DNA of 61,233 bases, the filler included. It is 4 parts of 4 records of this genome, joined end to end, with 100 filler letters (N's around TTAATTAATTAA, not from the genome) between each part and the next. Parts side by side here need not be neighbours in the genome. Positions count along the whole stretch, not along the records: positions 1 to 11,787 come from SRR31156797_25453; 3 more parts are not named here. The stretch is one strand, 5' to 3'. Below are positions 1-61,233 of the stretch, piece after piece. Position 1 is the stretch's first letter. Every line of letters begins with the position of its first letter. The notes beneath the pieces were generated by a model. The model worked only from the letters and a program-made list of their open reading frames with translations. It was not told the DNA's origin and ran no database searches. Both the position numbers and the translations under genes were made by a program.

Positions 1-60
1 GCTTCAATATCACGGAGTATCGGAAAAGAATGAAGAGTCAATAAGATTTTCCAATATGTG

Positions 61-88
61 AAATGCACCTATACGGTGCATTTTTTTT
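61..88 (+). terminator. Intrinsic terminator
   Basis: AAATGCACC-tatac-GGTGCATTT followed by T run. Confidence 0.8.
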
Positions 89-140
89 GCTTTAGGCAGA
101 TCACCACTATGAGTCCAGAAAAGACTTGTAGGAGAGATGA

Positions 141-533
141 ATGCTAAGAGATGTTGAGCAACTGGCAGAAAGCTTCAAAGAGACCTTCAGTGAGATTTAT
201 CTGGAGCAGATTGCAAGAACCTGCCACGAAGTAAACCGGCTGTACTGTGATTCGATTGGAGACAGTACACAGACAGATTGGGGTCGGGCCCCCGAGTGGC
301 AGAGAACATCTGCCCTGATCAGCGTACAGAAGATTCTAGATAACCCGGGACTAACCCCCGTGGACCTCCATGAAACATGGTGTGAGCATAAAAAGTCCGG
401 AGGGTGGGTATTCGGAGAGGTTAAGGACCCTGAGAAGAAGACTCACCCCGCATTGGTTCCTTATACCACGCTCCCGAAAGAGCAGGTCATGAAGGACTAC
501 CTGTTCCATACAATCGTAAGGAGTTTTATGTGA
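141..533 (+). CDS. Phage RyR-domain protein
   Basis: IARTCHEVNR...LHETWCEHKKSGGWVFGEVKDPEKKTHPALVPYTTLPKEQVMKD matches the RyR repeat signature (H-x2-W...GW-x-[YF]G...K-x-HP-x-LVPY-x2-L); GGAGA RBS. Confidence 0.85.
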   Translation: MLRDVEQLAESFKETFSEIYLEQIARTCHEVNRLYCDSIGDSTQTDWGRAPEWQRTSALISVQKILDNPGLTPVDLHETWCEHKKSGGWVFGEVKDPEKKTHPALVPYTTLPKEQVMKDYLFHTIVRSFM

Positions 534-1066
534 CTCCTGAAGAAGAAAAATACGCGCAATATATTACTACGCATAAGGAGAACGTGATAGCTGTCTGGAA
601 ACAGCTCCAAACGCATTTTACAGAGCGTCCTATCAGCCCGTCCCATTTCATGGAAATTGAGCAGAATGTGCAGAATCATGATAAGTCCAAGTGGAATGAA
701 GAGGAGTTTGACTCCTACAGGGCGCACTTCTACCCAGCTCTTAATGAAACGGAGTTGGATGGGGCGTTCAATAAAGCGTGGCTTCATCATATCCATTCTA
801 ATCCGCATCACTGGAATCACTGGGTACTGTGGGAGCCCAATGGCCGGTCCAAGGCTTTGGAGATGCCGTTTATCCATGTAATCGAGATGCTTTGTGACTG
901 GTCTGCAATGTCCGTAGCTTTTGGGGACAGCCCAAGTAACTATTTCAAAAGTAAGCAGTATGAGATGAAGTTGCACAAGGATACCATTGAGTGCATCAAC
1001 CACTGGCTCCCGATTTTCGATACGGTAGTCGCAGAGGTTAGTTTGGGAACAAAGCGGAAGCTGTAA
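530..1066 (+). CDS. DUF5662-family (HD-like, metal-binding) protein
   Basis: HK...HDKSK...HHIHSNPHHW...EMLCDW motifs; GTG start overlaps the upstream TGA. Confidence 0.75.
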   Translation: MTPEEEKYAQYITTHKENVIAVWKQLQTHFTERPISPSHFMEIEQNVQNHDKSKWNEEEFDSYRAHFYPALNETELDGAFNKAWLHHIHSNPHHWNHWVLWEPNGRSKALEMPFIHVIEMLCDWSAMSVAFGDSPSNYFKSKQYEMKLHKDTIECINHWLPIFDTVVAEVSLGTKRKL

Positions 1067-1140
1067 AGTTCAGCAAGCGGGGGAGGGCTCAAGCGTAGGA
1101 CCGGAAAAGAGCCAAGGAGGTGTGGACGCGGACGTGGTAG

Positions 1141-1803
1141 CTAAAAGGTGAAGTTAAGCTTTGCACCTTTCCGGGCGTTACAGGACCTGCACAAGATCTG
1201 AAGGTTCTGGGGGTCATCACTTCCGCCCTTGGATAAGGGGATGATGTGATCTAGTGTCAAATCATTCTCTGAGCCGCAGGCTGGGTTGTTACATCGGTAT
1301 CCGTCTCGGAAGACAATCTGTTCGAACAGATTGTCTCGTCTTTTCCCAAACTCATATCTTCGCCGGTCTTTCTCTCCCGTGAAGTGCTTCACAGCCCCTG
1401 AGGCGAACCGCTGAGCGGCCATGCAGACATTGCAAGTGTACATTCTACTCGAAGACTCCATCACATCGTCAGAGAGCCCACATACAGCCCCACAGTCCTT
1501 GCAGACTAGAGGATAGATACACCACTGCACGAGACCATTCTTTGTGAACCGGGTAAGGCAGGATTTAAGGTTGTCGACATGCTCTAGCAAACCAAGGAAC
1601 GATCTCCCTTCGGAACCGTCGAAGATCTTTAGGTCATAGGTGTTTGGTATGAAGACGCCACTCTCTCTGAATTGAAGATAGCACTTATAGCCCCAGAGTT
1701 TACCAACGATTTTTAGGTCTCCAAGTTCAAGGCCTCTTTCTAGATACAAACCTAGAACTTCACAGAGATTGTCTTGCACATCATGATTATCCGCCCATGT
1801 CAT
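1141..1803 (-). CDS. HNH endonuclease (C-terminal HNH, N-terminal unknown)
   Basis: RDGYRC..C...LTLDHIIPLSKGGSDDPQNLQILCRSCNARK; the only minus-strand gene on the phage contig. Confidence 0.9.
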   Translation of the reverse strand: MTWADNHDVQDNLCEVLGLYLERGLELGDLKIVGKLWGYKCYLQFRESGVFIPNTYDLKIFDGSEGRSFLGLLEHVDNLKSCLTRFTKNGLVQWCIYPLVCKDCGAVCGLSDDVMESSSRMYTCNVCMAAQRFASGAVKHFTGEKDRRRYEFGKRRDNLFEQIVFRDGYRCNNPACGSENDLTLDHIIPLSKGGSDDPQNLQILCRSCNARKGAKLNFTF

Positions 1804-1858
1804 AAATATATAGTTTCCCTATAAGTATGCTCCAAAAAATCTGAATGGGAACGTTTTC

Positions 1859-1930
1859 AAAATGTGTGTAAAATGTATGTAAAGTATGAAGAAAGTGTGT
1901 GCATGTATCGTAAACAGTGTGTAGTTTATG
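1859..1930. repeat. Helically phased imperfect direct repeats (GT[GA]TG cores)
   Basis: Cores at 1864, 1875, 1884, 1895, 1905, 1917, 1926 (9-12 bp spacing), most preceded by an A-tract. Confidence 0.55.
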
Positions 1931-1971
1931 AAAAAACATCAATGATAAGTGGTTATCGTTTCATTTTTTGA

Positions 1972-2000
1972 TTGCACGGGTAGCCTCTAAATGATATATG
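1972..2000 (+). promoter_or_regulatory. sigma70-like promoter
   Basis: TTGCAC-N17-TATATG with TG at the extended -10 position. Confidence 0.5.
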
Positions 2001-2041
2001 ACTATACGCCCAATTTTTAATCTAGTTTAAAAGGCCCAATA

Positions 2042-2836
2042 ATGAGCGCTAAAAACCGAGCAACTGTCTACCTACCAAAAGCCATGCAGAAGATGCTGAA
2101 AGTCAGTTCAGGTGAGACGCCCGGTCATGTGATCCAGATGTATCTTGAATACGTCCTCACCATGATTGAAACAGAGATTGAAGTGATCCTCCGGATTCTT
2201 ACTCCTTTCGAGAAGGACTTGTGTAGGGCCTATTTTTTCAGGCATCACGAAACGATGCACGATGAAGTGATCACCTACCTGAAGACCCGGCATATGAACT
2301 CTATCAAGCCGCGAGTGACAGTGGATGGAGTAGGCTCTCCGGAGGATGAACGCATAAAGTTCTTCCGGGTGCTTGATCAGTTGAGTTCTGGTCATATTAT
2401 GGTGCTGATGGACTATCTGGAGGGTTGGAGAGACTTCCTCGAAAGTACCAATATCACCGAGATCCTTAAGATCTCCCTTAACGCAGAGTTTCCAAATGAT
2501 GAGATAGCCTTCACCGAAGACCTTCAGACTGGTATCAGTGTCAATGGGCTCCTCTATGAAATGCCAAATCATCTACGAAATCTTATTGATATCATGCGCA
2601 AACATCCTCCAGCAGAAGATGACTATGTTCTAAATTCATTTACAGCGGCCTGTGTTAACTTCATTCAGCGGGTTCTCGGGATAGGGGAGCATAATTGTGA
2701 GTTATGCGGTAGTAAACTCCTTATGGATAAGCAGGGATCCGGAGTCCGTTGGATATGTCCCGAAAATGATTTTTCGATTTTATTAGAGCCAATAGACGAG
2801 TTAAACGAGGAGCTTCCCCCTGAGACTAACGACTAA
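2042..2836 (+). CDS. Hypothetical protein, possible N-terminal ribbon-helix-helix and C-terminal Zn ribbon
   Basis: N-terminal RATVYLPKAMQKML; C-terminal CELCG...WICP. Confidence 0.6.
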   Translation: MSAKNRATVYLPKAMQKMLKVSSGETPGHVIQMYLEYVLTMIETEIEVILRILTPFEKDLCRAYFFRHHETMHDEVITYLKTRHMNSIKPRVTVDGVGSPEDERIKFFRVLDQLSSGHIMVLMDYLEGWRDFLESTNITEILKISLNAEFPNDEIAFTEDLQTGISVNGLLYEMPNHLRNLIDIMRKHPPAEDDYVLNSFTAACVNFIQRVLGIGEHNCELCGSKLLMDKQGSGVRWICPENDFSILLEPIDELNEELPPETND

Positions 2837-2838
2837 CT

Positions 2839-2868
2839 TTCTCTAATTCCATCTCCAAGAGAGTACTT
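2839..2868 (+). promoter_or_regulatory. Putative phage-specific promoter, copy 1
   Basis: TTCTCTAA-N16-GTACTT, intergenic, upstream of RBS GGAGG and ATG 2889. Confidence 0.75.
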
Positions 2869-2888
2869 CTCTTAATATAGGAGGTACT

Positions 2889-3053
2889 ATGTTAAGCTCA
2901 GAAATCATGAACCTGCCATTGCAGGAGAAAAAATTACTTGAAGCTCTGGAGGAGTTTCGAGAAACAAATGACCCCACTATTCTATATAAATTGGGTCATC
3001 GTGATGCCCGGCATGTAGCGGCGGAGCTCGCAGGAGATTATGAGAATGAGTAA
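2889..3053 (+). CDS. Small phage protein (54 aa, not in ORF track)
   Basis: Hand translation MLSSEIMNLPLQEKK...YKLGHRDARHVAAELAGDYENE; strong RBS; overlaps next start. Confidence 0.75.
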   Translation: MLSSEIMNLPLQEKKLLEALEEFRETNDPTILYKLGHRDARHVAAELAGDYENE

Positions 3054-3366
3054 ACCGCATCAAGCCATCAGGCAACAGGTCCTTGAGCAGTGGATCGACA
3101 ACAAAGCGAAGACTGAGGACAGGTACGGAACCAGTATCAGCCGCATGCTTAATGAAGCTCACACTGCACTTCAGAACCTTCAGGAAGAGAATGACCGAGA
3201 AGTGGAAAATGCCTTCCTTGCCGGGTTCAATTCGGCACTGGCAGTCATAAAGGTATGTGGCTCCTGCTCTTCTTTTCCTCATGATCTGGCGGCAGGACGT
3301 TGCTGTCTTGCGGATGATTTTAGATCCTGTGGCGGACAGGTAAGAGAAGGACTGGAAATATGCTAA
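3046..3366 (+). CDS. Hypothetical phage protein (C-terminal Cys cluster)
   Basis: ORF coupled to neighbours; GGAG RBS. Confidence 0.7.
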   Translation: MSKPHQAIRQQVLEQWIDNKAKTEDRYGTSISRMLNEAHTALQNLQEENDREVENAFLAGFNSALAVIKVCGSCSSFPHDLAAGRCCLADDFRSCGGQVREGLEIC

Positions 3367-3584
3367 TACAGGACCTAGTTCGTCTTCTAATTCTGTTAGG
3401 AATGTCTGCAATGACAGTCTCTGGCATACTACAAGCACGTGAATGTTTCCAAAAAGGGATTTGGTGGGCTGGCATCCTGTGGTACATTGGCGCCACCCTC
3501 TGCCTGATAATCGTTTTTAAACTTCCAAGAATCGAGGATAAGTGTAATGAGCTCAAAGTGGCGATAATGCGGAAGCTATTTTAA
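3360..3584 (+). CDS. Small membrane protein (2 TM)
   Basis: Two hydrophobic segments; overlaps upstream stop. Confidence 0.65.
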   Translation: MLIQDLVRLLILLGMSAMTVSGILQARECFQKGIWWAGILWYIGATLCLIIVFKLPRIEDKCNELKVAIMRKLF

Positions 3585-3587
3585 AAA

Positions 3588-3617
3588 TTCTCTAAAATCA
3601 ATCTTGATCCCGTACTT
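3588..3617 (+). promoter_or_regulatory. Putative phage-specific promoter, copy 2
   Basis: TTCTCTAA-N16-GTACTT upstream of RBS GAAGGAG and ATG 3638. Confidence 0.75.
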
Positions 3618-3637
3618 ACTCTATTGAAGGAGTAAGT

Positions 3638-3997
3638 ATGATACAGTCCCGGTTTATATGTGCAAAAGAGAATATCCAGTCAGTCGAGAAAGATGCATTG
3701 TGCAGAAGTTTGCAGGGTGCAAGAGATATGAAGCTTCCTTCCGCCGTCTGGGATCAGTGGGGAAAGTTCTATGATGATCCCCCCAACTACAGGGAGTATA
3801 AACGACTAAAGGAGATGATCGAGGAGATCCTCGATATTAAGGTCCGCCCTTGTCCAAGCTGTGGCAGGGATGAGCTGTTGACCATAAGTCCAAGCGGGAT
3901 TATGTGCAACAACTGTAATCTTTACATTCAATTTCCTTCAGAGAATGATTTCCTTACCCTCATCACACTGTGGAATAGGATGACAGAAGATGAGTAA
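3638..3997 (+). CDS. Protein with C-terminal Lar-like (restriction alleviation) Zn domain
   Basis: RPCPSCG...CNNC...ITLWNRM matches the Lar-family pattern PCPxCG...CxxC...WNxR. Confidence 0.65.
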   Translation: MIQSRFICAKENIQSVEKDALCRSLQGARDMKLPSAVWDQWGKFYDDPPNYREYKRLKEMIEEILDIKVRPCPSCGRDELLTISPSGIMCNNCNLYIQFPSENDFLTLITLWNRMTEDE

Positions 3998-4301
3998 ATG
4001 TCCAGTATGCCAGTCCACCAATATATCAACCTACAGACATCCTGGGGCAAAACGGTGGTGTGATGACTGTGGATTTGTCCTTCAGGAGGAAGGCCACGGA
4101 GTCTTTCAGGAACAGCCGTGTTTAACCCAGAAATTCATAAAGCGAGACACCGTGGTGAAGTCCTCTGAGAGGAATGACCCGCACGCAGCACCCTTCGTGG
4201 CCTGCCGTTCATCAGAGGTCTTTGAGCTAGAGCAAAAGATGTTGGAACTTCAAACAGAGAACCGTGAGCTGAAAAGGCAATTATCTGCAAAGAATACTTG
4301 A
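3990..4301 (+). CDS. Zn-ribbon hypothetical protein with C-terminal coiled coil
   Basis: CPVC...CDDCG; LEQKMLELQTENRELK. Confidence 0.7.
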   Translation: MSKCPVCQSTNISTYRHPGAKRWCDDCGFVLQEEGHGVFQEQPCLTQKFIKRDTVVKSSERNDPHAAPFVACRSSEVFELEQKMLELQTENRELKRQLSAKNT

Positions 4302-4334
4302 CATCGATACGAGGCCATGATAAGGTCTTATCAT
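4298..4334 (+). promoter_or_regulatory. sigma70-like promoter with dyad over -10
   Basis: TTGACA-N17-TAAGGT; inverted repeat ATGATAAG-gt-CTTATCAT at 4317-4334. Confidence 0.7.
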
Positions 4335-4355
4335 AAGCAAACCAATAGGAGTTTT

Positions 4356-4607
4356 ATGATGAGATTTGAACTGTGGCTGGATACTTTTCTGGAAGAAAAG
4401 GGAATCAATTTAGCTAAGCGATTCGAAGTCGTCAGCGACACCTCAGGTCTTACACATAATATGCCCTATTCAAAAGTTGTCGAGAGTATTAAAGTTACAG
4501 GTAAAGCGGAGCAGGCCGCTATCAAAGATATGCTTGTTCGTATCGATTTTGTGAACGGTGATGTTTGTGACTACCTGAGACACCTCGGGAAAGCCTTTGC
4601 CTTCTAA
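4356..4607 (+). CDS. Conserved phage hypothetical protein
   Basis: WLDTFLEEKG...LVRIDFVNGDV..YL.HL pattern recalled from phage proteins; AGGAG RBS supports start at 4356. Confidence 0.75.
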   Translation: MMRFELWLDTFLEEKGINLAKRFEVVSDTSGLTHNMPYSKVVESIKVTGKAEQAAIKDMLVRIDFVNGDVCDYLRHLGKAFAF

Positions 4608-4621
4608 AGGAGAGTTTAAAC

Positions 4622-4855
4622 GTGGAAATTCTGAATGTAATTGAGCAGGCTGAGGAAAAGGCCCGGCAGTATGCTTATGGGAATGATTCTGAGATGATCA
4701 AGAGCCACTGTCGGAGGTTCCTGAAGGACGTTGAGTATTTACGGGATAATATTATTGAACATGATATTCATGATGAAGATGGTTATCAGATTCAGATGGC
4801 TGAGAACTTCTTCAATGTCTTCAACATGCTGGCTACTCAGGAGCTGGGTCTGTGA
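4622..4855 (+). CDS. Acidic hypothetical protein
   Basis: AAGGAG RBS, GTG start. Confidence 0.7.
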   Translation: MEILNVIEQAEEKARQYAYGNDSEMIKSHCRRFLKDVEYLRDNIIEHDIHDEDGYQIQMAENFFNVFNMLATQELGL

Positions 4856-5064
4856 GCTTTCGGTATAGACGACGGTTTAAGATTATGGGTGGACTTGGTG
4901 TAAACCTGAGTAAGAAAGGCGCTTCACTGTCGTACCGTGGTAAGCGGGGATCTGTGAGTGAAAGGGGCGTATCCGTTCGGACTGGGGTTAAAGGGCTGTC
5001 CTATGCAATTTCATGGGCAGTCATTGGACTTATCATTATGGCTCTGATAGGGCTGTTTCTGTAG
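4852..5064 (+). CDS. DUF4236-like small protein with C-terminal TM
   Basis: FRYRRRFKI..GL.VNLSKKG.S.S...G...GLSY then a hydrophobic tail. Confidence 0.7.
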   Translation: MSFRYRRRFKIMGGLGVNLSKKGASLSYRGKRGSVSERGVSVRTGVKGLSYAISWAVIGLIIMALIGLFL

Positions 5065-5073
5065 GATAGACGA

Positions 5074-5439
5074 ATGACCAAAGGTATGTTGAATCTTCTC
5101 CAGAAGGTGCTCAAGGCTTCCCGTGAAGGTAAAGAGCTCCGGGTGTATGATGGCCGTCAGCTCCCGCTGGCATATAAGCTGAAGGCGGAAGGCGTTGTCA
5201 CCCTGAACACCGAGAAATACACCAAGACCGTGATACTTGCACCTGCGCAGGATGTTGTGCGTCTTTCTGGCTATGATGTGACTCTGGAGCAGTTCTATGA
5301 GGCACACCGGATCATCCGTCAGAGAAAGAGATGGTTTATCTATGATCAGGATGAGCAGAACAGCATCGAGTTGTCGGTAGGTGAGAAACAGTACATCATT
5401 TCCACCAGCGGTACATCATCGGAGTTGATAGATTGGTGA
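5074..5439 (+). CDS. Hypothetical phage protein
   Basis: ORF in operon, followed by terminator. Confidence 0.7.
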   Translation: MTKGMLNLLQKVLKASREGKELRVYDGRQLPLAYKLKAEGVVTLNTEKYTKTVILAPAQDVVRLSGYDVTLEQFYEAHRIIRQRKRWFIYDQDEQNSIELSVGEKQYIISTSGTSSELIDW

Positions 5440-5452
5440 TTTTACAACCAAG

Positions 5453-5479
5453 CCCACCTATTCAGGTGGGTATTTTTTT
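5453..5479 (+). terminator. Intrinsic terminator (CCCAC/GTGGG family)
   Basis: CCCACCT-attc-AGGTGGG + TATTTTTTT. Confidence 0.8.
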
Positions 5480-5507
5480 CTCTAAAAAATTCAATCCCGG
5501 AGTACTT
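5478..5507 (+). promoter_or_regulatory. Putative phage-specific promoter, copy 3
   Basis: TTCTCTAA-N16-GTACTT directly after the terminator; RBS GAAGGAG, ATG 5535. Confidence 0.75.
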
Positions 5508-5534
5508 ACTCAGTAAAAAATTGAAGGAGTACTT

Positions 5535-5912
5535 ATGAATTATCGAATTGAAGAGGGCGAAGCCCGGATCCCCTTAACAGAGCTCAACCGTTTGAATGAT
5601 GGGTTTAAGAAGCTGGAGCAGGCTGAAGAAGCTTTCAATCGAGAGCGTAAAAGAGTCATTGATGAATGGGAAAAGAATTGTAAGGAGTTTATCAATACCT
5701 CTGGGATACAGTACATTCTGGTGGAAAGAATGCATTGGAATAATTCACATCATTTCAGGTCATCGCAGAATTATTACCAAGAAGAACACGAAAAAGCTCT
5801 TTTAGAGACGGCTTTTGGAGAGGGACATTCCAGCCTCGACCGTTGGCTACGTACCACCCCCCGGAAAACTTTATTGAAAGCACTGTTTTCCTTGGGGAGA
5901 AGACATATATGA
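5535..5912 (+). CDS. Hypothetical phage protein
   Basis: RBS and ORF. Confidence 0.7.
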   Translation: MNYRIEEGEARIPLTELNRLNDGFKKLEQAEEAFNRERKRVIDEWEKNCKEFINTSGIQYILVERMHWNNSHHFRSSQNYYQEEHEKALLETAFGEGHSSLDRWLRTTPRKTLLKALFSLGRRHI

Positions 5913-6358
5913 AAACCCCAGACGATATAAACACCCCCATCGAGTTCCTGAGGGTGCATGGCTTTGATAATCGTGTGCATGTTGGTGCAGATGCTGAGAC
6001 CGGCACTAAGCGATTCACGTCAGACCTGATGGGAAGTTGGGCAGAGTCTGTGACGCGGCGGCTGGTCAATGATGTGGTCCAGACCAAACTGGAAAACGTC
6101 GAGCTCCAGCGCAGAATGATGCAGAAAGGCCATAACGAGTATATGGAACTTCATATACTTCAGAAGAATATGAACCATGCCATCGCCCACTTACGTAGAG
6201 GGATCGCCGAGGCCGAGAAGCGGGAACGTAGCGCACGAGAATATCTTGATCAAGTGCATGGTGATTTCGAAGCGGAGCCTGAGGCCTTAGGGTATGTGCG
6301 CACTGCGGAAGAACTGAAAGATGCACTCAGTGAGGTGCTTAAGATCCTACTGCGATAG
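5909..6358 (+). CDS. Hypothetical phage protein
   Basis: ATGA overlap with upstream stop and GGGGAG RBS favour start 5909. Confidence 0.7.
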   Translation: MKTPDDINTPIEFLRVHGFDNRVHVGADAETGTKRFTSDLMGSWAESVTRRLVNDVVQTKLENVELQRRMMQKGHNEYMELHILQKNMNHAIAHLRRGIAEAEKRERSAREYLDQVHGDFEAEPEALGYVRTAEELKDALSEVLKILLR

Positions 6359-6396
6359 TATTATATGATACTATCATGGGCTTAAAAGGAGAAAGC

Positions 6397-6537
6397 ATGA
6401 AGCAGTGTCCCCACTGTGGTGGTTGGATCATCGGTGATGGGTTCTAAGAGCCTCCACATTACGAGATGGTAGATCTACCGCTTGATGTGCCGGTGGATTC
6501 CCCAGTGATCCTCTGTGCACCTCCAGACAACAATTAA
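6397..6537 (+). pseudogene. Small Cys-containing phage gene interrupted by in-frame TAA (6445-6447)
   Basis: AAGGAG RBS; MKQCPHCGGWIIGDGF*EPPHYEMVDLPLDVPVDSPVILCAPPDNN; frame stays open after the stop. Confidence 0.55.
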
Positions 6538-6545
6538 GCTTTATC

Positions 6546-6573
6546 AACCCACTGGGAATTCGGTGGGTTATTT
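6546..6573 (+). terminator. Intrinsic terminator (CCCAC/GTGGG family)
   Basis: AACCCACTG-ggaatt-CGGTGGGTT-ATTT. Confidence 0.7.
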
Positions 6574-6595
6574 ACAAGAAAATCGCATAAAGAGA

Positions 6596-6632
6596 TTGAC
6601 GGATACGACATGACGTAGTAGTGTTTTGTCAT
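6596..6632 (+). promoter_or_regulatory. sigma70-like promoter with short dyad
   Basis: TTGACG-N17-TAGTGT; ATGAC-N13-GTCAT flanks the -10. Confidence 0.65.
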
Positions 6633-6655
6633 AAGCTAAGTCAAGGAGTAGTTAG

Positions 6656-7423
6656 ATGACGATTAAGCATAACAAAGGTTTCTTTAAAGATGAGAAAATT
6701 CTGGCAGAGATATCTGTAACCAGAGAGGATTTTGGTGAGATTGAAATTAGCCCCAACTCCTTCGAGAATTCCCGCTGGTCCAAGACGGCGAGGGTTCAGC
6801 TTATAGCTACCATGAAGCCTGAGTCTTGGAAGGCCCTCTGTGATACCTGCAAAGGTCTGAGACATGATCATGCACGTCAGCTTACGAATGCTACGTATGA
6901 TGGTGGAAAGGTTGCGAGAGATCCCTCCCACAGTCTGACCTATCGGGGCATCCGCACCGAAGAGAAGAAAGAGGAAAAGTTCAACAAAGCTCTTGATCAG
7001 ATTAAGCAGAGGATCGAGGAGAAAACCCCGGATGCGATGATTCAGGAGGCTATTGCTGAACTGAATGCTACCTATGCTAAGATTGTAGAGTCGATTCGAA
7101 AGGACGACATTGTACATTCCTGCACCAGTATTATGTCTGAAGGGATTATGGATCAGGTGGATAAGAGTCTGATGGAGCAGGACTCCTTTGTTGATACGCT
7201 GTCTGAGATTGAAGAGGCAGAGAAGGCTTTGGAAGCCGCAGAAAAAGCTTATCGCACTGCACTCCAGAAGAAGGCACAGGCACAAAAGACTCTTCTGTTG
7301 ACTGAGCTGAATGAGACACCTGTGGAAGATGCACAGCTTAAGGAGTGCTTGATCGAAAAGGTTGAGTCTTGGGAAATTGATAAGGTAGGGCGTCCAACTT
7401 TCAAGAGAATGAGAAGAGGTTAA
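6656..7423 (+). CDS. Hypothetical protein, coiled-coil C-terminal half
   Basis: AAGGAG RBS; E/K/A-rich helices. Confidence 0.75.
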   Translation: MTIKHNKGFFKDEKILAEISVTREDFGEIEISPNSFENSRWSKTARVQLIATMKPESWKALCDTCKGLRHDHARQLTNATYDGGKVARDPSHSLTYRGIRTEEKKEEKFNKALDQIKQRIEEKTPDAMIQEAIAELNATYAKIVESIRKDDIVHSCTSIMSEGIMDQVDKSLMEQDSFVDTLSEIEEAEKALEAAEKAYRTALQKKAQAQKTLLLTELNETPVEDAQLKECLIEKVESWEIDKVGRPTFKRMRRG

Positions 7424-7426
7424 GAA

Positions 7427-7804
7427 ATGAAGCCAATTACCAGAGCCGGGTTCAAGAAGGTAGTGACCTACGAACAGATCTGCCCCAATTGTCTGAAAAT
7501 GATTCAGCTTAAGAAGTTGCCTGATATCCTTGATGTAATCACCTGTGAGCACTGTAAGGAAGTTCTGGAGGTCGCGTCTCTGAAAAATTACTCACACTCT
7601 GCACAAAGTGCACTTTTCCGGGAGGATGGACATATTGATGTACTGGAGTTCCGGAAGCGGTTCGGGTTCAGAACCCAAAAGGAGTTGGCTGTGTACATGG
7701 ACTGCTCCTCAAGAACCGTTGAGGCATGGGAACAGCAGATCCGGTATCCCGGCCCTCGATGCCTGCGGATCATGGAGCGCGTGATAGCTGACGGGAAGCA
7801 ATAA
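7427..7804 (+). CDS. Zn-ribbon + XRE-type HTH protein
   Basis: CPNC...CEHC then FRKRFGFRTQKELAVYMDCSSRTVEAWEQQIRYP. Confidence 0.8.
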   Translation: MKPITRAGFKKVVTYEQICPNCLKMIQLKKLPDILDVITCEHCKEVLEVASLKNYSHSAQSALFREDGHIDVLEFRKRFGFRTQKELAVYMDCSSRTVEAWEQQIRYPGPRCLRIMERVIADGKQ

Positions 7805-7810
7805 AATAGG

Positions 7811-7836
7811 CCCACCATTACGGTGGGATTCATTTT
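7811..7836 (+). terminator. Intrinsic terminator (CCCAC/GTGGG family)
   Basis: CCCACC-attac-GGTGGG-attcatttt. Confidence 0.6.
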
Positions 7837-7857
7837 GCCAAGAATAACGCAATAAGC

Positions 7858-7888
7858 GATAGGAAAGCACGACAAGTAGTAGTAATAT
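7858..7888 (+). promoter_or_regulatory. Promoter cassette homologous to 6594-6624
   Basis: Gapless 31-nt alignment GAT..ACGACA..GTAGTA..; -10 TAATAT, degenerate -35 TAGGAA. Confidence 0.5.
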
Positions 7889-7918
7889 GAGTTATCAACA
7901 AGCACGAGAGATAAAGCC

Positions 7919-8170
7919 ATGAGAGAACTGAAGGACGTCAAAGAGAGACTGGAAGAAGTTGAAAAGATGATCGAGATCTACACCGGAAGTATGAAGAGTG
8001 TATGGACCTATGAGCAGAGGGATTATTTCCAGTCAAAACTGATTGGGTTGCGACATGAAAGAGGTAGCTTGAAGTCTGATATTCGCTACATGGAAACGGG
8101 GTATCCTTTGGAAGATGCATTCATGGCTGATCTGGATAAAATGTTTGATAAGAGGGAAGGACAGAAATGA
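7919..8170 (+). CDS. Hypothetical phage protein
   Basis: First ORF after the cassette. Confidence 0.7.
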   Translation: MRELKDVKERLEEVEKMIEIYTGSMKSVWTYEQRDYFQSKLIGLRHERGSLKSDIRYMETGYPLEDAFMADLDKMFDKREGQK

Positions 8171-8682
8171 AGAATATTGAACTTTGGCCGGTGATGAAAA
8201 CCATAGCACCGGTCTTTGATGAATCACTCCCGTGGAGTGAGTCTGAAAGGTATCCTATTGGGGGTACAATGTACTGTGACAATGAACCGAGTAAGGCTGT
8301 CAATATTACCGATTATGTGATGGTTCGAGGGCTTATTGGCAAGGACCTGACCATCCTTCCGCAGGTAGTCCGGGAGTTCGTTGAAGCTCAGATTGCCGAA
8401 GGACAGGAGATCGTGGATAACCCGGCGTATGCTACTGAGAATCTGGCAGAGGCTGTCGGTGGTAGTATCTTCAAAGTGTATGAACTGGGGTTCTATGCAC
8501 CGGGGACTACAGAAGGGAAGTATCAGGACACCGGATCAGTGAAGGGGTCAGTGTTCTACCGGATGCACACCGATTCTGAGAACTTCTCCTTCTCCTTCTC
8601 CCATGTGCTGGAGATCCCCTATCATCCGGGAGCAGTAGAGCAGGTTGGAGGTTGGTTTAAAGACCTCGTAGAAGCTCCCTGA
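8167..8682 (+). CDS. Acidic hypothetical phage protein
   Basis: ATGA overlap with upstream gene. Confidence 0.75.
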   Translation: MKNIELWPVMKTIAPVFDESLPWSESERYPIGGTMYCDNEPSKAVNITDYVMVRGLIGKDLTILPQVVREFVEAQIAEGQEIVDNPAYATENLAEAVGGSIFKVYELGFYAPGTTEGKYQDTGSVKGSVFYRMHTDSENFSFSFSHVLEIPYHPGAVEQVGGWFKDLVEAP

Positions 8683-8739
8683 GCCATTCAGGTGCCTAAT
8701 GGACACCCATTACCTTTAAAGCCTTGTTGATGCAATATG

Positions 8740-8777
8740 GCCCTCTGAGAGAGATTCTCAGGGGGCTTTTCTTTTTT
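8740..8777 (+). terminator. Intrinsic terminator
   Basis: GCCCTCTGAGA-gagat-TCTCAGGGGGC + T run. Confidence 0.85.
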
Positions 8778-8805
8778 CTCTAAAATACCAGAGCTCTGAG
8801 TACTT
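8776..8805 (+). promoter_or_regulatory. Putative phage-specific promoter, copy 4 (probably leaderless transcript)
   Basis: TTCTCTAA-N16-GTACTT; only 7 nt separate GTACTT from ATG 8813. Confidence 0.75.
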
Positions 8806-8812
8806 AGAAGGT

Positions 8813-9106
8813 ATGAAGTATAGTCAAGATCCAACCTGCGACATGTGCGAGTTTAACGGAGGCCCCGGTATCGGTTGTGATACTCCGGTCTGTGTTCGCC
8901 GCCACGTCACCCCACCACTGAAAGTCGTCTGTCCTATTTGTAAAGGAACCGGCGAGGTATATATGGATTCCAACGGAGATCCTGTGCATCCCTACAAGGC
9001 TGAGCATAAGAAAAAGTGCCCTTGTGTTGATGGCATCGTAGCCCGCCCCGGACTTCCCAAGCCCCAGTATGAGGTGATAGGGGCAGATGAAGGGGAACCA
9101 GAATGA
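8813..9106 (+). CDS. Cys-rich Zn-finger protein (CxxCxGxG)
   Basis: CDMC, CPICKGTG, CPCVDG. Confidence 0.7.
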   Translation: MKYSQDPTCDMCEFNGGPGIGCDTPVCVRRHVTPPLKVVCPICKGTGEVYMDSNGDPVHPYKAEHKKKCPCVDGIVARPGLPKPQYEVIGADEGEPE

Positions 9107-9549
9107 AGGCAACCGTTGATGCAATCTTAGAGGAAGCCCTCTCCTTGTTGGAGTACATCAGGGATGAACGTAATGACTATATTACAATGCGCCGGTCGGT
9201 AAGAGTCTTCTTGCGAAGAGCAAAGCAGAAGTTGGAGGGTACGGAAAAAGCACCATGCCTGACATGTGAGCTCCGGGAAGTGGAAATGCACAAAATGGAC
9301 GTACGGTGCAAGAAGCTGGAGGCACAGTTGGGTAAGGCCCGTACGACCCTTCAATCCCTGAACGCAATGGGAGGGCTGGGGTTCCGTGCTCATGATCTGA
9401 TCGACGCGGCAATGGACTACTGTACAGAGGATAACTGTGCGACCTGCGGAACCGATGATGGGCAGGATTGCCGGGAGTGTTTTCAAAATGATGATCCCTT
9501 AAAACCAATTCTTGTGGATCACTGGAGACCTAAGGGAAACAAAGAATGA
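9103..9549 (+). CDS. Hypothetical protein with Cys clusters
   Basis: ATGA overlap; CLTC, CATC, CREC. Confidence 0.7.
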   Translation: MKATVDAILEEALSLLEYIRDERNDYITMRRSVRVFLRRAKQKLEGTEKAPCLTCELREVEMHKMDVRCKKLEAQLGKARTTLQSLNAMGGLGFRAHDLIDAAMDYCTEDNCATCGTDDGQDCRECFQNDDPLKPILVDHWRPKGNKE

Positions 9550-9665
9550 AGAAGTGGATCAAGAAAGCTTTTCCAGAGCTGTGCCTTATCGCTGTGATTA
9601 TAATCGGACTCTGGAGAAAGCGAGGGATGAACGAAGATCCCGGGTGGAGTGAAAATGCTGTTTAA
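9546..9665 (+). CDS. Small membrane peptide (39 aa, not in ORF track)
   Basis: MKKWIKKAFPELCLIAVIIIGLWRKRG...; ATGA overlap, fills the operon gap. Confidence 0.55.
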   Translation: MKKWIKKAFPELCLIAVIIIGLWRKRGMNEDPGWSENAV

Positions 9666-9846
9666 AAAGAAATATTTCGTGAGCTTTGTGGGAAGCACCG
9701 GCTCTGAGGTTGTGCAGGTTGGCTGGTCCACCGTTGATAGTAGTGGGCGAATAAAGACTACGGAAGACCTTGAGAGGTTGTCAGAGCATCTGATGAAAGA
9801 GAAAGGGTATGAGAAGCTGACAATTCTAAGCTGGAGGAAGATGTAA
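9649..9846 (+). CDS. Hypothetical phage protein
   Basis: Coupled ORF. Confidence 0.65.
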   Translation: MKMLFKKKYFVSFVGSTGSEVVQVGWSTVDSSGRIKTTEDLERLSEHLMKEKGYEKLTILSWRKM

Positions 9847-10151
9847 TGCACAACAAATGCCCAAAGTGCAGTGCAAATGTGGCTCAGTTCCCCGGCTATG
9901 ACGGGATAATGTGTTCTGCCGGTTGTGGATGGTATGAGTTCTCTGATACACCCAGAGAGAAAGATTGGACCATTGTCCATTCCTCCATGACGCTGGAGGA
10001 TCTTCTGACCGCTCAGCGAGATGAGGCCATAGAACTTTTCGAGTGGCTTCGCTCGGACTCAAATATCTACAGGCACTCAAAAGCCCTCCAAAAAATCCGG
10101 GAGTTACTGGATCGTTGGGGGATTCCCAGACCTGAGGACTCTGAATTGTAG
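9846..10151 (+). CDS. Zn-ribbon hypothetical protein
   Basis: CPKC...CSAGCGW; TAATG overlap. Confidence 0.7.
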   Translation: MHNKCPKCSANVAQFPGYDGIMCSAGCGWYEFSDTPREKDWTIVHSSMTLEDLLTAQRDEAIELFEWLRSDSNIYRHSKALQKIRELLDRWGIPRPEDSEL

Positions 10152-10170
10152 CGTACGCTACAATTTTCTT
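10144..10170 (+). terminator. Perfect 22-bp palindrome, probable terminator
   Basis: AATTGTAGCGTACGCTACAATT followed by TTCTT. Confidence 0.55.
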
Positions 10171-10180
10171 CAGAAAACTA

Positions 10181-10219
10181 TTGTTTCCGCATCTTGATTT
10201 GTGTATAATTAAATCAAGA
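10181..10219 (+). promoter_or_regulatory. sigma70-like promoter with 9-bp inverted-repeat operator
   Basis: TTGTTT-N17-TATAAT; TCTTGATTT-N10-AAATCAAGA brackets the -10. Confidence 0.75.
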
Positions 10220-10231
10220 CAAGGAGGGAAG

Positions 10232-11002
10232 ATGAAAGAATATAAGATTGAGTCAGTGGAAGGGGTTTGGTTTCTCAAAGGACGGACTCTTCAGGGGATG
10301 AAAACTCAAGCCTCTCGAATGGTAAGCGCCCCCACCACACACATTGACATTTATCTCTATCGTACATGGACCACTTCGAAGAAGAATGCAGCGATTCTCA
10401 ACACTCTTCTCTCGGAAAAACGATACGGAAAATGGAGAGATACAGACGCCGTTGCAGAAGTCCCCACCCATGGCGGGAAACGTCCCGGCGCCGGGCGTAA
10501 AAAAGAGTCAGCGGAAGAGTCTTTCGTCCTGCCAATTCGTTTTCCTGAGAGCTGGAGAGTTGGCATGGGGGACAATATGACCCGATTTGTAAAGAGTGTC
10601 GTAAAGACCCAGATTGAGATAGAGAAGGGGGATCTGCGGCAGGCCTTTGAAACATGGTTCGAAGAGAATGATGGATCGCCGGTCAATAGTTATTTTGTCT
10701 TCAATGAGGCTGATGATGAATACGAAATGAATGGGAGCCGATATGAGACCATCGATGAGGTTGAGCTCTGGGGTGTGAATAAGGCTTACCGGGCTTTTAA
10801 GCTGACGGCCAAGAAGGAGAAGCGGGACAAGCTCATGGAGCAGGGGATGAGCTGGTTCATGACCTATGCAAAGAAGGTTCGGGATTATGTTGAAGGTACA
10901 GCGAATGCTCTTCATCAGGAACTGCCGCACAGCATGAAAGAGAACCTGTGCAACATCAAAGATGCACATGAGTATTTTATGACGGAAGGTTGGGAAAATT
11001 AG
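10232..11002 (+). CDS. Multidomain protein: AcrIF9-like N-terminus (tentative), GGxRxGAGR + RHH-like DNA-binding module, acidic C-terminus
   Basis: AAGGAGG RBS supports ATG 10232; THGGKRPGAGRKK...FVLPIRFPESW. Confidence 0.7.
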   Translation: MKEYKIESVEGVWFLKGRTLQGMKTQASRMVSAPTTHIDIYLYRTWTTSKKNAAILNTLLSEKRYGKWRDTDAVAEVPTHGGKRPGAGRKKESAEESFVLPIRFPESWRVGMGDNMTRFVKSVVKTQIEIEKGDLRQAFETWFEENDGSPVNSYFVFNEADDEYEMNGSRYETIDEVELWGVNKAYRAFKLTAKKEKRDKLMEQGMSWFMTYAKKVRDYVEGTANALHQELPHSMKENLCNIKDAHEYFMTEGWEN

Positions 11003-11120
11003 TAAAGCTAAGGAATTTAACTAATTCTTAACAATAACATACCGATTGGTATGTAGACAGATCCAAGTCTGCCTCTTAAAGTAGCCCTCCCCTGTAATGG
11101 TGTTTTTTTTGTGCCACCAT

Positions 11121-11149
11121 TTGAAAGTTCGTGAAAAAATGACTATTAA
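11121..11149 (+). promoter_or_regulatory. sigma70-like promoter
   Basis: TTGAAA-N17-TATTAA. Confidence 0.4.
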
Positions 11150-11180
11150 ACCATAACATATCGATATGGAGGTGCAGTTT

Positions 11181-11786
11181 ATGCACAAGCTACAGGAAAG
11201 CCGCTATACCTTCGGTATCCGTTCGGATCTCGCTCATTTCAGCGATACTGAGGGGCTGGTTGCGGTTTTTGAAGACTACGACACCAAAGAGTACTTTGCC
11301 TCCGAGCCCATGACTAAGGATGTTATTCCTGATTTCTGTGAAGACATCGTGGTTAAGTCTGGTGGGGTTATGTGTCTCCTCCAGTGTCTCACTGTAGAGC
11401 GGTTCAACCGCAAATATGCACAAGGTTCATTTGTTCAGGACAGAGGTCTTTTCAAGATCACAGCTCTAAAGGAATCCAAACCTTTTACACAATTTGGGGT
11501 GATGAAAGAAAAACTACAAACTAAAACTACTCTGAGAGAAGCTTCAGAGATCAAACTTGAACAGCTTCCTCCGGAGAAGCAAGCTGCTTTCCAGCAGATC
11601 AGAAATGCACTGGGGAATATGGTGAGTAGAGTGATCGGTGTATTTGACGGTATCCACGGCTACATCGTAATTGTAGAATCTGACCATGGCGTTCGGATCG
11701 GCCCCGAAGAAATGAAGGACCTTATGAAGGTCCCGGACTTCAGGTGGATTGAAGGAAACGATGTCGGAGCCTCCATAGGCTTCTAA
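11181..11786 (+). CDS. Hypothetical protein, possible internal head protein
   Basis: GGAGG RBS; repeated L-x-E-[SA] motifs (KLQES, ALKES, TLREAS). Confidence 0.7.
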   Translation: MHKLQESRYTFGIRSDLAHFSDTEGLVAVFEDYDTKEYFASEPMTKDVIPDFCEDIVVKSGGVMCLLQCLTVERFNRKYAQGSFVQDRGLFKITALKESKPFTQFGVMKEKLQTKTTLREASEIKLEQLPPEKQAAFQQIRNALGNMVSRVIGVFDGIHGYIVIVESDHGVRIGPEEMKDLMKVPDFRWIEGNDVGASIGF

Positions 11787-11787
11787 A

Positions 11788-11887
11788 NNNNNNNNNNNNN
11801 NNNNNNNNNNNNNNNNNNNNNNNNNNNNNNNTTAATTAATTAANNNNNNNNNNNNNNNNNNNNNNNNNNNNNNNNNNNNNNNNNNNN
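11788..11887. other. Artificial contig spacer (N run + TTAATTAATTAA)
   Basis: 100-nt N block with a six-frame stop linker; composition and gene content change abruptly across it. Confidence 0.98.
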
Positions 11888-12310
11888 CTTCAGATAGCGA
11901 TAGTGCGCGTTCTCGGGACTCAGGGACACGAGTTCATCGGCCACGGCCAGTGCCGCCTGGCGATCGGTGCCATGAGTATCCAGCAACTGTTCCGCCAGTT
12001 GAGCCAGAAAGAACTCATTCTCAGGATGCTGCGATGCCAGGTCGCCCAGTTCCTGGTCGTTGGGGTCTCCCAGACAGTAGCGCAGCATCTCGCCGGCCTC
12101 GGGGTCGGCCGCGAACGCCTTCTCCGAGACGGTCGGGACGGCCTTGGGCTTGCTGCGCCCGCTGCGGGCATAGCGCCAGATGAGTCGACCGTTCGGGATT
12201 TCATAGAGTGTGGCACCGACGCAGACAACGGCTATGGCCAGCCACACTCGCCTCCTGAATTGCATGAACATCTCCGCATCGCAGCTTGAGTCTTTGTCTT
12301 CGTAGTGCAT
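11888..12310 (-). CDS. TPR-like membrane protein paralog 4 (3' end cut by contig edge)
   Basis: N-terminal TM, TLYEIPN, QHPENEFFL, PENAHYRYL shared with neighbours. Confidence 0.8.
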
Positions 12311-12403
12311 CTCACTTCAAAATAGACGCCCGACCGACCGGAATAATCATATCAGAGTGATTCTCCGGCCGCAATGGGGCAGTTTCTTCGGCGTGACACC
12401 GTT

Positions 12404-14221
12404 TCAAGGCTGGCTGGGGGGTGCCTCGTGCAGGGTGTCCCAATCCGCCAGGGCCTTGCGGACGATGGGCAGGACGTCGCGCGGGTAGCTTGCCCAGCGA
12501 GCCTCCAGTTGCGCGGGGGACACGGCGCGGCGTGGATCGGTTTGCCGCTGGGCGAAATACGCCTCCATGTCCTCGGGCGCGAAGTAATAGAAGTGTTCGG
12601 GCAAGGCTCTGGTCTTCCGGCGGCCCAGTTCGCTGGCGTCGGCGCAGATGAAACGCTCATACGTCTCCTGCGTCGCGGCGGGAATATTGGGATATACGGA
12701 CAAGGGATTGGCCCATATCTTACTTTCGTAAGCGCGTTGGGCCCCGAAGACATCGAATCCGATCAATGCCACGGCCCAGACGATAACCGTTGCGAACGCG
12801 AGATTGTATCGCGGTCGTCGGAAGCTCACCGGCGGTTTCAATGTGAACACCCATAGAAGCAGACAAAGGGCCGACCAGACAGCAAACACGCCCACGTTCT
12901 GTGACCATCCTGCAAAGTGACTCGAACTGAAAAATTCGCTGTTGCTCATTAGGAGCAGCAGTGTGCCGTTGAACCACAACAGTACGTAGGCGGTTCGGCT
13001 TCGCCACGGGTACTGCTCGGGATGATCCATATCGGCAATGCTCACATGCAGCAGCCTATTCGGATAATCCAGCCATGAAAACCACACCAGATACCAAGGG
13101 AAGGTGAGCAACGCCAGCGCCCATACCCCTGCGGAGCGCCATCTGTGCGCCACGATCACCACCAGCAATCCGATCAGCATGAACGCGCCCGGAATGCTGC
13201 GCAGGCCACGATTCGGTGTTGGGTGGGTTTCATCCGGCCACACTCTGCGTTTGGCGAATAGCGCCAAGGTTATGCAGAGCAGTAGGAGCCCTGTGAATGC
13301 CCACGCCATCCACAAAGGCAGCGCTGAATGACTGGGCCACGTGTCGAGAATCATCGGAGTTGGCAAATCATCGAGCGCGAGGGCCTGTGCCAGACGCCGA
13401 CGGGCCTGCCACCCCTCGTCTTCGGTCAGGGGCAACTCTCGGAGTCTGGTCTGCTCCAGTTCTTCCGCCAGTGAGACACCGGTACGCAGGGACTCCCGGT
13501 CGTATGCGTCATCGATGACTCTGTCTGCCACGTTGGTGGCCAAAGCCATCAGTTGGCGGAACGATTCCTGATCCATGCCCTCCCAATCCGCCATGTCGAT
13601 GATGCGATGCCCCAGGAAATCGTATAACCACAGGTCAATTCGGGGTCCCTCGTGTCCAGGCACGACGGCTTCCTCTGCCAGGCGGGCCACACGGTGCTTG
13701 TACTTGCTATAGGGTAGATAGAACTCGGTCAGTCGATCGGCTTCCCGGAATTCCCCGAGGATCTCGCCGGCATAGCCTTCAGCTTCCGGAGTCCGGAACA
13801 GCACCCAGGCCCGCAGATAGTGGGCGTGGGCGTTGTTCGAATTGACGGCCAGGAGTTTGTCTGCGGTGGCCAGAGCCTCGTTGGGATCGGCATGCTTGCC
13901 AAACGCGAGTCGTGTGGCCAGTTCGGACAGGAAGAACTCGTTCTGGGGATATTGAGCGACCAAGTCTCTCAACTCGGTGATGGTGTTGGGATCGCTGTAA
14001 CGGTGCTTGAGGACAAAGCGCAAGACAGCGCCGGCCTCAGGATCGTGGGCGGCGACGCTTTTCGGTACGGACGGCGTGCCGTTCCGGCCCAAGCCGACGA
14101 ACACATTCCGAACGTACCACAAGCTGTCCACGGCATGGGGATACTCATAGATTGTCCCCGCGATACACAACGCCACCATCGCGGTCCACACCAGGGCTGT
14201 CCGTATCGTTGGCCTCGTCAC
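12404..14221 (-). CDS. TPR-like/multi-TM protein paralog 3 (605 aa)
   Basis: N-terminal TM, TPR-like helices, FYLPYSKYK, about 6 TMs, C-terminal soluble domain. Confidence 0.85.
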   Translation of the reverse strand: MTRPTIRTALVWTAMVALCIAGTIYEYPHAVDSLWYVRNVFVGLGRNGTPSVPKSVAAHDPEAGAVLRFVLKHRYSDPNTITELRDLVAQYPQNEFFLSELATRLAFGKHADPNEALATADKLLAVNSNNAHAHYLRAWVLFRTPEAEGYAGEILGEFREADRLTEFYLPYSKYKHRVARLAEEAVVPGHEGPRIDLWLYDFLGHRIIDMADWEGMDQESFRQLMALATNVADRVIDDAYDRESLRTGVSLAEELEQTRLRELPLTEDEGWQARRRLAQALALDDLPTPMILDTWPSHSALPLWMAWAFTGLLLLCITLALFAKRRVWPDETHPTPNRGLRSIPGAFMLIGLLVVIVAHRWRSAGVWALALLTFPWYLVWFSWLDYPNRLLHVSIADMDHPEQYPWRSRTAYVLLWFNGTLLLLMSNSEFFSSSHFAGWSQNVGVFAVWSALCLLLWVFTLKPPVSFRRPRYNLAFATVIVWAVALIGFDVFGAQRAYESKIWANPLSVYPNIPAATQETYERFICADASELGRRKTRALPEHFYYFAPEDMEAYFAQRQTDPRRAVSPAQLEARWASYPRDVLPIVRKALADWDTLHEAPPSQP

Positions 14222-16044
14222 GGTCCTGTCTCCGTCTCATGGATCTGTTCGGCTGTCGTCTCCGGGACGGCGCGGCTGTCAATTGTGGCCTGAATGATCG
14301 GCCGCACGTCGCGGGCCGAACGCCACAGCACGCTGCGAAGCTGCTCTTCGGAGAGGGCTCTGCCCTCAGCTCGGCGCCGGGCCAGAAACGCCTCCATGTC
14401 CTCGGCTGTAAAGTATCGGATGTATTCGGGCAGGGCATGGGCTCCGTCGGCATCCAGGTCGTCCAGCGGGCCTGCGTCGCGGATGAAGCGCTCGTAGGTC
14501 TGCTGGGTCGCCACAGGAATGCGGCCGTACGCGGGCAAGGGATTCGCCCAGATCTGATGCTCGTAGGCGCATTGAGCTCCCCAGACATCGAACGCGACCA
14601 GCGCCGCGGCCCAGTACATGGCCCCCACCAGCGCGCGGTTACGTCGCGGCTGCCGCAGGCTCATCCGGGGCCGCAGCATGGATAACCATAGAAGGATACA
14701 GAAAGCAAGCCACGCGGCAAAGACGCCGATGTTCTGCGTCCATCCTGCCAGGCTGCCTGACGTGAAGAACGTGCTATTGCCGAGCAGAAGGAGCAGTGTG
14801 CCGTTGAGCCAGAACAGGATTTGCGCGGTCCTGCTTCGCCAGGGTGATCGCCTGGGACCGACTGCATCGACAATGCGGACGGATAGCAGCGATTCGGCAT
14901 CACCCATCCACGAAATCCACAGCATGAGCCAGAGGCATGTGAGCAATAGGGCCGCCCAGAATTCGGCCCGAAACCATCCGTGCAAGACGAACAGCGCCAG
15001 CCAGGCGATCGGAACGAAAGCCCAGGATGTAATGCGAAGACGCCGGGCCAGCTTCAAATGAGCGGTGTCTGGCCATGCCTTACGTTTCGTGAGCAGGGCC
15101 AGGATGAGGTTCTGAACCAGGGCCGCAAGGGAGAACCACGCGGCGATGGGCAGGATCGGTACTCCGCTATGCCATGTGAGGGAGAACCGTCGATCTCGCC
15201 AGCGGCTGATTGCGATGGCCTGCGCCAGACGCTGGCGGGCTTGCCCAGCCTCTACTGCGGTCAGGTCCAGTTCTCGGAGTCTGATCTTCTCCACATCTTC
15301 CGTCAACTCGGCGCCGGCGCGGAGGGACGCCAGGTCGTAGGCGTTCTCGACGACTCTGGCAGCCATGTTGGCGGCTGAAGGCAGCAGTTGGTGGAAGGAT
15401 GGTCGATCCATCTCTCGCCAGCGGGTTGTGCTGGTAATGCGCGATCCCAGACTTCTATAGGGCAGCAGGTAGAGCCATGGTCGTCTATCGCTGGGCAGGG
15501 CGGCTTGGCCGGCCAGTCGGGCCACGCGGTCCTTGTACTTCCCATAGGGCAGATAGAACTCAGGCACCCGATCGGCCTGTTCGAACGCGCCGAGAGTCCC
15601 ATTGCGACGTATCGAAGCCCGTGGTTGCACCCAAGCCCGCAGATAGTGGGCGTGGGCGTTGTCGGGATTGACAGCCAGCAGTTGGTCGGTTACAGCCAAG
15701 GCCTCGTTGGGGTCGGCATGTTTGCTGCGGTTGAGTCCCTCGACCAACTGGGACAGGAAGAACTCATTCTGAGGATGTTCCGCCACCAAGTCCCTCAGTT
15801 CCGACACGTTGGGATCGCTGTAGCGGTGTTTGAGGACATAGCGTAAGATGACGCCGGCCTCGGGGTCCTGGGCGACCAGCCTATCCGGTACCAGCGTCGT
15901 AGCGCTTCTCTCCGGACCGGAGAACACGTTTCGAATACGCCGGAGACTGCTCACAGCGTTGGGGAATTCGTAGATGGTGCCAGTGATACAGAGCACCGCG
16001 ATCGCGCTCCACACCAGGGTTGTCTGTATCGTGGGCCTCTTCAC
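14218..16044 (-). CDS. TPR-like/multi-TM protein paralog 2
   Basis: Collinear with paralog 3; GTG start at 16044 (VKRPTIQT vs MTRPTIRT). Confidence 0.85.
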   Translation of the reverse strand: MKRPTIQTTLVWSAIAVLCITGTIYEFPNAVSSLRRIRNVFSGPERSATTLVPDRLVAQDPEAGVILRYVLKHRYSDPNVSELRDLVAEHPQNEFFLSQLVEGLNRSKHADPNEALAVTDQLLAVNPDNAHAHYLRAWVQPRASIRRNGTLGAFEQADRVPEFYLPYGKYKDRVARLAGQAALPSDRRPWLYLLPYRSLGSRITSTTRWREMDRPSFHQLLPSAANMAARVVENAYDLASLRAGAELTEDVEKIRLRELDLTAVEAGQARQRLAQAIAISRWRDRRFSLTWHSGVPILPIAAWFSLAALVQNLILALLTKRKAWPDTAHLKLARRLRITSWAFVPIAWLALFVLHGWFRAEFWAALLLTCLWLMLWISWMGDAESLLSVRIVDAVGPRRSPWRSRTAQILFWLNGTLLLLLGNSTFFTSGSLAGWTQNIGVFAAWLAFCILLWLSMLRPRMSLRQPRRNRALVGAMYWAAALVAFDVWGAQCAYEHQIWANPLPAYGRIPVATQQTYERFIRDAGPLDDLDADGAHALPEYIRYFTAEDMEAFLARRRAEGRALSEEQLRSVLWRSARDVRPIIQATIDSRAVPETTAEQIHETETGP

Positions 16045-16061
16045 TTGGGTGTCTCCCTCTC

Positions 16062-17525
16062 TCATCGATTTGTTCGGCCGCCGTCACGGATGAACTGCTC
16101 ATAGGTTGTCTGGGCCGTCCCCGACAGTGGGCGGTAGTGCGAAAATGGGTCGGCGTGGGCGCGATTGATGCGGCGCCAGTGAGCGCCAGAGATCTCCAGG
16201 GTCATGAGGAAGATCGCGAATCCCATGACGGCCAGGAGAGCGACGCCGTGGGGGAGGCGTCCCAGCAGCGGGCGCCGATCGAGGGTGGCCGCCCAGAATA
16301 GCAGCTGGCACAGTAAGGACCAGAAGCACACAAAGGGGACCAGCGGTCGCCACGCCGGGTCGTGTGCTGAGGAGGCGAGGTGGCCACTGCCGACGACCAG
16401 GAAGACCACGCCGTTGAGCCAGAACATCGCATAGGCGCCGGCCAGCCACAGCCGCGACTCAGTAGAGTTGTCAATTACAGCAGAGGACAGAACCATAGCG
16501 AAGATGATCCAGATAAAGGACGCTTGCAACAGGAAGCAGGACGCGACGCGCCTTGTCTGGTCGGATTGCTGGAGCCACAGCAGGATGAGCAGGAAGGCGA
16601 GCAGAGCGAACTGCAGCAGGCAGGCTCTGGTCGGCGTGGCCCCCTTTCCGCTCTCGCCTTCTCTGTGGCGATACAGCATTGGGCATGTGATGCAGATCAC
16701 AATCAACAAGACCAGCGGTGCAGCAGGCAACACGCTCGTGGATATCAGATCGTTGCTCACGTTGCCGGGACGCCAGTCCATGCGCCATTCATCCAGTGTC
16801 TCGGCTCGGGCCACATGGTAGCGCGCTCGGGCGGCTTCCTCGGTTGTCCGCTCTAGTCTCTCGAGTCGGGCCCGTTCTGTCGTTTGCAGGAGAGAGATAG
16901 CTGGTGAGAGCGACTCGAAATCGTAGGCCCGGTCGATCAGGCGGGTGGCCATGACGACGGCTGCATCCGCGAGTCGGCGCCACGATTCGAGACCGAGTTG
17001 GTTGCCCCGTTCGACGTCACGCGCGATGAAGGGTCCCAGGTCCCCATAGAAGGGGAAAGTATATCCTCGATCGTCCCGGTCGAGGACGGCCTTGCCGGCC
17101 AGCCGGTCGACACGCGTTTTGTACTTGCTGTAGGGCAGATAGAACTCGGGCAGCGCATGTCCGGCTTCGAATTCCGCCATCGCCTCGTCGAAAGACTCGG
17201 GTTCCGTCCGGGCCTCCAGAATCGCCCAGCCGCGCAAGTAGCGATAGTGGGCATTGTCCGGGTTCACGGCCAGCAGGCGATCGACGGTCTCCAGGGTTTC
17301 AGACAGCTCGACGTCGTCGGCTTCGATCAGGTCCTCCGCCAGACGGGCCAGGCAGAACTCGTTCTGCGGATACCGGATTATCAGACGCCGCAGTCGGTTC
17401 GGCTGGGGATCTTCGTAGTCATAAGCCACACGATAGCGCAGGAGTGCACCGGCCTCGAGGTCGTCTTTGATCAGTTTCTCGGGCACGGCTCGCAAGGGAT
17501 CATCCTGGGCATCTCTCCCGGCACC
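16062..17525 (-). CDS. TPR-like/multi-TM protein paralog 1 (5' partial, C-terminal domain deleted)
   Basis: Same motifs; frame open to contig edge; ends at YEQFIRDGGRTNR. Confidence 0.8.
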   Translation of the reverse strand, partial: GAGRDAQDDPLRAVPEKLIKDDLEAGALLRYRVAYDYEDPQPNRLRRLIIRYPQNEFCLARLAEDLIEADDVELSETLETVDRLLAVNPDNAHYRYLRGWAILEARTEPESFDEAMAEFEAGHALPEFYLPYSKYKTRVDRLAGKAVLDRDDRGYTFPFYGDLGPFIARDVERGNQLGLESWRRLADAAVVMATRLIDRAYDFESLSPAISLLQTTERARLERLERTTEEAARARYHVARAETLDEWRMDWRPGNVSNDLISTSVLPAAPLVLLIVICITCPMLYRHREGESGKGATPTRACLLQFALLAFLLILLWLQQSDQTRRVASCFLLQASFIWIIFAMVLSSAVIDNSTESRLWLAGAYAMFWLNGVVFLVVGSGHLASSAHDPAWRPLVPFVCFWSLLCQLLFWAATLDRRPLLGRLPHGVALLAVMGFAIFLMTLEISGAHWRRINRAHADPFSHYRPLSGTAQTTYEQFIRDGGRTNR

Positions 17526-17625
17526 NNNNNNNNNNNNNNNNNNNNNNNNNNNNNNNNNNNNNNNNNNNNTTAATTAATTAANNNNNNNNNNNNNNNNNNN
17601 NNNNNNNNNNNNNNNNNNNNNNNNN
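17526..17625. other. Artificial contig spacer
   Basis: Same N/TTAATTAATTAA linker. Confidence 0.98.
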
Positions 17626-17655
17626 TTCTCTGGTCCCCGAAGGGCCGCCGGAGGC
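17626..17655 (-). repeat. REP-like element (GCCTCCGGC family), partial
   Basis: Minus strand GCCTCCGGCGGCCCTTCGGGG at the contig edge. Confidence 0.55.
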
Positions 17656-17662
17656 TACCAAT

Positions 17663-18175
17663 ATGAAACTAGAAATTTTAGCTTATCCTGAAGCTTCTTT
17701 GAAAGAAGTATGTGCCAGAGTTGAGGAAGTCACTCCTGAGCTGAAGGAGTCCATCGATAACATGATCGAGACCATGTACGAAGATGACGGTGTGGGCCTT
17801 GCTGCCCCGCAGGTCGGAATCCAGAAGCGTCTCATTGTTATTGATCCTTCCGGCCCCAAAGAGCGTACTGACTTGCAGGTTATTATTAACCCTGAAATCG
17901 TTGAAAAGAGCAGCCAGAAGGTGGATTCCGAGGAAGCCTGCCTTTCCTGCCCCGGTTTCAAGTGCGTGATCAAACGCCATGAGACAGTTACCGTTACCGG
18001 TACTGACCTTGAAGGTAATGATATCCGCATTGAAGCTGACGATTTTCTGGCCATTGTGCTGCAGCATGAAATTGATCATCTGGATGGAACTCTCATTGTC
18101 GACCGTGTAGGCCGCCTGAAACGTGCAATGTACGATAAGAAGGTAAAAAAATGGCTGAAAAGCGCTGGAAAATAG
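17663..18175 (+). CDS. def: Peptide deformylase
   Basis: GVGLAAPQVG, EACLS, QHEIDHLDG motifs. Confidence 0.97.
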   Translation: MKLEILAYPEASLKEVCARVEEVTPELKESIDNMIETMYEDDGVGLAAPQVGIQKRLIVIDPSGPKERTDLQVIINPEIVEKSSQKVDSEEACLSCPGFKCVIKRHETVTVTGTDLEGNDIRIEADDFLAIVLQHEIDHLDGTLIVDRVGRLKRAMYDKKVKKWLKSAGK

Positions 18176-19101
18176 TTTTCATGGGAACACCGGACTTTGC
18201 GTCCACCATTCTCGAATATCTCGTAGAATGGGACGGATGTGAAGTCATTGCAGCTTACACCCAGCCTGACCGCAAAAGCGGTCGTGGGCAGAAGGTGCAT
18301 TGTTCCGCTGTAAAGAATGTTGCTCTTAAGAACGATATTCCCGTCTACCAGCCCTTGAATTTCAAGGACGAAAAAGACGTTGAAGAGCTGCGCGCTCTGG
18401 AGCCTGACTTTCTGGTGGTTGCGGCCTACGGGCTGATCTTGCCTCAGTCGGTGCTGGATATCCCCACAGTCATGCCTATCAATGTGCATGGTTCGCTGCT
18501 GCCTAAGTATCGCGGTGCGGCGCCCATTCATCGGGCGGTTGCCAACGGCGACCACGCCACCGGGATCACTATCATGAAGATGGAAGCTGGCCTTGATACC
18601 GGTCCCATGCTCGTGCAGCAGGCCCTTGGTATTGCCTGGGATGATTATACCGGGAAGATTCATGATGAACTGGCTGACATGGGTGGCCCGTTGGTCATGG
18701 AAACCCTGCTGCGTTATCAGGATGGTCGTTTGACCGTTATGGAGCAGGATGATTCCATTGCTACTTATGCTGCAAAGCTGAGTAAGGAAGAAGGGCTGAT
18801 CGATTGGGATCTTCCTGTAAAGGAAGTGCACAATAAGATCAGGGGTATGTATCCATGGCCCGGTGCTTATTACTTCTGGACTCCGGAAGGCAAAGAACCC
18901 ATCCGCCTTGTCCTTTCTCCCGGTAAACCCGGTGATGAAGAGGTCGGTGACCATGCGCCCGGAACAATTGTCGGTGAATTTGATGGCATGCTCGGGATTG
19001 CCTGCAAAGATAAAATTTACCTCGCATCCAAGGTCAAGCCTGCCGGAAAGAAAGAAATGGACGGTAAAGCCTTCGTGTGCGGTTACATGAATAAGTGTTA
19101 A
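18151..19101 (+). CDS. fmt: Methionyl-tRNA formyltransferase
   Basis: IVFMGTPDFA, NVHGSLLPKYRGAAPI; follows def. Confidence 0.97.
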   Translation: MAEKRWKIVFMGTPDFASTILEYLVEWDGCEVIAAYTQPDRKSGRGQKVHCSAVKNVALKNDIPVYQPLNFKDEKDVEELRALEPDFLVVAAYGLILPQSVLDIPTVMPINVHGSLLPKYRGAAPIHRAVANGDHATGITIMKMEAGLDTGPMLVQQALGIAWDDYTGKIHDELADMGGPLVMETLLRYQDGRLTVMEQDDSIATYAAKLSKEEGLIDWDLPVKEVHNKIRGMYPWPGAYYFWTPEGKEPIRLVLSPGKPGDEEVGDHAPGTIVGEFDGMLGIACKDKIYLASKVKPAGKKEMDGKAFVCGYMNKC

Positions 19102-19116
19102 CTTCGGATTTAATAG

Positions 19117-19935
19117 ATGAGTGTAGAAAAAGATAACAAAAAGCGTCTTTTCATCGGTCTGATCACTGGAACCTGTGTACTACTTTGTGCTTTTCTGGGC
19201 CTGCTTTGGTATGTTCCTTATGCCGGGCTGGATTCTTTTGGTGCGTGGGCCTCGTGGAGCTGGGGACTGTTCATTTTCGCGCTCATTGTGCTGGTCGGCT
19301 GGGGGTATGTTGGTCTGCTTACCAACGTAGTGCTCCAGCGGACTTTCCCCTTCTCCCAGAAAGCACGTGGACTGAGCGTTAAGCTTTTTCTACCCTTGAT
19401 GACTATTCTGGGCCGTGTCTTCGGGCTTTCCAAGCGCAAGATCCGTGGCTCTTTTATTAAGGTCAATAACGAACTGGTCCTTTCCGAGGTCGGCCGTTTT
19501 GATCCTGCAAAGATCATGATCCTGACCCCGCACTGTTTGCAGGCCAGCCGCTGCGATATGCGTCTGACCTATGACATCGATAACTGCAAGCGTTGTGGAT
19601 TGTGCACTATCAAAGGACTTCTGGAACTGCGCGATAAATACGGGGTTCATTTCCACGTCGCCACTGGTGGTACCATTGCCCGCCGTCTGGTTGTACAGAA
19701 CCGTCCGCGTATGATCATCGCCATTGCCTGTGAACGTGATCTTGCCAGCGGTATTCAGGATACCTATCCGCTTCCGGTTTATGGCGTGCTTAACGAACGC
19801 CCCAACGGACCCTGCCTTGATACGCAGGTTTCGCTCATTGATGTAGAGAATGCTCTGCGCCGTTTCATCAAGGAAGACAAGCTTCCTGAAGATGCGGAGA
19901 AGAATGTTGCTTTGACTCCTCTTACCGGGCTTTAA
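19117..19935 (+). CDS. DUF116-domain membrane protein
   Basis: PHCLQ..C...C.RCG.C, ATGGT.AR, ACERDL..G. Confidence 0.88.
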   Translation: MSVEKDNKKRLFIGLITGTCVLLCAFLGLLWYVPYAGLDSFGAWASWSWGLFIFALIVLVGWGYVGLLTNVVLQRTFPFSQKARGLSVKLFLPLMTILGRVFGLSKRKIRGSFIKVNNELVLSEVGRFDPAKIMILTPHCLQASRCDMRLTYDIDNCKRCGLCTIKGLLELRDKYGVHFHVATGGTIARRLVVQNRPRMIIAIACERDLASGIQDTYPLPVYGVLNERPNGPCLDTQVSLIDVENALRRFIKEDKLPEDAEKNVALTPLTGL

Positions 19936-19950
19936 GCCGGGAATCCGCTG

Positions 19951-21231
19951 ATGAAAAAAAATATTTTGCCCGGCCCTAGAGGGATTGCTTTTGATTGTGT
20001 AACCCGTGCCATTGATGGCGGAGCGGATGCACAGGCCGTTTTAGACGATGCTCTTACATCTTCAAAACTGGATGCGCGTGACCGGGGTTTTGTTACGGAA
20101 ATTCTTTACGGTTACCTGCGCATGCGCTTAAGACTGCAGGCCGTACTCAATTGCTTTCTTTCCCGTCCTGACGGTTTGCCTGCCCCTGTGTTGCGGGTGC
20201 TGGGCATGGCTGCCTATGAAATCCTGCATATGGATGTTCCGGCTTATGCTTCCGTGGACTGGGGCGTGGATTCTGCGAAGCGTCTTTCCCGTGGCAAACT
20301 CGGCGGTCTGGCAAATGCAGTGTTGCGTAAAGTGGCTAGGCTTGCTGAAGATGGAGCAGATGAAGATTTTTTCCGTCGCCGCAGCGATTCCGAAATCGAA
20401 TTTCTTTCCGCTTATTATTCCTGTCCAGAGTGGATTGTAGAGCTTTGGATTGAAAGCTACGGCCGTGATAAGGCTGAGCAGTATCTGGAAGCCCAGATTT
20501 GCCCTCCTGCAGCCGGTTTTGTGCTTGATACCACAGACAGCAAGGCTAAAGCGGCTGCAGAACAATTGCTGGAAGAGGGCGACCATATCGCTTCTGACGG
20601 TCAGGCCTTTGCTTTTTATTCCGGCTATTGGCCGCTGGCTTTTAAAGAAGTGAAAGAGTTTGTGGTCCGCCAGAGCTATGCAGCTCGCGAAGCTTTGGCT
20701 GTACTGGAACCTTCTAAGTGGCCTGTTCCGGTCTGGGACGCTTGCTCCGGGCGTGGCGGTAAATCAAGATTTCTTAATTCAAAGAAAATTTCACCCATTG
20801 TAGCCAGTGATCCCCATGCCAGAAGGCTGGCGGCATTGAAGAGGGATGTCCCTTCGGTGGCAGCCTTCCGTGCTTCGGCTATTAATCCGCCGCTGGCAAC
20901 GGAATCCATCGGTACAGCTTTGCTTGATGTTCCCTGTTCCGGACTGGGAGTGCTTTCCCGCAGGCCGGATACCAAGTTCAAGCGCACCCCGGAAGATGTG
21001 GCTTCGCTGGTACAACTACAATCAAAGATTCTGGATAACAGCTGGAAGACTCTGCGCAGGGGAGGGCAGCTGGCTTACATTACCTGCACTCTTAACCCGG
21101 ATGAGAATGAACGCCAGATCGCCGCTTTTCTCAGACGGCACAAGGACGCAGTCCCGCTTAAGGAATGGACCACACCGCCGGATTCTGAATTGCACGAATT
21201 TTTCTATTCAGCTTTAATTGAAAAGAAATAG
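19951..21231 (+). CDS. rsmB: NusB/RsmB-family 16S rRNA m5C methyltransferase
   Basis: N-terminal NusB-like domain; DACSGRGGK, DVPCSGLG, YITCT. Confidence 0.85.
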   Translation: MKKNILPGPRGIAFDCVTRAIDGGADAQAVLDDALTSSKLDARDRGFVTEILYGYLRMRLRLQAVLNCFLSRPDGLPAPVLRVLGMAAYEILHMDVPAYASVDWGVDSAKRLSRGKLGGLANAVLRKVARLAEDGADEDFFRRRSDSEIEFLSAYYSCPEWIVELWIESYGRDKAEQYLEAQICPPAAGFVLDTTDSKAKAAAEQLLEEGDHIASDGQAFAFYSGYWPLAFKEVKEFVVRQSYAAREALAVLEPSKWPVPVWDACSGRGGKSRFLNSKKISPIVASDPHARRLAALKRDVPSVAAFRASAINPPLATESIGTALLDVPCSGLGVLSRRPDTKFKRTPEDVASLVQLQSKILDNSWKTLRRGGQLAYITCTLNPDENERQIAAFLRRHKDAVPLKEWTTPPDSELHEFFYSALIEKK

Positions 21232-21238
21232 ATATAAG

Positions 21239-21272
21239 AAATCCCCTTTCATCGTTGGATGGAAGGGGATTT
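21239..21272. terminator. Bidirectional terminator
   Basis: AAATCCCCTTTCATC-gttg-GATGGAAGGGGATTT between convergent genes. Confidence 0.85.
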
Positions 21273-21295
21273 TAATTTCGGAGTCTCAGAGCTAT

Positions 21296-22054
21296 TTAGG
21301 CCTGATCAGGATGATGCTTTTTTAGGAACTCAAGAAATTTTGTAGCTTCCTCGTGGTCCTTGTTCAGATCGAGGGCCTTTTTCAGGTGGGTGGAGCACTT
21401 GTCGAGTACTCCCTTTTCAAAATAGGCACGGGCAATATTGTAGTGCAGGTTTTCGTCGTTGGAAGTCATTTCAAGTGCCCGTTCGTAGTAATCAATGGCC
21501 TGATCCTGCATTCCTGTTTTGCGCAGGTTGATGCCGAATTCATTGAACAAGTGCTTGTGCTCAGTCTGGAAAGCGGCATCAAGTTTGACCAGTCTATTGA
21601 AAATATCGTTGGCCTTGTTGGACTCTCCGCGTTCCATGTAGGTCAGCCCGAGACCGAAGTTCGCTTTAACGTTATCTTCATCAACGCCCAGCGCATTTTG
21701 GAATTCAAATTCCGCACTGTAAGTTGCTCCGGCCTGCCTTGCTTTTTCCCCACGTGTAATGGTGGAATTCAGCTCCTGCATTTTGGGGTAGACCGTAGAA
21801 ACGTAAAATTCAGGCTCAGGAGAGTATTTGGATAGGAATTCTTCCATGGGGACAACAGACTTCGGGCCGGCAGGAATGTAACTTGTGTTCAGGGCCTGCA
21901 CTTCTACATTTTCAGGATTAAGTTCCTCAGCCATCCAATACATTTTACTGATGGTCCGGCGCACAGTGGTGCCTGTCCCGATCTTCTGTACATTCTGACT
22001 GGAAAAGACGCCCTTGATTGTTTGTCTTCCTGTGTTTTGTTCTGCCGCAGCCAT
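21296..22054 (-). CDS. Tetratricopeptide repeat protein
   Basis: FNEFGINLRK...AIDYYERAL...DENLHYNIARAY. Confidence 0.88.
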   Translation of the reverse strand: MAAAEQNTGRQTIKGVFSSQNVQKIGTGTTVRRTISKMYWMAEELNPENVEVQALNTSYIPAGPKSVVPMEEFLSKYSPEPEFYVSTVYPKMQELNSTITRGEKARQAGATYSAEFEFQNALGVDEDNVKANFGLGLTYMERGESNKANDIFNRLVKLDAAFQTEHKHLFNEFGINLRKTGMQDQAIDYYERALEMTSNDENLHYNIARAYFEKGVLDKCSTHLKKALDLNKDHEEATKFLEFLKKHHPDQA

Positions 22055-22378
22055 TTATTATCCTTTTTGATTTCCTTTAATTTATGCGCACTATAGATAA
22101 TATTTACAAAAAATTCTACTAACAAAATTTAGTGTTGACGCACAATTATAATCGACGGCACTGGCAACGAGGAAAAATCTGTTAATGTCTAATTTTGTTC
22201 TTCATTTTTCTTGATGGAAGATTTAGAGTGACTGCCGCTTTGATGATTGTTAAAAATTAGTGTTGCATTATGAGATTGATGACAAGTGATCGACATTAAT
22301 GTAAGTACTCATTTTTAGCTTTTTTTTGTAGTTTTATCAAAATGCCGTAAAAACGGGCTTAGACCAGTAGAGGGAGTT

Positions 22379-22945
22379 ATGAGCACAGCAAAAGTAGGAC
22401 ATCGCATTAAAACATTCAGGGAAAAACAGGGCATCAGTCTTGACGAATTTTCCTCACGCACAGGCCTTGGAGTTGATTTCCTTGAAGCCGTAGAAGAAAA
22501 AGAAAAGTATCCCTCCCTAGGTCCCCTACTTAAGATTGCAAGAGCCCTTGGTGTTAGACTCGGCACTTTCCTTGATGATCAGGTCAGCAAAGATCCTCTC
22601 ATCGTCAAGCTTGGCGAGCGTAAGGAAGAGTTCACCATGCATTCTGATCAGGAAAAGACTGCTTCCATGAAGTACTTCTCTCTTGCAAAAGGTAAGAGTG
22701 ACCGCCACATGGAGCCTTTTTTCATTGAGATCCAGCCTGAGGACGGCGAACCCAAGCTGACCTCCCATGAAGGTGAGGAATTCATCATCGTTGTTTCCGG
22801 TAAGCTCAAAGTGGTTTACGGCAAGGAAGAAAGCGTGCTGGAAGCTGGCGACAGCGTATATTTTAATTCCGTGGTTCCGCACTATGTTGCTGCTGAAGGC
22901 AATGAAAAGTGTGATATTTACGCGGTCCTTTATTTCCCGGAATAA
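22379..22945 (+). CDS. XRE-family regulator with cupin domain
   Basis: N-terminal HTH; HEGEEFI...GDSVYFNSVVPH. Confidence 0.92.
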   Translation: MSTAKVGHRIKTFREKQGISLDEFSSRTGLGVDFLEAVEEKEKYPSLGPLLKIARALGVRLGTFLDDQVSKDPLIVKLGERKEEFTMHSDQEKTASMKYFSLAKGKSDRHMEPFFIEIQPEDGEPKLTSHEGEEFIIVVSGKLKVVYGKEESVLEAGDSVYFNSVVPHYVAAEGNEKCDIYAVLYFPE

Positions 22946-22957
22946 GAGGGGAGTTTC

Positions 22958-24604
22958 ATGGAACAATCACATCTCAGGGAAATTACTCTCGGGGCGTTGC
23001 TGGACGAGGCTGTTGAAAAATGGCCCGATCAGGAAGCCGTTGTTTATGTGGACCGCGATTTTCGTCTGACCTATCGCGAATTCGGCGAGTTGGTGGATGA
23101 TCTGGCCATGGGGCTTATGGCTCTCGGGATCAAGAAGGGCGAGAAGGTCGCAGTCTGGGCCACCAACGTTCCTTATTGGGTGGCTTTGCAGTTTGCTACC
23201 GCTAAAATCGGGGCTATCCTGCTGACTGTTAATACTTTTTATCGTACCACCGAACTGGAATACCTGCTCAAGCAGTCCGAGTGCGAGAACTTGGTCATTA
23301 TCGACGGTTTCAGGGAGATCGACTATCTCCAGACTGCATATGAGTTGATTCCTGAACTCAAGACTCAGGAACGCGGTTATCTCAAAAGCGAAAAATTCCC
23401 CGATCTTAAAAGGGTTTTCTTCCTCGGTCAGGAAAAGCACCGCGGCATGTATTCTATGGCAGAGGTGATCAACCTTTCTGCTGTGACCAATGAAGAGGAT
23501 TATGAAGCCCGTCAGGCTACCCTTGATCCTCATGACGTGGTCAACATGCAGTACACTTCCGGAACCACCGGGTTCCCCAAAGGTGTACAGCTGACCCATT
23601 ATAACATCGGTAACAACGGGTTCTGGATCGGTGAGAATCAGGGCTTTAAGCCCGGTGACCGCCTTTGTCTGCCCGTACCTTTGTTCCACTGCTTCGGCTG
23701 CGTGCTGGGCGTGCTGGCCGCAGTGAACCACGGCACCACCATGGTCATCCTTGAAGGATTCGACCCGCTGCTGGTCATGGCTTCCGTGGATCAGGAAAAG
23801 TGTACCGCTCTTTACGGCGTGCCGACCATGTTCATCGCTATTCTCGAGCATAAGCTGTTTGAGAAATTTGACTATTCTTCCCTGCGTACCGGGATTATGG
23901 CCGGTTCGCCTTGTCCCATCGAGGTCATGAAGAAGGTCATGGATAAGATGAACATGACTGACATCACTATCTGTTACGGCCTGACCGAGGCTTCCCCGGT
24001 TATGACCCAGACCCGCATGACTGACAGTTTGCAGCGCCGGACCGAGACCGTAGGTCAGGCTATGCCTGAAATCGAAGTCGCTATTATCAACCCGGAAACA
24101 GGGGATATGTGCGAGTCAGGTGAAACAGGCGAAATCTGCTGCCGCGGTTACAACGTCATGAAGGGGTACTACAACAACCCTGAAGCCACCAATTCCACCA
24201 TTGATATGGACGGCTGGCTCCATTCCGGTGACCTCGGAACTATGGATAAAGAAGGGTATGTTGATGTAACCGGACGTCTTAAGGATATGATCATCCGTGG
24301 CGGGGAGAACATCTATCCCCGTGAAATTGAGGAATTCCTCTACACCATGGACGGTATTCTTGATATTCAGGTTGCCGGGGTTCCCAGTGAAAAGTTTGGG
24401 GAGCAGGTCGGAGCGTTCATCATTCTCAAGGATGGTGTGGAAATGACCAAGCAGGATGTCATCGACTACTGTCGTGGCCAGATTTCCCGCTACAAGATTC
24501 CCAAGTTCATCACTTTCCTTGACGCTTATCCTATGACCGCAAGCGGCAAGATTCAGAAATACAAACTTCGGGATATGGCCGCAGAACTGTACCCCGACGC
24601 ATAA
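22958..24604 (+). CDS. AMP-binding acyl-CoA synthetase (ACSF2/FadD-like)
   Basis: [37 protein letters not shown]. Confidence 0.93.
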
Positions 24605-24609
24605 AATAC

Positions 24610-24641
24610 AAAGGGGCTTTGCTCCGGCAAGGCCCTTTTTT
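24610..24641 (+). terminator. Intrinsic terminator
   Basis: AAAGGGGCTTTGC-tccg-GCAAGGCCCTTTTTT. Confidence 0.8.
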
Positions 24642-24665
24642 AATAGGTAAATTTATCGCTAAAAG

Positions 24666-24704
24666 CGGCGAAGCCGAAATGAAAGGGTTTAAGTCGCCGG
24701 AGGC
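24666..24704 (-). repeat. REP-like element (short form)
   Basis: Minus strand GCCTCCGGC...GGCTTCGCCG, same two ends as 27073-27140. Confidence 0.6.
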
Positions 24705-24717
24705 AAATGGAGGAACT

Positions 24718-25275
24718 ATGAGTAACGAACAGGCTTATAAGGAAATTGCACCGAGGCTGGCAGGCCTGCGTGATGCAATGGACATGAGCGTTGAAGAGTT
24801 GGCCGAGAAGGTCGGGGTTACCCCTGAGCGTGCTGCACAGTACGAATCCGGTACTGTGGAGATTCCGGTCAGTTACCTGATGGATGTGGCCCATCTTTGC
24901 GGAGTCAGCCTTACTGTGCTGATTTCCGGCAGCGAGGCCCACTTGACCAACTACGCACTGGTGCGCAAAGGCAAGGGTCTTAATGTGGACCGTCGTGAGG
25001 ACTACGATTACAAGAACCTCGCATCCACTTTTGTGGGCCGCCGTATGGAACCTTTCATGGTCGAAGTTCCGTCCAAAGAGGTTTCCGACATGAATTTCAC
25101 CACCCACCGCGGGCAGGAGTTCATTTATGTGCTCGAAGGACGCCTTGAACTTAGACTCGACGATTCCGTCCTCGAGCTTGAAGAAGGCGATTCCCTGTAC
25201 TTTGATTCCAATACTCCCCACGCCCTGCGAGGTCTTGACGGCAAATCCGCGCGTATGCTGGACGTCATTCTCTAG
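24718..25275 (+). CDS. XRE-family regulator with cupin domain
   Basis: GGAGG RBS at ATG 24718; HRGQEFIYVLEG, GDSLYFDSNTPH. Confidence 0.92.
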   Translation: MSNEQAYKEIAPRLAGLRDAMDMSVEELAEKVGVTPERAAQYESGTVEIPVSYLMDVAHLCGVSLTVLISGSEAHLTNYALVRKGKGLNVDRREDYDYKNLASTFVGRRMEPFMVEVPSKEVSDMNFTTHRGQEFIYVLEGRLELRLDDSVLELEEGDSLYFDSNTPHALRGLDGKSARMLDVIL

Positions 25276-25419
25276 CAGGTCGCCATAAACGCGCTGGCGG
25301 GATTTCTCCCTAGCGCACGCGGCCTGCGGTAAAAAGCACGGTTTTTACATTTGAGGATTTAACGTCAACCTACAGCAAATATCAGGATACAAAGCTATCC
25401 TCCGTGGAGATATAAGAAA

Positions 25420-27066
25420 ATGGAAAAGCAGAAATACGGCTCTAACGAAGAGTTCTGTGCCGAATACAAGACCGAAGTTCCCGAGAATTACAACTTTGCC
25501 TTTGATTGTGTGGATGTCATCGCCGCTGACGATCCCACCCGCTTGGCAATGATCCACATTGGACCGGACGGCACTCGCACTGAAAAAGATTTCGACTTTT
25601 TTTCTAAGAAGTCCGCACGCCTTGCCAATGCACTGAGCAAGGCCGGTGTAGAAAAGGGTGACCGCATCATGATCATCCTTTACCGTCGAATAGATTGGTG
25701 GGTGTCCATGCTGGCCTGTCACAAGATCGGCGCTGTGCCCGTACCTTCACCGAATCTGCTCACCGTGAAGGATATTCAGTTCCGGGTGAATTTCGCCAAG
25801 ATTAAAGGCATCATCGCTGAGGATTCCGTGGCAGACCGTGCTGACGAAGCGCACAAGAATTGCCCTTCCCTCAAGGTCATGGTTCAGGCCGGAGAAGGAG
25901 ATCTGCATGACGGCTGGCTTGATTTCGAAACTATCTGCGACGAGGCTTCAGATTCTTTTTCCCGTCCCTCAGATTGTGCAGGCGGTAATGACTCCCTGCT
26001 CATCTTTTTCTCTTCCGGTACAACTGGACAGCCGAAAATGGTTGAGCATACCCACAACTACCCGCTTGGCCACTATGTGACAGGGGCTTACTGGCATGAC
26101 CTTGAACCCGGTGACGTTCACCTGACCCTCGCCGATACCGGTTGGGGTAAGGCTGTCTGGGGTAAATATTACGGTCAGTGGATGGCTGGTGCTGTCGTCT
26201 TTGTCTGGGATTTCCGTGGTAAATTCGAGCCTTCCGAGCTGTTGCGTGTTCTGGCTGACAACAAGGTCACCAGCTTTTGTGCTCCGCCCACAGTTTACCG
26301 CTTCATGATCCGCGAAGATCTTTCAAAGTACGATCTTTCCGCGCTTAATCACTGCACAACCGCAGGTGAGCTGCTTAACGCTTCGGTGTTCGAAGCATGG
26401 AAAGAAGCCACCGGACTGCCTCTTTATGAAGGGTACGGCCAGACCGAGTCCGTACTTCAGATCGCAACTTTCCCCAACATGAAGCCCAAACCGGGTTCCA
26501 TCGGCAAGCCCTGTCCGGGCTGGGATATCGCACTCATCGATACCGAAGGCAATCTTTGCTCTCCCGGTGAAGAAGGACAGATCTGCGTCAAGCTTGATCC
26601 TCGTCCCGTGGGCCTGTTCACCGGATATCTTGATGAGCCCCAGAAAACCGAGAATGTCATGGTTGATGGTTACTACCAGACCGGTGATAAGGCTTGGATG
26701 GACGAGGACGGATACTACTGGTTCCTCGGTCGTACCGATGACTTGATTAAAAGCTCCGGTTACCGCATCGGACCTTTCGAGGTCGAATCCGCGCTGATCA
26801 CACATGATGCAATTGTGGAAGCAGCCGTAACAGGTGTGCCTTGTGATGTTCGCGGTCAGGCCGTAAAGGCTACTGTGGTTCTCGCGCCGGGATACGAAGC
26901 GGGTGATGAGTTGACCAAGGAGCTCCAGAATCACGTTAAGAAGGTTACCGCGCCTTACAAATATCCGCGCATCATCAATTACGTTAAAGAGTTGCCCAAG
27001 ACCATCAGCGGCAAGATCAAGCGTGCCGAGATCCGTGCTAAGGATGAAGAAGAAGCAAAGGCATAA
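25420..27066 (+). CDS. AMP-binding acyl/acetyl-CoA synthetase (medium-chain type)
   Basis: FSSGTTGQPK, YGQTE, GRTDDLIKSSGYRIGPFEVES, LPKTISGKI. Confidence 0.93.
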   Translation: MEKQKYGSNEEFCAEYKTEVPENYNFAFDCVDVIAADDPTRLAMIHIGPDGTRTEKDFDFFSKKSARLANALSKAGVEKGDRIMIILYRRIDWWVSMLACHKIGAVPVPSPNLLTVKDIQFRVNFAKIKGIIAEDSVADRADEAHKNCPSLKVMVQAGEGDLHDGWLDFETICDEASDSFSRPSDCAGGNDSLLIFFSSGTTGQPKMVEHTHNYPLGHYVTGAYWHDLEPGDVHLTLADTGWGKAVWGKYYGQWMAGAVVFVWDFRGKFEPSELLRVLADNKVTSFCAPPTVYRFMIREDLSKYDLSALNHCTTAGELLNASVFEAWKEATGLPLYEGYGQTESVLQIATFPNMKPKPGSIGKPCPGWDIALIDTEGNLCSPGEEGQICVKLDPRPVGLFTGYLDEPQKTENVMVDGYYQTGDKAWMDEDGYYWFLGRTDDLIKSSGYRIGPFEVESALITHDAIVEAAVTGVPCDVRGQAVKATVVLAPGYEAGDELTKELQNHVKKVTAPYKYPRIINYVKELPKTISGKIKRAEIRAKDEEEAKA

Positions 27067-27072
27067 AGGCAT

Positions 27073-27140
27073 GCCTCCGGCTAAAATCCTTTTGGGAAAA
27101 GGGTTTTAGAATCCCAAAACTTTTTAGTAGGGCTTCGCCG
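27073..27140 (+). repeat. REP-like element (long form)
   Basis: GCCTCCGG-hairpin(CTAAAATCCTTTT/AAAAGGGTTTTAG)-AATCCC...GGCTTCGCCG. Confidence 0.6.
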
Positions 27141-27161
27141 TGTAGCTTATTAAATCTGTCT

Positions 27162-27210
27162 AATAAAAAAGACCGTAATATCTTTCGAGATATTGCGGTC
27201 TTTTTTATTT
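27162..27210. terminator. Intrinsic terminator
   Basis: AAAAAAGACCGTAATATCT-ttcg-AGATATTGCGGTCTTTTTT. Confidence 0.85.
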
Positions 27211-27239
27211 GACCTGTCTATAACTTCATAGTTCATGTT
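27209..27239 (+). promoter_or_regulatory. Possible MerR-type promoter/operator
   Basis: TTGACC-N19-CATGTT with CTAT-N6-ATAG dyad in the spacer, upstream of a MerR gene. Confidence 0.4.
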
Positions 27240-27272
27240 AGGTTCATCGCATAGCTATGCATGGAGTTATAT

Positions 27273-28586
27273 ATGGTTAAAACATCGTCAGGAATGACTG
27301 TGGGACGGCTGGCTAAGAAGTACGCTCTATCCCGCAGTACTCTGCTTTATTATGATTCAATTGGGCTGCTTTCTCCGTCGGCACATATGAAGGGTGAGTA
27401 TCGTTCATATGGCGTCGAAGAGGAAAAGCGGCTGGCTCAGATCTGTCATTATCGCAAGGCCGGGATACCGCTTAAGGAGATCAAGGTGATTCTTGATTCT
27501 CCGGTGAGTGGCATAACTGGAGTGCTGGAGACGCGGCTCAAGGAGCTGAATGAAGAGATAACTTCACTACATGAACAGCGGGAGTTCATTTCCGGGATTC
27601 TAAAGAGTTCCCCGGATGTGAAATCCGCAAAGCTCGATAAAGCTGCATGGGTCGAGGTGCTGCGTTCTTCCGGGTTCAGTGAAAAGGACATGAAAGAATG
27701 GCACAAAGCATTTGAACGCTCCCACCCGGATAAGCATCAGCAGTTTCTGGAATACTTGCAGATACCGGACGATGAAATCCGTTTGATCCGTAAATGGTCT
27801 TCAGGACCGCAAAGGATCATCAAAGTACAACAAATCAGCGAGAAATATATGCAATTGTTTTTGAATTTTTTTGACACTCTGGCAAAGCTCGGCCCCGGTA
27901 GCGTAGAAAGCACCAAGAAAGCCCTGAGCATGGTTCGCGGTCTGCCTGAGAAGGCCCAAGTTCTCAACGTCGGTTGTGGAACCGGGATAGAGACCATCGC
28001 CCTTTGTGAAGGCACCGACATGGAATTTACAGCCCTCGACAATCGTCAGGCTGTTTTGGATGTGCTGAATAAGGAAGCCGCTGATGCGGGCTTTACAGAG
28101 CGCATTGCAACCGTTCTCGGCGATATGAATGCGATGGATTATGAGGCTGAGTCATACGACATGATCTGGTGCGAAGGAGCTATCTTCATCACAGGTTTTG
28201 AGAACGGTGTTTCCAAGTGGAAGAAGTTCATTAAACCAGATGGTTATATTTGCCTGAGTGAACTGGCATGGCTTAGTGACGAACGTCCTGAAGAAGCTGT
28301 GGAATTCTTCCATAATATTTACCCGGAAATGAAATCCGTACGCGGAAACATCGAGATCATGGAAAGGCATGGCTACGAAGTTACCGGATATTTCATCGAG
28401 CCGGAATCCGACTGGTGGGATATTTATTATGCCGAGATGGAGCGCAATCTGCCCGGATATGCCGAAGACAACAAAGATAATTCCGAGATGGGATTACTGG
28501 AAGAAAACCTTCGACGCGAAATGGAAATCATGCGGAAGTATGGGCATGCCGTGGGCTATGCCTTTTACATTGCCCGCAAAAAGTAA
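27273..28586 (+). CDS. MerR-family regulator fused to class I SAM methyltransferase
   Basis: SRSTLLYYDSIGLL..YRSY (MerR HTH); LNVGCGTG, GDM, DMIWCEGA (MTase). Confidence 0.9.
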   Translation: MVKTSSGMTVGRLAKKYALSRSTLLYYDSIGLLSPSAHMKGEYRSYGVEEEKRLAQICHYRKAGIPLKEIKVILDSPVSGITGVLETRLKELNEEITSLHEQREFISGILKSSPDVKSAKLDKAAWVEVLRSSGFSEKDMKEWHKAFERSHPDKHQQFLEYLQIPDDEIRLIRKWSSGPQRIIKVQQISEKYMQLFLNFFDTLAKLGPGSVESTKKALSMVRGLPEKAQVLNVGCGTGIETIALCEGTDMEFTALDNRQAVLDVLNKEAADAGFTERIATVLGDMNAMDYEAESYDMIWCEGAIFITGFENGVSKWKKFIKPDGYICLSELAWLSDERPEEAVEFFHNIYPEMKSVRGNIEIMERHGYEVTGYFIEPESDWWDIYYAEMERNLPGYAEDNKDNSEMGLLEENLRREMEIMRKYGHAVGYAFYIARKK

Positions 28587-28667
28587 ATAGCCAGCAACTA
28601 TCTGCAGATTAATATAAACCGCAACCATGCAGGCCACATGGTTGCAGATCAAGAGCAGGAGAGCATC

Positions 28668-28841
28668 ATGGATAAGGAAAAATGGACTGAAATATTCCGC
28701 GAGGCAGGATTCAACGACAAGGACATGCATAACTGGCACAAGGCTTTTGAAAAGCTTTACCCGGAAAAGCATCAGGCTTTCTTGGAGCACATTCAGGTAG
28801 GGCAGGAAGAAATTAAAAAGATCAGGGAATGGTCGAAATAA
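28668..28841 (+). CDS. Stand-alone paralog of the MerR sensor domain (57 aa)
   Basis: AGGAG RBS; MDKEKWTEIFREAGF...WHKAFE..PEKHQ.FL. Confidence 0.85.
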   Translation: MDKEKWTEIFREAGFNDKDMHNWHKAFEKLYPEKHQAFLEHIQVGQEEIKKIREWSK

Positions 28842-28867
28842 GTTCGGCTGTTGTTTGAATGTTAGTA

Positions 28868-28896
28868 AGCCTCGGTGCGATTGCGCCGGGGCTTTT
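28868..28896 (+). terminator. Intrinsic terminator
   Basis: AGCCTCGGTGC-gatt-GCGCCGGGGCT-TTT. Confidence 0.75.
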
Positions 28897-29015
28897 GTCT
28901 TTGCACGAATAAGGCTTGATGTTTTTTCGGGATAAGGGGAAAAGAAAATATGCAGGCTTCTGCAATGCAGGTTATGGTGTTGTGAATGGCTGTACTTTAA
29001 AATTTGGAGTTAAAA

Positions 29016-29471
29016 ATGAGAATGCTCGGTAACATATTATGGTATTTTCCCTTCTTTGGATTCATCAACGCAATCATGTTCTTTCTGCTCGGTTCGCTGC
29101 TGGTGCTGACCGTAGTGGCCTCACCGCTAGGGCTGGGCTTGATCCAGTACAGTAAATTTCTGTTCGCGCCCTTCAGTTGGTCCATGGTTTCCAAAGAAGA
29201 TCTCAATGTGGAAAGCAATCCCGCATGGGAAGCCTATTCCACAATCATCATGATCCTCTGGATTCCTTTCGGGATCATCTTCGCGCTGATCACCATCACC
29301 CAGATAGTAGGTCTCGCCATATCAATTATCGGAATTCCGGTGGCCTTGGTTCTGGCAAAGTCCCTGCGGACAATCTTCAACCCGGTCAACATGGTCTGTG
29401 TGCCTGCCGTGGTTGCCCATGAGGTGCAGCGGCGTAAGGATGAGGATGCTATCAATAAGCATATCCGTTAG
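29016..29471 (+). CDS. YccF-family inner membrane protein
   Basis: LGNILW...FAPF...ISIIGIPVAL, two-repeat pattern. Confidence 0.85.
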   Translation: MRMLGNILWYFPFFGFINAIMFFLLGSLLVLTVVASPLGLGLIQYSKFLFAPFSWSMVSKEDLNVESNPAWEAYSTIIMILWIPFGIIFALITITQIVGLAISIIGIPVALVLAKSLRTIFNPVNMVCVPAVVAHEVQRRKDEDAINKHIR

Positions 29472-29497
29472 TTGTTGAAGTTTTGTTGGATAATTGG

Positions 29498-29534
29498 AAA
29501 AGCCCCGTACTCGGTTGAGTGCGGGGCTTTTATT
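29498..29534 (+). terminator. Intrinsic terminator
   Basis: AAAAGCCCCGTACTC-ggtt-GAGTGCGGGGCTTTT. Confidence 0.85.
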
Positions 29535-29619
29535 ATGTTGTGATGTTTAATGCTGTGTTGATATTTAATAAAATAGGCGTACAGTCTTTTGCAATGAAAA
29601 TTAATTGGGGTGATGAACT

Positions 29620-30684
29620 ATGCGTAAAATTTTATTTCTGCTCTTATGGGTGTTATTTATTGGTGGGTGCACAGGTAAGGTTGTGCATATCACTCCTAGT
29701 GGAATGGTTGAGGTTACAGTAGTTAGGCCTTTTACTAATCAGGTGTCTAGGATGCTGCAATCAAGGATGGAGGACCGTGGATACGAACTTCTTTCGACTA
29801 AAGGAAACGATCTAGTCTTTCGAAGGCTAACAAAAGAGGGACTTGTTGCTTTCTTTGATGGTGTCGGTGTAACTATGTCCGATGCTAGGATTATTTATCA
29901 TGTTTCTACAAAAGCAAATTCTTTTAATCTGACAGCTTCTTTTGCGCTAGTTAAAAATCCCGGTAGCTATGATGAGTCGATAAAGTATGTCAATGACCAT
30001 GGAGATACTGTTAAATATCAAAAAATGTTGAATGAATTCAAGATTGACGTTGAAGCTATGTCGCAGCCTAAAGTTGCTGTTGTTGCTTCTCCAGATACAA
30101 CGCAGAATGGTTCATCTGGATTAGAAGTTTATGATGCGTATTTTCGCGACGCAGAAAAGAAAAAGAATGAGAGTGCCCATGAGAAAAGGAAGAAACTGTA
30201 TGAAGCAGTTAAGGAATTGCCTGCTTCTGATTATGAAGGAAATTTAAAGGGGTATAGTGAGCTTTTGTCTTTGTATCCTGATGAACCATTGTATCAACGC
30301 AAGGCCAGGCATTACTTGCAAAAAATAGCAGATAGAGATTCTCGTAAAGTTAGAAAAAGATCTTCAACGGGAACAAAGGCAAGGACGTATCGTCAGCCTA
30401 AGGAAGTTTATGTATATGTCTCAGGCACAGAGGACGTTGTTTACAATTCGCCGTGGGATGGTTCTGTGCGGCAAGCTGAAAGGTATTTAAAAAGACATTT
30501 GAAGGATCCGGATTCATTCGAGGCAATTGATTGGGGTAAGGTCCAGAAGACAACAACTGCACCTTATAAATTCAAAACATGGTGTAAGTATCGATCTAGA
30601 AATTCATTTGGTGGCTATGTGATAGAAAAGGTTCTATTTGTTATGGATAGTTCTGGTGAAATCATTGGGGCTATAAGAATTTAA
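29620..30684 (+). CDS. AT-rich lipoprotein of unknown function
   Basis: Lipobox IGGC; C-terminal LKDPDS...YRSRNSFGGY domain. Confidence 0.8.
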   Translation: MRKILFLLLWVLFIGGCTGKVVHITPSGMVEVTVVRPFTNQVSRMLQSRMEDRGYELLSTKGNDLVFRRLTKEGLVAFFDGVGVTMSDARIIYHVSTKANSFNLTASFALVKNPGSYDESIKYVNDHGDTVKYQKMLNEFKIDVEAMSQPKVAVVASPDTTQNGSSGLEVYDAYFRDAEKKKNESAHEKRKKLYEAVKELPASDYEGNLKGYSELLSLYPDEPLYQRKARHYLQKIADRDSRKVRKRSSTGTKARTYRQPKEVYVYVSGTEDVVYNSPWDGSVRQAERYLKRHLKDPDSFEAIDWGKVQKTTTAPYKFKTWCKYRSRNSFGGYVIEKVLFVMDSSGEIIGAIRI

Positions 30685-30691
30685 TCAACAG

Positions 30692-30729
30692 AAAAAAAGC
30701 CGGGCCTCCTCACGGAGACCCGGCTTTTA
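30692..30729. terminator. Bidirectional terminator
   Basis: AAAAGCCGGG..CTCC/GGAG..CCCGGCTTTT. Confidence 0.8.
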
Positions 30730-30760
30730 TCATAACATCTTCAACTATCCACAACCGAAC

Positions 30761-31696
30761 CTATTCAGCCTTCTCCTCATTGGATTCAGGCTTAGCTTCT
30801 TCAGCAGCTTCGGTAGCTTCAGGAACATCTTTCTTGGCGTGAATCATGTCTTTTCTATCTACATGATATTTATCCGCTGCGGGCTTGCCGCGATTTTCAC
30901 GCTTTTTCTTGGGCGGTTCTACGCTCATTTCGCAGCCAGCCATGTTGCGGGCGAAGACGAGGAAGCCGGTGTGGCCGACCATGCGGTCTTCGGGACGCAG
31001 ACGTTCTGCAACGGGCTTGTAGTTACGTACGAAAATTTCGCAGACTTCCTGCTCTTCAAAAGGCATGTCTTCCATGGCTTTGAGGAGGTCGCTGACCTGA
31101 TTGGTGGTCGGCAGCAGGAAACCGCACATTGCGCCGGGGATAACTGCTTTGGGAATGTGGTGCAGGTAATCCCATGGATTGGGTACGTCGAGGAAGAGTG
31201 CATCGCAATCGCTGGCGAGGAAGCCGTCTTCGATGTTCAGGTTGAACTGCTCAACGCGGTTTTCAAGTCCTGCCCATTCAAGATTCTTACGGACCAGCTT
31301 GTAAAATTCGGGGCGTTTTTCGTGGGTGTATACCTTGCCGGTATCACCTACGTAGTAGGCCAGTGCAGTGGTCAGGCCGCCGGAACCGGAGCCGGACTCA
31401 ACCACTCTTGTGCCGGGACCGATGCCCAGCTTGAGCAACAGATAGCTGATCTCTTTGGGGTACATGATCTGGGTCTGGCGTTTAAGACCCTTGATGATAT
31501 CGTGTATGGTGGGTTTCAGAATCTGGTATTTGTGGCCTAGGTGGGTTTCCACAACCTTTCCGAATCCGCCGGCGAGGATGTTGTCGGTCAACATCATGCC
31601 GTCATGTGTGTGTATTTCTTCCCCGGGATTGATCATGCGCAGGTAGCGCTTGCCTTTGGGGTTGATAAGCAAAATTAATTGTCCAGCTTCAAGCAT
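30761..31696 (-). CDS. trmI: tRNA (adenine-N1)-methyltransferase (TrmI/GCD14)
   Basis: RQTQIMYPKE, VVESGSGSGGLT, FLDVPNPW, RPEDRMVGHTGFL. Confidence 0.92.
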   Translation of the reverse strand: MLEAGQLILLINPKGKRYLRMINPGEEIHTHDGMMLTDNILAGGFGKVVETHLGHKYQILKPTIHDIIKGLKRQTQIMYPKEISYLLLKLGIGPGTRVVESGSGSGGLTTALAYYVGDTGKVYTHEKRPEFYKLVRKNLEWAGLENRVEQFNLNIEDGFLASDCDALFLDVPNPWDYLHHIPKAVIPGAMCGFLLPTTNQVSDLLKAMEDMPFEEQEVCEIFVRNYKPVAERLRPEDRMVGHTGFLVFARNMAGCEMSVEPPKKKRENRGKPAADKYHVDRKDMIHAKKDVPEATEAAEEAKPESNEEKAE

Positions 31697-31945
31697 TAGA
31701 CTTCCTCCTGAATTGATCTATCGCCCGATTACGGATGAAACCGCATAAAGTCAAGGTCACAGATAAAGCACCATCTGCGTCACATATATATAACTTGAGT
31801 TTTTTGACATTTAAGAATAAGTGCTTAACTACCGCATTGAATGAAATTTATCTTCGCGCAGTTATTTTTACACATCTCCCGCAAAAATCACAGTTGGAAA
31901 TACGGCAGGACGCTTTTCGTCCATGTCCGGATTTAAACTATTGGT

Positions 31946-31982
31946 GATTCCAAAGGGTCGCGGACCTTTTGGTTGCCGGAGG
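31946..31982 (-). repeat. REP-like element
   Basis: Minus strand CCTCCGGC-hairpin(CCAAAAGGTC/GACCCTTTGG)-AATC. Confidence 0.6.
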
Positions 31983-32051
31983 AGAAATCAAATCATAAAA
32001 CGCGAAGCGCATCAAAATTAATTGATTTTTTTGCTTCTTGATGAGGCCGTT

Positions 32052-33038
32052 ATGGGTTATAGATATGTCTTCGGGCCGGTTTTTTCCGGCAGGATAGGGC
32101 GTTCACTGGGGTTGGACCTGCTTGGACGCAGAGTTTGTTCCATGGATTGCGTGTATTGCGAAGTGGGCAAGACTGATCTGCTCACCGGTGAACGTGATGT
32201 TTATGTACCCGCGGCTGAGATTCTTAGTGAATTAGAAAACTGGAAGCAGGAGGGGCATCAGCCGCCCGAGGTTATTACCCTTGGGGGACTCGGGGAACCG
32301 ACCCTCAACTCTGAAATGCTCGAAGTGATTCGTGGCATAAAAAAACTTTTCCCGTCTATGCCCGTGGCCGTGCTGACAAACGCGACCGCCATGACGGACC
32401 CCGAAGTGAGAAGTGAATTATTGGAAGCCGATGTGGTGCTTCCTTCCATGGATTCTCTTGTTGCTTCGGAATTCAGGGCCATAAACAGGCCGTGCAAAGG
32501 GACTGACCCTACGGCAATTGCCAAAGCCCTGATCGAATTCCGTAAGGAGTTCAATGGTAAGATTTTTCTGGAAGTGCTCCTTTCACGGGGATACAACGAT
32601 TCGGATGAAAATCTCTCTTTAATGAAAGATTTTTGTGCCGAACTTGCCCCGGACCGCATTGATGTGGTCACACTTTCGCGTCCCGGTACTCTAGAGAAGG
32701 CCGGTCCGGTTGATTCCGAGACCCTAGGCCGCTGGAAAAAGGTTCTTGATGCCGCGCCCTGTAAAGACAGGGATTGCGGACCGGATACCGGCGCAAAGAA
32801 AAGGAGCGGTGATGAGACCATTGCCCATGTGCAGGGCGAAGGCTCCCACGCATTTGACCGGATTCAGGCTTCTATCATGCGCAGGCCGCAGACAGCGCAA
32901 CAGCTCGCCGGAGCACTTGATATCCCCTTAGATAGGGTGGAACAGGTTCTGGCTGAACTGGAAAAAAGCGGCATACTGCACGTCAGGCAGACAGGAAATG
33001 ACATTTATTACGATTGCAGGCTTGACGGAGAATCATGA
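32052..33038 (+). CDS. Radical SAM protein with C-terminal winged HTH
   Basis: YVFGPV.S.R.GRSLG.D, CSMDCVYC, GLGEPTL. Confidence 0.9.
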   Translation: MGYRYVFGPVFSGRIGRSLGLDLLGRRVCSMDCVYCEVGKTDLLTGERDVYVPAAEILSELENWKQEGHQPPEVITLGGLGEPTLNSEMLEVIRGIKKLFPSMPVAVLTNATAMTDPEVRSELLEADVVLPSMDSLVASEFRAINRPCKGTDPTAIAKALIEFRKEFNGKIFLEVLLSRGYNDSDENLSLMKDFCAELAPDRIDVVTLSRPGTLEKAGPVDSETLGRWKKVLDAAPCKDRDCGPDTGAKKRSGDETIAHVQGEGSHAFDRIQASIMRRPQTAQQLAGALDIPLDRVEQVLAELEKSGILHVRQTGNDIYYDCRLDGES

Positions 33039-33089
33039 ATTTAGCTGCTGAATCCGGGGAAAATTTAAAACTTTTCTTTGGATTAGAAC

Positions 33090-34562
33090 ATGACAGGTAA
33101 AAAAATTAAGAAAAAAGAGAAAATGTTTATTAGCGTTCTCCCCGGTGAACAGGTGGAAGTAGCGCTGACTCAGGAAGGTCAGGTCATTGAGTATTATGTT
33201 GAAATGCTCCATCAGGCCAAGACCAAAGGTAACATCTACAAAGGTTACATTCATAACATTGATGCCGCTTTGCAGGCGGCTTTCATCAATTATGGAGCCG
33301 AACGTAACGGCTTTCTGCAGGTTGATGAGGTGCATCCCGAATATTATCAGGGTGCCTACAAGCTCAAGAAAGGGCATCGCTATCCCCTGCTCCAGAAGGT
33401 TTTGAAACCCGGACAGGAAATTTTCGTACAGGTGGTTAAAGAACCTACCGGTAAGAAGGGCGCATTCCTTTCTTCCTATCTTTCCATTCCGGGCCGCTAT
33501 TTTGTTCTTACCCCCGGACGTGAGCAGATCGGTATTTCCCGCAAGATTGAAGACGAAAAAGAACGTGAAAGACTCAAGGAACTCATTGATGAGGTAAATC
33601 CCGGAGCCGGGGTTGGCGTTATCGTACGTACCGCCAGCAAGGGGCAGAGCAAATCAGCCCTGCGCCGTGATTTCAAGTTCTTGACCCGTCTTTGGAATGA
33701 TATCCGCGAAAAAGGACAGGACGCCAAGCCTCCGTCTCTCGTTTACGAGGAAATGGGACTGGCTGCCCGTGCCGTACGCGATTACTTGTCTTCCGATGTA
33801 GTGGAAATCTGGGTTGATGATCAGGAGACCCTTGAGCAGGTCAAGAAGCTGGCTACTCTTTCTTTTCCTCGTCGTTCCAATCTGGTTAAGCTCCATTCCG
33901 ATACCGATAAATCCCTCTGGGAACGGTTCAATCTGGTCAAGCAGATCGAGCAGATTTATGGGCGTGAAGTCAACCTGCCTTCAGGCGGACGTCTTGTTTT
34001 CGATCAGACCGAGGCCCTGACCGCAATCGATATCAACTCCGGTAAGATCGGCGGCGAACGCAATTTCAAGGAAATGGCTCTCAAGACCAACAAGGAAAGT
34101 GCTGAAATGATCGCCCGCCAGCTTAAGCTGCGCGACCTTGGCGGTCAGGTGGTTATCGACTTCATTGAGATGAAGGACCCCAAGCATTGCCGCGAGGTGG
34201 AAAAGACCATGCGTGCCGCGCTCAAGGGTGACCGTGCGCGGACCGATGTGGGCCGTATTTCCCGTTTCGGACTCATGGAGCTGGTTCGCCAGCGTTTGGG
34301 ATCGTCCGCCATTGCGGTTTCCACCGAATCCTGTCCTTGCTGTGACGGCACAGGTATCCGTCGTAATATGGAATGGCAGTCCATGCAGGCTCTCAAAGAT
34401 ATTTACCGCATGTTGCGCAAGCCCAACTGTGAATCCCCGCTGGTCTACGAGGCCGAGGAAGAGTTGGCTCTTTATCTGCTCAACCACAAGCGCGATGCAA
34501 TCACTCAGTACGAGAAGATGTTTGATACCAAGATCAACATCGAGATTCAGTGGAATGAATAA
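33090..34562 (+). CDS. Ribonuclease E/G family
   Basis: S1 domain, TEALTAIDINSG, LRDLGGQVVIDFI, CPCCDGTG. Confidence 0.95.
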   Translation: MTGKKIKKKEKMFISVLPGEQVEVALTQEGQVIEYYVEMLHQAKTKGNIYKGYIHNIDAALQAAFINYGAERNGFLQVDEVHPEYYQGAYKLKKGHRYPLLQKVLKPGQEIFVQVVKEPTGKKGAFLSSYLSIPGRYFVLTPGREQIGISRKIEDEKERERLKELIDEVNPGAGVGVIVRTASKGQSKSALRRDFKFLTRLWNDIREKGQDAKPPSLVYEEMGLAARAVRDYLSSDVVEIWVDDQETLEQVKKLATLSFPRRSNLVKLHSDTDKSLWERFNLVKQIEQIYGREVNLPSGGRLVFDQTEALTAIDINSGKIGGERNFKEMALKTNKESAEMIARQLKLRDLGGQVVIDFIEMKDPKHCREVEKTMRAALKGDRARTDVGRISRFGLMELVRQRLGSSAIAVSTESCPCCDGTGIRRNMEWQSMQALKDIYRMLRKPNCESPLVYEAEEELALYLLNHKRDAITQYEKMFDTKINIEIQWNE

Positions 34563-34574
34563 CTAATAAATTAA

Positions 34575-34599
34575 AGGGGAAGTGTTGCAACACTTCCCC
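34575..34599 (+). terminator. Terminator hairpin (cut by contig end)
   Basis: GGGGAAGTGTT-gc-AACACTTCCCC. Confidence 0.7.
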
Positions 34600-34699
34600 N
34601 NNNNNNNNNNNNNNNNNNNNNNNNNNNNNNNNNNNNNNNNNNNTTAATTAATTAANNNNNNNNNNNNNNNNNNNNNNNNNNNNNNNNNNNNNNNNNNNN
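34600..34699. other. Artificial contig spacer
   Basis: Same N/TTAATTAATTAA linker. Confidence 0.98.
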
Positions 34700-34700
34700 A

Positions 34701-34964
34701 GTCGAGGCACAAGTCGAGGCACAAGTCGACCTGGACATCCTTTCAATCTGTGCTGAACATCCACTCTCCTCTTCCGAAATCGCAGCCGCACTGGGGCACA
34801 AAAAATTGAGTGGCAATCTGCGGAAAGCCTTACCCCGCCTCAAAGAAGCCGGATTGCTGGAATACACCATTCCCCATAAACCCAACAGCCGTTTACAGAA
34901 ATACCGCCTGACCCAGAAAGGCATGGCCGTCATTAATGCAAAACGCCCGGGTGAAACGGGATAA
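34701..34964 (+). CDS. 3' end of Fic/AlbA-HATPase-type protein (C-terminal winged HTH), 5' partial
   Basis: Hand translation VEAQVEAQVDLDIL...GLLEYTIPHKPNSRLQKYRLTQKG; 12-bp coding repeat at the contig edge. Confidence 0.8.
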   Translation, partial: VEAQVEAQVDLDILSICAEHPLSSSEIAAALGHKKLSGNLRKALPRLKEAGLLEYTIPHKPNSRLQKYRLTQKGMAVINAKRPGETG

Positions 34965-35020
34965 GGAGTTCACTTTGTCGCTCTTTGAGAGGATAGAAAG
35001 AAAAAGCAGAGAGAGAAGCG

Positions 35021-35221
35021 ATGGACAATGAATCAGGAAGAAATACCAACTTTGTTGAAAAAGTAGACGGGGCCATCCGGCAGGCGGCAGAGAAAATCCT
35101 CGAAAAGGCCAAACAGACGCGTACGCCTTTGGTCATCTGGGAGGATGATCAGATAAAAGAAGTTCCACCGGAAATAATTGAAATGAGGATTACAGCCAGA
35201 CCATCGGAAGTTGGCGCCTGA
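35021..35221 (+). CDS. Small antitoxin-like protein
   Basis: AIRQAAEK...KQTRTPLVIWEDDQI pattern recalled from small partners of zeta-toxin-like ATPases. Confidence 0.5.
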   Translation: MDNESGRNTNFVEKVDGAIRQAAEKILEKAKQTRTPLVIWEDDQIKEVPPEIIEMRITARPSEVGA

Positions 35222-35286
35222 CCAGCCTCTCATCCGTGGTCAGAATTTTTCACATTCGTCCGATTCGTGTGATTCGTGGTTAAAAA

Positions 35287-35547
35287 ATGGACAATACAAA
35301 AATCGAAAAAGCCCTGGCCCGCATCTACAGCGAAGAAAACCAACGCATTGTCTTCTGGAACGACCCGGATCTGGAATTTTCCATCACCCTCTCCCTGCTG
35401 AATCTCCCTGAAGGGGTCAATATCCTTCGCCTGGATCAAATGGGTGCATTGGAAGCCAAAATCCGTTTGGAACGGGACGATCCCGAGGGAAGGTATCTCA
35501 TCTATGCCCCCACCGAGGAACCGGAGTACGAAACGGATTGGCTCCTG
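35287..35547 (+). pseudogene. pglZ: BREX phosphatase PglZ, N-terminal fragment
   Basis: RIVFWNDPDLEF...LEAKIRLE..DP..RYLIYAP..EP...DWLL matches the N-terminus of type A PglZ, then breaks off. Confidence 0.75.
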
Positions 35548-35559
35548 GGGACCCGCCAC

Positions 35560-35856
35560 AAAATTACCACTTCCTGGAGACTCAGGTGACGCCGGGCACC
35601 GGTTCCCTGACCCTCTCAGGATTTGGATCCGTCAGCGCCGCAAAAGATGCGGTCAAGGTCGGTTTTGACTATTACAAAGCCAATGCCACCGGCGTCAGCG
35701 CATCGGTCAAGGCCGGGGACCACAATTATCATATCCATATCGTCGAGCTTCACAACACCGGTCCAAACCATCCCAGGAGAACTGTTCGCAAAATTCCAGA
35801 CCGGTTTCTATGCCCATCCGGAGGATGCGGTGTTTAAGGCCTTGGGGGTGGAGTAA
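35560..35856 (+). pseudogene. brxL: BREX Lon-like BrxL, two C-terminal fragments in different frames
   Basis: LETQVTPGTG...FDYYKANA...YHIHIVELHNTGP, then TIPGELFAKFQTGFY..PEDAVFKALGVE*. Confidence 0.8.
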
Positions 35857-35965
35857 TGGGAATCCCGGCTTTTTCCCTTGACGGAAAATGAACATTTGGA
35901 TAAAGTTTTTATTAATAAAGTGGTAAAATTACTCCTTTTCATCTCATCTTACCTCAAAAAGGGCA

Positions 35966-36964
35966 ATGCAAAAGAGAAATTCACCATTTCGGCGCCGGCC
36001 ATGGCATCCGATCATCCTGATGGTTGCCCTTTTCACCGGTTCGTGTGCCGATCCGCCGACAAATTCCTTTCAGGGGTATGTGGAAGGTGAATTTGTTTAT
36101 GTGGCATCCCCCATCGGGGGACGTCTTGACGCACTGAATGTCAGTAGAGGCCAGTCCATAAAGAAAGGAGATCCTCTCTTTGAGCTGGAACACGCACTTG
36201 AGGCGTCTGTTGTAAAGGAGGCATCCGAAAAATATAGACAGGCAACGGAGAGGCTGGCGAACCTCAGAAAGGGGAAACGGACTTCCGAGATCCAGGCCAT
36301 TCAAGCGAGGCTCAAAAGTGCCGAGGCCGATCTTCGATTGGCCCGCATGGAATACGACCGCCGGGTGAAGCTGAATAAGCGGCAGTTCATCTCGGAGGAA
36401 AGCCTGGACAGGGCCCGTACGGAGCAGAGCAAGAAAAGCCAGTTGGTCCGGGAGATCGCCGCTGATTTAAAGACCGCACGGTTGGGGGCCAGACCCGATG
36501 AAATCAAGGCGGCCGAGGCCGAGGCGGATGCCGTCAAGGCAAGGCTGGCCCAGGCGGAATGGAATCTCGCCCAAAAGCGCCAGATTTCCCTTAGAAACGG
36601 GCTGGTTTTTGATACCCTCTATTATCCGGGGGAGTGGGTTCCCCCCGGACGGCCGGTGGTTGCGCTCCTTCCGCCTGAGAATATCAAAATCAGGTTTTTT
36701 GTGCCTGAAAAAGTGCTGGGTCGATTGTCGTTGGGGCAGATGGTATTTGTTTCCTTTGACGGTGGCGACACCGTTTCCGCCCATATCGACTTCATCTCCC
36801 CCAGGGCTGAATACACCCCCCCGGTGATCTATTCCAGCCAAAGCCGGGCCAAACTGGTATATATGATCGAGGCGGTTGCGGAACCTGGGCAAGCCCGCCT
36901 CCTGCACCCGGGGCAACCCGTCGATGTGAGCGGATCTGCCCGGAAGGAAAGCTCCCATGAATGA
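35966..36964 (+). CDS. HlyD-family periplasmic adaptor (YbhG-like)
   Basis: QGYVEGE, coiled coil, ISPRAEYTPP. Confidence 0.9.
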   Translation: MQKRNSPFRRRPWHPIILMVALFTGSCADPPTNSFQGYVEGEFVYVASPIGGRLDALNVSRGQSIKKGDPLFELEHALEASVVKEASEKYRQATERLANLRKGKRTSEIQAIQARLKSAEADLRLARMEYDRRVKLNKRQFISEESLDRARTEQSKKSQLVREIAADLKTARLGARPDEIKAAEAEADAVKARLAQAEWNLAQKRQISLRNGLVFDTLYYPGEWVPPGRPVVALLPPENIKIRFFVPEKVLGRLSLGQMVFVSFDGGDTVSAHIDFISPRAEYTPPVIYSSQSRAKLVYMIEAVAEPGQARLLHPGQPVDVSGSARKESSHE

Positions 36965-37877
36965 CGCCGAGTTGGTCATTGATGTTCAGAATCTTACAAA
37001 ATCCTTCGGACCGAAAACCGTTGTGAAAGACTTGAACATCCAGGTGGCCAGGGGAGAAATTTACGGCTTTCTGGGACCCAACGGTTCCGGAAAAACCACT
37101 TTTATCCGTATGCTGTGCGGGCTTCTGCGTCCCGATGCGGGAAGCGGTGCCTGTCTGGGTTACGATATCCTGAAGGAGCCGGAACGTATCAAACCTCTCG
37201 TGGGATACATGTCCCAGCGGTTCAGCCTCTATGAGGACCTGACCGTGCGCGAAAACCTCGATTTCATGGCCCGCATATATAGAGTGAAAAATCGCAGAAA
37301 GTCGGTGGACGTCTGTATTGAACGGTTCGGGATCAACGGGTTTTCCGACCAGTTGGCGGGAAGCCTCTCCGGCGGGTGGAAGCAGCGCCTGGCTTTGGCG
37401 GCATGCATCCTCCATGAGCCGCAGCTCCTTCTGCTTGACGAACCGACCGCAGGGGTTGATCCGGGTGCCCGTCGGGATTTCTGGGATCAGGTTCATGAAC
37501 TGGCTTCCGAAGGGATCACCGCGCTGATCAGTACCCACTATATGGATGAGGCGGAGCGGTGTAAACGGCTGGGATACATTGCCTATGGTGACTTGCTGGC
37601 TTCCGGAAAGGCCGAGGATCTGATCCGGGAATCCGGTTTGACCACGTGGCGTGTGGCGGGAGGGGATATGAGTGAATTGTCAAAGGTTCTCAAACCGCTT
37701 CCCGGAATTGAACAGGTCGTGGCCTTTGGCAATACCCTGCACATCAGCACCCGGGATACGGACCGGTTTAATAAAACCATTCTGCCCTACAAAAAGGGTG
37801 AATACCGCTGGACCAGGATCGATACGAGCCTGGAAGAGGTCTTCATCCATTTGATGCAAAGCACGGGGAACCGATGA
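36957..37877 (+). CDS. ABC transporter ATP-binding protein
   Basis: GPNGSGKT, LSGGWKQR, LLDEPT. Confidence 0.95.
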   Translation: MNDAELVIDVQNLTKSFGPKTVVKDLNIQVARGEIYGFLGPNGSGKTTFIRMLCGLLRPDAGSGACLGYDILKEPERIKPLVGYMSQRFSLYEDLTVRENLDFMARIYRVKNRRKSVDVCIERFGINGFSDQLAGSLSGGWKQRLALAACILHEPQLLLLDEPTAGVDPGARRDFWDQVHELASEGITALISTHYMDEAERCKRLGYIAYGDLLASGKAEDLIRESGLTTWRVAGGDMSELSKVLKPLPGIEQVVAFGNTLHISTRDTDRFNKTILPYKKGEYRWTRIDTSLEEVFIHLMQSTGNR

Positions 37878-39013
37878 ACAGCCGGACCTTCTCACCCGGC
37901 CGGTTCTGGGCCGTTGTTGCCAAAGAATTCATCCAGATGCGGCGTGACCGGGTCACCCTTATGATGATGCTCGGCATCCCCCTTACTCAGCTGATCCTCT
38001 TTGGTTACGCCATCAATTCCGATCCCAGACATCTGCCCACCGCCATTCTCTCCGGGGACAACTCCGTCTTTTCACGGTCGATTGTCAGCGCCATGCAGAC
38101 CAGCAGCTATTTTGATGTGGTCCGCGAGATCACCACCCGGGCCGAGGCCGGAGAAGCGCTTCGAAAGGGAGATGCTCAGTTTGTGCTGACCATTCCGGAG
38201 CTTTTCGGGCGAAGACTGATCCGGGGGGAACGTCCCGTGCTGCTACTGGAAGCGGATGCCACGGACCCGGCCGCCGCCAGCAACGCCCTGGCGTCTTTCC
38301 ATGAAATCGTCAAAAGGGCTCTGCAAAAGGATCTCAAAGGGCCCCTTTCCCATCTGGCCCCCACGGATTATCCCGTGGATCTCCGTATCCACCCCCAGTA
38401 CAACCCCGAAGCCATTTCTCAGTACAATATCGTCCCCGGGCTCATGGGCGTTATTCTGACCCTGACCCTGGTGATCATAACGGGTCTCGCCATCACCCGG
38501 GAAACGGAACGGGGTACCATGGAAAGCCTCCTCTCCACACCCGTGAATCCATTGGAGGTCATGCTGGGCAAAATCCTCCCCTATATTCTCGTGGGGTATG
38601 CTCAGATCCTACTGATCTTTGTGGCCGCGCGGTTTCTTTTTGAAATCCCCATGCGGGGGAGCATTGCGCTGGTTCTGGCATTGTCCCTTGTTTTTATCGC
38701 CGCCAATCTCACCGTGGGCGTCACCTTTTCGTCGTTAGCCAAAAACCAGTTGCAGGCCATGCAGCTTTCCGTTTTTTTCTTTCTGCCGTCCCTGCTCCTT
38801 TCCGGGTTCATGTTCCCCTTCAGGGGGATGCCCCCGTGGGCCCAACATATCGGCGAAGTCCTTCCGCTGACCCATTATCTCAGGTTTGTAAGGGGGGTCC
38901 TCCTCAAGGGGAACGGCCTGGCCGAATCGTTGCAACACATCTGGCCCATTGCCATTTTCTGGGTCGTGGTTGTTGCCGTCGGATTCAAGTTCTACAGGCG
39001 AACGCTGGATTAA
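37874..39013 (+). CDS. ABC-2 type permease (YbhR/S-like)
   Basis: KEFIQMRRD, RETERGTME, LSGFMFP. Confidence 0.93.
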   Translation: MNSRTFSPGRFWAVVAKEFIQMRRDRVTLMMMLGIPLTQLILFGYAINSDPRHLPTAILSGDNSVFSRSIVSAMQTSSYFDVVREITTRAEAGEALRKGDAQFVLTIPELFGRRLIRGERPVLLLEADATDPAAASNALASFHEIVKRALQKDLKGPLSHLAPTDYPVDLRIHPQYNPEAISQYNIVPGLMGVILTLTLVIITGLAITRETERGTMESLLSTPVNPLEVMLGKILPYILVGYAQILLIFVAARFLFEIPMRGSIALVLALSLVFIAANLTVGVTFSSLAKNQLQAMQLSVFFFLPSLLLSGFMFPFRGMPPWAQHIGEVLPLTHYLRFVRGVLLKGNGLAESLQHIWPIAIFWVVVVAVGFKFYRRTLD

Positions 39014-39082
39014 AATCATCAGCTTCATATTTCTGAAAAACCGGATGAAGAGAGGGCAACACATCAGAAAAAGGGAGATACA

Positions 39083-40447
39083 ATGACAGGTCATCTGCGG
39101 ATTATCATCATCTGTATGTTGGTACTTTTTTCACCGGGACCCTGGAATCCACCCTGCCCGGCGCAGGAGCAGGCCGTGACATTAAACCAGGCCCTCAAAG
39201 CGGCTTTCCGGCTTAACCCTTCCATCGAGGCGTCACGGTATGAGGTGGCGGCCCTGGACGCATTGGTTGACCAGGCCACCTCAGCCTACTTGCCTAGGTT
39301 CTCCAATATGACCAATTATTACAGGGTGGGCGGGGATCTCCCCGACATGATCGGGGGCGTGTTCCAGAATCTCTCCACGCAATCGGGCGCGGCAGGTTTG
39401 CCGAATCTGGAGAGCCCGTTGAATATCTACAATACCAACTTTTTTGTTTCACAGCACCTCTATGATTTCGGCAAGACATCCGGCAATCTGAATAACCGGC
39501 AACAGCGCCTGGCCGCCGGCCGGAAAGATCATGACAAGCTTGTTGCGGATGTGGTCTGCACGGTAAAAGAGGCCTATTTTGAGATGCTCAAAAAAAACAG
39601 ATTGGCCCGGGTGGCAAAGGAGTCATTGAGTACCTATGAAATGCACCATGAACAGGCCAAAGCCTTATTCGAATCCGGTCTTCGCCCCAGAATTGATGTG
39701 ACCAAAAGCCTTGTGGACAAAGCGAAATCCAAACTCAAATTGATCAAGGCGGAATTCGCGGTGCGTACGGCACGGGTGGATCTGGAAAATATTATCGGAG
39801 GGCCGCCGGTGGAAGGGGCCTATCGCCTTGTCGAGATATCCACACTTCCCCAAATGCCGACAAACATTGATCCGTTGGTTGAGGAGGCCCTTACGCACCG
39901 CGCTGAAATCGCGAGCCTGAAAGATCGGATCATGGCTGCCGAGGCACAATTGACGGCGGCCACTTCCGACTACTGGCCCACGGTATCCGCCAATGGGGGG
40001 TATGGTTTTGCCAGTACGGAGTTTCCTCTCAGGGACTACTGGGTGGCGGGAGTGACCCTCAAGTGGGAGATTTTTTCCGGGTTCAGAACCAGGGGGGAAG
40101 AAAAGGAATCCCGGGCAGGCATCGGCAAGTTAAAGGCGAATCTGAGAAAAATGGAGCTGGAAGTGAACCGGGAGGTCCTGAAGGCTTTCATCGGGGTGAA
40201 CGAATCCAAAGAGACCATGGAGACGGCAAAAATAGCCCTCAGGGAAGCAACGGAAAACATGGCCCTGGCACAGGGCCGTTACGGCACGGGGGTGGGGGAC
40301 GCCATCGAGTTCGCAGATGCCGAAATGGCCTTGACCATATCAAAAAATGACCTTGTGGACGCCACTTACGGATACCTCCAGGACCTTGCCCGTCTGGAAC
40401 ATGCGGTGGGGAACTGGCGGCGGGGTCATGGGCCTCCAGGAGACTAA
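39083..40447 (+). CDS. TolC-family outer membrane protein
   Basis: Signal peptide, two OEP repeats. Confidence 0.9.
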   Translation: MTGHLRIIIICMLVLFSPGPWNPPCPAQEQAVTLNQALKAAFRLNPSIEASRYEVAALDALVDQATSAYLPRFSNMTNYYRVGGDLPDMIGGVFQNLSTQSGAAGLPNLESPLNIYNTNFFVSQHLYDFGKTSGNLNNRQQRLAAGRKDHDKLVADVVCTVKEAYFEMLKKNRLARVAKESLSTYEMHHEQAKALFESGLRPRIDVTKSLVDKAKSKLKLIKAEFAVRTARVDLENIIGGPPVEGAYRLVEISTLPQMPTNIDPLVEEALTHRAEIASLKDRIMAAEAQLTAATSDYWPTVSANGGYGFASTEFPLRDYWVAGVTLKWEIFSGFRTRGEEKESRAGIGKLKANLRKMELEVNREVLKAFIGVNESKETMETAKIALREATENMALAQGRYGTGVGDAIEFADAEMALTISKNDLVDATYGYLQDLARLEHAVGNWRRGHGPPGD

Positions 40448-40660
40448 TATCCGCAATTGTTTCGATCCATCCTGAGTATGAATTCATAGTGGTCGGCAAT
40501 TCTTATTTTGGAATGATAAACTTGTGGGAGCGGTTTTACCGGTATTCCCATGAAATGCGGCGTATTATGGACGGGTCTTTTACCGGAAAAGATGATAGTA
40601 TGTATGAGTTTGGGAACCCGGGGGTTTTTAATCACTAACAGTGAATCAAACGGACATGAT

Positions 40661-40972
40661 ATGTTTTTTTTCATAGGGGGTGTACAGCCCAAAACCATTA
40701 CCCTGGACGAGCCGGCCAAGCGGTGTGATGCCTGCGGTCTCCATCAGTTGAAATCCATGAGGACGGATCATTATCTATCGTTATTCTTTATTCCCATTCT
40801 GCCCATAAAAAAAGGGGATCTCTTTTTTCGTTGTCAAAGCTGCGGGGCCGTCGCCACTGAACGGAACGGTTCACCGCTTGTTTCTCACAGGGGGAGATGC
40901 CCGGAATGCGGCCGGGTTGTTGACCATGACTTTCGGTTCTGTCCTTCCTGCGGGCACAGTCTGAATGCTTGA
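40661..40972 (+). CDS. Zinc-ribbon domain protein
   Basis: MFFFIGGVQPK, CDACG, LFFIP, CPECG...FCPSCG. Confidence 0.85.
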   Translation: MFFFIGGVQPKTITLDEPAKRCDACGLHQLKSMRTDHYLSLFFIPILPIKKGDLFFRCQSCGAVATERNGSPLVSHRGRCPECGRVVDHDFRFCPSCGHSLNA

Positions 40973-41115
40973 AATGGGTGATTATTTTCGCTCGTAATTA
41001 TTTTTGATATCGCCATTTTCTTGACCCCTTGAACCATGTTCCCTATAATCCGCCGTGCTAGATGCCGGTCGAACCGTAAAAAGAGCATTCACCCACATGA
41101 AGAAAGGAGCAAAAA

Positions 41116-42051
41116 ATGAGAAAAAAAGCGACGGTCATTGGGGCTGGAAACGTCGGTGCCACCGCGGCGATGCGTCTTGCCGAAAAGGAATTGGCGGATG
41201 TGGTGCTGATCGATATCCTTGAGGGGGTACCGGCCGGGAAGGCGTTGGATTTGACGGAAGCCGCGCCCATTGAAAAGCATGACGCCCACGTCATTGGGGC
41301 AACGGGGGACTATTCACAGGCAAAAGATTCCGACATCGTTATCATTACGGCCGGGATTCCGAGAAAGCCGGGCATGAGCCGGGACGATCTGTTGTCCACG
41401 AATATGGGAATCATGGATACGGTCACCCGAGGGGTTGCGGCCGTCGCTCCCGATGCCGTCTTGATCATTGTGAGCAATCCATTGGATGCCATGTGCCATG
41501 TGGCCTACAACGCCAGCGGGTTTCCCAAAAACAGGGTTATCGGTATGGCGGGGGTTCTGGATTCCGCTCGTTTCCGCGCTTTCATCGCCATGGAGTTGAA
41601 TGTTTCCGTTGAGAATACCCATGCCTTTGTCCTGGGCGGGCATGGTGATACCATGGTGCCCCTCCCCCGGTTTTCAACGGTTGCGGGCATCCCCATTACC
41701 CAGTTGATGGCGCAGGATCGGATTGATGCACTGGTGGAGCGGACACGGAACGGCGGCGCCGAGATTGTGGGACTGCTCAAAACCGGCAGCGCCTACTATG
41801 CACCGGCTTCCGCCGCCGTGGAGATGGCCGAGGCCATCCTGAAGGATAAGAAAAAAATCCTGCCCTGTGCGGCTTGCTTAAATGGAGAATACGGCATCAG
41901 CGATCTGTTTATCGGTGTGCCCGTGAAACTGGGGGCGGCGGGTGCTGAGGAAATTATTGAAATCGAACTGACCGATGACGAGAAGGCGGCACTTGATCAT
42001 TCCGCCGATGCGGTCCGCGGTCTGGTGGAAGATATGAAACGGCTCGGTTAA
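41116..42051 (+). CDS. mdh: Malate dehydrogenase (LDH-like)
   Basis: [33 protein letters not shown]. Confidence 0.96.
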
Positions 42052-42108
42052 GATTTACCGATTGGTAAAACCCGTTAAAGGGTGCAGGAGAAAGATTCCC
42101 AAGGGATT

Positions 42109-43953
42109 TTAACTCTTGCGCCCTTTCTTTTTCCCTCTGAATTCGCTCTGGTAGTAGAATTCCAGGTATTTGGAGACACACCGCTTCATGTCCTTCCTTT
42201 CGCAGATTTCCTGGATGCCCCTGATATTGTGGTAATAATCAAGGTCATTGTAGATTTCGCCGGAAATTTCGTGCAGGGACTGGCTTCTCACCGCCTTTTC
42301 GTCCACGTCGAACCCCCTCGATTTCATTACCCTGGGCCCCGCGAAAATCACCAGGGCTCCGGGTTCGGCGATGACCACGTCCCCGAGGGCCGCATAGCTG
42401 GCAATGGCGCCGCCCGTTGCCGGGTCCGCCAGTATGGATATGTAGGGAAGGCCGCTTTTTCTCAGGCGGTTAATGGATTCGATGGTTTTTGCCATCTGCA
42501 TCAGCGCCGATATGCCCTCATAGAGCCTTGCGCCGCCCGAGCAACAGAGGCTGATAAACGGCAGATTCTTCTGGATGGCGTAATCCGCTCCCCGTCTGAA
42601 TTTTTCGCCGAATACCACCCCCATGGATCCGCCGCAGTAGTAGAATGTACTTAAGGCCATGACGGTGGGCATCTGGTTGACCCGGGCGCTGCCCACCACC
42701 AGCGATTCGTTGAAATGGGAATGCCCTTTCTGCTTGGCCAGAAATTCCCGGTAATAATCCGTGATGGCGGCCTCTTCCAGGAGTTGGTCAACGGTTAAAT
42801 TCCGGTAAAGTTCATGGAAACTTCCCGTATCGGCCAGGCAGTCTATCCAGCCGCTGGCGCCCAGGATATAGGAAAAACCGCATTCCGGGCACACATTGAA
42901 GTTATCCAGCAGGGCCTGGAGCGGAATGAGCTTGCCGCACCCCTTCCGCCGTTTGTCCCCCTGTTTGCCCGCGCCGCATTCGATCAACTCCTTGTTGGTG
43001 GGGTCATGCTGAAGGTTGCCGTAACCCTCCCCCACTTCCGTCAGGCTTGTATGATTGACAATTTCGATGTTTGGCGGAGGCTTTCGAAAGGCTTTTTTGA
43101 TGGGGGTTTCGATATACCGCTTAATATCGTAGAACTTTCCGCTTCCCTTTGACAGGCCGTATTTCTTAGCCCTGATTTCCCGCCGTTTGATGAGCTTTTC
43201 AATTTTGGATCGTGAAAGATCCTTTATGGCTTTGGTCAGAAATTGATCAATGTTCCGGCTCATGGCGGCCGTATCCGTGACATCTTCGGGGAAGGGCACG
43301 ATGCGGTCGATGACATCCAGGTTTTTCAGGTCTTTTGCGCTCGGTTTCAATATGGCGAGCGCGTCTTCAATCCGTTCCGGATCTCTGAACACAATGGAGG
43401 CCATGCTTTCAGGGGGTGCCGTGGCATAAAGGGCGTCCTCCATCTGCCCCCGGACATCCGTGACCTGAATGGCCAGGGCGCCGCCGCTGCCCCCTTCGCC
43501 AAGAACCAGGGAGATGGTTCTGATGGGGATGGCCAGAAATTCCCGGATCAGTTGGGCGATAAAAAAGGCCTGGAACCGCTGGGCCGAATACATGGAAATA
43601 TCAGCCCCGTAAGTATCGATAATGGAGAAAAGAAATGTGTTGTCCGGATCATGGTCACAGGCCTCTTTCAAGACGGAAAGGATGACCGAGTGGTCGTCGG
43701 AGGTGAGCATGCCGTAATTCAGTTTTTTAAGATCCTTATCGCTTCGGAGATCTTCGGGTTTCGGTTTTTGCTGTGCCACAACATAGAGCAGTTTTTCCGC
43801 ATACCGACATGATCCTGCAATGAGTGAGTCGCTTCGATAAGAGCCGAAAGGCATGAAATCGGAAAACATCCTGTCGATTACATCCGATGATCTGGGCCTG
43901 AAAGGATGCCGGGTTCTCTTCTTGAAAATATCAACAAGTTCTAACTTGGCCAT
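42109..43953 (-). CDS. Fused carboxyltransferase, alpha-like then beta-like domain
   Basis: IDTYGA, GEGGSGGALA (AccA-like); CPECG, GGSMG, SGGAR..EG..LMQM, TGG..ASYA (AccD-like). Confidence 0.88.
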   Translation of the reverse strand: MAKLELVDIFKKRTRHPFRPRSSDVIDRMFSDFMPFGSYRSDSLIAGSCRYAEKLLYVVAQQKPKPEDLRSDKDLKKLNYGMLTSDDHSVILSVLKEACDHDPDNTFLFSIIDTYGADISMYSAQRFQAFFIAQLIREFLAIPIRTISLVLGEGGSGGALAIQVTDVRGQMEDALYATAPPESMASIVFRDPERIEDALAILKPSAKDLKNLDVIDRIVPFPEDVTDTAAMSRNIDQFLTKAIKDLSRSKIEKLIKRREIRAKKYGLSKGSGKFYDIKRYIETPIKKAFRKPPPNIEIVNHTSLTEVGEGYGNLQHDPTNKELIECGAGKQGDKRRKGCGKLIPLQALLDNFNVCPECGFSYILGASGWIDCLADTGSFHELYRNLTVDQLLEEAAITDYYREFLAKQKGHSHFNESLVVGSARVNQMPTVMALSTFYYCGGSMGVVFGEKFRRGADYAIQKNLPFISLCCSGGARLYEGISALMQMAKTIESINRLRKSGLPYISILADPATGGAIASYAALGDVVIAEPGALVIFAGPRVMKSRGFDVDEKAVRSQSLHEISGEIYNDLDYYHNIRGIQEICERKDMKRCVSKYLEFYYQSEFRGKKKGRKS

Positions 43954-44094
43954 TTAGGTGTCCTCTGAATGCTTGGCCACAACAGACCGGCGAAGATGCG
44001 GTTTGTCAAGTGGCTTATTATTCTCAATCTCTGCAGCCTGCTTTTCTATCAGGTTTTAATGTGTTTTGCAATCTTCCAGGCAATTCTCATGGGG

Positions 44095-47000
44095 TCAATT
44101 TGCCATGTCGTATTCCGGTTGAAGACTTTTATCCGGTAATGGCAGTCCCTTACGTTCAAAGTCATCGGCGGCTTCACTGATATTTTGAAAGAGCCTTTGG
44201 GGTGAAAGAAACAATCGCTTGAAAAAACTGTAGGTGCCGTTGCTCATGCTCTTAAAGGCCATGTATTGAACATTGGGATCGGACATCTTTCCGTCCACCT
44301 GAAAATATTCAGCCACTACGGTGTTATCGTCTCCTATCAACAGGTATCCCAGTACGGGAATTTTGCTGACCAGAAGGTCCGCAGTGGTCAGCGGATGAAC
44401 GCCGATTTCCGCATCTATCATGCCGGTGCGAAGATCCGCCTGTCCCTCCGCCACTGCATTAAAGACAGGGCTTTCCATGGTCAGATTGTCGGCCTTGGCA
44501 ATCCCCTTATGGATGTCCAGACGTCCCTCGATGCGATTGAAATAGAGACCGTCCTCTGATAGGTTTTCGGGCCTTGTTTCAAAAACGCGGGTCAGGGTCA
44601 TGTTATCCAGGATTTTGATGAATACGTTACTCTTTCTTACGACCCCTTGTTCAAGTAGAATATTTGTGCTTCCCGTGAGGCTTGAAAGCATCTCTTTTTT
44701 TGTATTTCCCCTGGCAAAAAGCAGGGCTTCCATGGACAGCTTTCCTTCCAGTCGGTTTTTGACGAATGCCAGGGGCGTCGGTAAATCTTCCAGGGGTTGC
44801 CGGTCCATCTCCAGATAGCTGGTAAAAAGCATCTCCGGTTTTTCCCCCCGTTTCACATGACCCCGTAACAGGAGTTTACCCCGGTCGAAATGTACGCTGG
44901 AGCGATTTACATAAAGGTCTTTTTTACGTAGGGCGCATTCAATTTTAAGGGGGCCGAATTTGGCCTCCTCCCATTGGACCCGCGGGGCCGTTATGTTCAG
45001 ATGAACGTCTGATGTTTCCACGAAATGGTGGGTCCCTTTCTTCCATCCGGGCTTCATGCGGTCGCTGCCCTTTTTAGTGCCCATTTTTATATTTTTGAGG
45101 ACCGGTTCGAAATTCCCCTTCTTGAACTGTTGTGCCATTTCCGGGGGGATCAGATCATTTAAGTCCAGGAGATCGGAGTGAACGGAAATATCCCCTCTCA
45201 TACCTTCCCACCCTTGAAACTCACCTTTCACCTGAAAGGGACTTTTTCCCAATTTGAGTGCCAGCGACTCAATTAAAACGTCATCTCCGGCAAATTTAAG
45301 TTTAAAATGACAGTTCTTAATGGGATGGGGAAAAGCCCTTGTGGCAAAAAAGAGTCGTTTCCCTTCCATTTGTCCGGTTACCCGGGTCTTTGAGGGGTTT
45401 CTGCGAGACGCGTTTACCGAAATTTTATAGTTAAGGTCCCCTTTACCGCTCAAATTTCCTTTCTTGAAACGGACTCCCAGGTCCTCAAGCCGTAGTTTCT
45501 TGCTGGATACCTTGAAATTAAAGGTGTCCCTGTTCTCCAGGTTGTAGGCGCCATTCAGGGTAAAGGACGATTTCCCCAGGTTGCATTGCAGATTCCTCAA
45601 GGTGAACCGTTTCCCAGGTAAAATTTCGCCGCCGAATAGAACGCTGCCTTCTTTGGAAAAGGGGGCAATGGTCATGGATTCCGTTTCCAGAAACGCCTGT
45701 TTCAAGTCCATGGCACCGTGGAAGGCCCAGGCTTGTTTTTTGGAGAGACTCACCTGGCAGGGGATTCGGTTCTTGAATGTTGTGGATGCCTTCAGGTCCG
45801 GATAGAAATGGCCGAGAAGTTCATCCATGTCCGCCATGGCTACCAGGTGCGCTTCCCCTGTTTGCCAGTTGTCCCCCAGACTTCCTGAAGCACTGATCCT
45901 TGATTTGCCCCATTTACCTTCAGCGACAAAATTTTTCCCGTCTTCAGGGGTGATGGTAAGGGCCCCTTCCTTGATCAGGACCGGAAAAGGGATATCCGGG
46001 TCATCGAGAGTGCAATCCTGAACCGTGATCATCCCTTTTTCAATTTTTGGAAAATGCCATCCGGGTTCATACACGATGTTGACGTCTGCATCCAGTTTTC
46101 CGGATGCGCCTTCAATCCGGCGGAATTTTGTGCGGACTTCAGGCGGAATCAGTTTCAAATGGGTCTGTTTCATGAGGTCTTCCACCCGGAATAATCCCGA
46201 AGCGGTCACTCGGATATGGGGGTCGTCCACGTAAAGGTCTTTCAGAAACAGGCTTCCGGTTTCGATGGTGGATGCTCCGAAATGGCCCCTGACCCCGGAA
46301 ACATGGATTTCACCCTTTCTGATTTCCAGGTCCCCCGAAACCCGATCCACTTTCAAGGCCTGTTCATTTTTGAAGGCCGTGATCCCTTTGCATGTGAGTT
46401 GGAGCCCCAGGAGATCGGCGTTTTCCCGAAGATCAAGATTTTCCAGCCTTTGCCATGGGCCATTTAGAGAAAAGAGGTCCACGCAAACATGGCCGCCCGA
46501 AAAAATGGGGAAGATGCGGGTTTCCAGCCAGACCGGCAGCAAAGATGACGGGAAGATCCGTTTGAATGTGAAAAGTGTCATAAATGGGCTCTTAACCTTC
46601 AGATCCAGGTGCGGATTACCCGGGTTGGTGAAATCAAAGGTCGAAGCACCGTTCAGTGTGAAAGCGGTGTTTTGAACTTGGAAGAAGGGGATTCGCAATA
46701 TTGAATCCACATGCGAGGCGTTGAAGAGGACGGCGAGCTCATCGAAAGAAAAGGCTTTTTTGTCACCTTCATCAACGAGAAGAAAGTCCAGCTCTCTGAA
46801 AACCAGCTTTCCATCAATTGACAGAATTCCGTCCGGGGATCCTTTGATTACGGCATTTATTCCTGCAACCCCACTTTTAACCGGCAGGTCTTTCGGCAGG
46901 GGAAGGTGGGTCATGGGTATTTCCTTCACATTGAACCGGCCGTCAATCAAGAAGCCTTTCTCAGGGTTTTCTCGAATCACGCCTTTGCCGGAAAAGGGTG

Positions 47001-47583
47001 CCGTTGCTCCGTTATAAAAGGCTGTACCATGGAGGGACGTTTCCAGAAGTACCGGATCCTTCGATTTCCTGGCCAGTCGGATGTTCAGCTTTTTCAGGGT
47101 TACGCCGGCCGTTTCCAGAACAACATGGGCGTTTTCCAGGGAAACCAGCGGAAATGCCGCCAATATCCGGGTATACGATTTTTCTAAAACCGGGCCCTTT
47201 CCCTTTAAGGAAAGGCCATGATCCTTTTTAGCGGCCAAGTGAATTTCGGGGTCAAGGATCGCCAGCTCCGTGGGGACGATCCTCCCCTTCAGCAGTTCTC
47301 CCAGATTAAAATTGATCCTGATCCTGGCGGCTTCCGCTTTTTCATGCCCCCCCCTTGTGGATACTCTGAAATTTCGAGCTTTAATACCGATGCCCTTGGA
47401 AAAATTGAGCGTTATCTTTTCAGCACTCAGTTTATACCCTGTGGCCCGTGAGAGTTGTTCCAGAAGATAGTGTTGAACCGGATCGGTGTGGATGAGAAAA
47501 TTGGCAAGGACTCCCAGTAAGACCGTCAGGGATAATAATAGAAGAACCGGCAGAAGGATGGCTTTCAGCCTTTTTCGCCACAT
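44095..47583 (-). CDS. AsmA-like/YhdP-family protein
   Basis: N-terminal TM, long beta-rich body, C-terminal [12 protein letters not shown]...DP.V. Confidence 0.85.
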
Positions 47584-48062
47584 TTTTTGAAATAGTCTCT
47601 CAGGATTTTTTCATGATCGAAGACCAGCGGTTCCGGTAAAGCGTTGCCCCAAAAAATGCCGACTTCTTCCGCATCGTCGGCCGCTATGGGTTTCCCCATG
47701 GCTTCTGCCACAAAGACCACGGAAATGGAATGGTGCCTGGGATCCCTTGACGGATCGGAATAAGCACCCAGTTGATACGAAAGGGCAACATCCAGGCAGG
47801 TCTCTTCCCTTGCCTCTCTGATGGCGGCCGATTCAAGGGTTTCCCCGTAATCCACAAAACCGCCGGGAAGTGCCCAGCCGTGGGGCGGGTTTTTTCGTTT
47901 GATCAAAACAATGCCGTTTAGGGGATGTTCGGTTGCGTTTTCAGGTACGGCTCCGTCCGGAGCACAACCTGTGGTTTCAATGATAATGTCCACGGTGGGA
48001 AAGGGGTTGCGGTATCGAAAAACCGGTTTTCCGCAGTGTGGACATGGGAGCTGATCTTTCAT
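47565..48062 (-). CDS. NUDIX hydrolase
   Basis: [35 protein letters not shown]. Confidence 0.92.
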
Positions 48063-48341
48063 GTTGATTCTTCTCTTTTTTTCACCAGGAGCAATGCCGC
48101 GAGCAAAACCTGAACACATTAAGGTCCTCGCCGAAATATTATTCCCCGAATATAATACATGAATTTGAGACGGGCAAGAATAAAACCCCGGTGAACCGTT
48201 ACTTTTGGATCGGGCCCTTGGGCATAAGAATGTCCGGATGGGGTTTTCAAAGCCCGGTTTATTGTGTTACACTGCCCCGGTAGCGGATCGGACAATCTCT
48301 ATTCAGTGGGATCGATTGCCTTTTAGGAAAGGAGATGAGGG

Positions 48342-49973
48342 ATGCTTAAGAGATGGGTGTGGGCCTTATGCTTTTTTTTAATGGTGATATGGATGCTTCC
48401 GGGTGCGGTCTTCGGGTTAACCAGGGACCGGTGGACCAACGAAAAACCGTACGGTGTGTTCTTCAACAACTACGACCCCAATTTTTACACGGGCTTTGTG
48501 CCGCGGGTGCAGGAGCGGGAACGGATCAAGATTCATATGGGGAAGGGGAACCAGATCCGGGTTCGAATGATTTTGTCCGACAAAGCCATTGACAACTACC
48601 TGCTCGATCAGGTGGCCCGCCATGATCTCTACCAGGAAGTCATTGACAAGAAGGTGATTAAACTGACATCCAATTTGTCCTGGGAAGCCTATCATCAAAA
48701 GGTGATGGATGAAAAACTTCACGATCTGGTCAAGAAGAAGGGGGAAATGGATGAAAAAGCCTGGCGGGATCTTAACCTGGCCTATATGGATAAACTGGTG
48801 CCGGGCAGGTTGTACCATATTCAAAAGGACTTCAACAAAATGGAGGATGACTTTGCCCGACTGCTCAAGAATTCTCCAAAACCGGAGAGCCTTCAGGGCA
48901 AACTGGACCTGATCAACGATTTTTTTCCTCATCGCATTTTTTTGCACGAATTGACCCAGTCCCAGGATGCCGCCTTCGGGGAGTTGGTGGATCTGGCAAA
49001 ATCCGGTCATATGGAGACTTTTCGTTCAAAGGCGGAAGCATTTTTTGATTCCATCACCGACGGTATTTACACCGTCAAAAACGGCAAGCTGGACTATTAT
49101 GAGTTTACCACCATATATCCGGCCGGCACCTACGACAAAACAACCACCCATAACGGCCAGGTCATGCCCATTTACACCACCACCGGTGTCTGGTGGCTGA
49201 TCCCCCGAAAGCATGGAAAAGGCATTACGGGCATGGTGGATTACATTTCTTCGGCCGGATATTACGGCATGATGCCCATGCTCCCTTACCAATACGGTGG
49301 CGGCATCGCCTATAACGCCATCCACAATCCCGGAATCAGCTGCTGGATCGGCGGACACCATCTTCTTCCGAAAAGCTGGCGGAAGGTTACCACCAACAGC
49401 CGCAGCGGCAAACCCTTTAACCGTGTGTCCATTACCAGCCGGGGGCCCGTCTCCCATGGCTGTACCCGCCTCAATGCGGGGCATTTGTCGGAGTTCAGGG
49501 AGATGTTGCCCTCCACGAGCCGGGGTATGGAAGGGATTAAGCATTATCGAAGCCTTTCCCACTGTTATGATGTCTTCGATCTGAAGGGCGACGGCAATGA
49601 CCAGGTGATGGGGGTTCGGTATTATATCGCTTTTCGCCATACCAAGAGCCGGGTGGCCCAGGAAATCTGGGCACAGAACAACCGCAAGGATTTTTATACC
49701 TGGCTTTACGGGAATGATTTGAATTTCGCCCCCCTTGGGGAAGCTACGTTTAATGAAGTCTATGACTATAAGTTCAAAAATCGAAAAGCGCTTCAAGGAA
49801 AAAAATATGAGAACCTTAAACTCCACGAAGCCCCCTACGAACCCGAATATCTCCAGTTTTACGTGATTAAAGGCGTCAATAAGCTTTCGAAACAGGGGAT
49901 GGATTTCAACCGCGAGTTACGACGGGTGGGGTATGGTCATCCGGTAGACCGGAAGAAATTGCTCCTGGAGTAA
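48342..49973 (+). CDS. Secreted protein with L,D-transpeptidase-like motif
   Basis: Signal peptide; AIH...SRGPVSHGCTRL. Confidence 0.7.
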   Translation: MLKRWVWALCFFLMVIWMLPGAVFGLTRDRWTNEKPYGVFFNNYDPNFYTGFVPRVQERERIKIHMGKGNQIRVRMILSDKAIDNYLLDQVARHDLYQEVIDKKVIKLTSNLSWEAYHQKVMDEKLHDLVKKKGEMDEKAWRDLNLAYMDKLVPGRLYHIQKDFNKMEDDFARLLKNSPKPESLQGKLDLINDFFPHRIFLHELTQSQDAAFGELVDLAKSGHMETFRSKAEAFFDSITDGIYTVKNGKLDYYEFTTIYPAGTYDKTTTHNGQVMPIYTTTGVWWLIPRKHGKGITGMVDYISSAGYYGMMPMLPYQYGGGIAYNAIHNPGISCWIGGHHLLPKSWRKVTTNSRSGKPFNRVSITSRGPVSHGCTRLNAGHLSEFREMLPSTSRGMEGIKHYRSLSHCYDVFDLKGDGNDQVMGVRYYIAFRHTKSRVAQEIWAQNNRKDFYTWLYGNDLNFAPLGEATFNEVYDYKFKNRKALQGKKYENLKLHEAPYEPEYLQFYVIKGVNKLSKQGMDFNRELRRVGYGHPVDRKKLLLE

Positions 49974-50012
49974 ACACCCGAAATCTCATGGGTCGGGGCG
50001 CGCCATATCTGA

Positions 50013-50861
50013 TTATCTTCCGCCCGATTTCCGGGTGAGGTTGATACCGTTGCTGTCGATGGTGATAAGCCTTTTTTTGTAGAGTGTGCCGATTGCCTTT
50101 TTGAATGTTTTTTTACTGACCCCAAACAGGGAGTAGATATCTTTTGGAGGGCTTTTGTCGGTGACGGCAATACCGCCCCCAAGGTCTTTTATGGTTTTTA
50201 AAATGTTCCGGGAAATATCATCAACTCTTTGATAGCCCGATTGTTGGAGGCTTATGTCAATTTTGAGGTCTTCGCGGATTAATTTTATATACCCTTTTAG
50301 CCTCTGGCCCATGTGAAGCTTCCGGAATACTTCGTTTTTATAGACCATGCCCCAATGGGAATCGTCAACGACCACTTTGTAACCCAAATCTGTTTTGTCA
50401 CATATGAAAAGATCGACCGCTTCACCCGCTTCGTAGTCCGGTGACTGCAAACCCAGAAATTTATCCAGCTTTGAGGATGCTGTGATGCGGTTGGTTTTTT
50501 TATCAAGAAAGACAAATACGACATATGATTTGCCTTCCTCCATTTTGGTTTGCTGCTCTTTTTTTGGAACCAGCAGATCTTTTTCCATCCCCCAGTCCAG
50601 ATAGGCCCCCGACGATGAGTTGGCCACCACCTTCAATCTGGCAAACTGCCCCGCTGTTGCATTCGGTTTTTTTGTTGTTGCCCGCAGATGTCCTTCCCTG
50701 TCCACATAAATGAAAACCTCAATTTCGTCTCCCGGCCGGCACTCCTTGGGAACATACTTCTTCGGCAGGATAATATCCCCTGACCCACCACCATCGAGGT
50801 GAGCCCCATAATCCCGCTTCCTTTTTACGGTAAGCTTATTTATCTTCCCGATCTCTGCCAT
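50013..50861 (-). CDS. cvfB: CvfB-family S1 RNA-binding protein
   Basis: GAYLDWGMEKDLLVP, DKSPPKDI...FGVSKKTFKKAIG.LYK. Confidence 0.9.
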   Translation of the reverse strand: MAEIGKINKLTVKRKRDYGAHLDGGGSGDIILPKKYVPKECRPGDEIEVFIYVDREGHLRATTKKPNATAGQFARLKVVANSSSGAYLDWGMEKDLLVPKKEQQTKMEEGKSYVVFVFLDKKTNRITASSKLDKFLGLQSPDYEAGEAVDLFICDKTDLGYKVVVDDSHWGMVYKNEVFRKLHMGQRLKGYIKLIREDLKIDISLQQSGYQRVDDISRNILKTIKDLGGGIAVTDKSPPKDIYSLFGVSKKTFKKAIGTLYKKRLITIDSNGINLTRKSGGR

Positions 50862-50895
50862 TTTGTCCCCTCTATTCTAATCGCTTCTTTTTTCC

Positions 50896-50945
50896 AAAAT
50901 CCCGGATGCATTCCCGTAAAGAGTGGCTTCAAGAGCACCTTCATT
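50896..50945 (-). repeat. 50-bp dispersed repeat, copy A
   Basis: 44/50 identical to 57773-57822 (hand count). Confidence 0.85.
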
Positions 50946-51018
50946 ATAAAATGAATGTGAAAGTCGATAACGGGCATATTCTCGCCCCCTTTCAAGGGTT
51001 TTTACGGAATGTCGAAGA

Positions 51019-51474
51019 TTATGGTTTTTTGTAACCTTTACAGGCCAGCAGATAGCGATAACCATATTCAATTATGTACTCTTTCCTCTGATTGGCAACC
51101 TTACATCTGATTGCTGCAAATCCACGATCAGGTTTGCTGCTTGATTTTTTCAGTTCCGTCCACCAGGCTTCGACAAAAAGATGGTCTCCCGGACGTACCG
51201 GATTGAACATTTTAACTGCATGCATGCCGACACCACTCAAAATAGCAATATCACCCTGTGCTTCTACCACAACACGAGTACAGGCGGAAAGAGTATGGAG
51301 TGAGGATGCAATAAGTCCATGGAAAATAGAGTTGTTCGCTGCTTTTTCGTCAATATGGAAAGGTTGTGGGTCGAAATTTTTTGCGAAATCAATGATGGCC
51401 TCTCTCGTCATCAGTACGGAGCGACAATGGAGCCGTTCTCCATCCGTCAGGTCTTCAAAATATTTAATTCCCAT
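51019..51474 (-). CDS. MaoC-family dehydratase
   Basis: FDPQPFHIDE..A..S.F.GLIAS, PVRPGD. Confidence 0.9.
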   Translation of the reverse strand: MGIKYFEDLTDGERLHCRSVLMTREAIIDFAKNFDPQPFHIDEKAANNSIFHGLIASSLHTLSACTRVVVEAQGDIAILSGVGMHAVKMFNPVRPGDHLFVEAWWTELKKSSSKPDRGFAAIRCKVANQRKEYIIEYGYRYLLACKGYKKP

Positions 51475-51606
51475 GTTTGTATCTACCGATGGCTCCATCC
51501 GGGCTCCGGATCGACCAAGTTAAATGTTTGATATCGAAGACAATTGCGCCTATCATGCCTGTTCTCCTCTCAGGATGGATCGTCTCTCTTCATGGGACGC
51601 GAACTT

Positions 51607-51795
51607 TTACGCTCCGGTAAAAGAGCCCTTGTGGTACGGTTTGAATTCATCGGATGGTTCACGATCGGAATAGATGTAAACGGACGTCCCGATGGGATCG
51701 ATAAGGGAAAATCCTCTGTCCCCCCAGGGATGGTCTTCCAACGGCATTTCGGTTTGCAGCCCGGCGCCCATTAACCTTGCATGCTCTGCATCCAC
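51607..51795 (-). pseudogene. VOC/glyoxalase C-terminal fragment
   Basis: VDAEHARL...DHPWGDRGFSLIDPIG; N-terminal half absent. Confidence 0.6.
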
Positions 51796-51807
51796 TGGAA
51801 GAGATGA

Positions 51808-52071
51808 TTACGCAATATGGTGGCCGTAAAATCGATCTTTCGACCTTTTAAATTTAGAACAAAAATTTCTCATATGAGGTGAGGAGGATGAACACCACTG
51901 CGCACAACCATAATCTTTACGATTATTTAAAACTGATTTTTTGCATTGTGGGCAGTTTCTTTTTATCTCATCCTTAAAGAATTCAACCAAATTCCCGCAA
52001 TTTGTGCATTTCACATCAAAAATTGCATCGAATCCCCATTCATGTGTATTATTTCCCGTGCATTTTCGCAT
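51808..52071 (-). CDS. Small Cys-rich protein
   Basis: CTNCG.VEFFKDE..R.CPQC...D.GCAQWC; GGAGG RBS. Confidence 0.7.
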   Translation of the reverse strand: MRKCTGNNTHEWGFDAIFDVKCTNCGNLVEFFKDEIKRNCPQCKKSVLNNRKDYGCAQWCSSSSPHMRNFCSKFKRSKDRFYGHHIA

Positions 52072-52169
52072 ATCTTCCACCTCCATTCTCCCAGGTGTTA
52101 TTTAATAAGGTTCCGCGCTGACCTGAAGGCGTTCGAAGGGAAAATAGAACCCGGTGATAAATGGGCTCG

Positions 52170-52634
52170 TCAATTGCGCCTCCACCTGTCGATGGCCATA
52201 TCCAATTCCCGATCCCAACAAGCATCTTCTACGATTTTCAAATAATGCTCTCTCAAGAATAACAAGGCCTGCAAAATCCAATATTTGTGTTCCTCACCCA
52301 ATAACCGGAATGGTTTACCTTCCGGTCCGTCCAGAACCGTATTGATAAACCGCATCATATGGGGATCGCCGTCACGGTCCATGGCTTTTACCACCGCCAT
52401 TTCTATCAATCGCGGCAAAAAATAGGCCATTGCGTAAGCGTTCATGTTCGGCACGGGGCTCCAGGCAACCGTGCCCACATCCTCCGCTGAGAGCGTCTCC
52501 CTGGTTGCCGCCTTCAGTATTTTCTCATGATCCCTGCAATCCGGACAATCATCATCATGGATGGTGCAACGGATCGGTTTCTCGAAAACCCCGAAAACAT
52601 CATATGCGCTTTCTATTAGTTTTTTGCTGTCCAT
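52170..52634 (-). CDS. Hypothetical protein
   Basis: ORF with CPDC..H and YFLPRL. Confidence 0.7.
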   Translation of the reverse strand: MDSKKLIESAYDVFGVFEKPIRCTIHDDDCPDCRDHEKILKAATRETLSAEDVGTVAWSPVPNMNAYAMAYFLPRLIEMAVVKAMDRDGDPHMMRFINTVLDGPEGKPFRLLGEEHKYWILQALLFLREHYLKIVEDACWDRELDMAIDRWRRN

Positions 52635-52703
52635 GAGACGCCTGATCGGGATAGGGGGCGCTTCACGCCCCCCACGATACTACCGGCAAGCCGTTTGACC
52701 GGT

Positions 52704-54170
52704 TTACGCCTCCCCGGGCACTTCGCCGGGGGCGATGCCAAGGGCGTCGGCCACCCCCCTGCCGTAAGCCGGATCCGCTTTCAGGCAATTGCCGATGTGG
52801 CGGATTTTAATATCTTTGGGGGCATCGCCCATGGCCCGGGCCGTATTGTCGAAGAGCGCTTGCTGTTGCTCGGCCTTCATCAACCGGAACAAGTTCCCGG
52901 GCTGGGAGTAATAGTCGTCGTCCTCCCGATGGTTCCAATGGTCGGCGGCCCCTTCCAGGCTCAGGGGCGGCTCCCTAAAATCCGGCTGCTCCCGCCACTC
53001 GCCGTAGCTGTTGGGCTCATACCCCAGGGTGCTGCCGTAATTGCCGTCCACCCGCATGGCGCCGTCCCGGTGGTAGCTGTGAAAGGGGCAGCGGGACGCA
53101 TTGACCGGGATCAAGTGATGGTTCACCCCGAGCCGGTAGCGCTGGGCGTCGGCGTAGGAGAAGAGCCGGCCCTGCAACATCTTGTCGGGGGAGAAGCCGA
53201 TGCCGGGTACGATGCTGGCCGGGTTGAAGGCCGATTGCTCCACCTCGGCAAAATAGTTCTCCGGGTTGCGGTTAAGTTCCAGGACCCCCAACTCAATGAG
53301 GGGATAGTCCTTATGGGACCAGACCTTGGTCAGGTCGAAGGGGTTATGGGGAGAGTGGGCCGCATCTTTTTCCGCCATCACCTGGATGAACATTTTCCAG
53401 CGCGGGAATTCGCCCTTCTCGATGGACTCGTACAGATCCCGTTGATGGCTTTCCCGGCACTTGCCGATGATCATCTCCGCCTCTTCATCGGTAAGGTTCT
53501 TGATGCCCTGCTGGGTGTGCAGGTGGAATTTAACCCAGAACCGCTCGTTCTCCCCGTTGATCATGCTGAAGGTGTGGCTGCCGAAGCCGTGCATGTGCCG
53601 GTAGGAATAGGGAATGCCCCGGTCGCTCATGGTGATGGTCACCTGGTGAAGCGCTTCCGGCAAGGATGTCCAGAAGTCCCAGTTGTTGCGGGCGCTGCGC
53701 ATGTTGGTGCGGGGATCGCGTTTTACGGCGTGGTTCAGGTCGGGGAACTTCAGGGGATCCCGCAGAAAGAATACCGGCGTGTTGTTGCCCACCAGATCCC
53801 AGTTTCCCTCCTCGGTGTAGAACTTCATGGCAAAGCCCCGGATATCCCGCTCGGCGTCGGCCGCCCCCCGCTCGCCGGCCACGGTGGAGAAACGGACGAA
53901 CAGATCGGTCTTCTTGCCAATTTCAGAGAATATCTTGGCCTTGGTGTAGGGGGTGATGTCATGGGTGACCGTGAAGTCGCCATAGGCGCCGGAACCCTTG
54001 GCGTGCATGCGTCTCTCGGGGATGACCTCCCGGTCGAAGTGGGCCAGCTTCTCCAGAAACCAGACGTCCTGCAGCAACATGGGTCCCCTGGGCCCGGCGG
54101 TCATGGCATTTTGGTTGTCGGCCACGGGAGCACCGGCATTATGGGTCAATTTTTTCTTCTCGTTATCCAT
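52704..54170 (-). CDS. katA: Monofunctional heme catalase
   Basis: [46 protein letters not shown] at 54170. Confidence 0.96.
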
Positions 54171-54234
54171 AATCTTCCTCCTGTCATGGGCCAAAAAAGA
54201 GCACCGTCGGCAAGTCCGACCGTGCAAGGGGTCC

Positions 54235-54600
54235 TTATGCACTTTTCAGGAATTCAATGGCTTTCTCTTTCTCCTCAACGGAAAATCCTTTCATATCGAT
54301 GTTCCTAAAAAATTTGCCTTCCAGATCCACAAGATGATGTATCCATTTTTTATGGGTTACAACCGCCACCTTGCTGAAATGTGAAAGGCCCACATCCATA
54401 AAGAATTTGAGTTTCTCAATCATGGCATCAAACTCAACCCCGCCGATGCTTACAATCTCTTGGTATACAAAGAGTTTTTCACCTCTATGGATTTTTTCCT
54501 TGAATATGGAAAGCACGGATGCCATTTCCTTTTCCGTGATCTTTCCGCCCATTCGATACGCCACGACGTTTTCAACCCCTATATCCATCATTTCCAACAT
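54235..54600 (-). CDS. SpoIIAA-like (STAS/SEC14) protein
   Basis: GKIT...[10 protein letters not shown]...F..EE...A..FL. Confidence 0.85.
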
Positions 54601-54994
54601 TTTGTTCTCCTCCTTGTGGATGGTTTTGGGAAAAATAATCCGCACTTCACCAACTGTCGCCGAACCTCATGAACAGTTCAATTTTATCCGGCGTTTCTTG
54701 AGCAAAAGCACTTACGGGCGTTTTGCACGCCGAAATTCCGGGATTTCCCATGGGGACCGTCAAAAAACACCGCGGGCATGGCATTCTATCTGAATGTCAT
54801 TATTAAACAACTTCCATAAAAACGCAATTGTTTGAGAAGGTTTTTCGCCTGTTTCTTTCACTTCCGCAGTGTCTTGTACGTTCTTGCTTTTTTTCTTCCC
54901 CTTTCATGATCCGCTCCTGCTATCACTGAAATTTTCAGGGCCATTTCTTTTGGGTTGTTTGCCTATTTTTTTCAATACCGGTTCTCAAAAATGT

Positions 54995-56275
54995 CTATTT
55001 TGCCACAATTCCCGCCAGCCACATGGTCAATGGCGGATAAAAGGTGATGATCAAAAGATCCACCAGCAGGATTGCCAGAAACGGCAGAATCCGGCGGCTG
55101 ACGGCCGTCAGGCTGTCGCCCGAAATGGAACAGGAAACGATCAGGCAGATTCCCATGGGCGGGGTCAGCATGCCGATGGCCAGATTGGTCACCACGATAA
55201 CCCCCAACTGAACCATATCCACCCCCAGGGCGGGGGCCATGGCCGTAATCATGGGAACCAGCAGAATCAAGGCCGCGGTGGTTTCCACAAAGGTGCCGGC
55301 AATGAGTAAAATCACGTTAATCAGCAACAACAGGCCCATGGGATGGGTGGTGATCCCGAGCAGGGAACCGGCCAGACGCGCGGGGATATCCTCGATGGCT
55401 GCGATCCAGCTGAAAACCGATGCCGTGGAGATGATAAACATGACAATGGCTGACGTTACGGCGCCGTCCCTGAAAAGGGGGAAAAGATCTCCGAGAGTAA
55501 TTTTCCTGTAGACAAACATCCCCACAATCAATGCATACACCACCGCCACCCCAGCCGATTCGGTGGCCGTGAAAACGCCGAAAAGGATGCCGCCCAGGAT
55601 AATCACCGGCGCGCCCAGTGCAAGAATGGCCCGTTTAAGCCTGTCGTAAACTTCTTTTATGGAAAAGGTCGTTGTGGCCGCATATCCCTTTTGGCGTGAT
55701 ATAACGGTTGCCACCCCGATCAGGGATAGGCCGATCAGGATTCCCGGCAGGATTCCCCCCGCAAAAAGACGTCCCACGGAGGCGCCGGTCAGAAAACCGA
55801 AGATGATCATGGGAATGGACGGGGGAATGATGACGCCGATGGAACCGCCAGACGCCTGAACCGCCGCAGCAAAGTCGGACTCATAGCCCGATTTCTTCAT
55901 GGCCGGAATCAGGATGGCGCCCACCGCGGCGGCGTCGGCCGCGGCCGAACCGGAAATGCCTGCGAAAAACATAGCCGAGACAATGGTTACCGCCGCCATT
56001 CCGCCGGGCAGCCATCCCACGAGGGCGTTGGCCAAATCGATAATCCTGCGGCTGATGCCGCCCGCTTCCATGATGACCCCGGTGAACATGAACAAGGGGA
56101 CCGCCATCAAGTGGAAGGAATCCATGCCGCCGAACATTTTCTGCACCACCATCATCATGGGAAGGCTTCCTTGAATCAGAATCCCCAGCAAAGATGCCAC
56201 CCCTATGGCAATGGCGATGGGCGCATTGACGGCAAATAGAAACAGCAGACATAAAATGAGAATTTCAGTGGTCAC
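54995..56275 (-). CDS. dctM: TRAP transporter large permease
   Basis: FFAGISGSAAADAAA, IIPPSIPMI, TPPMG. Confidence 0.95.
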   Translation of the reverse strand: MTTEILILCLLFLFAVNAPIAIAIGVASLLGILIQGSLPMMMVVQKMFGGMDSFHLMAVPLFMFTGVIMEAGGISRRIIDLANALVGWLPGGMAAVTIVSAMFFAGISGSAAADAAAVGAILIPAMKKSGYESDFAAAVQASGGSIGVIIPPSIPMIIFGFLTGASVGRLFAGGILPGILIGLSLIGVATVISRQKGYAATTTFSIKEVYDRLKRAILALGAPVIILGGILFGVFTATESAGVAVVYALIVGMFVYRKITLGDLFPLFRDGAVTSAIVMFIISTASVFSWIAAIEDIPARLAGSLLGITTHPMGLLLLINVILLIAGTFVETTAALILLVPMITAMAPALGVDMVQLGVIVVTNLAIGMLTPPMGICLIVSCSISGDSLTAVSRRILPFLAILLVDLLIITFYPPLTMWLAGIVAK

Positions 56276-56750
56276 GGTGTTCTTTGGCCAATTCCTTCAA
56301 AAAAAAATTTAGACAATGGATCATCAAAACAAGACCGCTTAAGGGAACAATGGCAAAGACGATCCACTTGGGCAGATAAAGAGCGGGGGATATCTGGAGC
56401 CTGACAAAATAGGCAAACCGGCACCCGAAAAAAATCATGGTGAAAAACAGGGTCAGAGAAGCAAGATGGACGGCGATCGCGGAGATTTTGCGCAGCATGT
56501 CCGGCATCTTTTTTTGCAGGATATCAATGCCGGGATGGGCCTTGCGGCGATAGGCCACCGAGGCCCCGAGGAATGACAGCCAGACCAGAAGATAGCGTGC
56601 CAACTCCTCGGACCAGAAAAGGGAATAATTGAGCACATAGCGGAACAGGACCTGGACGGCCACGACAGTCGTCATGGTAAAACCGAGCCCGAAAAGCAGA
56701 TATTCAATCCAGGCGTTCAGGGTAAAACTCAGTTTCTCGAGAGCTGACAC
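56265..56750 (-). CDS. dctQ: TRAP transporter small permease
   Basis: RYVLN..WSEELARY. Confidence 0.93.
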   Translation of the reverse strand: MSALEKLSFTLNAWIEYLLFGLGFTMTTVVAVQVLFRYVLNYSLFWSEELARYLLVWLSFLGASVAYRRKAHPGIDILQKKMPDMLRKISAIAVHLASLTLFFTMIFFGCRFAYFVRLQISPALYLPKWIVFAIVPLSGLVLMIHCLNFFLKELAKEHRDH

Positions 56751-56766
56751 GCTGTCTCCGGTTTTC

Positions 56767-57744
56767 TTACCTTGTTTCGGCCAGAATTTTTTGTAGCAGG
56801 GCCTGAACCTTGGGATTGCGGTATAAATCCATCTTCCGGATACCCGCCACCTTGGCTCGAAATGAAGCCATATGGGGATGTTCCTCCACCTGCATGCCTT
56901 TGTCTTTCAGAAATTTCAACCGGGCCGCGTTTTTGCTGCGATTGTCCTTTCTCTGAAAAACGGCTGCGTCAACCATTGCCTTTTGAATCATTTCCCTGTT
57001 CTTCATATTCAGGGTATGCCACCAGTTCAGTGACGCCACGTCAATGTGGTATGAGTAGACATGACGTGTCAGGGTCATGTACTTCTGGATTTCATAGAAT
57101 TTGTAGACTTCCATGACCCAGAGGGGATTTTCCTGGCCGTCAATGACGCCCTGCTCCAGTTCAGTGTAAATGGGCCACGGCATGGGCGTGGGGTTTGCGC
57201 CCAGAGACTGCCAGATGGCCTTGTGGATGGCCGAGGACATGACCCTGATCTTAAGTCCTTTAAGATCATCGGCGGTTTTGACGGGCCGGTTGTTGTTGGT
57301 GAGATTTCGAAACCCGTTCTCCGAAAAGCAAAGGCCTTTGAAACCGGAACTTTCAAGGCTCTTCAGCAGTTCGGCTCCCAGGGGGCCATCCAGTATACGG
57401 TCCACCTGTTCATAATCCTTAAAGAGAAACGGATAGTTGATGACCCTTGCCATGGGGTCGAATGTGTCAAAAGGCCCGCCGGTGATAATGGCCATCTGAA
57501 TGGAATTCATCTGCACCTGCTGAAGAATTTCAGTTTCGTTCCCGAGGGATGCCGAATGAAATATCTTGACCTTGATCTCCCCCTTGGAGCGTGTTTCAAC
57601 CAATTCCTTGAATTTCCCGGCCACAATATTCTGGGCCGACCCCGGTTTGGTCACCACGGCCAGCTTGATGTTTGTAACGGCCACGGCATTGCCGACCGAG
57701 AAGCAAAATGCCGCCACCGTCAACAAAATAGATAATTTTTTCAT
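56767..57744 (-). CDS. dctP: TRAP substrate-binding protein
   Basis: ENGFR, DLKGLKIRV, GVIDGQENP. Confidence 0.94.
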   Translation of the reverse strand: MKKLSILLTVAAFCFSVGNAVAVTNIKLAVVTKPGSAQNIVAGKFKELVETRSKGEIKVKIFHSASLGNETEILQQVQMNSIQMAIITGGPFDTFDPMARVINYPFLFKDYEQVDRILDGPLGAELLKSLESSGFKGLCFSENGFRNLTNNNRPVKTADDLKGLKIRVMSSAIHKAIWQSLGANPTPMPWPIYTELEQGVIDGQENPLWVMEVYKFYEIQKYMTLTRHVYSYHIDVASLNWWHTLNMKNREMIQKAMVDAAVFQRKDNRSKNAARLKFLKDKGMQVEEHPHMASFRAKVAGIRKMDLYRNPKVQALLQKILAETR

Positions 57745-57772
57745 GCTATGTTCCTCGCTTTGCTAAGGCCCT

Positions 57773-57822
57773 AAAATCCTGGATGCATTTCCGTAAAGGA
57801 TGGTTTCAAGAACACCTTCATT
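57773..57822 (-). repeat. 50-bp dispersed repeat, copy B
   Basis: 44/50 identical to 50896-50945. Confidence 0.85.
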
Positions 57823-58090
57823 TTTAAGCGTTCTCATTTAATGGGTTACTCTATTTTAAAAAAAGATGTGTTTCAAGGAAGAACGTCACAGTGGAAAAAA
57901 GGAGGGGAAACAGCAAGGACCGCAACCATGGCTTTGCCCTTTAGACGGAAAATCCCAGGGCGGGATGGCTGAGCCCCAACCATCCGGACAGTTAAACATC
58001 CATACTTTTCCATGGTGAAAATATTTGCTATCATCAGCGATTTATGGGAGTCTAAAATTTGTATACTGATATCGTGGGAAAGGGGGTTTT

Positions 58091-59446
58091 ATGTTTAAGA
58101 AACGGATTGTTTTGGCATTGGTGGTATCCATTTTCCTGGCTGTCATCGCCTTTTCCCTGAAATTTTATGGTGATAAGGGCGAATTGCCTTCCAAAGCGTT
58201 ACCGCCGGTTTCCCAAACTCCGAATTTGGCCGGAAGGAGTGTTACGGTTCTCACCAACCAACCGCACGCTCGATCTTCCGAAGCACTTGCCGAATGGTTT
58301 TACAATGAGACGGGCGCCGTTGTGCGGAATATCGTCGTCAACTATGAGGAGATGTTGGGTTACATTCTTGCGGACGTTTCTTCCCCGAACCCCCGGCTGG
58401 ATGTGGTGATGTTCTGGTATGTGGATCTCGGTGCCCTTGTGGAACAGGGCGCCCTTGTGGATCTTACGGATTTTATCAGAGAAAACCGTTCCATTCTTCA
58501 GCCGAATGATTTTATTCCGAGCCTGTACGATCCCTACACCTTCTACAAGGGAAGACGATGGGCCCTTCCCTATGACGGCGACACCCACGTATTGTTCTAC
58601 CGAAAATCACTTTTGGAAAAATATGGCCTGACCCCGCCCAAAACGTGGGACGATTATTCAAAAATCGCCGAAACCATTACCGAAAATGAGAAGGCCAACG
58701 GCATCTACGGCACGGCCATCATGGCGCCGCCCGTGGCCATGATCATCTTATCCGGTTTTATGAACCGGCTGGGGTGTTACGGGGGAAGGCTTCTGAACGA
58801 GGCCGGAAAACCGACGGTAAACAGCCATGAATCCGTAAAGGCCCTCACATCAATGGTGGAGCAGTGCCGGTATGCCCTGCCCACGCCTCTTGAAACGGAT
58901 TGGGAGGTATCCCGGGACGCTTTTTTAAACGGAAGGGTCGCCATGGTGGAACAATGGACCGATATCGGCGTCATGGCTGAAGATCCCAGCCAATCCCTTA
59001 TTCAGGGAGACTGGGGTGTGGTTCAAATGCCCATGGGGAAAGGCCCCTCCGCTCACCATGCCCCTGCCCTTAACGCCGGCTTCAGTCTGGGTATCTCCGG
59101 CAAAGCCCCGGATCCCGAGGCGGCTCGCGCTTACCTGCTTTTTTCATGCCGTCCGGACATTGCCCTTCGGCTCAATCTCATGAACGGCGGCATTGATCCT
59201 ACCCGGGTTTCCGTACTGGAATCCGCTGAATACAGGAAAACGGCGCCTGAACTGAGCGTTGCAGTCCAAGCCGCCATTGAAAGGGCAACGCCCTGGCCCA
59301 CTGTCCCACAGGCGTCGCAATTGCTGGACATACTCAAAGATAATCTCATATCAGCTCTGGAGGGCCACAAAACACCCCGTCAAGCCCTCGATAAAACTCA
59401 GGAACAATGGCGAAAAATCCTGGAGGCAAAAGACCCCGCTTCATAG
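58091..59446 (+). CDS. Extracellular solute-binding protein (sugar-binding family 1-like)
   Basis: LVDLTD, ALPYDGD...YRK.LL, PPKTWD. Confidence 0.88.
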
Positions 59447-59472
59447 ATTCGAATCGGTTCGAGGTGACAAAT

Positions 59473-61233
59473 ATGAGTTCAGGACGTGGCGGCTTGTTGT
59501 TCTGGCATAAAATACTGTTATTACTGTCGGCATGCATCATTTTCCTGACCGTGGGGATCGCATTGACCACCTGGCATTCCCTGAATCGGGCAAGTTCCGC
59601 CATAGGTGAGGAGAGCAAAATCATCCTTTCCCAGCAGACCGAGATATTCCTGGAAAAGCTTGTCAAAGAGCGGGCCGCCGGTCTTGACGTCCAACTGGCC
59701 CAGGCCCGGGCAGCCGCATCATACGGGGCCGTCTTCATGAGTGAAAATCCGGATCGATATGGGCCGGACAATGCTTCCACTGAAAAGCTCCTGTCAACTT
59801 TGTACGCGCGAACCAGTCATTGTTCCATGGCCTATTATGTATCATCGGCCGGATTTTTACGGCATTATCCGGCCATGCATCCGGAAATGGAATTGCCGCA
59901 AGGCTTCAACATCACGCGTGAACCGTTTTTCCCGAAACCTGTTGCGTTTCGAAACCGAGCCGTTGTATGGAGCGGGGTTCACGTGAACCCCCTGGCCGTT
60001 AATTTCGATCTGGTAATCGATGCCATAGCCCCGGTCCTGGTTTCCGGCACGATCCACGGATACATCGGCGTTTCTGTTTCGCTGACACGCATGATCGCCC
60101 AATTCAACCAGTATCAGCCTGTTCGCGGGAGTTATTCCTTCCTGATTGACGACCATCGCCGATTGCTGGGAGCGCCGCCCCACGCGCGGGTTGAGCTTTC
60201 TTCCGCAACGGCTTACAGATCCAGGGGCGTCATCGATTTAGGCCATACGGGCAATCCCCAATTGGACATGGTCCTTCAAAAAATGGCGTTTGGCGAGTCG
60301 TCCTTATGCAAGGTGTCCTTCAAAAATGAGCCGAAATATTTGGCCCATCATCCGTTGAAAAATGTAAACTGGCGCCTCGGGATTGTTGTCCCCGTACGGA
60401 TGGCCACGGCCGCTTCGGGACAACTGGTCCGGGTTATTGGAAAGGGCATTCGGCAAGTCCTCACGGGGATGCTCTACTGGGCGGGCGGCTTTCTCATATT
60501 GGCGCTTTTCGCGGGGATGATGCTTGCCCGCCACGTAACCGCACCCATACGCAAGCTGTCGGCGGCCACCGTGGATATTGCCCGGGGAAATTTTGAGGGA
60601 CAGGTGAAAGTTTCCAGCCGGGACGAGATGGGGGTTTTGGCCGCGGCTTTCAATACCATGGCGGACAGAATTCATGCCATGATCAAAGACCTGAACCGGG
60701 CCAATGAAGAGCTGAATTCCAAAAATAGAGAATTGGAAAATGAGATCATTGAGCGCAAGCGAGGGGAGGAGTCCATAAAGCTCATGAACAGCATCCTGTT
60801 GACCCAACAGGAGGCTTCTCCCGACGGCATACTGGTGGTGGACGAGGAAGGGAAAATTCTCTCCTTTAATAAGCAATTTGTCCATATGTGGAATATCTCT
60901 CCCGACATCCTTGCGTCCAAGTCCGACGAACGCGCCCGGCAATCGGTGTTGGACATGTTGACTGAACCGGAGGCGTTTCTGGAGCGGATCCAGTATCTCT
61001 ATGCCCATCCCGGCGAAAAAAGTCTTGACGAAATTTTATTGCTTGACGGAAGAGCCATCAGTCGATACTCCGCCCCAATGACGGGACCGGAAGGAGAGCG
61101 CTATGGAAGGGTCTGGTTTTTTAGCGATATTACCGAACGCAAAAGAATGGAGAAACAGCTTCAGCAGGCACAGAAGATGGAAGCCATCGGGACCCTGGCG
61201 GGTGGCATTGCCCACGATTTCAACAATATCCTG
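59473..61233 (+). CDS. Sensor histidine kinase (TM-Cache-TM-HAMP-PAS-HisKA), 3' partial, not in ORF track
   Basis: Hand translation [16 protein letters not shown]...[14 protein letters not shown]...[23 protein letters not shown]; runs off the window. Confidence 0.9.

Follow-up and report, generated by a model that had tools for sequence, protein, structure and literature searches.

A multi-domain ribbon-helix-helix protein of a phage-like element with a palindromic operator candidate over its own promoter

Ribbon-helix-helix (RHH) proteins insert a two-stranded beta ribbon in the major groove of DNA, and their signature includes a G-x-S/T/N turn ahead of helix 2. The fold is often one part of a larger design. 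NikR joins its RHH to a C-terminal oligomerisation domain and binds a long palindrome, the operator of the E. coli protein having a 6-N16-6 geometry, and antitoxins typically pair an RHH with an extra partner-binding domain and are subject to autorepression. Similar arrangements are described around anti-CRISPR (Acr) genes: Aca14, a stand-alone RHH Aca, is reported as a regulator binding an inverted repeat (IR) that overlaps the -10 (PMC13551039), and AcrIE10 is described as occupying the IR of its promoter in the form of a dimer of dimers (PMC13530269). AcrIF9 (PDB entry 7CHR) has the topology beta-beta-alpha-beta-beta, in which two beta-hairpins are joined by one helix (PMC7714069), and its conserved positions are given as Y5, K31, R32, A34, K36, Q38, W54, K58 and R63 (PMC8034650).

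The locus considered here lies in a window of 61,233 nucleotides, the whole stretch of DNA that was analysed, filler included, where N/TTAATTAATTAA linkers join a phage-like contig of about 11.8 kb (1-11787) to Maridesulfovibrio-like contigs. On this contig, surrounded by small orphan genes, is the gene for a 256-aa protein, P0001. A sequence-only reading had described a TTGTTT-N17-TATAAT promoter with a perfect 9-bp IR bracketing the -10, which direct reading of the sequence confirms, driving a gene of three parts (an N-terminal domain, a GGKRPGAGRKK plus RHH-like segment, and a tail), a layout that the sequence also bears out. The features are as follows.

10144..10165, + strand: palindrome, perfect over 22 bp, arms AATTGTAGCGT/ACGCTACAATT, then TTTTCTTC (IR scan; 11-nt arms, 100% complementary)
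10181..10186, + strand: -35-like hexamer TTGTTT, a 3/6 match to TTGACA (read from sequence)
10192..10200, no strand assigned: left IR arm TCTTGATTT, candidate operator half-site (inverted-repeat scan)
10204..10209, + strand: -10 hexamer TATAAT, perfect, with a 17-nt spacer from the -35 (read from sequence)
10211..10219, no strand assigned: right IR arm AAATCAAGA (inverted-repeat scan)
10221..10227, + strand: ribosome-binding site AAGGAGG, with ATG 4 nt further on (read from sequence)
10232..11002, + strand: coding sequence of P0001, 256 aa, ATG at 10232, stop at 11000-11002 included (translation, single uninterrupted ORF)
10232..10465, + strand: N-terminal region, residues 1-78, basic (pI 9.85), without detectable relatives (composition)
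10472..10504, + strand: basic arm GGKRPGAGRKK, residues 81-91 (family alignment)
10520..10624, + strand: RHH core, residues about 97-131, strand FVLPIRF, helix, MGDN turn, helix (homology via relatives)
10637..10771, + strand: acidic segment, residues 136-180, net charge -11 (13 D+E, 2 K+R; composition)
10772..10999, + strand: C-terminal segment, residues 181-256, near-neutral (pI 8.7), predicted to form three helices (low-confidence model)

The two 9-bp arms of the IR (10192-10219) are 100% complementary, with 10 nt between them and centres 19 bp apart, and the -10 hexamer at 10204-10209 falls within their spacer. A consensus promoter scan missed this promoter because TTGTTT matches TTGACA at just three of six positions. 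Taken singly, neither the promoter motif nor the repeat is remarkable, each being within chance: TTGnnn-N16-18-TATAAT occurs once in the contig and at least once in 20% of 300 dinucleotide shuffles, and a single perfect IR with arms of at least 9 nt is about what chance provides per 11.8 kb (shuffle mean 1.03 nested repeats). The contig holds 11 nested perfect repeats of this kind, at 5 distinct sites, a count reached by none of 300 dinucleotide shuffles. Since neither element is remarkable singly, the case for an operator rests on the exact superposition of IR and -10, 22 nt ahead of the first codon of a gene for a DNA-binding module; the chance of such a superposition of repeat, promoter and gene is estimated at roughly 10^-3, from shuffle rates and without simulation. 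Written as TCTTGA-N16-TCAAGA and allowing up to three mismatches, the operator candidate has 32 matches in the window against 30.35 expected, itself the sole perfect one. No second full copy occurs across the window, and this uniqueness fits autoregulation rather than a regulon. The 9-nt arms and their 19-bp centre spacing differ from the classic tandem-subsite RHH operator.

Upstream of the promoter, the 22-bp palindrome overlaps the stop codon of the preceding ORF (9846-10151) and, as RNA, forms a hairpin of -13.5 kcal/mol (z = -4.29; equally stable shuffles, 0 of 200). The terminator scan did not call it, and Rfam returned no families on the contig. The palindrome is probably an intrinsic terminator, and such a hairpin in this position would make the P0001 gene a transcription unit of its own; a second operator is the alternative reading. 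The IR over the -10 can likewise be read differently. It may be an RNA hairpin acting on stability or ribosome access, a site for another factor or simply fortuitous, with the targets of the RHH module lying elsewhere, possibly in the rest of the phage genome, which is sampled here over 11.8 kb only. The RNA of 10186-10226 does fold at -13.6 kcal/mol (z = -4.90; none of 200 shuffles matching that stability), pairs flanking this hairpin reach into the ribosome site, and one perfect 9-nt repeat per contig is expected by chance. Against this, a transcript from the predicted start (~10216) would retain no more of the right arm than its final few bases, the hairpin with its U-run upstream argues against strong read-through, and exact bracketing of the contig's sole promoter-like site would be an unlikely coincidence. 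We regard a repeat that is not an operator for P0001 as unlikely.

The identity of the middle module comes from its relatives. A phmmer search of P0001 against 1.84 billion representative proteins gave only two matches at E <= 0.001, each aligned to residues 78-132; these two closest relatives are 58-61 aa long (E = 2.4e-6 and 6.9e-4) and 50% identical in the search alignments (46% over the whole alignment). A profile built from the module and these two relatives drew in 64 small proteins of 47-93 aa at E <= 0.001, eight of which carry a precomputed PF01402 (RHH_1) assignment, and a Pfam scan of the family matched RHH_1 in 11 of 65 aligned members and RHH_5, RHH_3 and CopG_antitoxin in fewer. 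The arm residues GG..GAGRK are invariant in all 65, and P0001 and its two closest relatives share GG, R, GAGRK, the MGDN turn and several core positions without change. Searched against the PDB, the three-sequence profile matched nothing, and the 65-sequence profile gave 13 sequences at E <= 10 (best E = 0.01, 2bj1), namely NikR (8), CopG (2), B. subtilis MazE/EndoAI, the HicB3 C-terminal domain and ORF56, all of which we take to be RHH proteins. The alignment FVLPIRFPESW...MGDN MTRFVKSVV displays the strand-helix-turn-helix pattern with its turn before helix 2, and a low-confidence AlphaFold2 model places a strand at 97-102 and a helix at 106-125. Compared directly with Pfam and with NCBIfam, each at E <= 10, residues 76-140 matched no family, RHH models included, and the assignment is therefore transitive, through the relatives. 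By sequence comparison, residues 78-132 are homologous to a family of small RHH proteins, and the earlier claim of a DNA-binding RHH-type module in the middle segment finds support in that homology, in the RHH_1 members and in the RHH-only PDB matches.

The arm motif is common: viral contigs contain at least 594 stretches with it, and one such stretch (L057) lies just upstream of a 403-aa ORF whose product, judged by eye, looks like a large terminase. Among the upstream regions of five loci encoding distant relatives of the arm or module, one has a 7-nt palindrome (L067), a GC palindrome at L064 runs across the point where the match begins, and no consistent operator was seen upstream of the five. 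This comparison is uninformative, because the matches are mostly to the arm only and the gene at L053 directly follows another ORF.

Taken together, we read P0001 as a DNA-binding RHH protein of several domains, encoded by a phage or phage-like element and most likely repressing its own promoter, and we consider this reading fairly probable. The RHH module and the palindromic operator candidate over the -10 of its own promoter make self-regulation reasonable to propose, as the sequence-only reading had done; the likeness to AcrIF9 that it attached to this proposal finds no support (below). We infer DNA binding to the IR, autorepression and an oligomeric state along the following lines. The beta-strands of two chains (~FVLPIRF, residues 98-104) would pair into a two-stranded ribbon entering the major groove, and the GGKRPGAGRKK arm would add backbone or minor-groove contacts. 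One RHH dimer would occupy each arm of TCTTGATTT-N10-AAATCAAGA, with a flanking domain of P0001 tying both into a dimer of dimers that would cover the -10 hexamer and block RNA polymerase. Expression would then come as a burst on entry, followed by shut-off.

The 'acidic tail' of the earlier description is accurate for residues 136-180 and fails for residues 181-256, which are near-neutral. AlphaFold2 without an alignment gave a pLDDT of 34.0 for full-length P0001 and 41.7 for residues 1-78, values too low for a fold search. Both low-confidence models have a short N-terminal beta-hairpin (strands ~4-9 and ~12-17) and a helical stretch at residues 50-61, and the C-terminal segment is modelled as helices at 180-191, 195-227 and 233-253 (pLDDT about 42-46). 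A two-copy complex prediction for residues 136-256 scored 0.01 against a mark of 0.32, which speaks neither for nor against binding. Residues 1-78 and 136-256 could be oligomerisation, sensing or effector domains, and an oligomerisation or partner-binding role is possible for residues 181-256. An apparent L.G..TQ resemblance had suggested a HicB-like N-terminal domain; this was rejected on the score of a 30-sequence Desulfovibrionaceae HicB profile, which gives P0001 -1.7 bits, below the top score of 4.1 bits among 500 shuffled versions of residues 1-135.

Neither flanking region (1-78 or 136-256) has a detectable relative in the libraries searched, the 1.84 billion representatives among them, and P0001 matched nothing in Pfam, NCBIfam or PHROGs. 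Relatives of the whole protein were likewise found neither by word-index search (near and shorter lengths), nor by tblastn against 50,697 phage records, nor by pattern scans of viral, metagenome and genome contigs, nor in 301 Desulfovibrionaceae genomes or the 5 nearest genomes. The ESM Atlas gave a best score of 0.80 for whole P0001, to unnamed viral clusters and below lead level, and its feature search gave no usable match for residues 1-78. For the neighbouring genes at 8167-8682 and 11166-11786, viral contigs yielded no relatives, and the contig has neither a phage megablast match nor a DNA match in the 5 nearest genomes, which leaves no syntenic locus for comparison. P0001 being known from a single contig, the three-part fusion has no second witness. 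A weak Lar-like restriction-alleviation zinc ribbon, scoring under the curated cut-off, is encoded 6 kb upstream of the P0001 gene.

The sequence-only reading had likened the N-terminal domain to AcrIF9, which would make residues 1-72 an AcrIF9-type domain binding Cas7f of the type I-F complex. A few general traits agree with this proposal: residues 1-78 are basic (pI 9.85), the N-terminal beta-hairpin of the two low-confidence models recalls the hairpin with which AcrIF9 also starts (PMC7714069), and 21 of the 301 genomes sampled from the Desulfovibrionaceae, the probable host family, carry Csy3 (Cas7f). The specific traits do not. With E <= 10 as the limit, phmmer found no AcrIF9 among all PDB chains, either for whole P0001 (four matches: CorA, PaiB, PAI 2 and PcrA) or for residues 1-78 (five matches, all PEP carboxylase, E = 1.6). 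The nine conserved positions reported for AcrIF9 (PMC8034650) could not be recovered by a relaxed-spacing pattern, variable solely between blocks, which had 0 matches in P0001, as had each of the sub-patterns [KR][KR].A.[KR].Q, A.[KR].Q and W...[KR]....[KR]; the shorter W...[KR] occurs at W46 and W180 only. Moreover, residues 50-61 are predicted to be helical where AcrIF9 is described with a terminal beta-hairpin (PMC7714069), the ESM Atlas offered no usable match for residues 1-78, and none of the 5 nearest Maridesulfovibrio genomes has Csy3. As far as sequence can tell, nothing found links the front part of P0001 to AcrIF9, and we consider such a domain exceedingly improbable.

The extra domains might also be those of an antitoxin-like or partner-controlled, self-repressing RHH protein, of a type II toxin-antitoxin or HicB-type system, in which the acidic/helical C-terminus or the N-terminal domain neutralises a partner such as the 206-aa product of the downstream gene (11166-11786). 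An RHH with a partner-binding domain and autorepression is the standard antitoxin layout, the order of N-terminal domain, linker and RHH recurs in HicB3 (RHH at residues 89-139), and HicB-like proteins occur in 76 of 151 genomes of the probable host family. This reading is nonetheless quite improbable, given the HicB profile score below that of the best shuffle, the lack of a Pfam HicB match, neighbours of which neither matches a toxin family in Pfam, PHROGs, NCBIfam or PADLOC, and a downstream gene that lies 163 nt away with a promoter-like site of its own.

The autorepression reading could also be extended, such that the RHH module autoregulates and one orphan flanking domain inhibits a host defence, CRISPR-Cas or other, on the pattern of AcrIE10, AcrIF24, AcrIIA1 and AcrIF25. 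The perfect -10, the operator candidate over it and the setting of the gene, probably transcribed by itself and flanked by small orphans on a phage-like contig, would all suit such a protein, as would the weak, sub-threshold Lar-like zinc ribbon 6 kb upstream; P0001 has the Aca-type trait of a DNA-binding domain and an IR overlapping its own core promoter, and its acidic segment (136-180) is, speculatively, compatible with a nucleic-acid mimic. Regulator-inhibitor fusions, RHH ones included, are documented in PMC13530269 and PMC13551039. Yet searches of the PDB, Pfam, NCBIfam and PHROGs turned up no described Acr or anti-defence protein resembling P0001, and neither a known acr gene nor a known aca gene lies in the neighbourhood. 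By far the commoner roles of RHH proteins that regulate themselves are those of plain regulator, antitoxin or partition protein. We regard the extension as decidedly unlikely. No Acr family match was found among the flanking domains and 20 neighbouring ORFs scanned (Pfam, PHROGs, NCBIfam), AcrIE10, AcrIF25, AcrIF24, AcrIIA1, AcrIIA13-15 and Aca14 gave no sequence match to P0001 among PDB chains, and the searches made returned no positive evidence of anti-CRISPR function. The fuller version, in which P0001 is a new bifunctional regulator-inhibitor of a Desulfovibrionaceae-associated phage whose basic N-domain or acidic/helical C-domain blocks host defence, is improbable; were it true, partner binding may relieve repression, by analogy with AcrIE10, and the orphan domains would yield one or two new anti-defence folds. 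To our knowledge, no anti-defence fold is known in this sulfate-reducing host group.

As it stands, P0001 is unexceptional: on the autorepression reading, its gene is a phage orphan that encodes yet another RHH protein regulating itself. The arm and RHH module with the 28-bp operator candidate form a compact, directly testable pair, and flanking domains with no relative among 1.84 billion representatives are candidates for a guilt-by-regulation anti-defence screen, as for Aca-linked genes. Even the optimistic reading would add a member rather than a concept, since self-regulating Acr fusions, RHH ones included, have already been described.

Compared with known systems, P0001 stands closest to the small stand-alone GG.R.GAGRKP RHH proteins of metagenomic and phage origin, some of them in RHH_1 (PF01402), which have the same strand-helix-helix layout as residues 78-132. 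They consist of arm and RHH alone, with the arm ending in KP, whereas the module of P0001 is internal, with 78 orphan residues before it and 121 after, and its arm ends in KK. NikR, whose structure 2bj1 is the best PDB match of the family profile (E = 0.01), likewise joins an RHH to further domains, and the candidate TCTTGA-N16-TCAAGA has the 6-N16-6 geometry of the E. coli NikR operator; the likeness does not extend beyond the RHH, which in P0001 is not N-terminal, and Pfam detected no metal-binding ACT-like domain. HicB antitoxins share the order of a ~75-aa domain, a linker and an RHH (89-139 in HicB3), but P0001 continues for another 121 aa at its C-terminus and lacks a HicA-like gene next to it. 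AcrIF9, at 68 aa, and the N-terminal region of P0001, at about 70-78 aa, are alike only as small basic domains and in the N-terminal beta-hairpin that P0001 may have according to the low-confidence models, and AcrIF9 is a stand-alone protein, reported from Vibrio, Proteus, Aggregatibacter and Xanthomonas (PMC8034650), whereas the N-terminal region of P0001 is fused. With the RHH fusions AcrIE10 and AcrIF25 and the HTH fusions AcrIF24, AcrIIA1 and AcrIIA13-15, as these are described, P0001 shares a DNA-binding module within a multi-domain polypeptide (PMC13530269, PMC13551039). Its IR overlaps the core promoter, as reported for Acr fusions and for Aca14, where the IR lies on the -10 (PMC13551039), and its RHH is central, whereas that of AcrIE10 is N-terminal (PMC13530269).

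The gene under study lies on the first contig and encodes P0001, a protein of 256 residues. Reading of the sequence, together with a scan for inverted repeats, gave the following features at its start:

10144-10165: perfect 22-bp palindrome upstream of the gene, overlapping the preceding ORF's stop codon
10181-10186, plus strand: -35-like hexamer TTGTTT (sequence read), 17 nt before the -10 hexamer
10192-10200 and 10211-10219: perfect inverted repeat, TCTTGATTT / AAATCAAGA, arms 10 nt apart
10204-10209, plus strand: -10 hexamer TATAAT (sequence read)
10221-10227, plus strand: ribosome site AAGGAGG (sequence read)
10232-11002, plus strand: P0001 coding sequence (ATG at 10232, stop at 11000-11002), 256 aa

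The promoter and the 9-bp inverted repeat that brackets its -10, both proposed in the sequence-only reading, are confirmed by direct reading, and the scan places the -10 hexamer inside the 10-nt spacer between the arms. The position of the ribosome site favors the ATG at 10232 over the TTG at 10181 as the start; the TTG-initiated ORF from 10181 is a mechanical extension of the P0001 frame. As RNA, the palindrome at 10144-10165 folds into a hairpin (-13.5 kcal/mol, z = -4.29) with UUUUCUUC after it and is read as a predicted terminator, and the gene would therefore be its own transcription unit. The 163-nt gap after the gene holds a hairpin that lacks a U-run (ACATACC-GATT-GGTATGT, 11037-11054) and a promoter-like TAGACA-N17-TAAAGT (11054-11082), so the downstream 206-aa orphan gene may have its own transcript.

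Taken singly, neither the -35, the -10 spacing nor the repeat goes beyond chance. The -35 hexamer matches the consensus at three of six positions, a promoter consensus scan left the site at 10181-10209 uncalled, and TTGnnn-N16-18-TATAAT, with one occurrence in the contig, had at least one match in 20% of the 300 dinucleotide shuffles made. For perfect repeats (arms of at least 9 nt, spacers of at most 20 nt), the contig had 11 nested hits at 5 distinct sites, where the 300 shuffles averaged 1.03 and none reached 11; yet one per contig is expected. The unusual point is the superposition, in which the repeat brackets the contig's only such promoter-like site, 22 nt ahead of a gene whose product has a DNA-binding module; by our own unsimulated estimate from the shuffle rates, the chance of this coincidence is on the order of 10^-3. 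Half-sites are not enriched elsewhere (25 matches with at most one mismatch, 22.4 expected), and the full 6-N16-6 site gave 32 matches with at most three mismatches (30.35 expected), the sole perfect copy being the one described here. At five loci with distant relatives of the arm or DNA-binding module, the region ahead of the gene held no consistent operator. It is rather unlikely that the repeat is fortuitous or acts as an RNA hairpin, for which its fold of -13.6 kcal/mol would speak, but a transcript from the predicted promoter would not contain the repeat.

Searches of Pfam, PHROGs, NCBIfam and PADLOC found no family for P0001, and exhaustive phmmer against 1.84 billion representatives returned two matches at E <= 0.001. 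These proteins of 58 and 61 aa share 50% identity with residues 80-132 and 78-128; both start at the arm (…GGKREGAGRKP…) and stop right after the second helix, so that the middle of P0001 is the counterpart of an entire stand-alone protein. A three-sequence profile gathered 64 small proteins, eight with precomputed PF01402, and individual scanning of the 65 aligned members found RHH_1 in 11, RHH_5, RHH_3 and HicB_lk_antitox in two each, CopG_antitoxin in one, and one stray Chisel match. Against the PDB (E <= 10), the 65-sequence profile matched 13 sequences with a best E of 0.01, namely NikR (eight), CopG (two), the B. subtilis EndoAI antitoxin, the HicB3 C-terminal domain and ORF56, all of which we take to be ribbon-helix-helix (RHH) proteins. 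Because the P0001 segment alone falls below every curated Pfam and NCBIfam model, the predicted RHH assignment is transitive, yet consistent, and the RHH-like middle segment of the earlier reading gains support through its relatives' RHH_1 and PDB matches. The GG.R.GAGR arm is very common in viral and metagenomic DNA: by pattern scan, the peptide GG[KA]R[EPK]GAGR occurs in at least 594 viral and at least 597 metagenome stretches, where it heads different small proteins and looks like a portable DNA-binding arm. On the viral stretch L057, an arm-bearing match at 827-1096 is closely followed by an ORF of 403 aa, by eye a putative large terminase.

The sole unusual feature of P0001 is this mid-protein placement of the RHH module, the other two thirds being without known relatives: residues 1-78 and 136-256 had none by phmmer, tblastn against phages or contig patterns, nor in genomes, the PDB, families or the ESM Atlas. 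The fusion is seen in a single sequence, and the long open frames on either side of the RHH module at 45% G+C argue that both flanking parts are translated. Residues 1-78 have a pI of 9.85. What had been described as an acidic tail is acidic at residues 136-180 (13 acidic against 2 basic residues), and the remaining ~75 residues are near-neutral, drawn as three helices in a low-confidence AlphaFold2 model.

The N-terminus had also been likened to AcrIF9, which the available text of PMC7714069 describes as 68 residues forming two beta-hairpins joined by one helix (PDB 7CHR) and for which that of PMC8034650 lists Y5, K31, R32, A34, K36, Q38, W54, K58 and R63 as best conserved. Neither P0001 nor residues 1-78 matched AcrIF9 by phmmer over all PDB chains at E <= 10, where CorA, PaiB, PAI 2, PcrA and PEP carboxylase appeared instead, and a relaxed pattern of those listed positions, with its sub-blocks, had no match in P0001. 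The resemblance is therefore unsupported, and we regard it as extremely improbable that residues 1-72 are AcrIF9 specifically. AlphaFold2, run on single sequences since no alignment can be built for P0001, gave unusable models in two runs (mean pLDDT 34.0 and 41.7); in both low-confidence models residues 50-61 are helical, at the position taken by the second hairpin in AcrIF9. Type I-F Cas7f occurs in 21 of the 301 genomes sampled from the probable host family and in none of the five nearest.

The first contig (1-11787) has a G+C of about 0.45 and dense small same-strand ORFs. Its few family-matched ORFs, which include DUF5662, are phage-typical:

141-533: RyR-domain protein (PF02026, E = 1e-10; phrog_5154, E = 2.6e-43)
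1141-1803, minus strand: HNH endonuclease ORF (family match)
3638-3997: Lar-like ORF, weak C-terminal zinc ribbon (Pfam E = 4.2e-4; TIGR03655 E = 2.7e-4, both under curated cut-offs)

The RyR-domain protein, which tblastn matched to 293 phage records from many host genera, is the clearest sign of a probable phage origin. Lar proteins are restriction-alleviation proteins. The HNH ORF contains the contig's longest perfect inverted repeat, a 26-bp palindrome at 1311-1336 (13-nt arms, AGACAATCTGTTC/GAACAGATTGTCT), and a perfect 9-nt repeat, TACTTACTC-N8-GAGTAAGTA (3613-3638), stands directly upstream of the Lar-like ORF. N runs around TTAATTAATTAA, a six-frame stop linker, join the four contigs at 11788-11887, 17526-17625 and 34600-34699; adjacency across the joins is therefore artificial, and ORFs spanning them (e.g., 11840-12310, with X residues) are artefacts. 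The second contig (11888-17525), with a G+C of about 0.60, far above the rest of the window, carries two adjacent minus-strand paralogous ORFs of ~610 aa (12404-14221 and 14218-16065); its three large ORFs had only sub-threshold TPR matches, with no family for the 477-aa ORF, and it may come from an organism other than that of the Maridesulfovibrio-like contigs. Contigs from 17626 on hold bacterial housekeeping genes, and the third contig's RNase G is 91-99% identical to nine Maridesulfovibrio- or Desulfovibrio-named loci. The DNA of the first contig is absent from the five nearest genomes, and its link to a Maridesulfovibrio-like host is one of co-assembly or binning only.

An RHH module together with a repeat over the -10 suggests binding of that repeat and repression; P0001 is probably an autorepressing RHH regulator, and the DNA-binding and self-regulating half of the sequence-only reading is reasonable. 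An antitoxin-like protein is very unlikely: P0001 shares the domain order of HicB, but a HicB profile from 30 host-family loci scores it at -1.7 bits, under the best shuffles, and no neighbor is toxin-like by Pfam, PHROGs, NCBIfam or PADLOC. RHH proteins are dimers that insert a two-stranded ribbon into the DNA major groove. With operator arm centres 19 bp apart, an autorepressing P0001 would thus place two RHH dimers on the candidate operator, bridged by one more of its domains, and the complex over the -10 would exclude RNA polymerase. NikR reportedly binds its 6-N16-6 operator as two bridged dimers. AcrIE10 also binds its promoter repeat as two bridged dimers, according to the available part of PMC13530269. 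A regulator that also bears an inhibitor domain, a bifunctional protein combining anti-CRISPR (Acr) and Acr-associated repressor (Aca) functions, is unlikely; P0001 shows no positive evidence of it, though it would agree with the promoter logic and phage setting and has precedents with HTH and RHH modules alike in the available portions of the literature. Self-regulating anti-CRISPR fusions are established there for AcrIIA1, AcrIIA6, AcrIIA13-15 and AcrIF24, and RHH-based cases for AcrIE10, AcrIF25 and Aca14 (PMC13530269, PMC13551039); the optimistic reading of P0001 would therefore add a member to a published group and not a concept.
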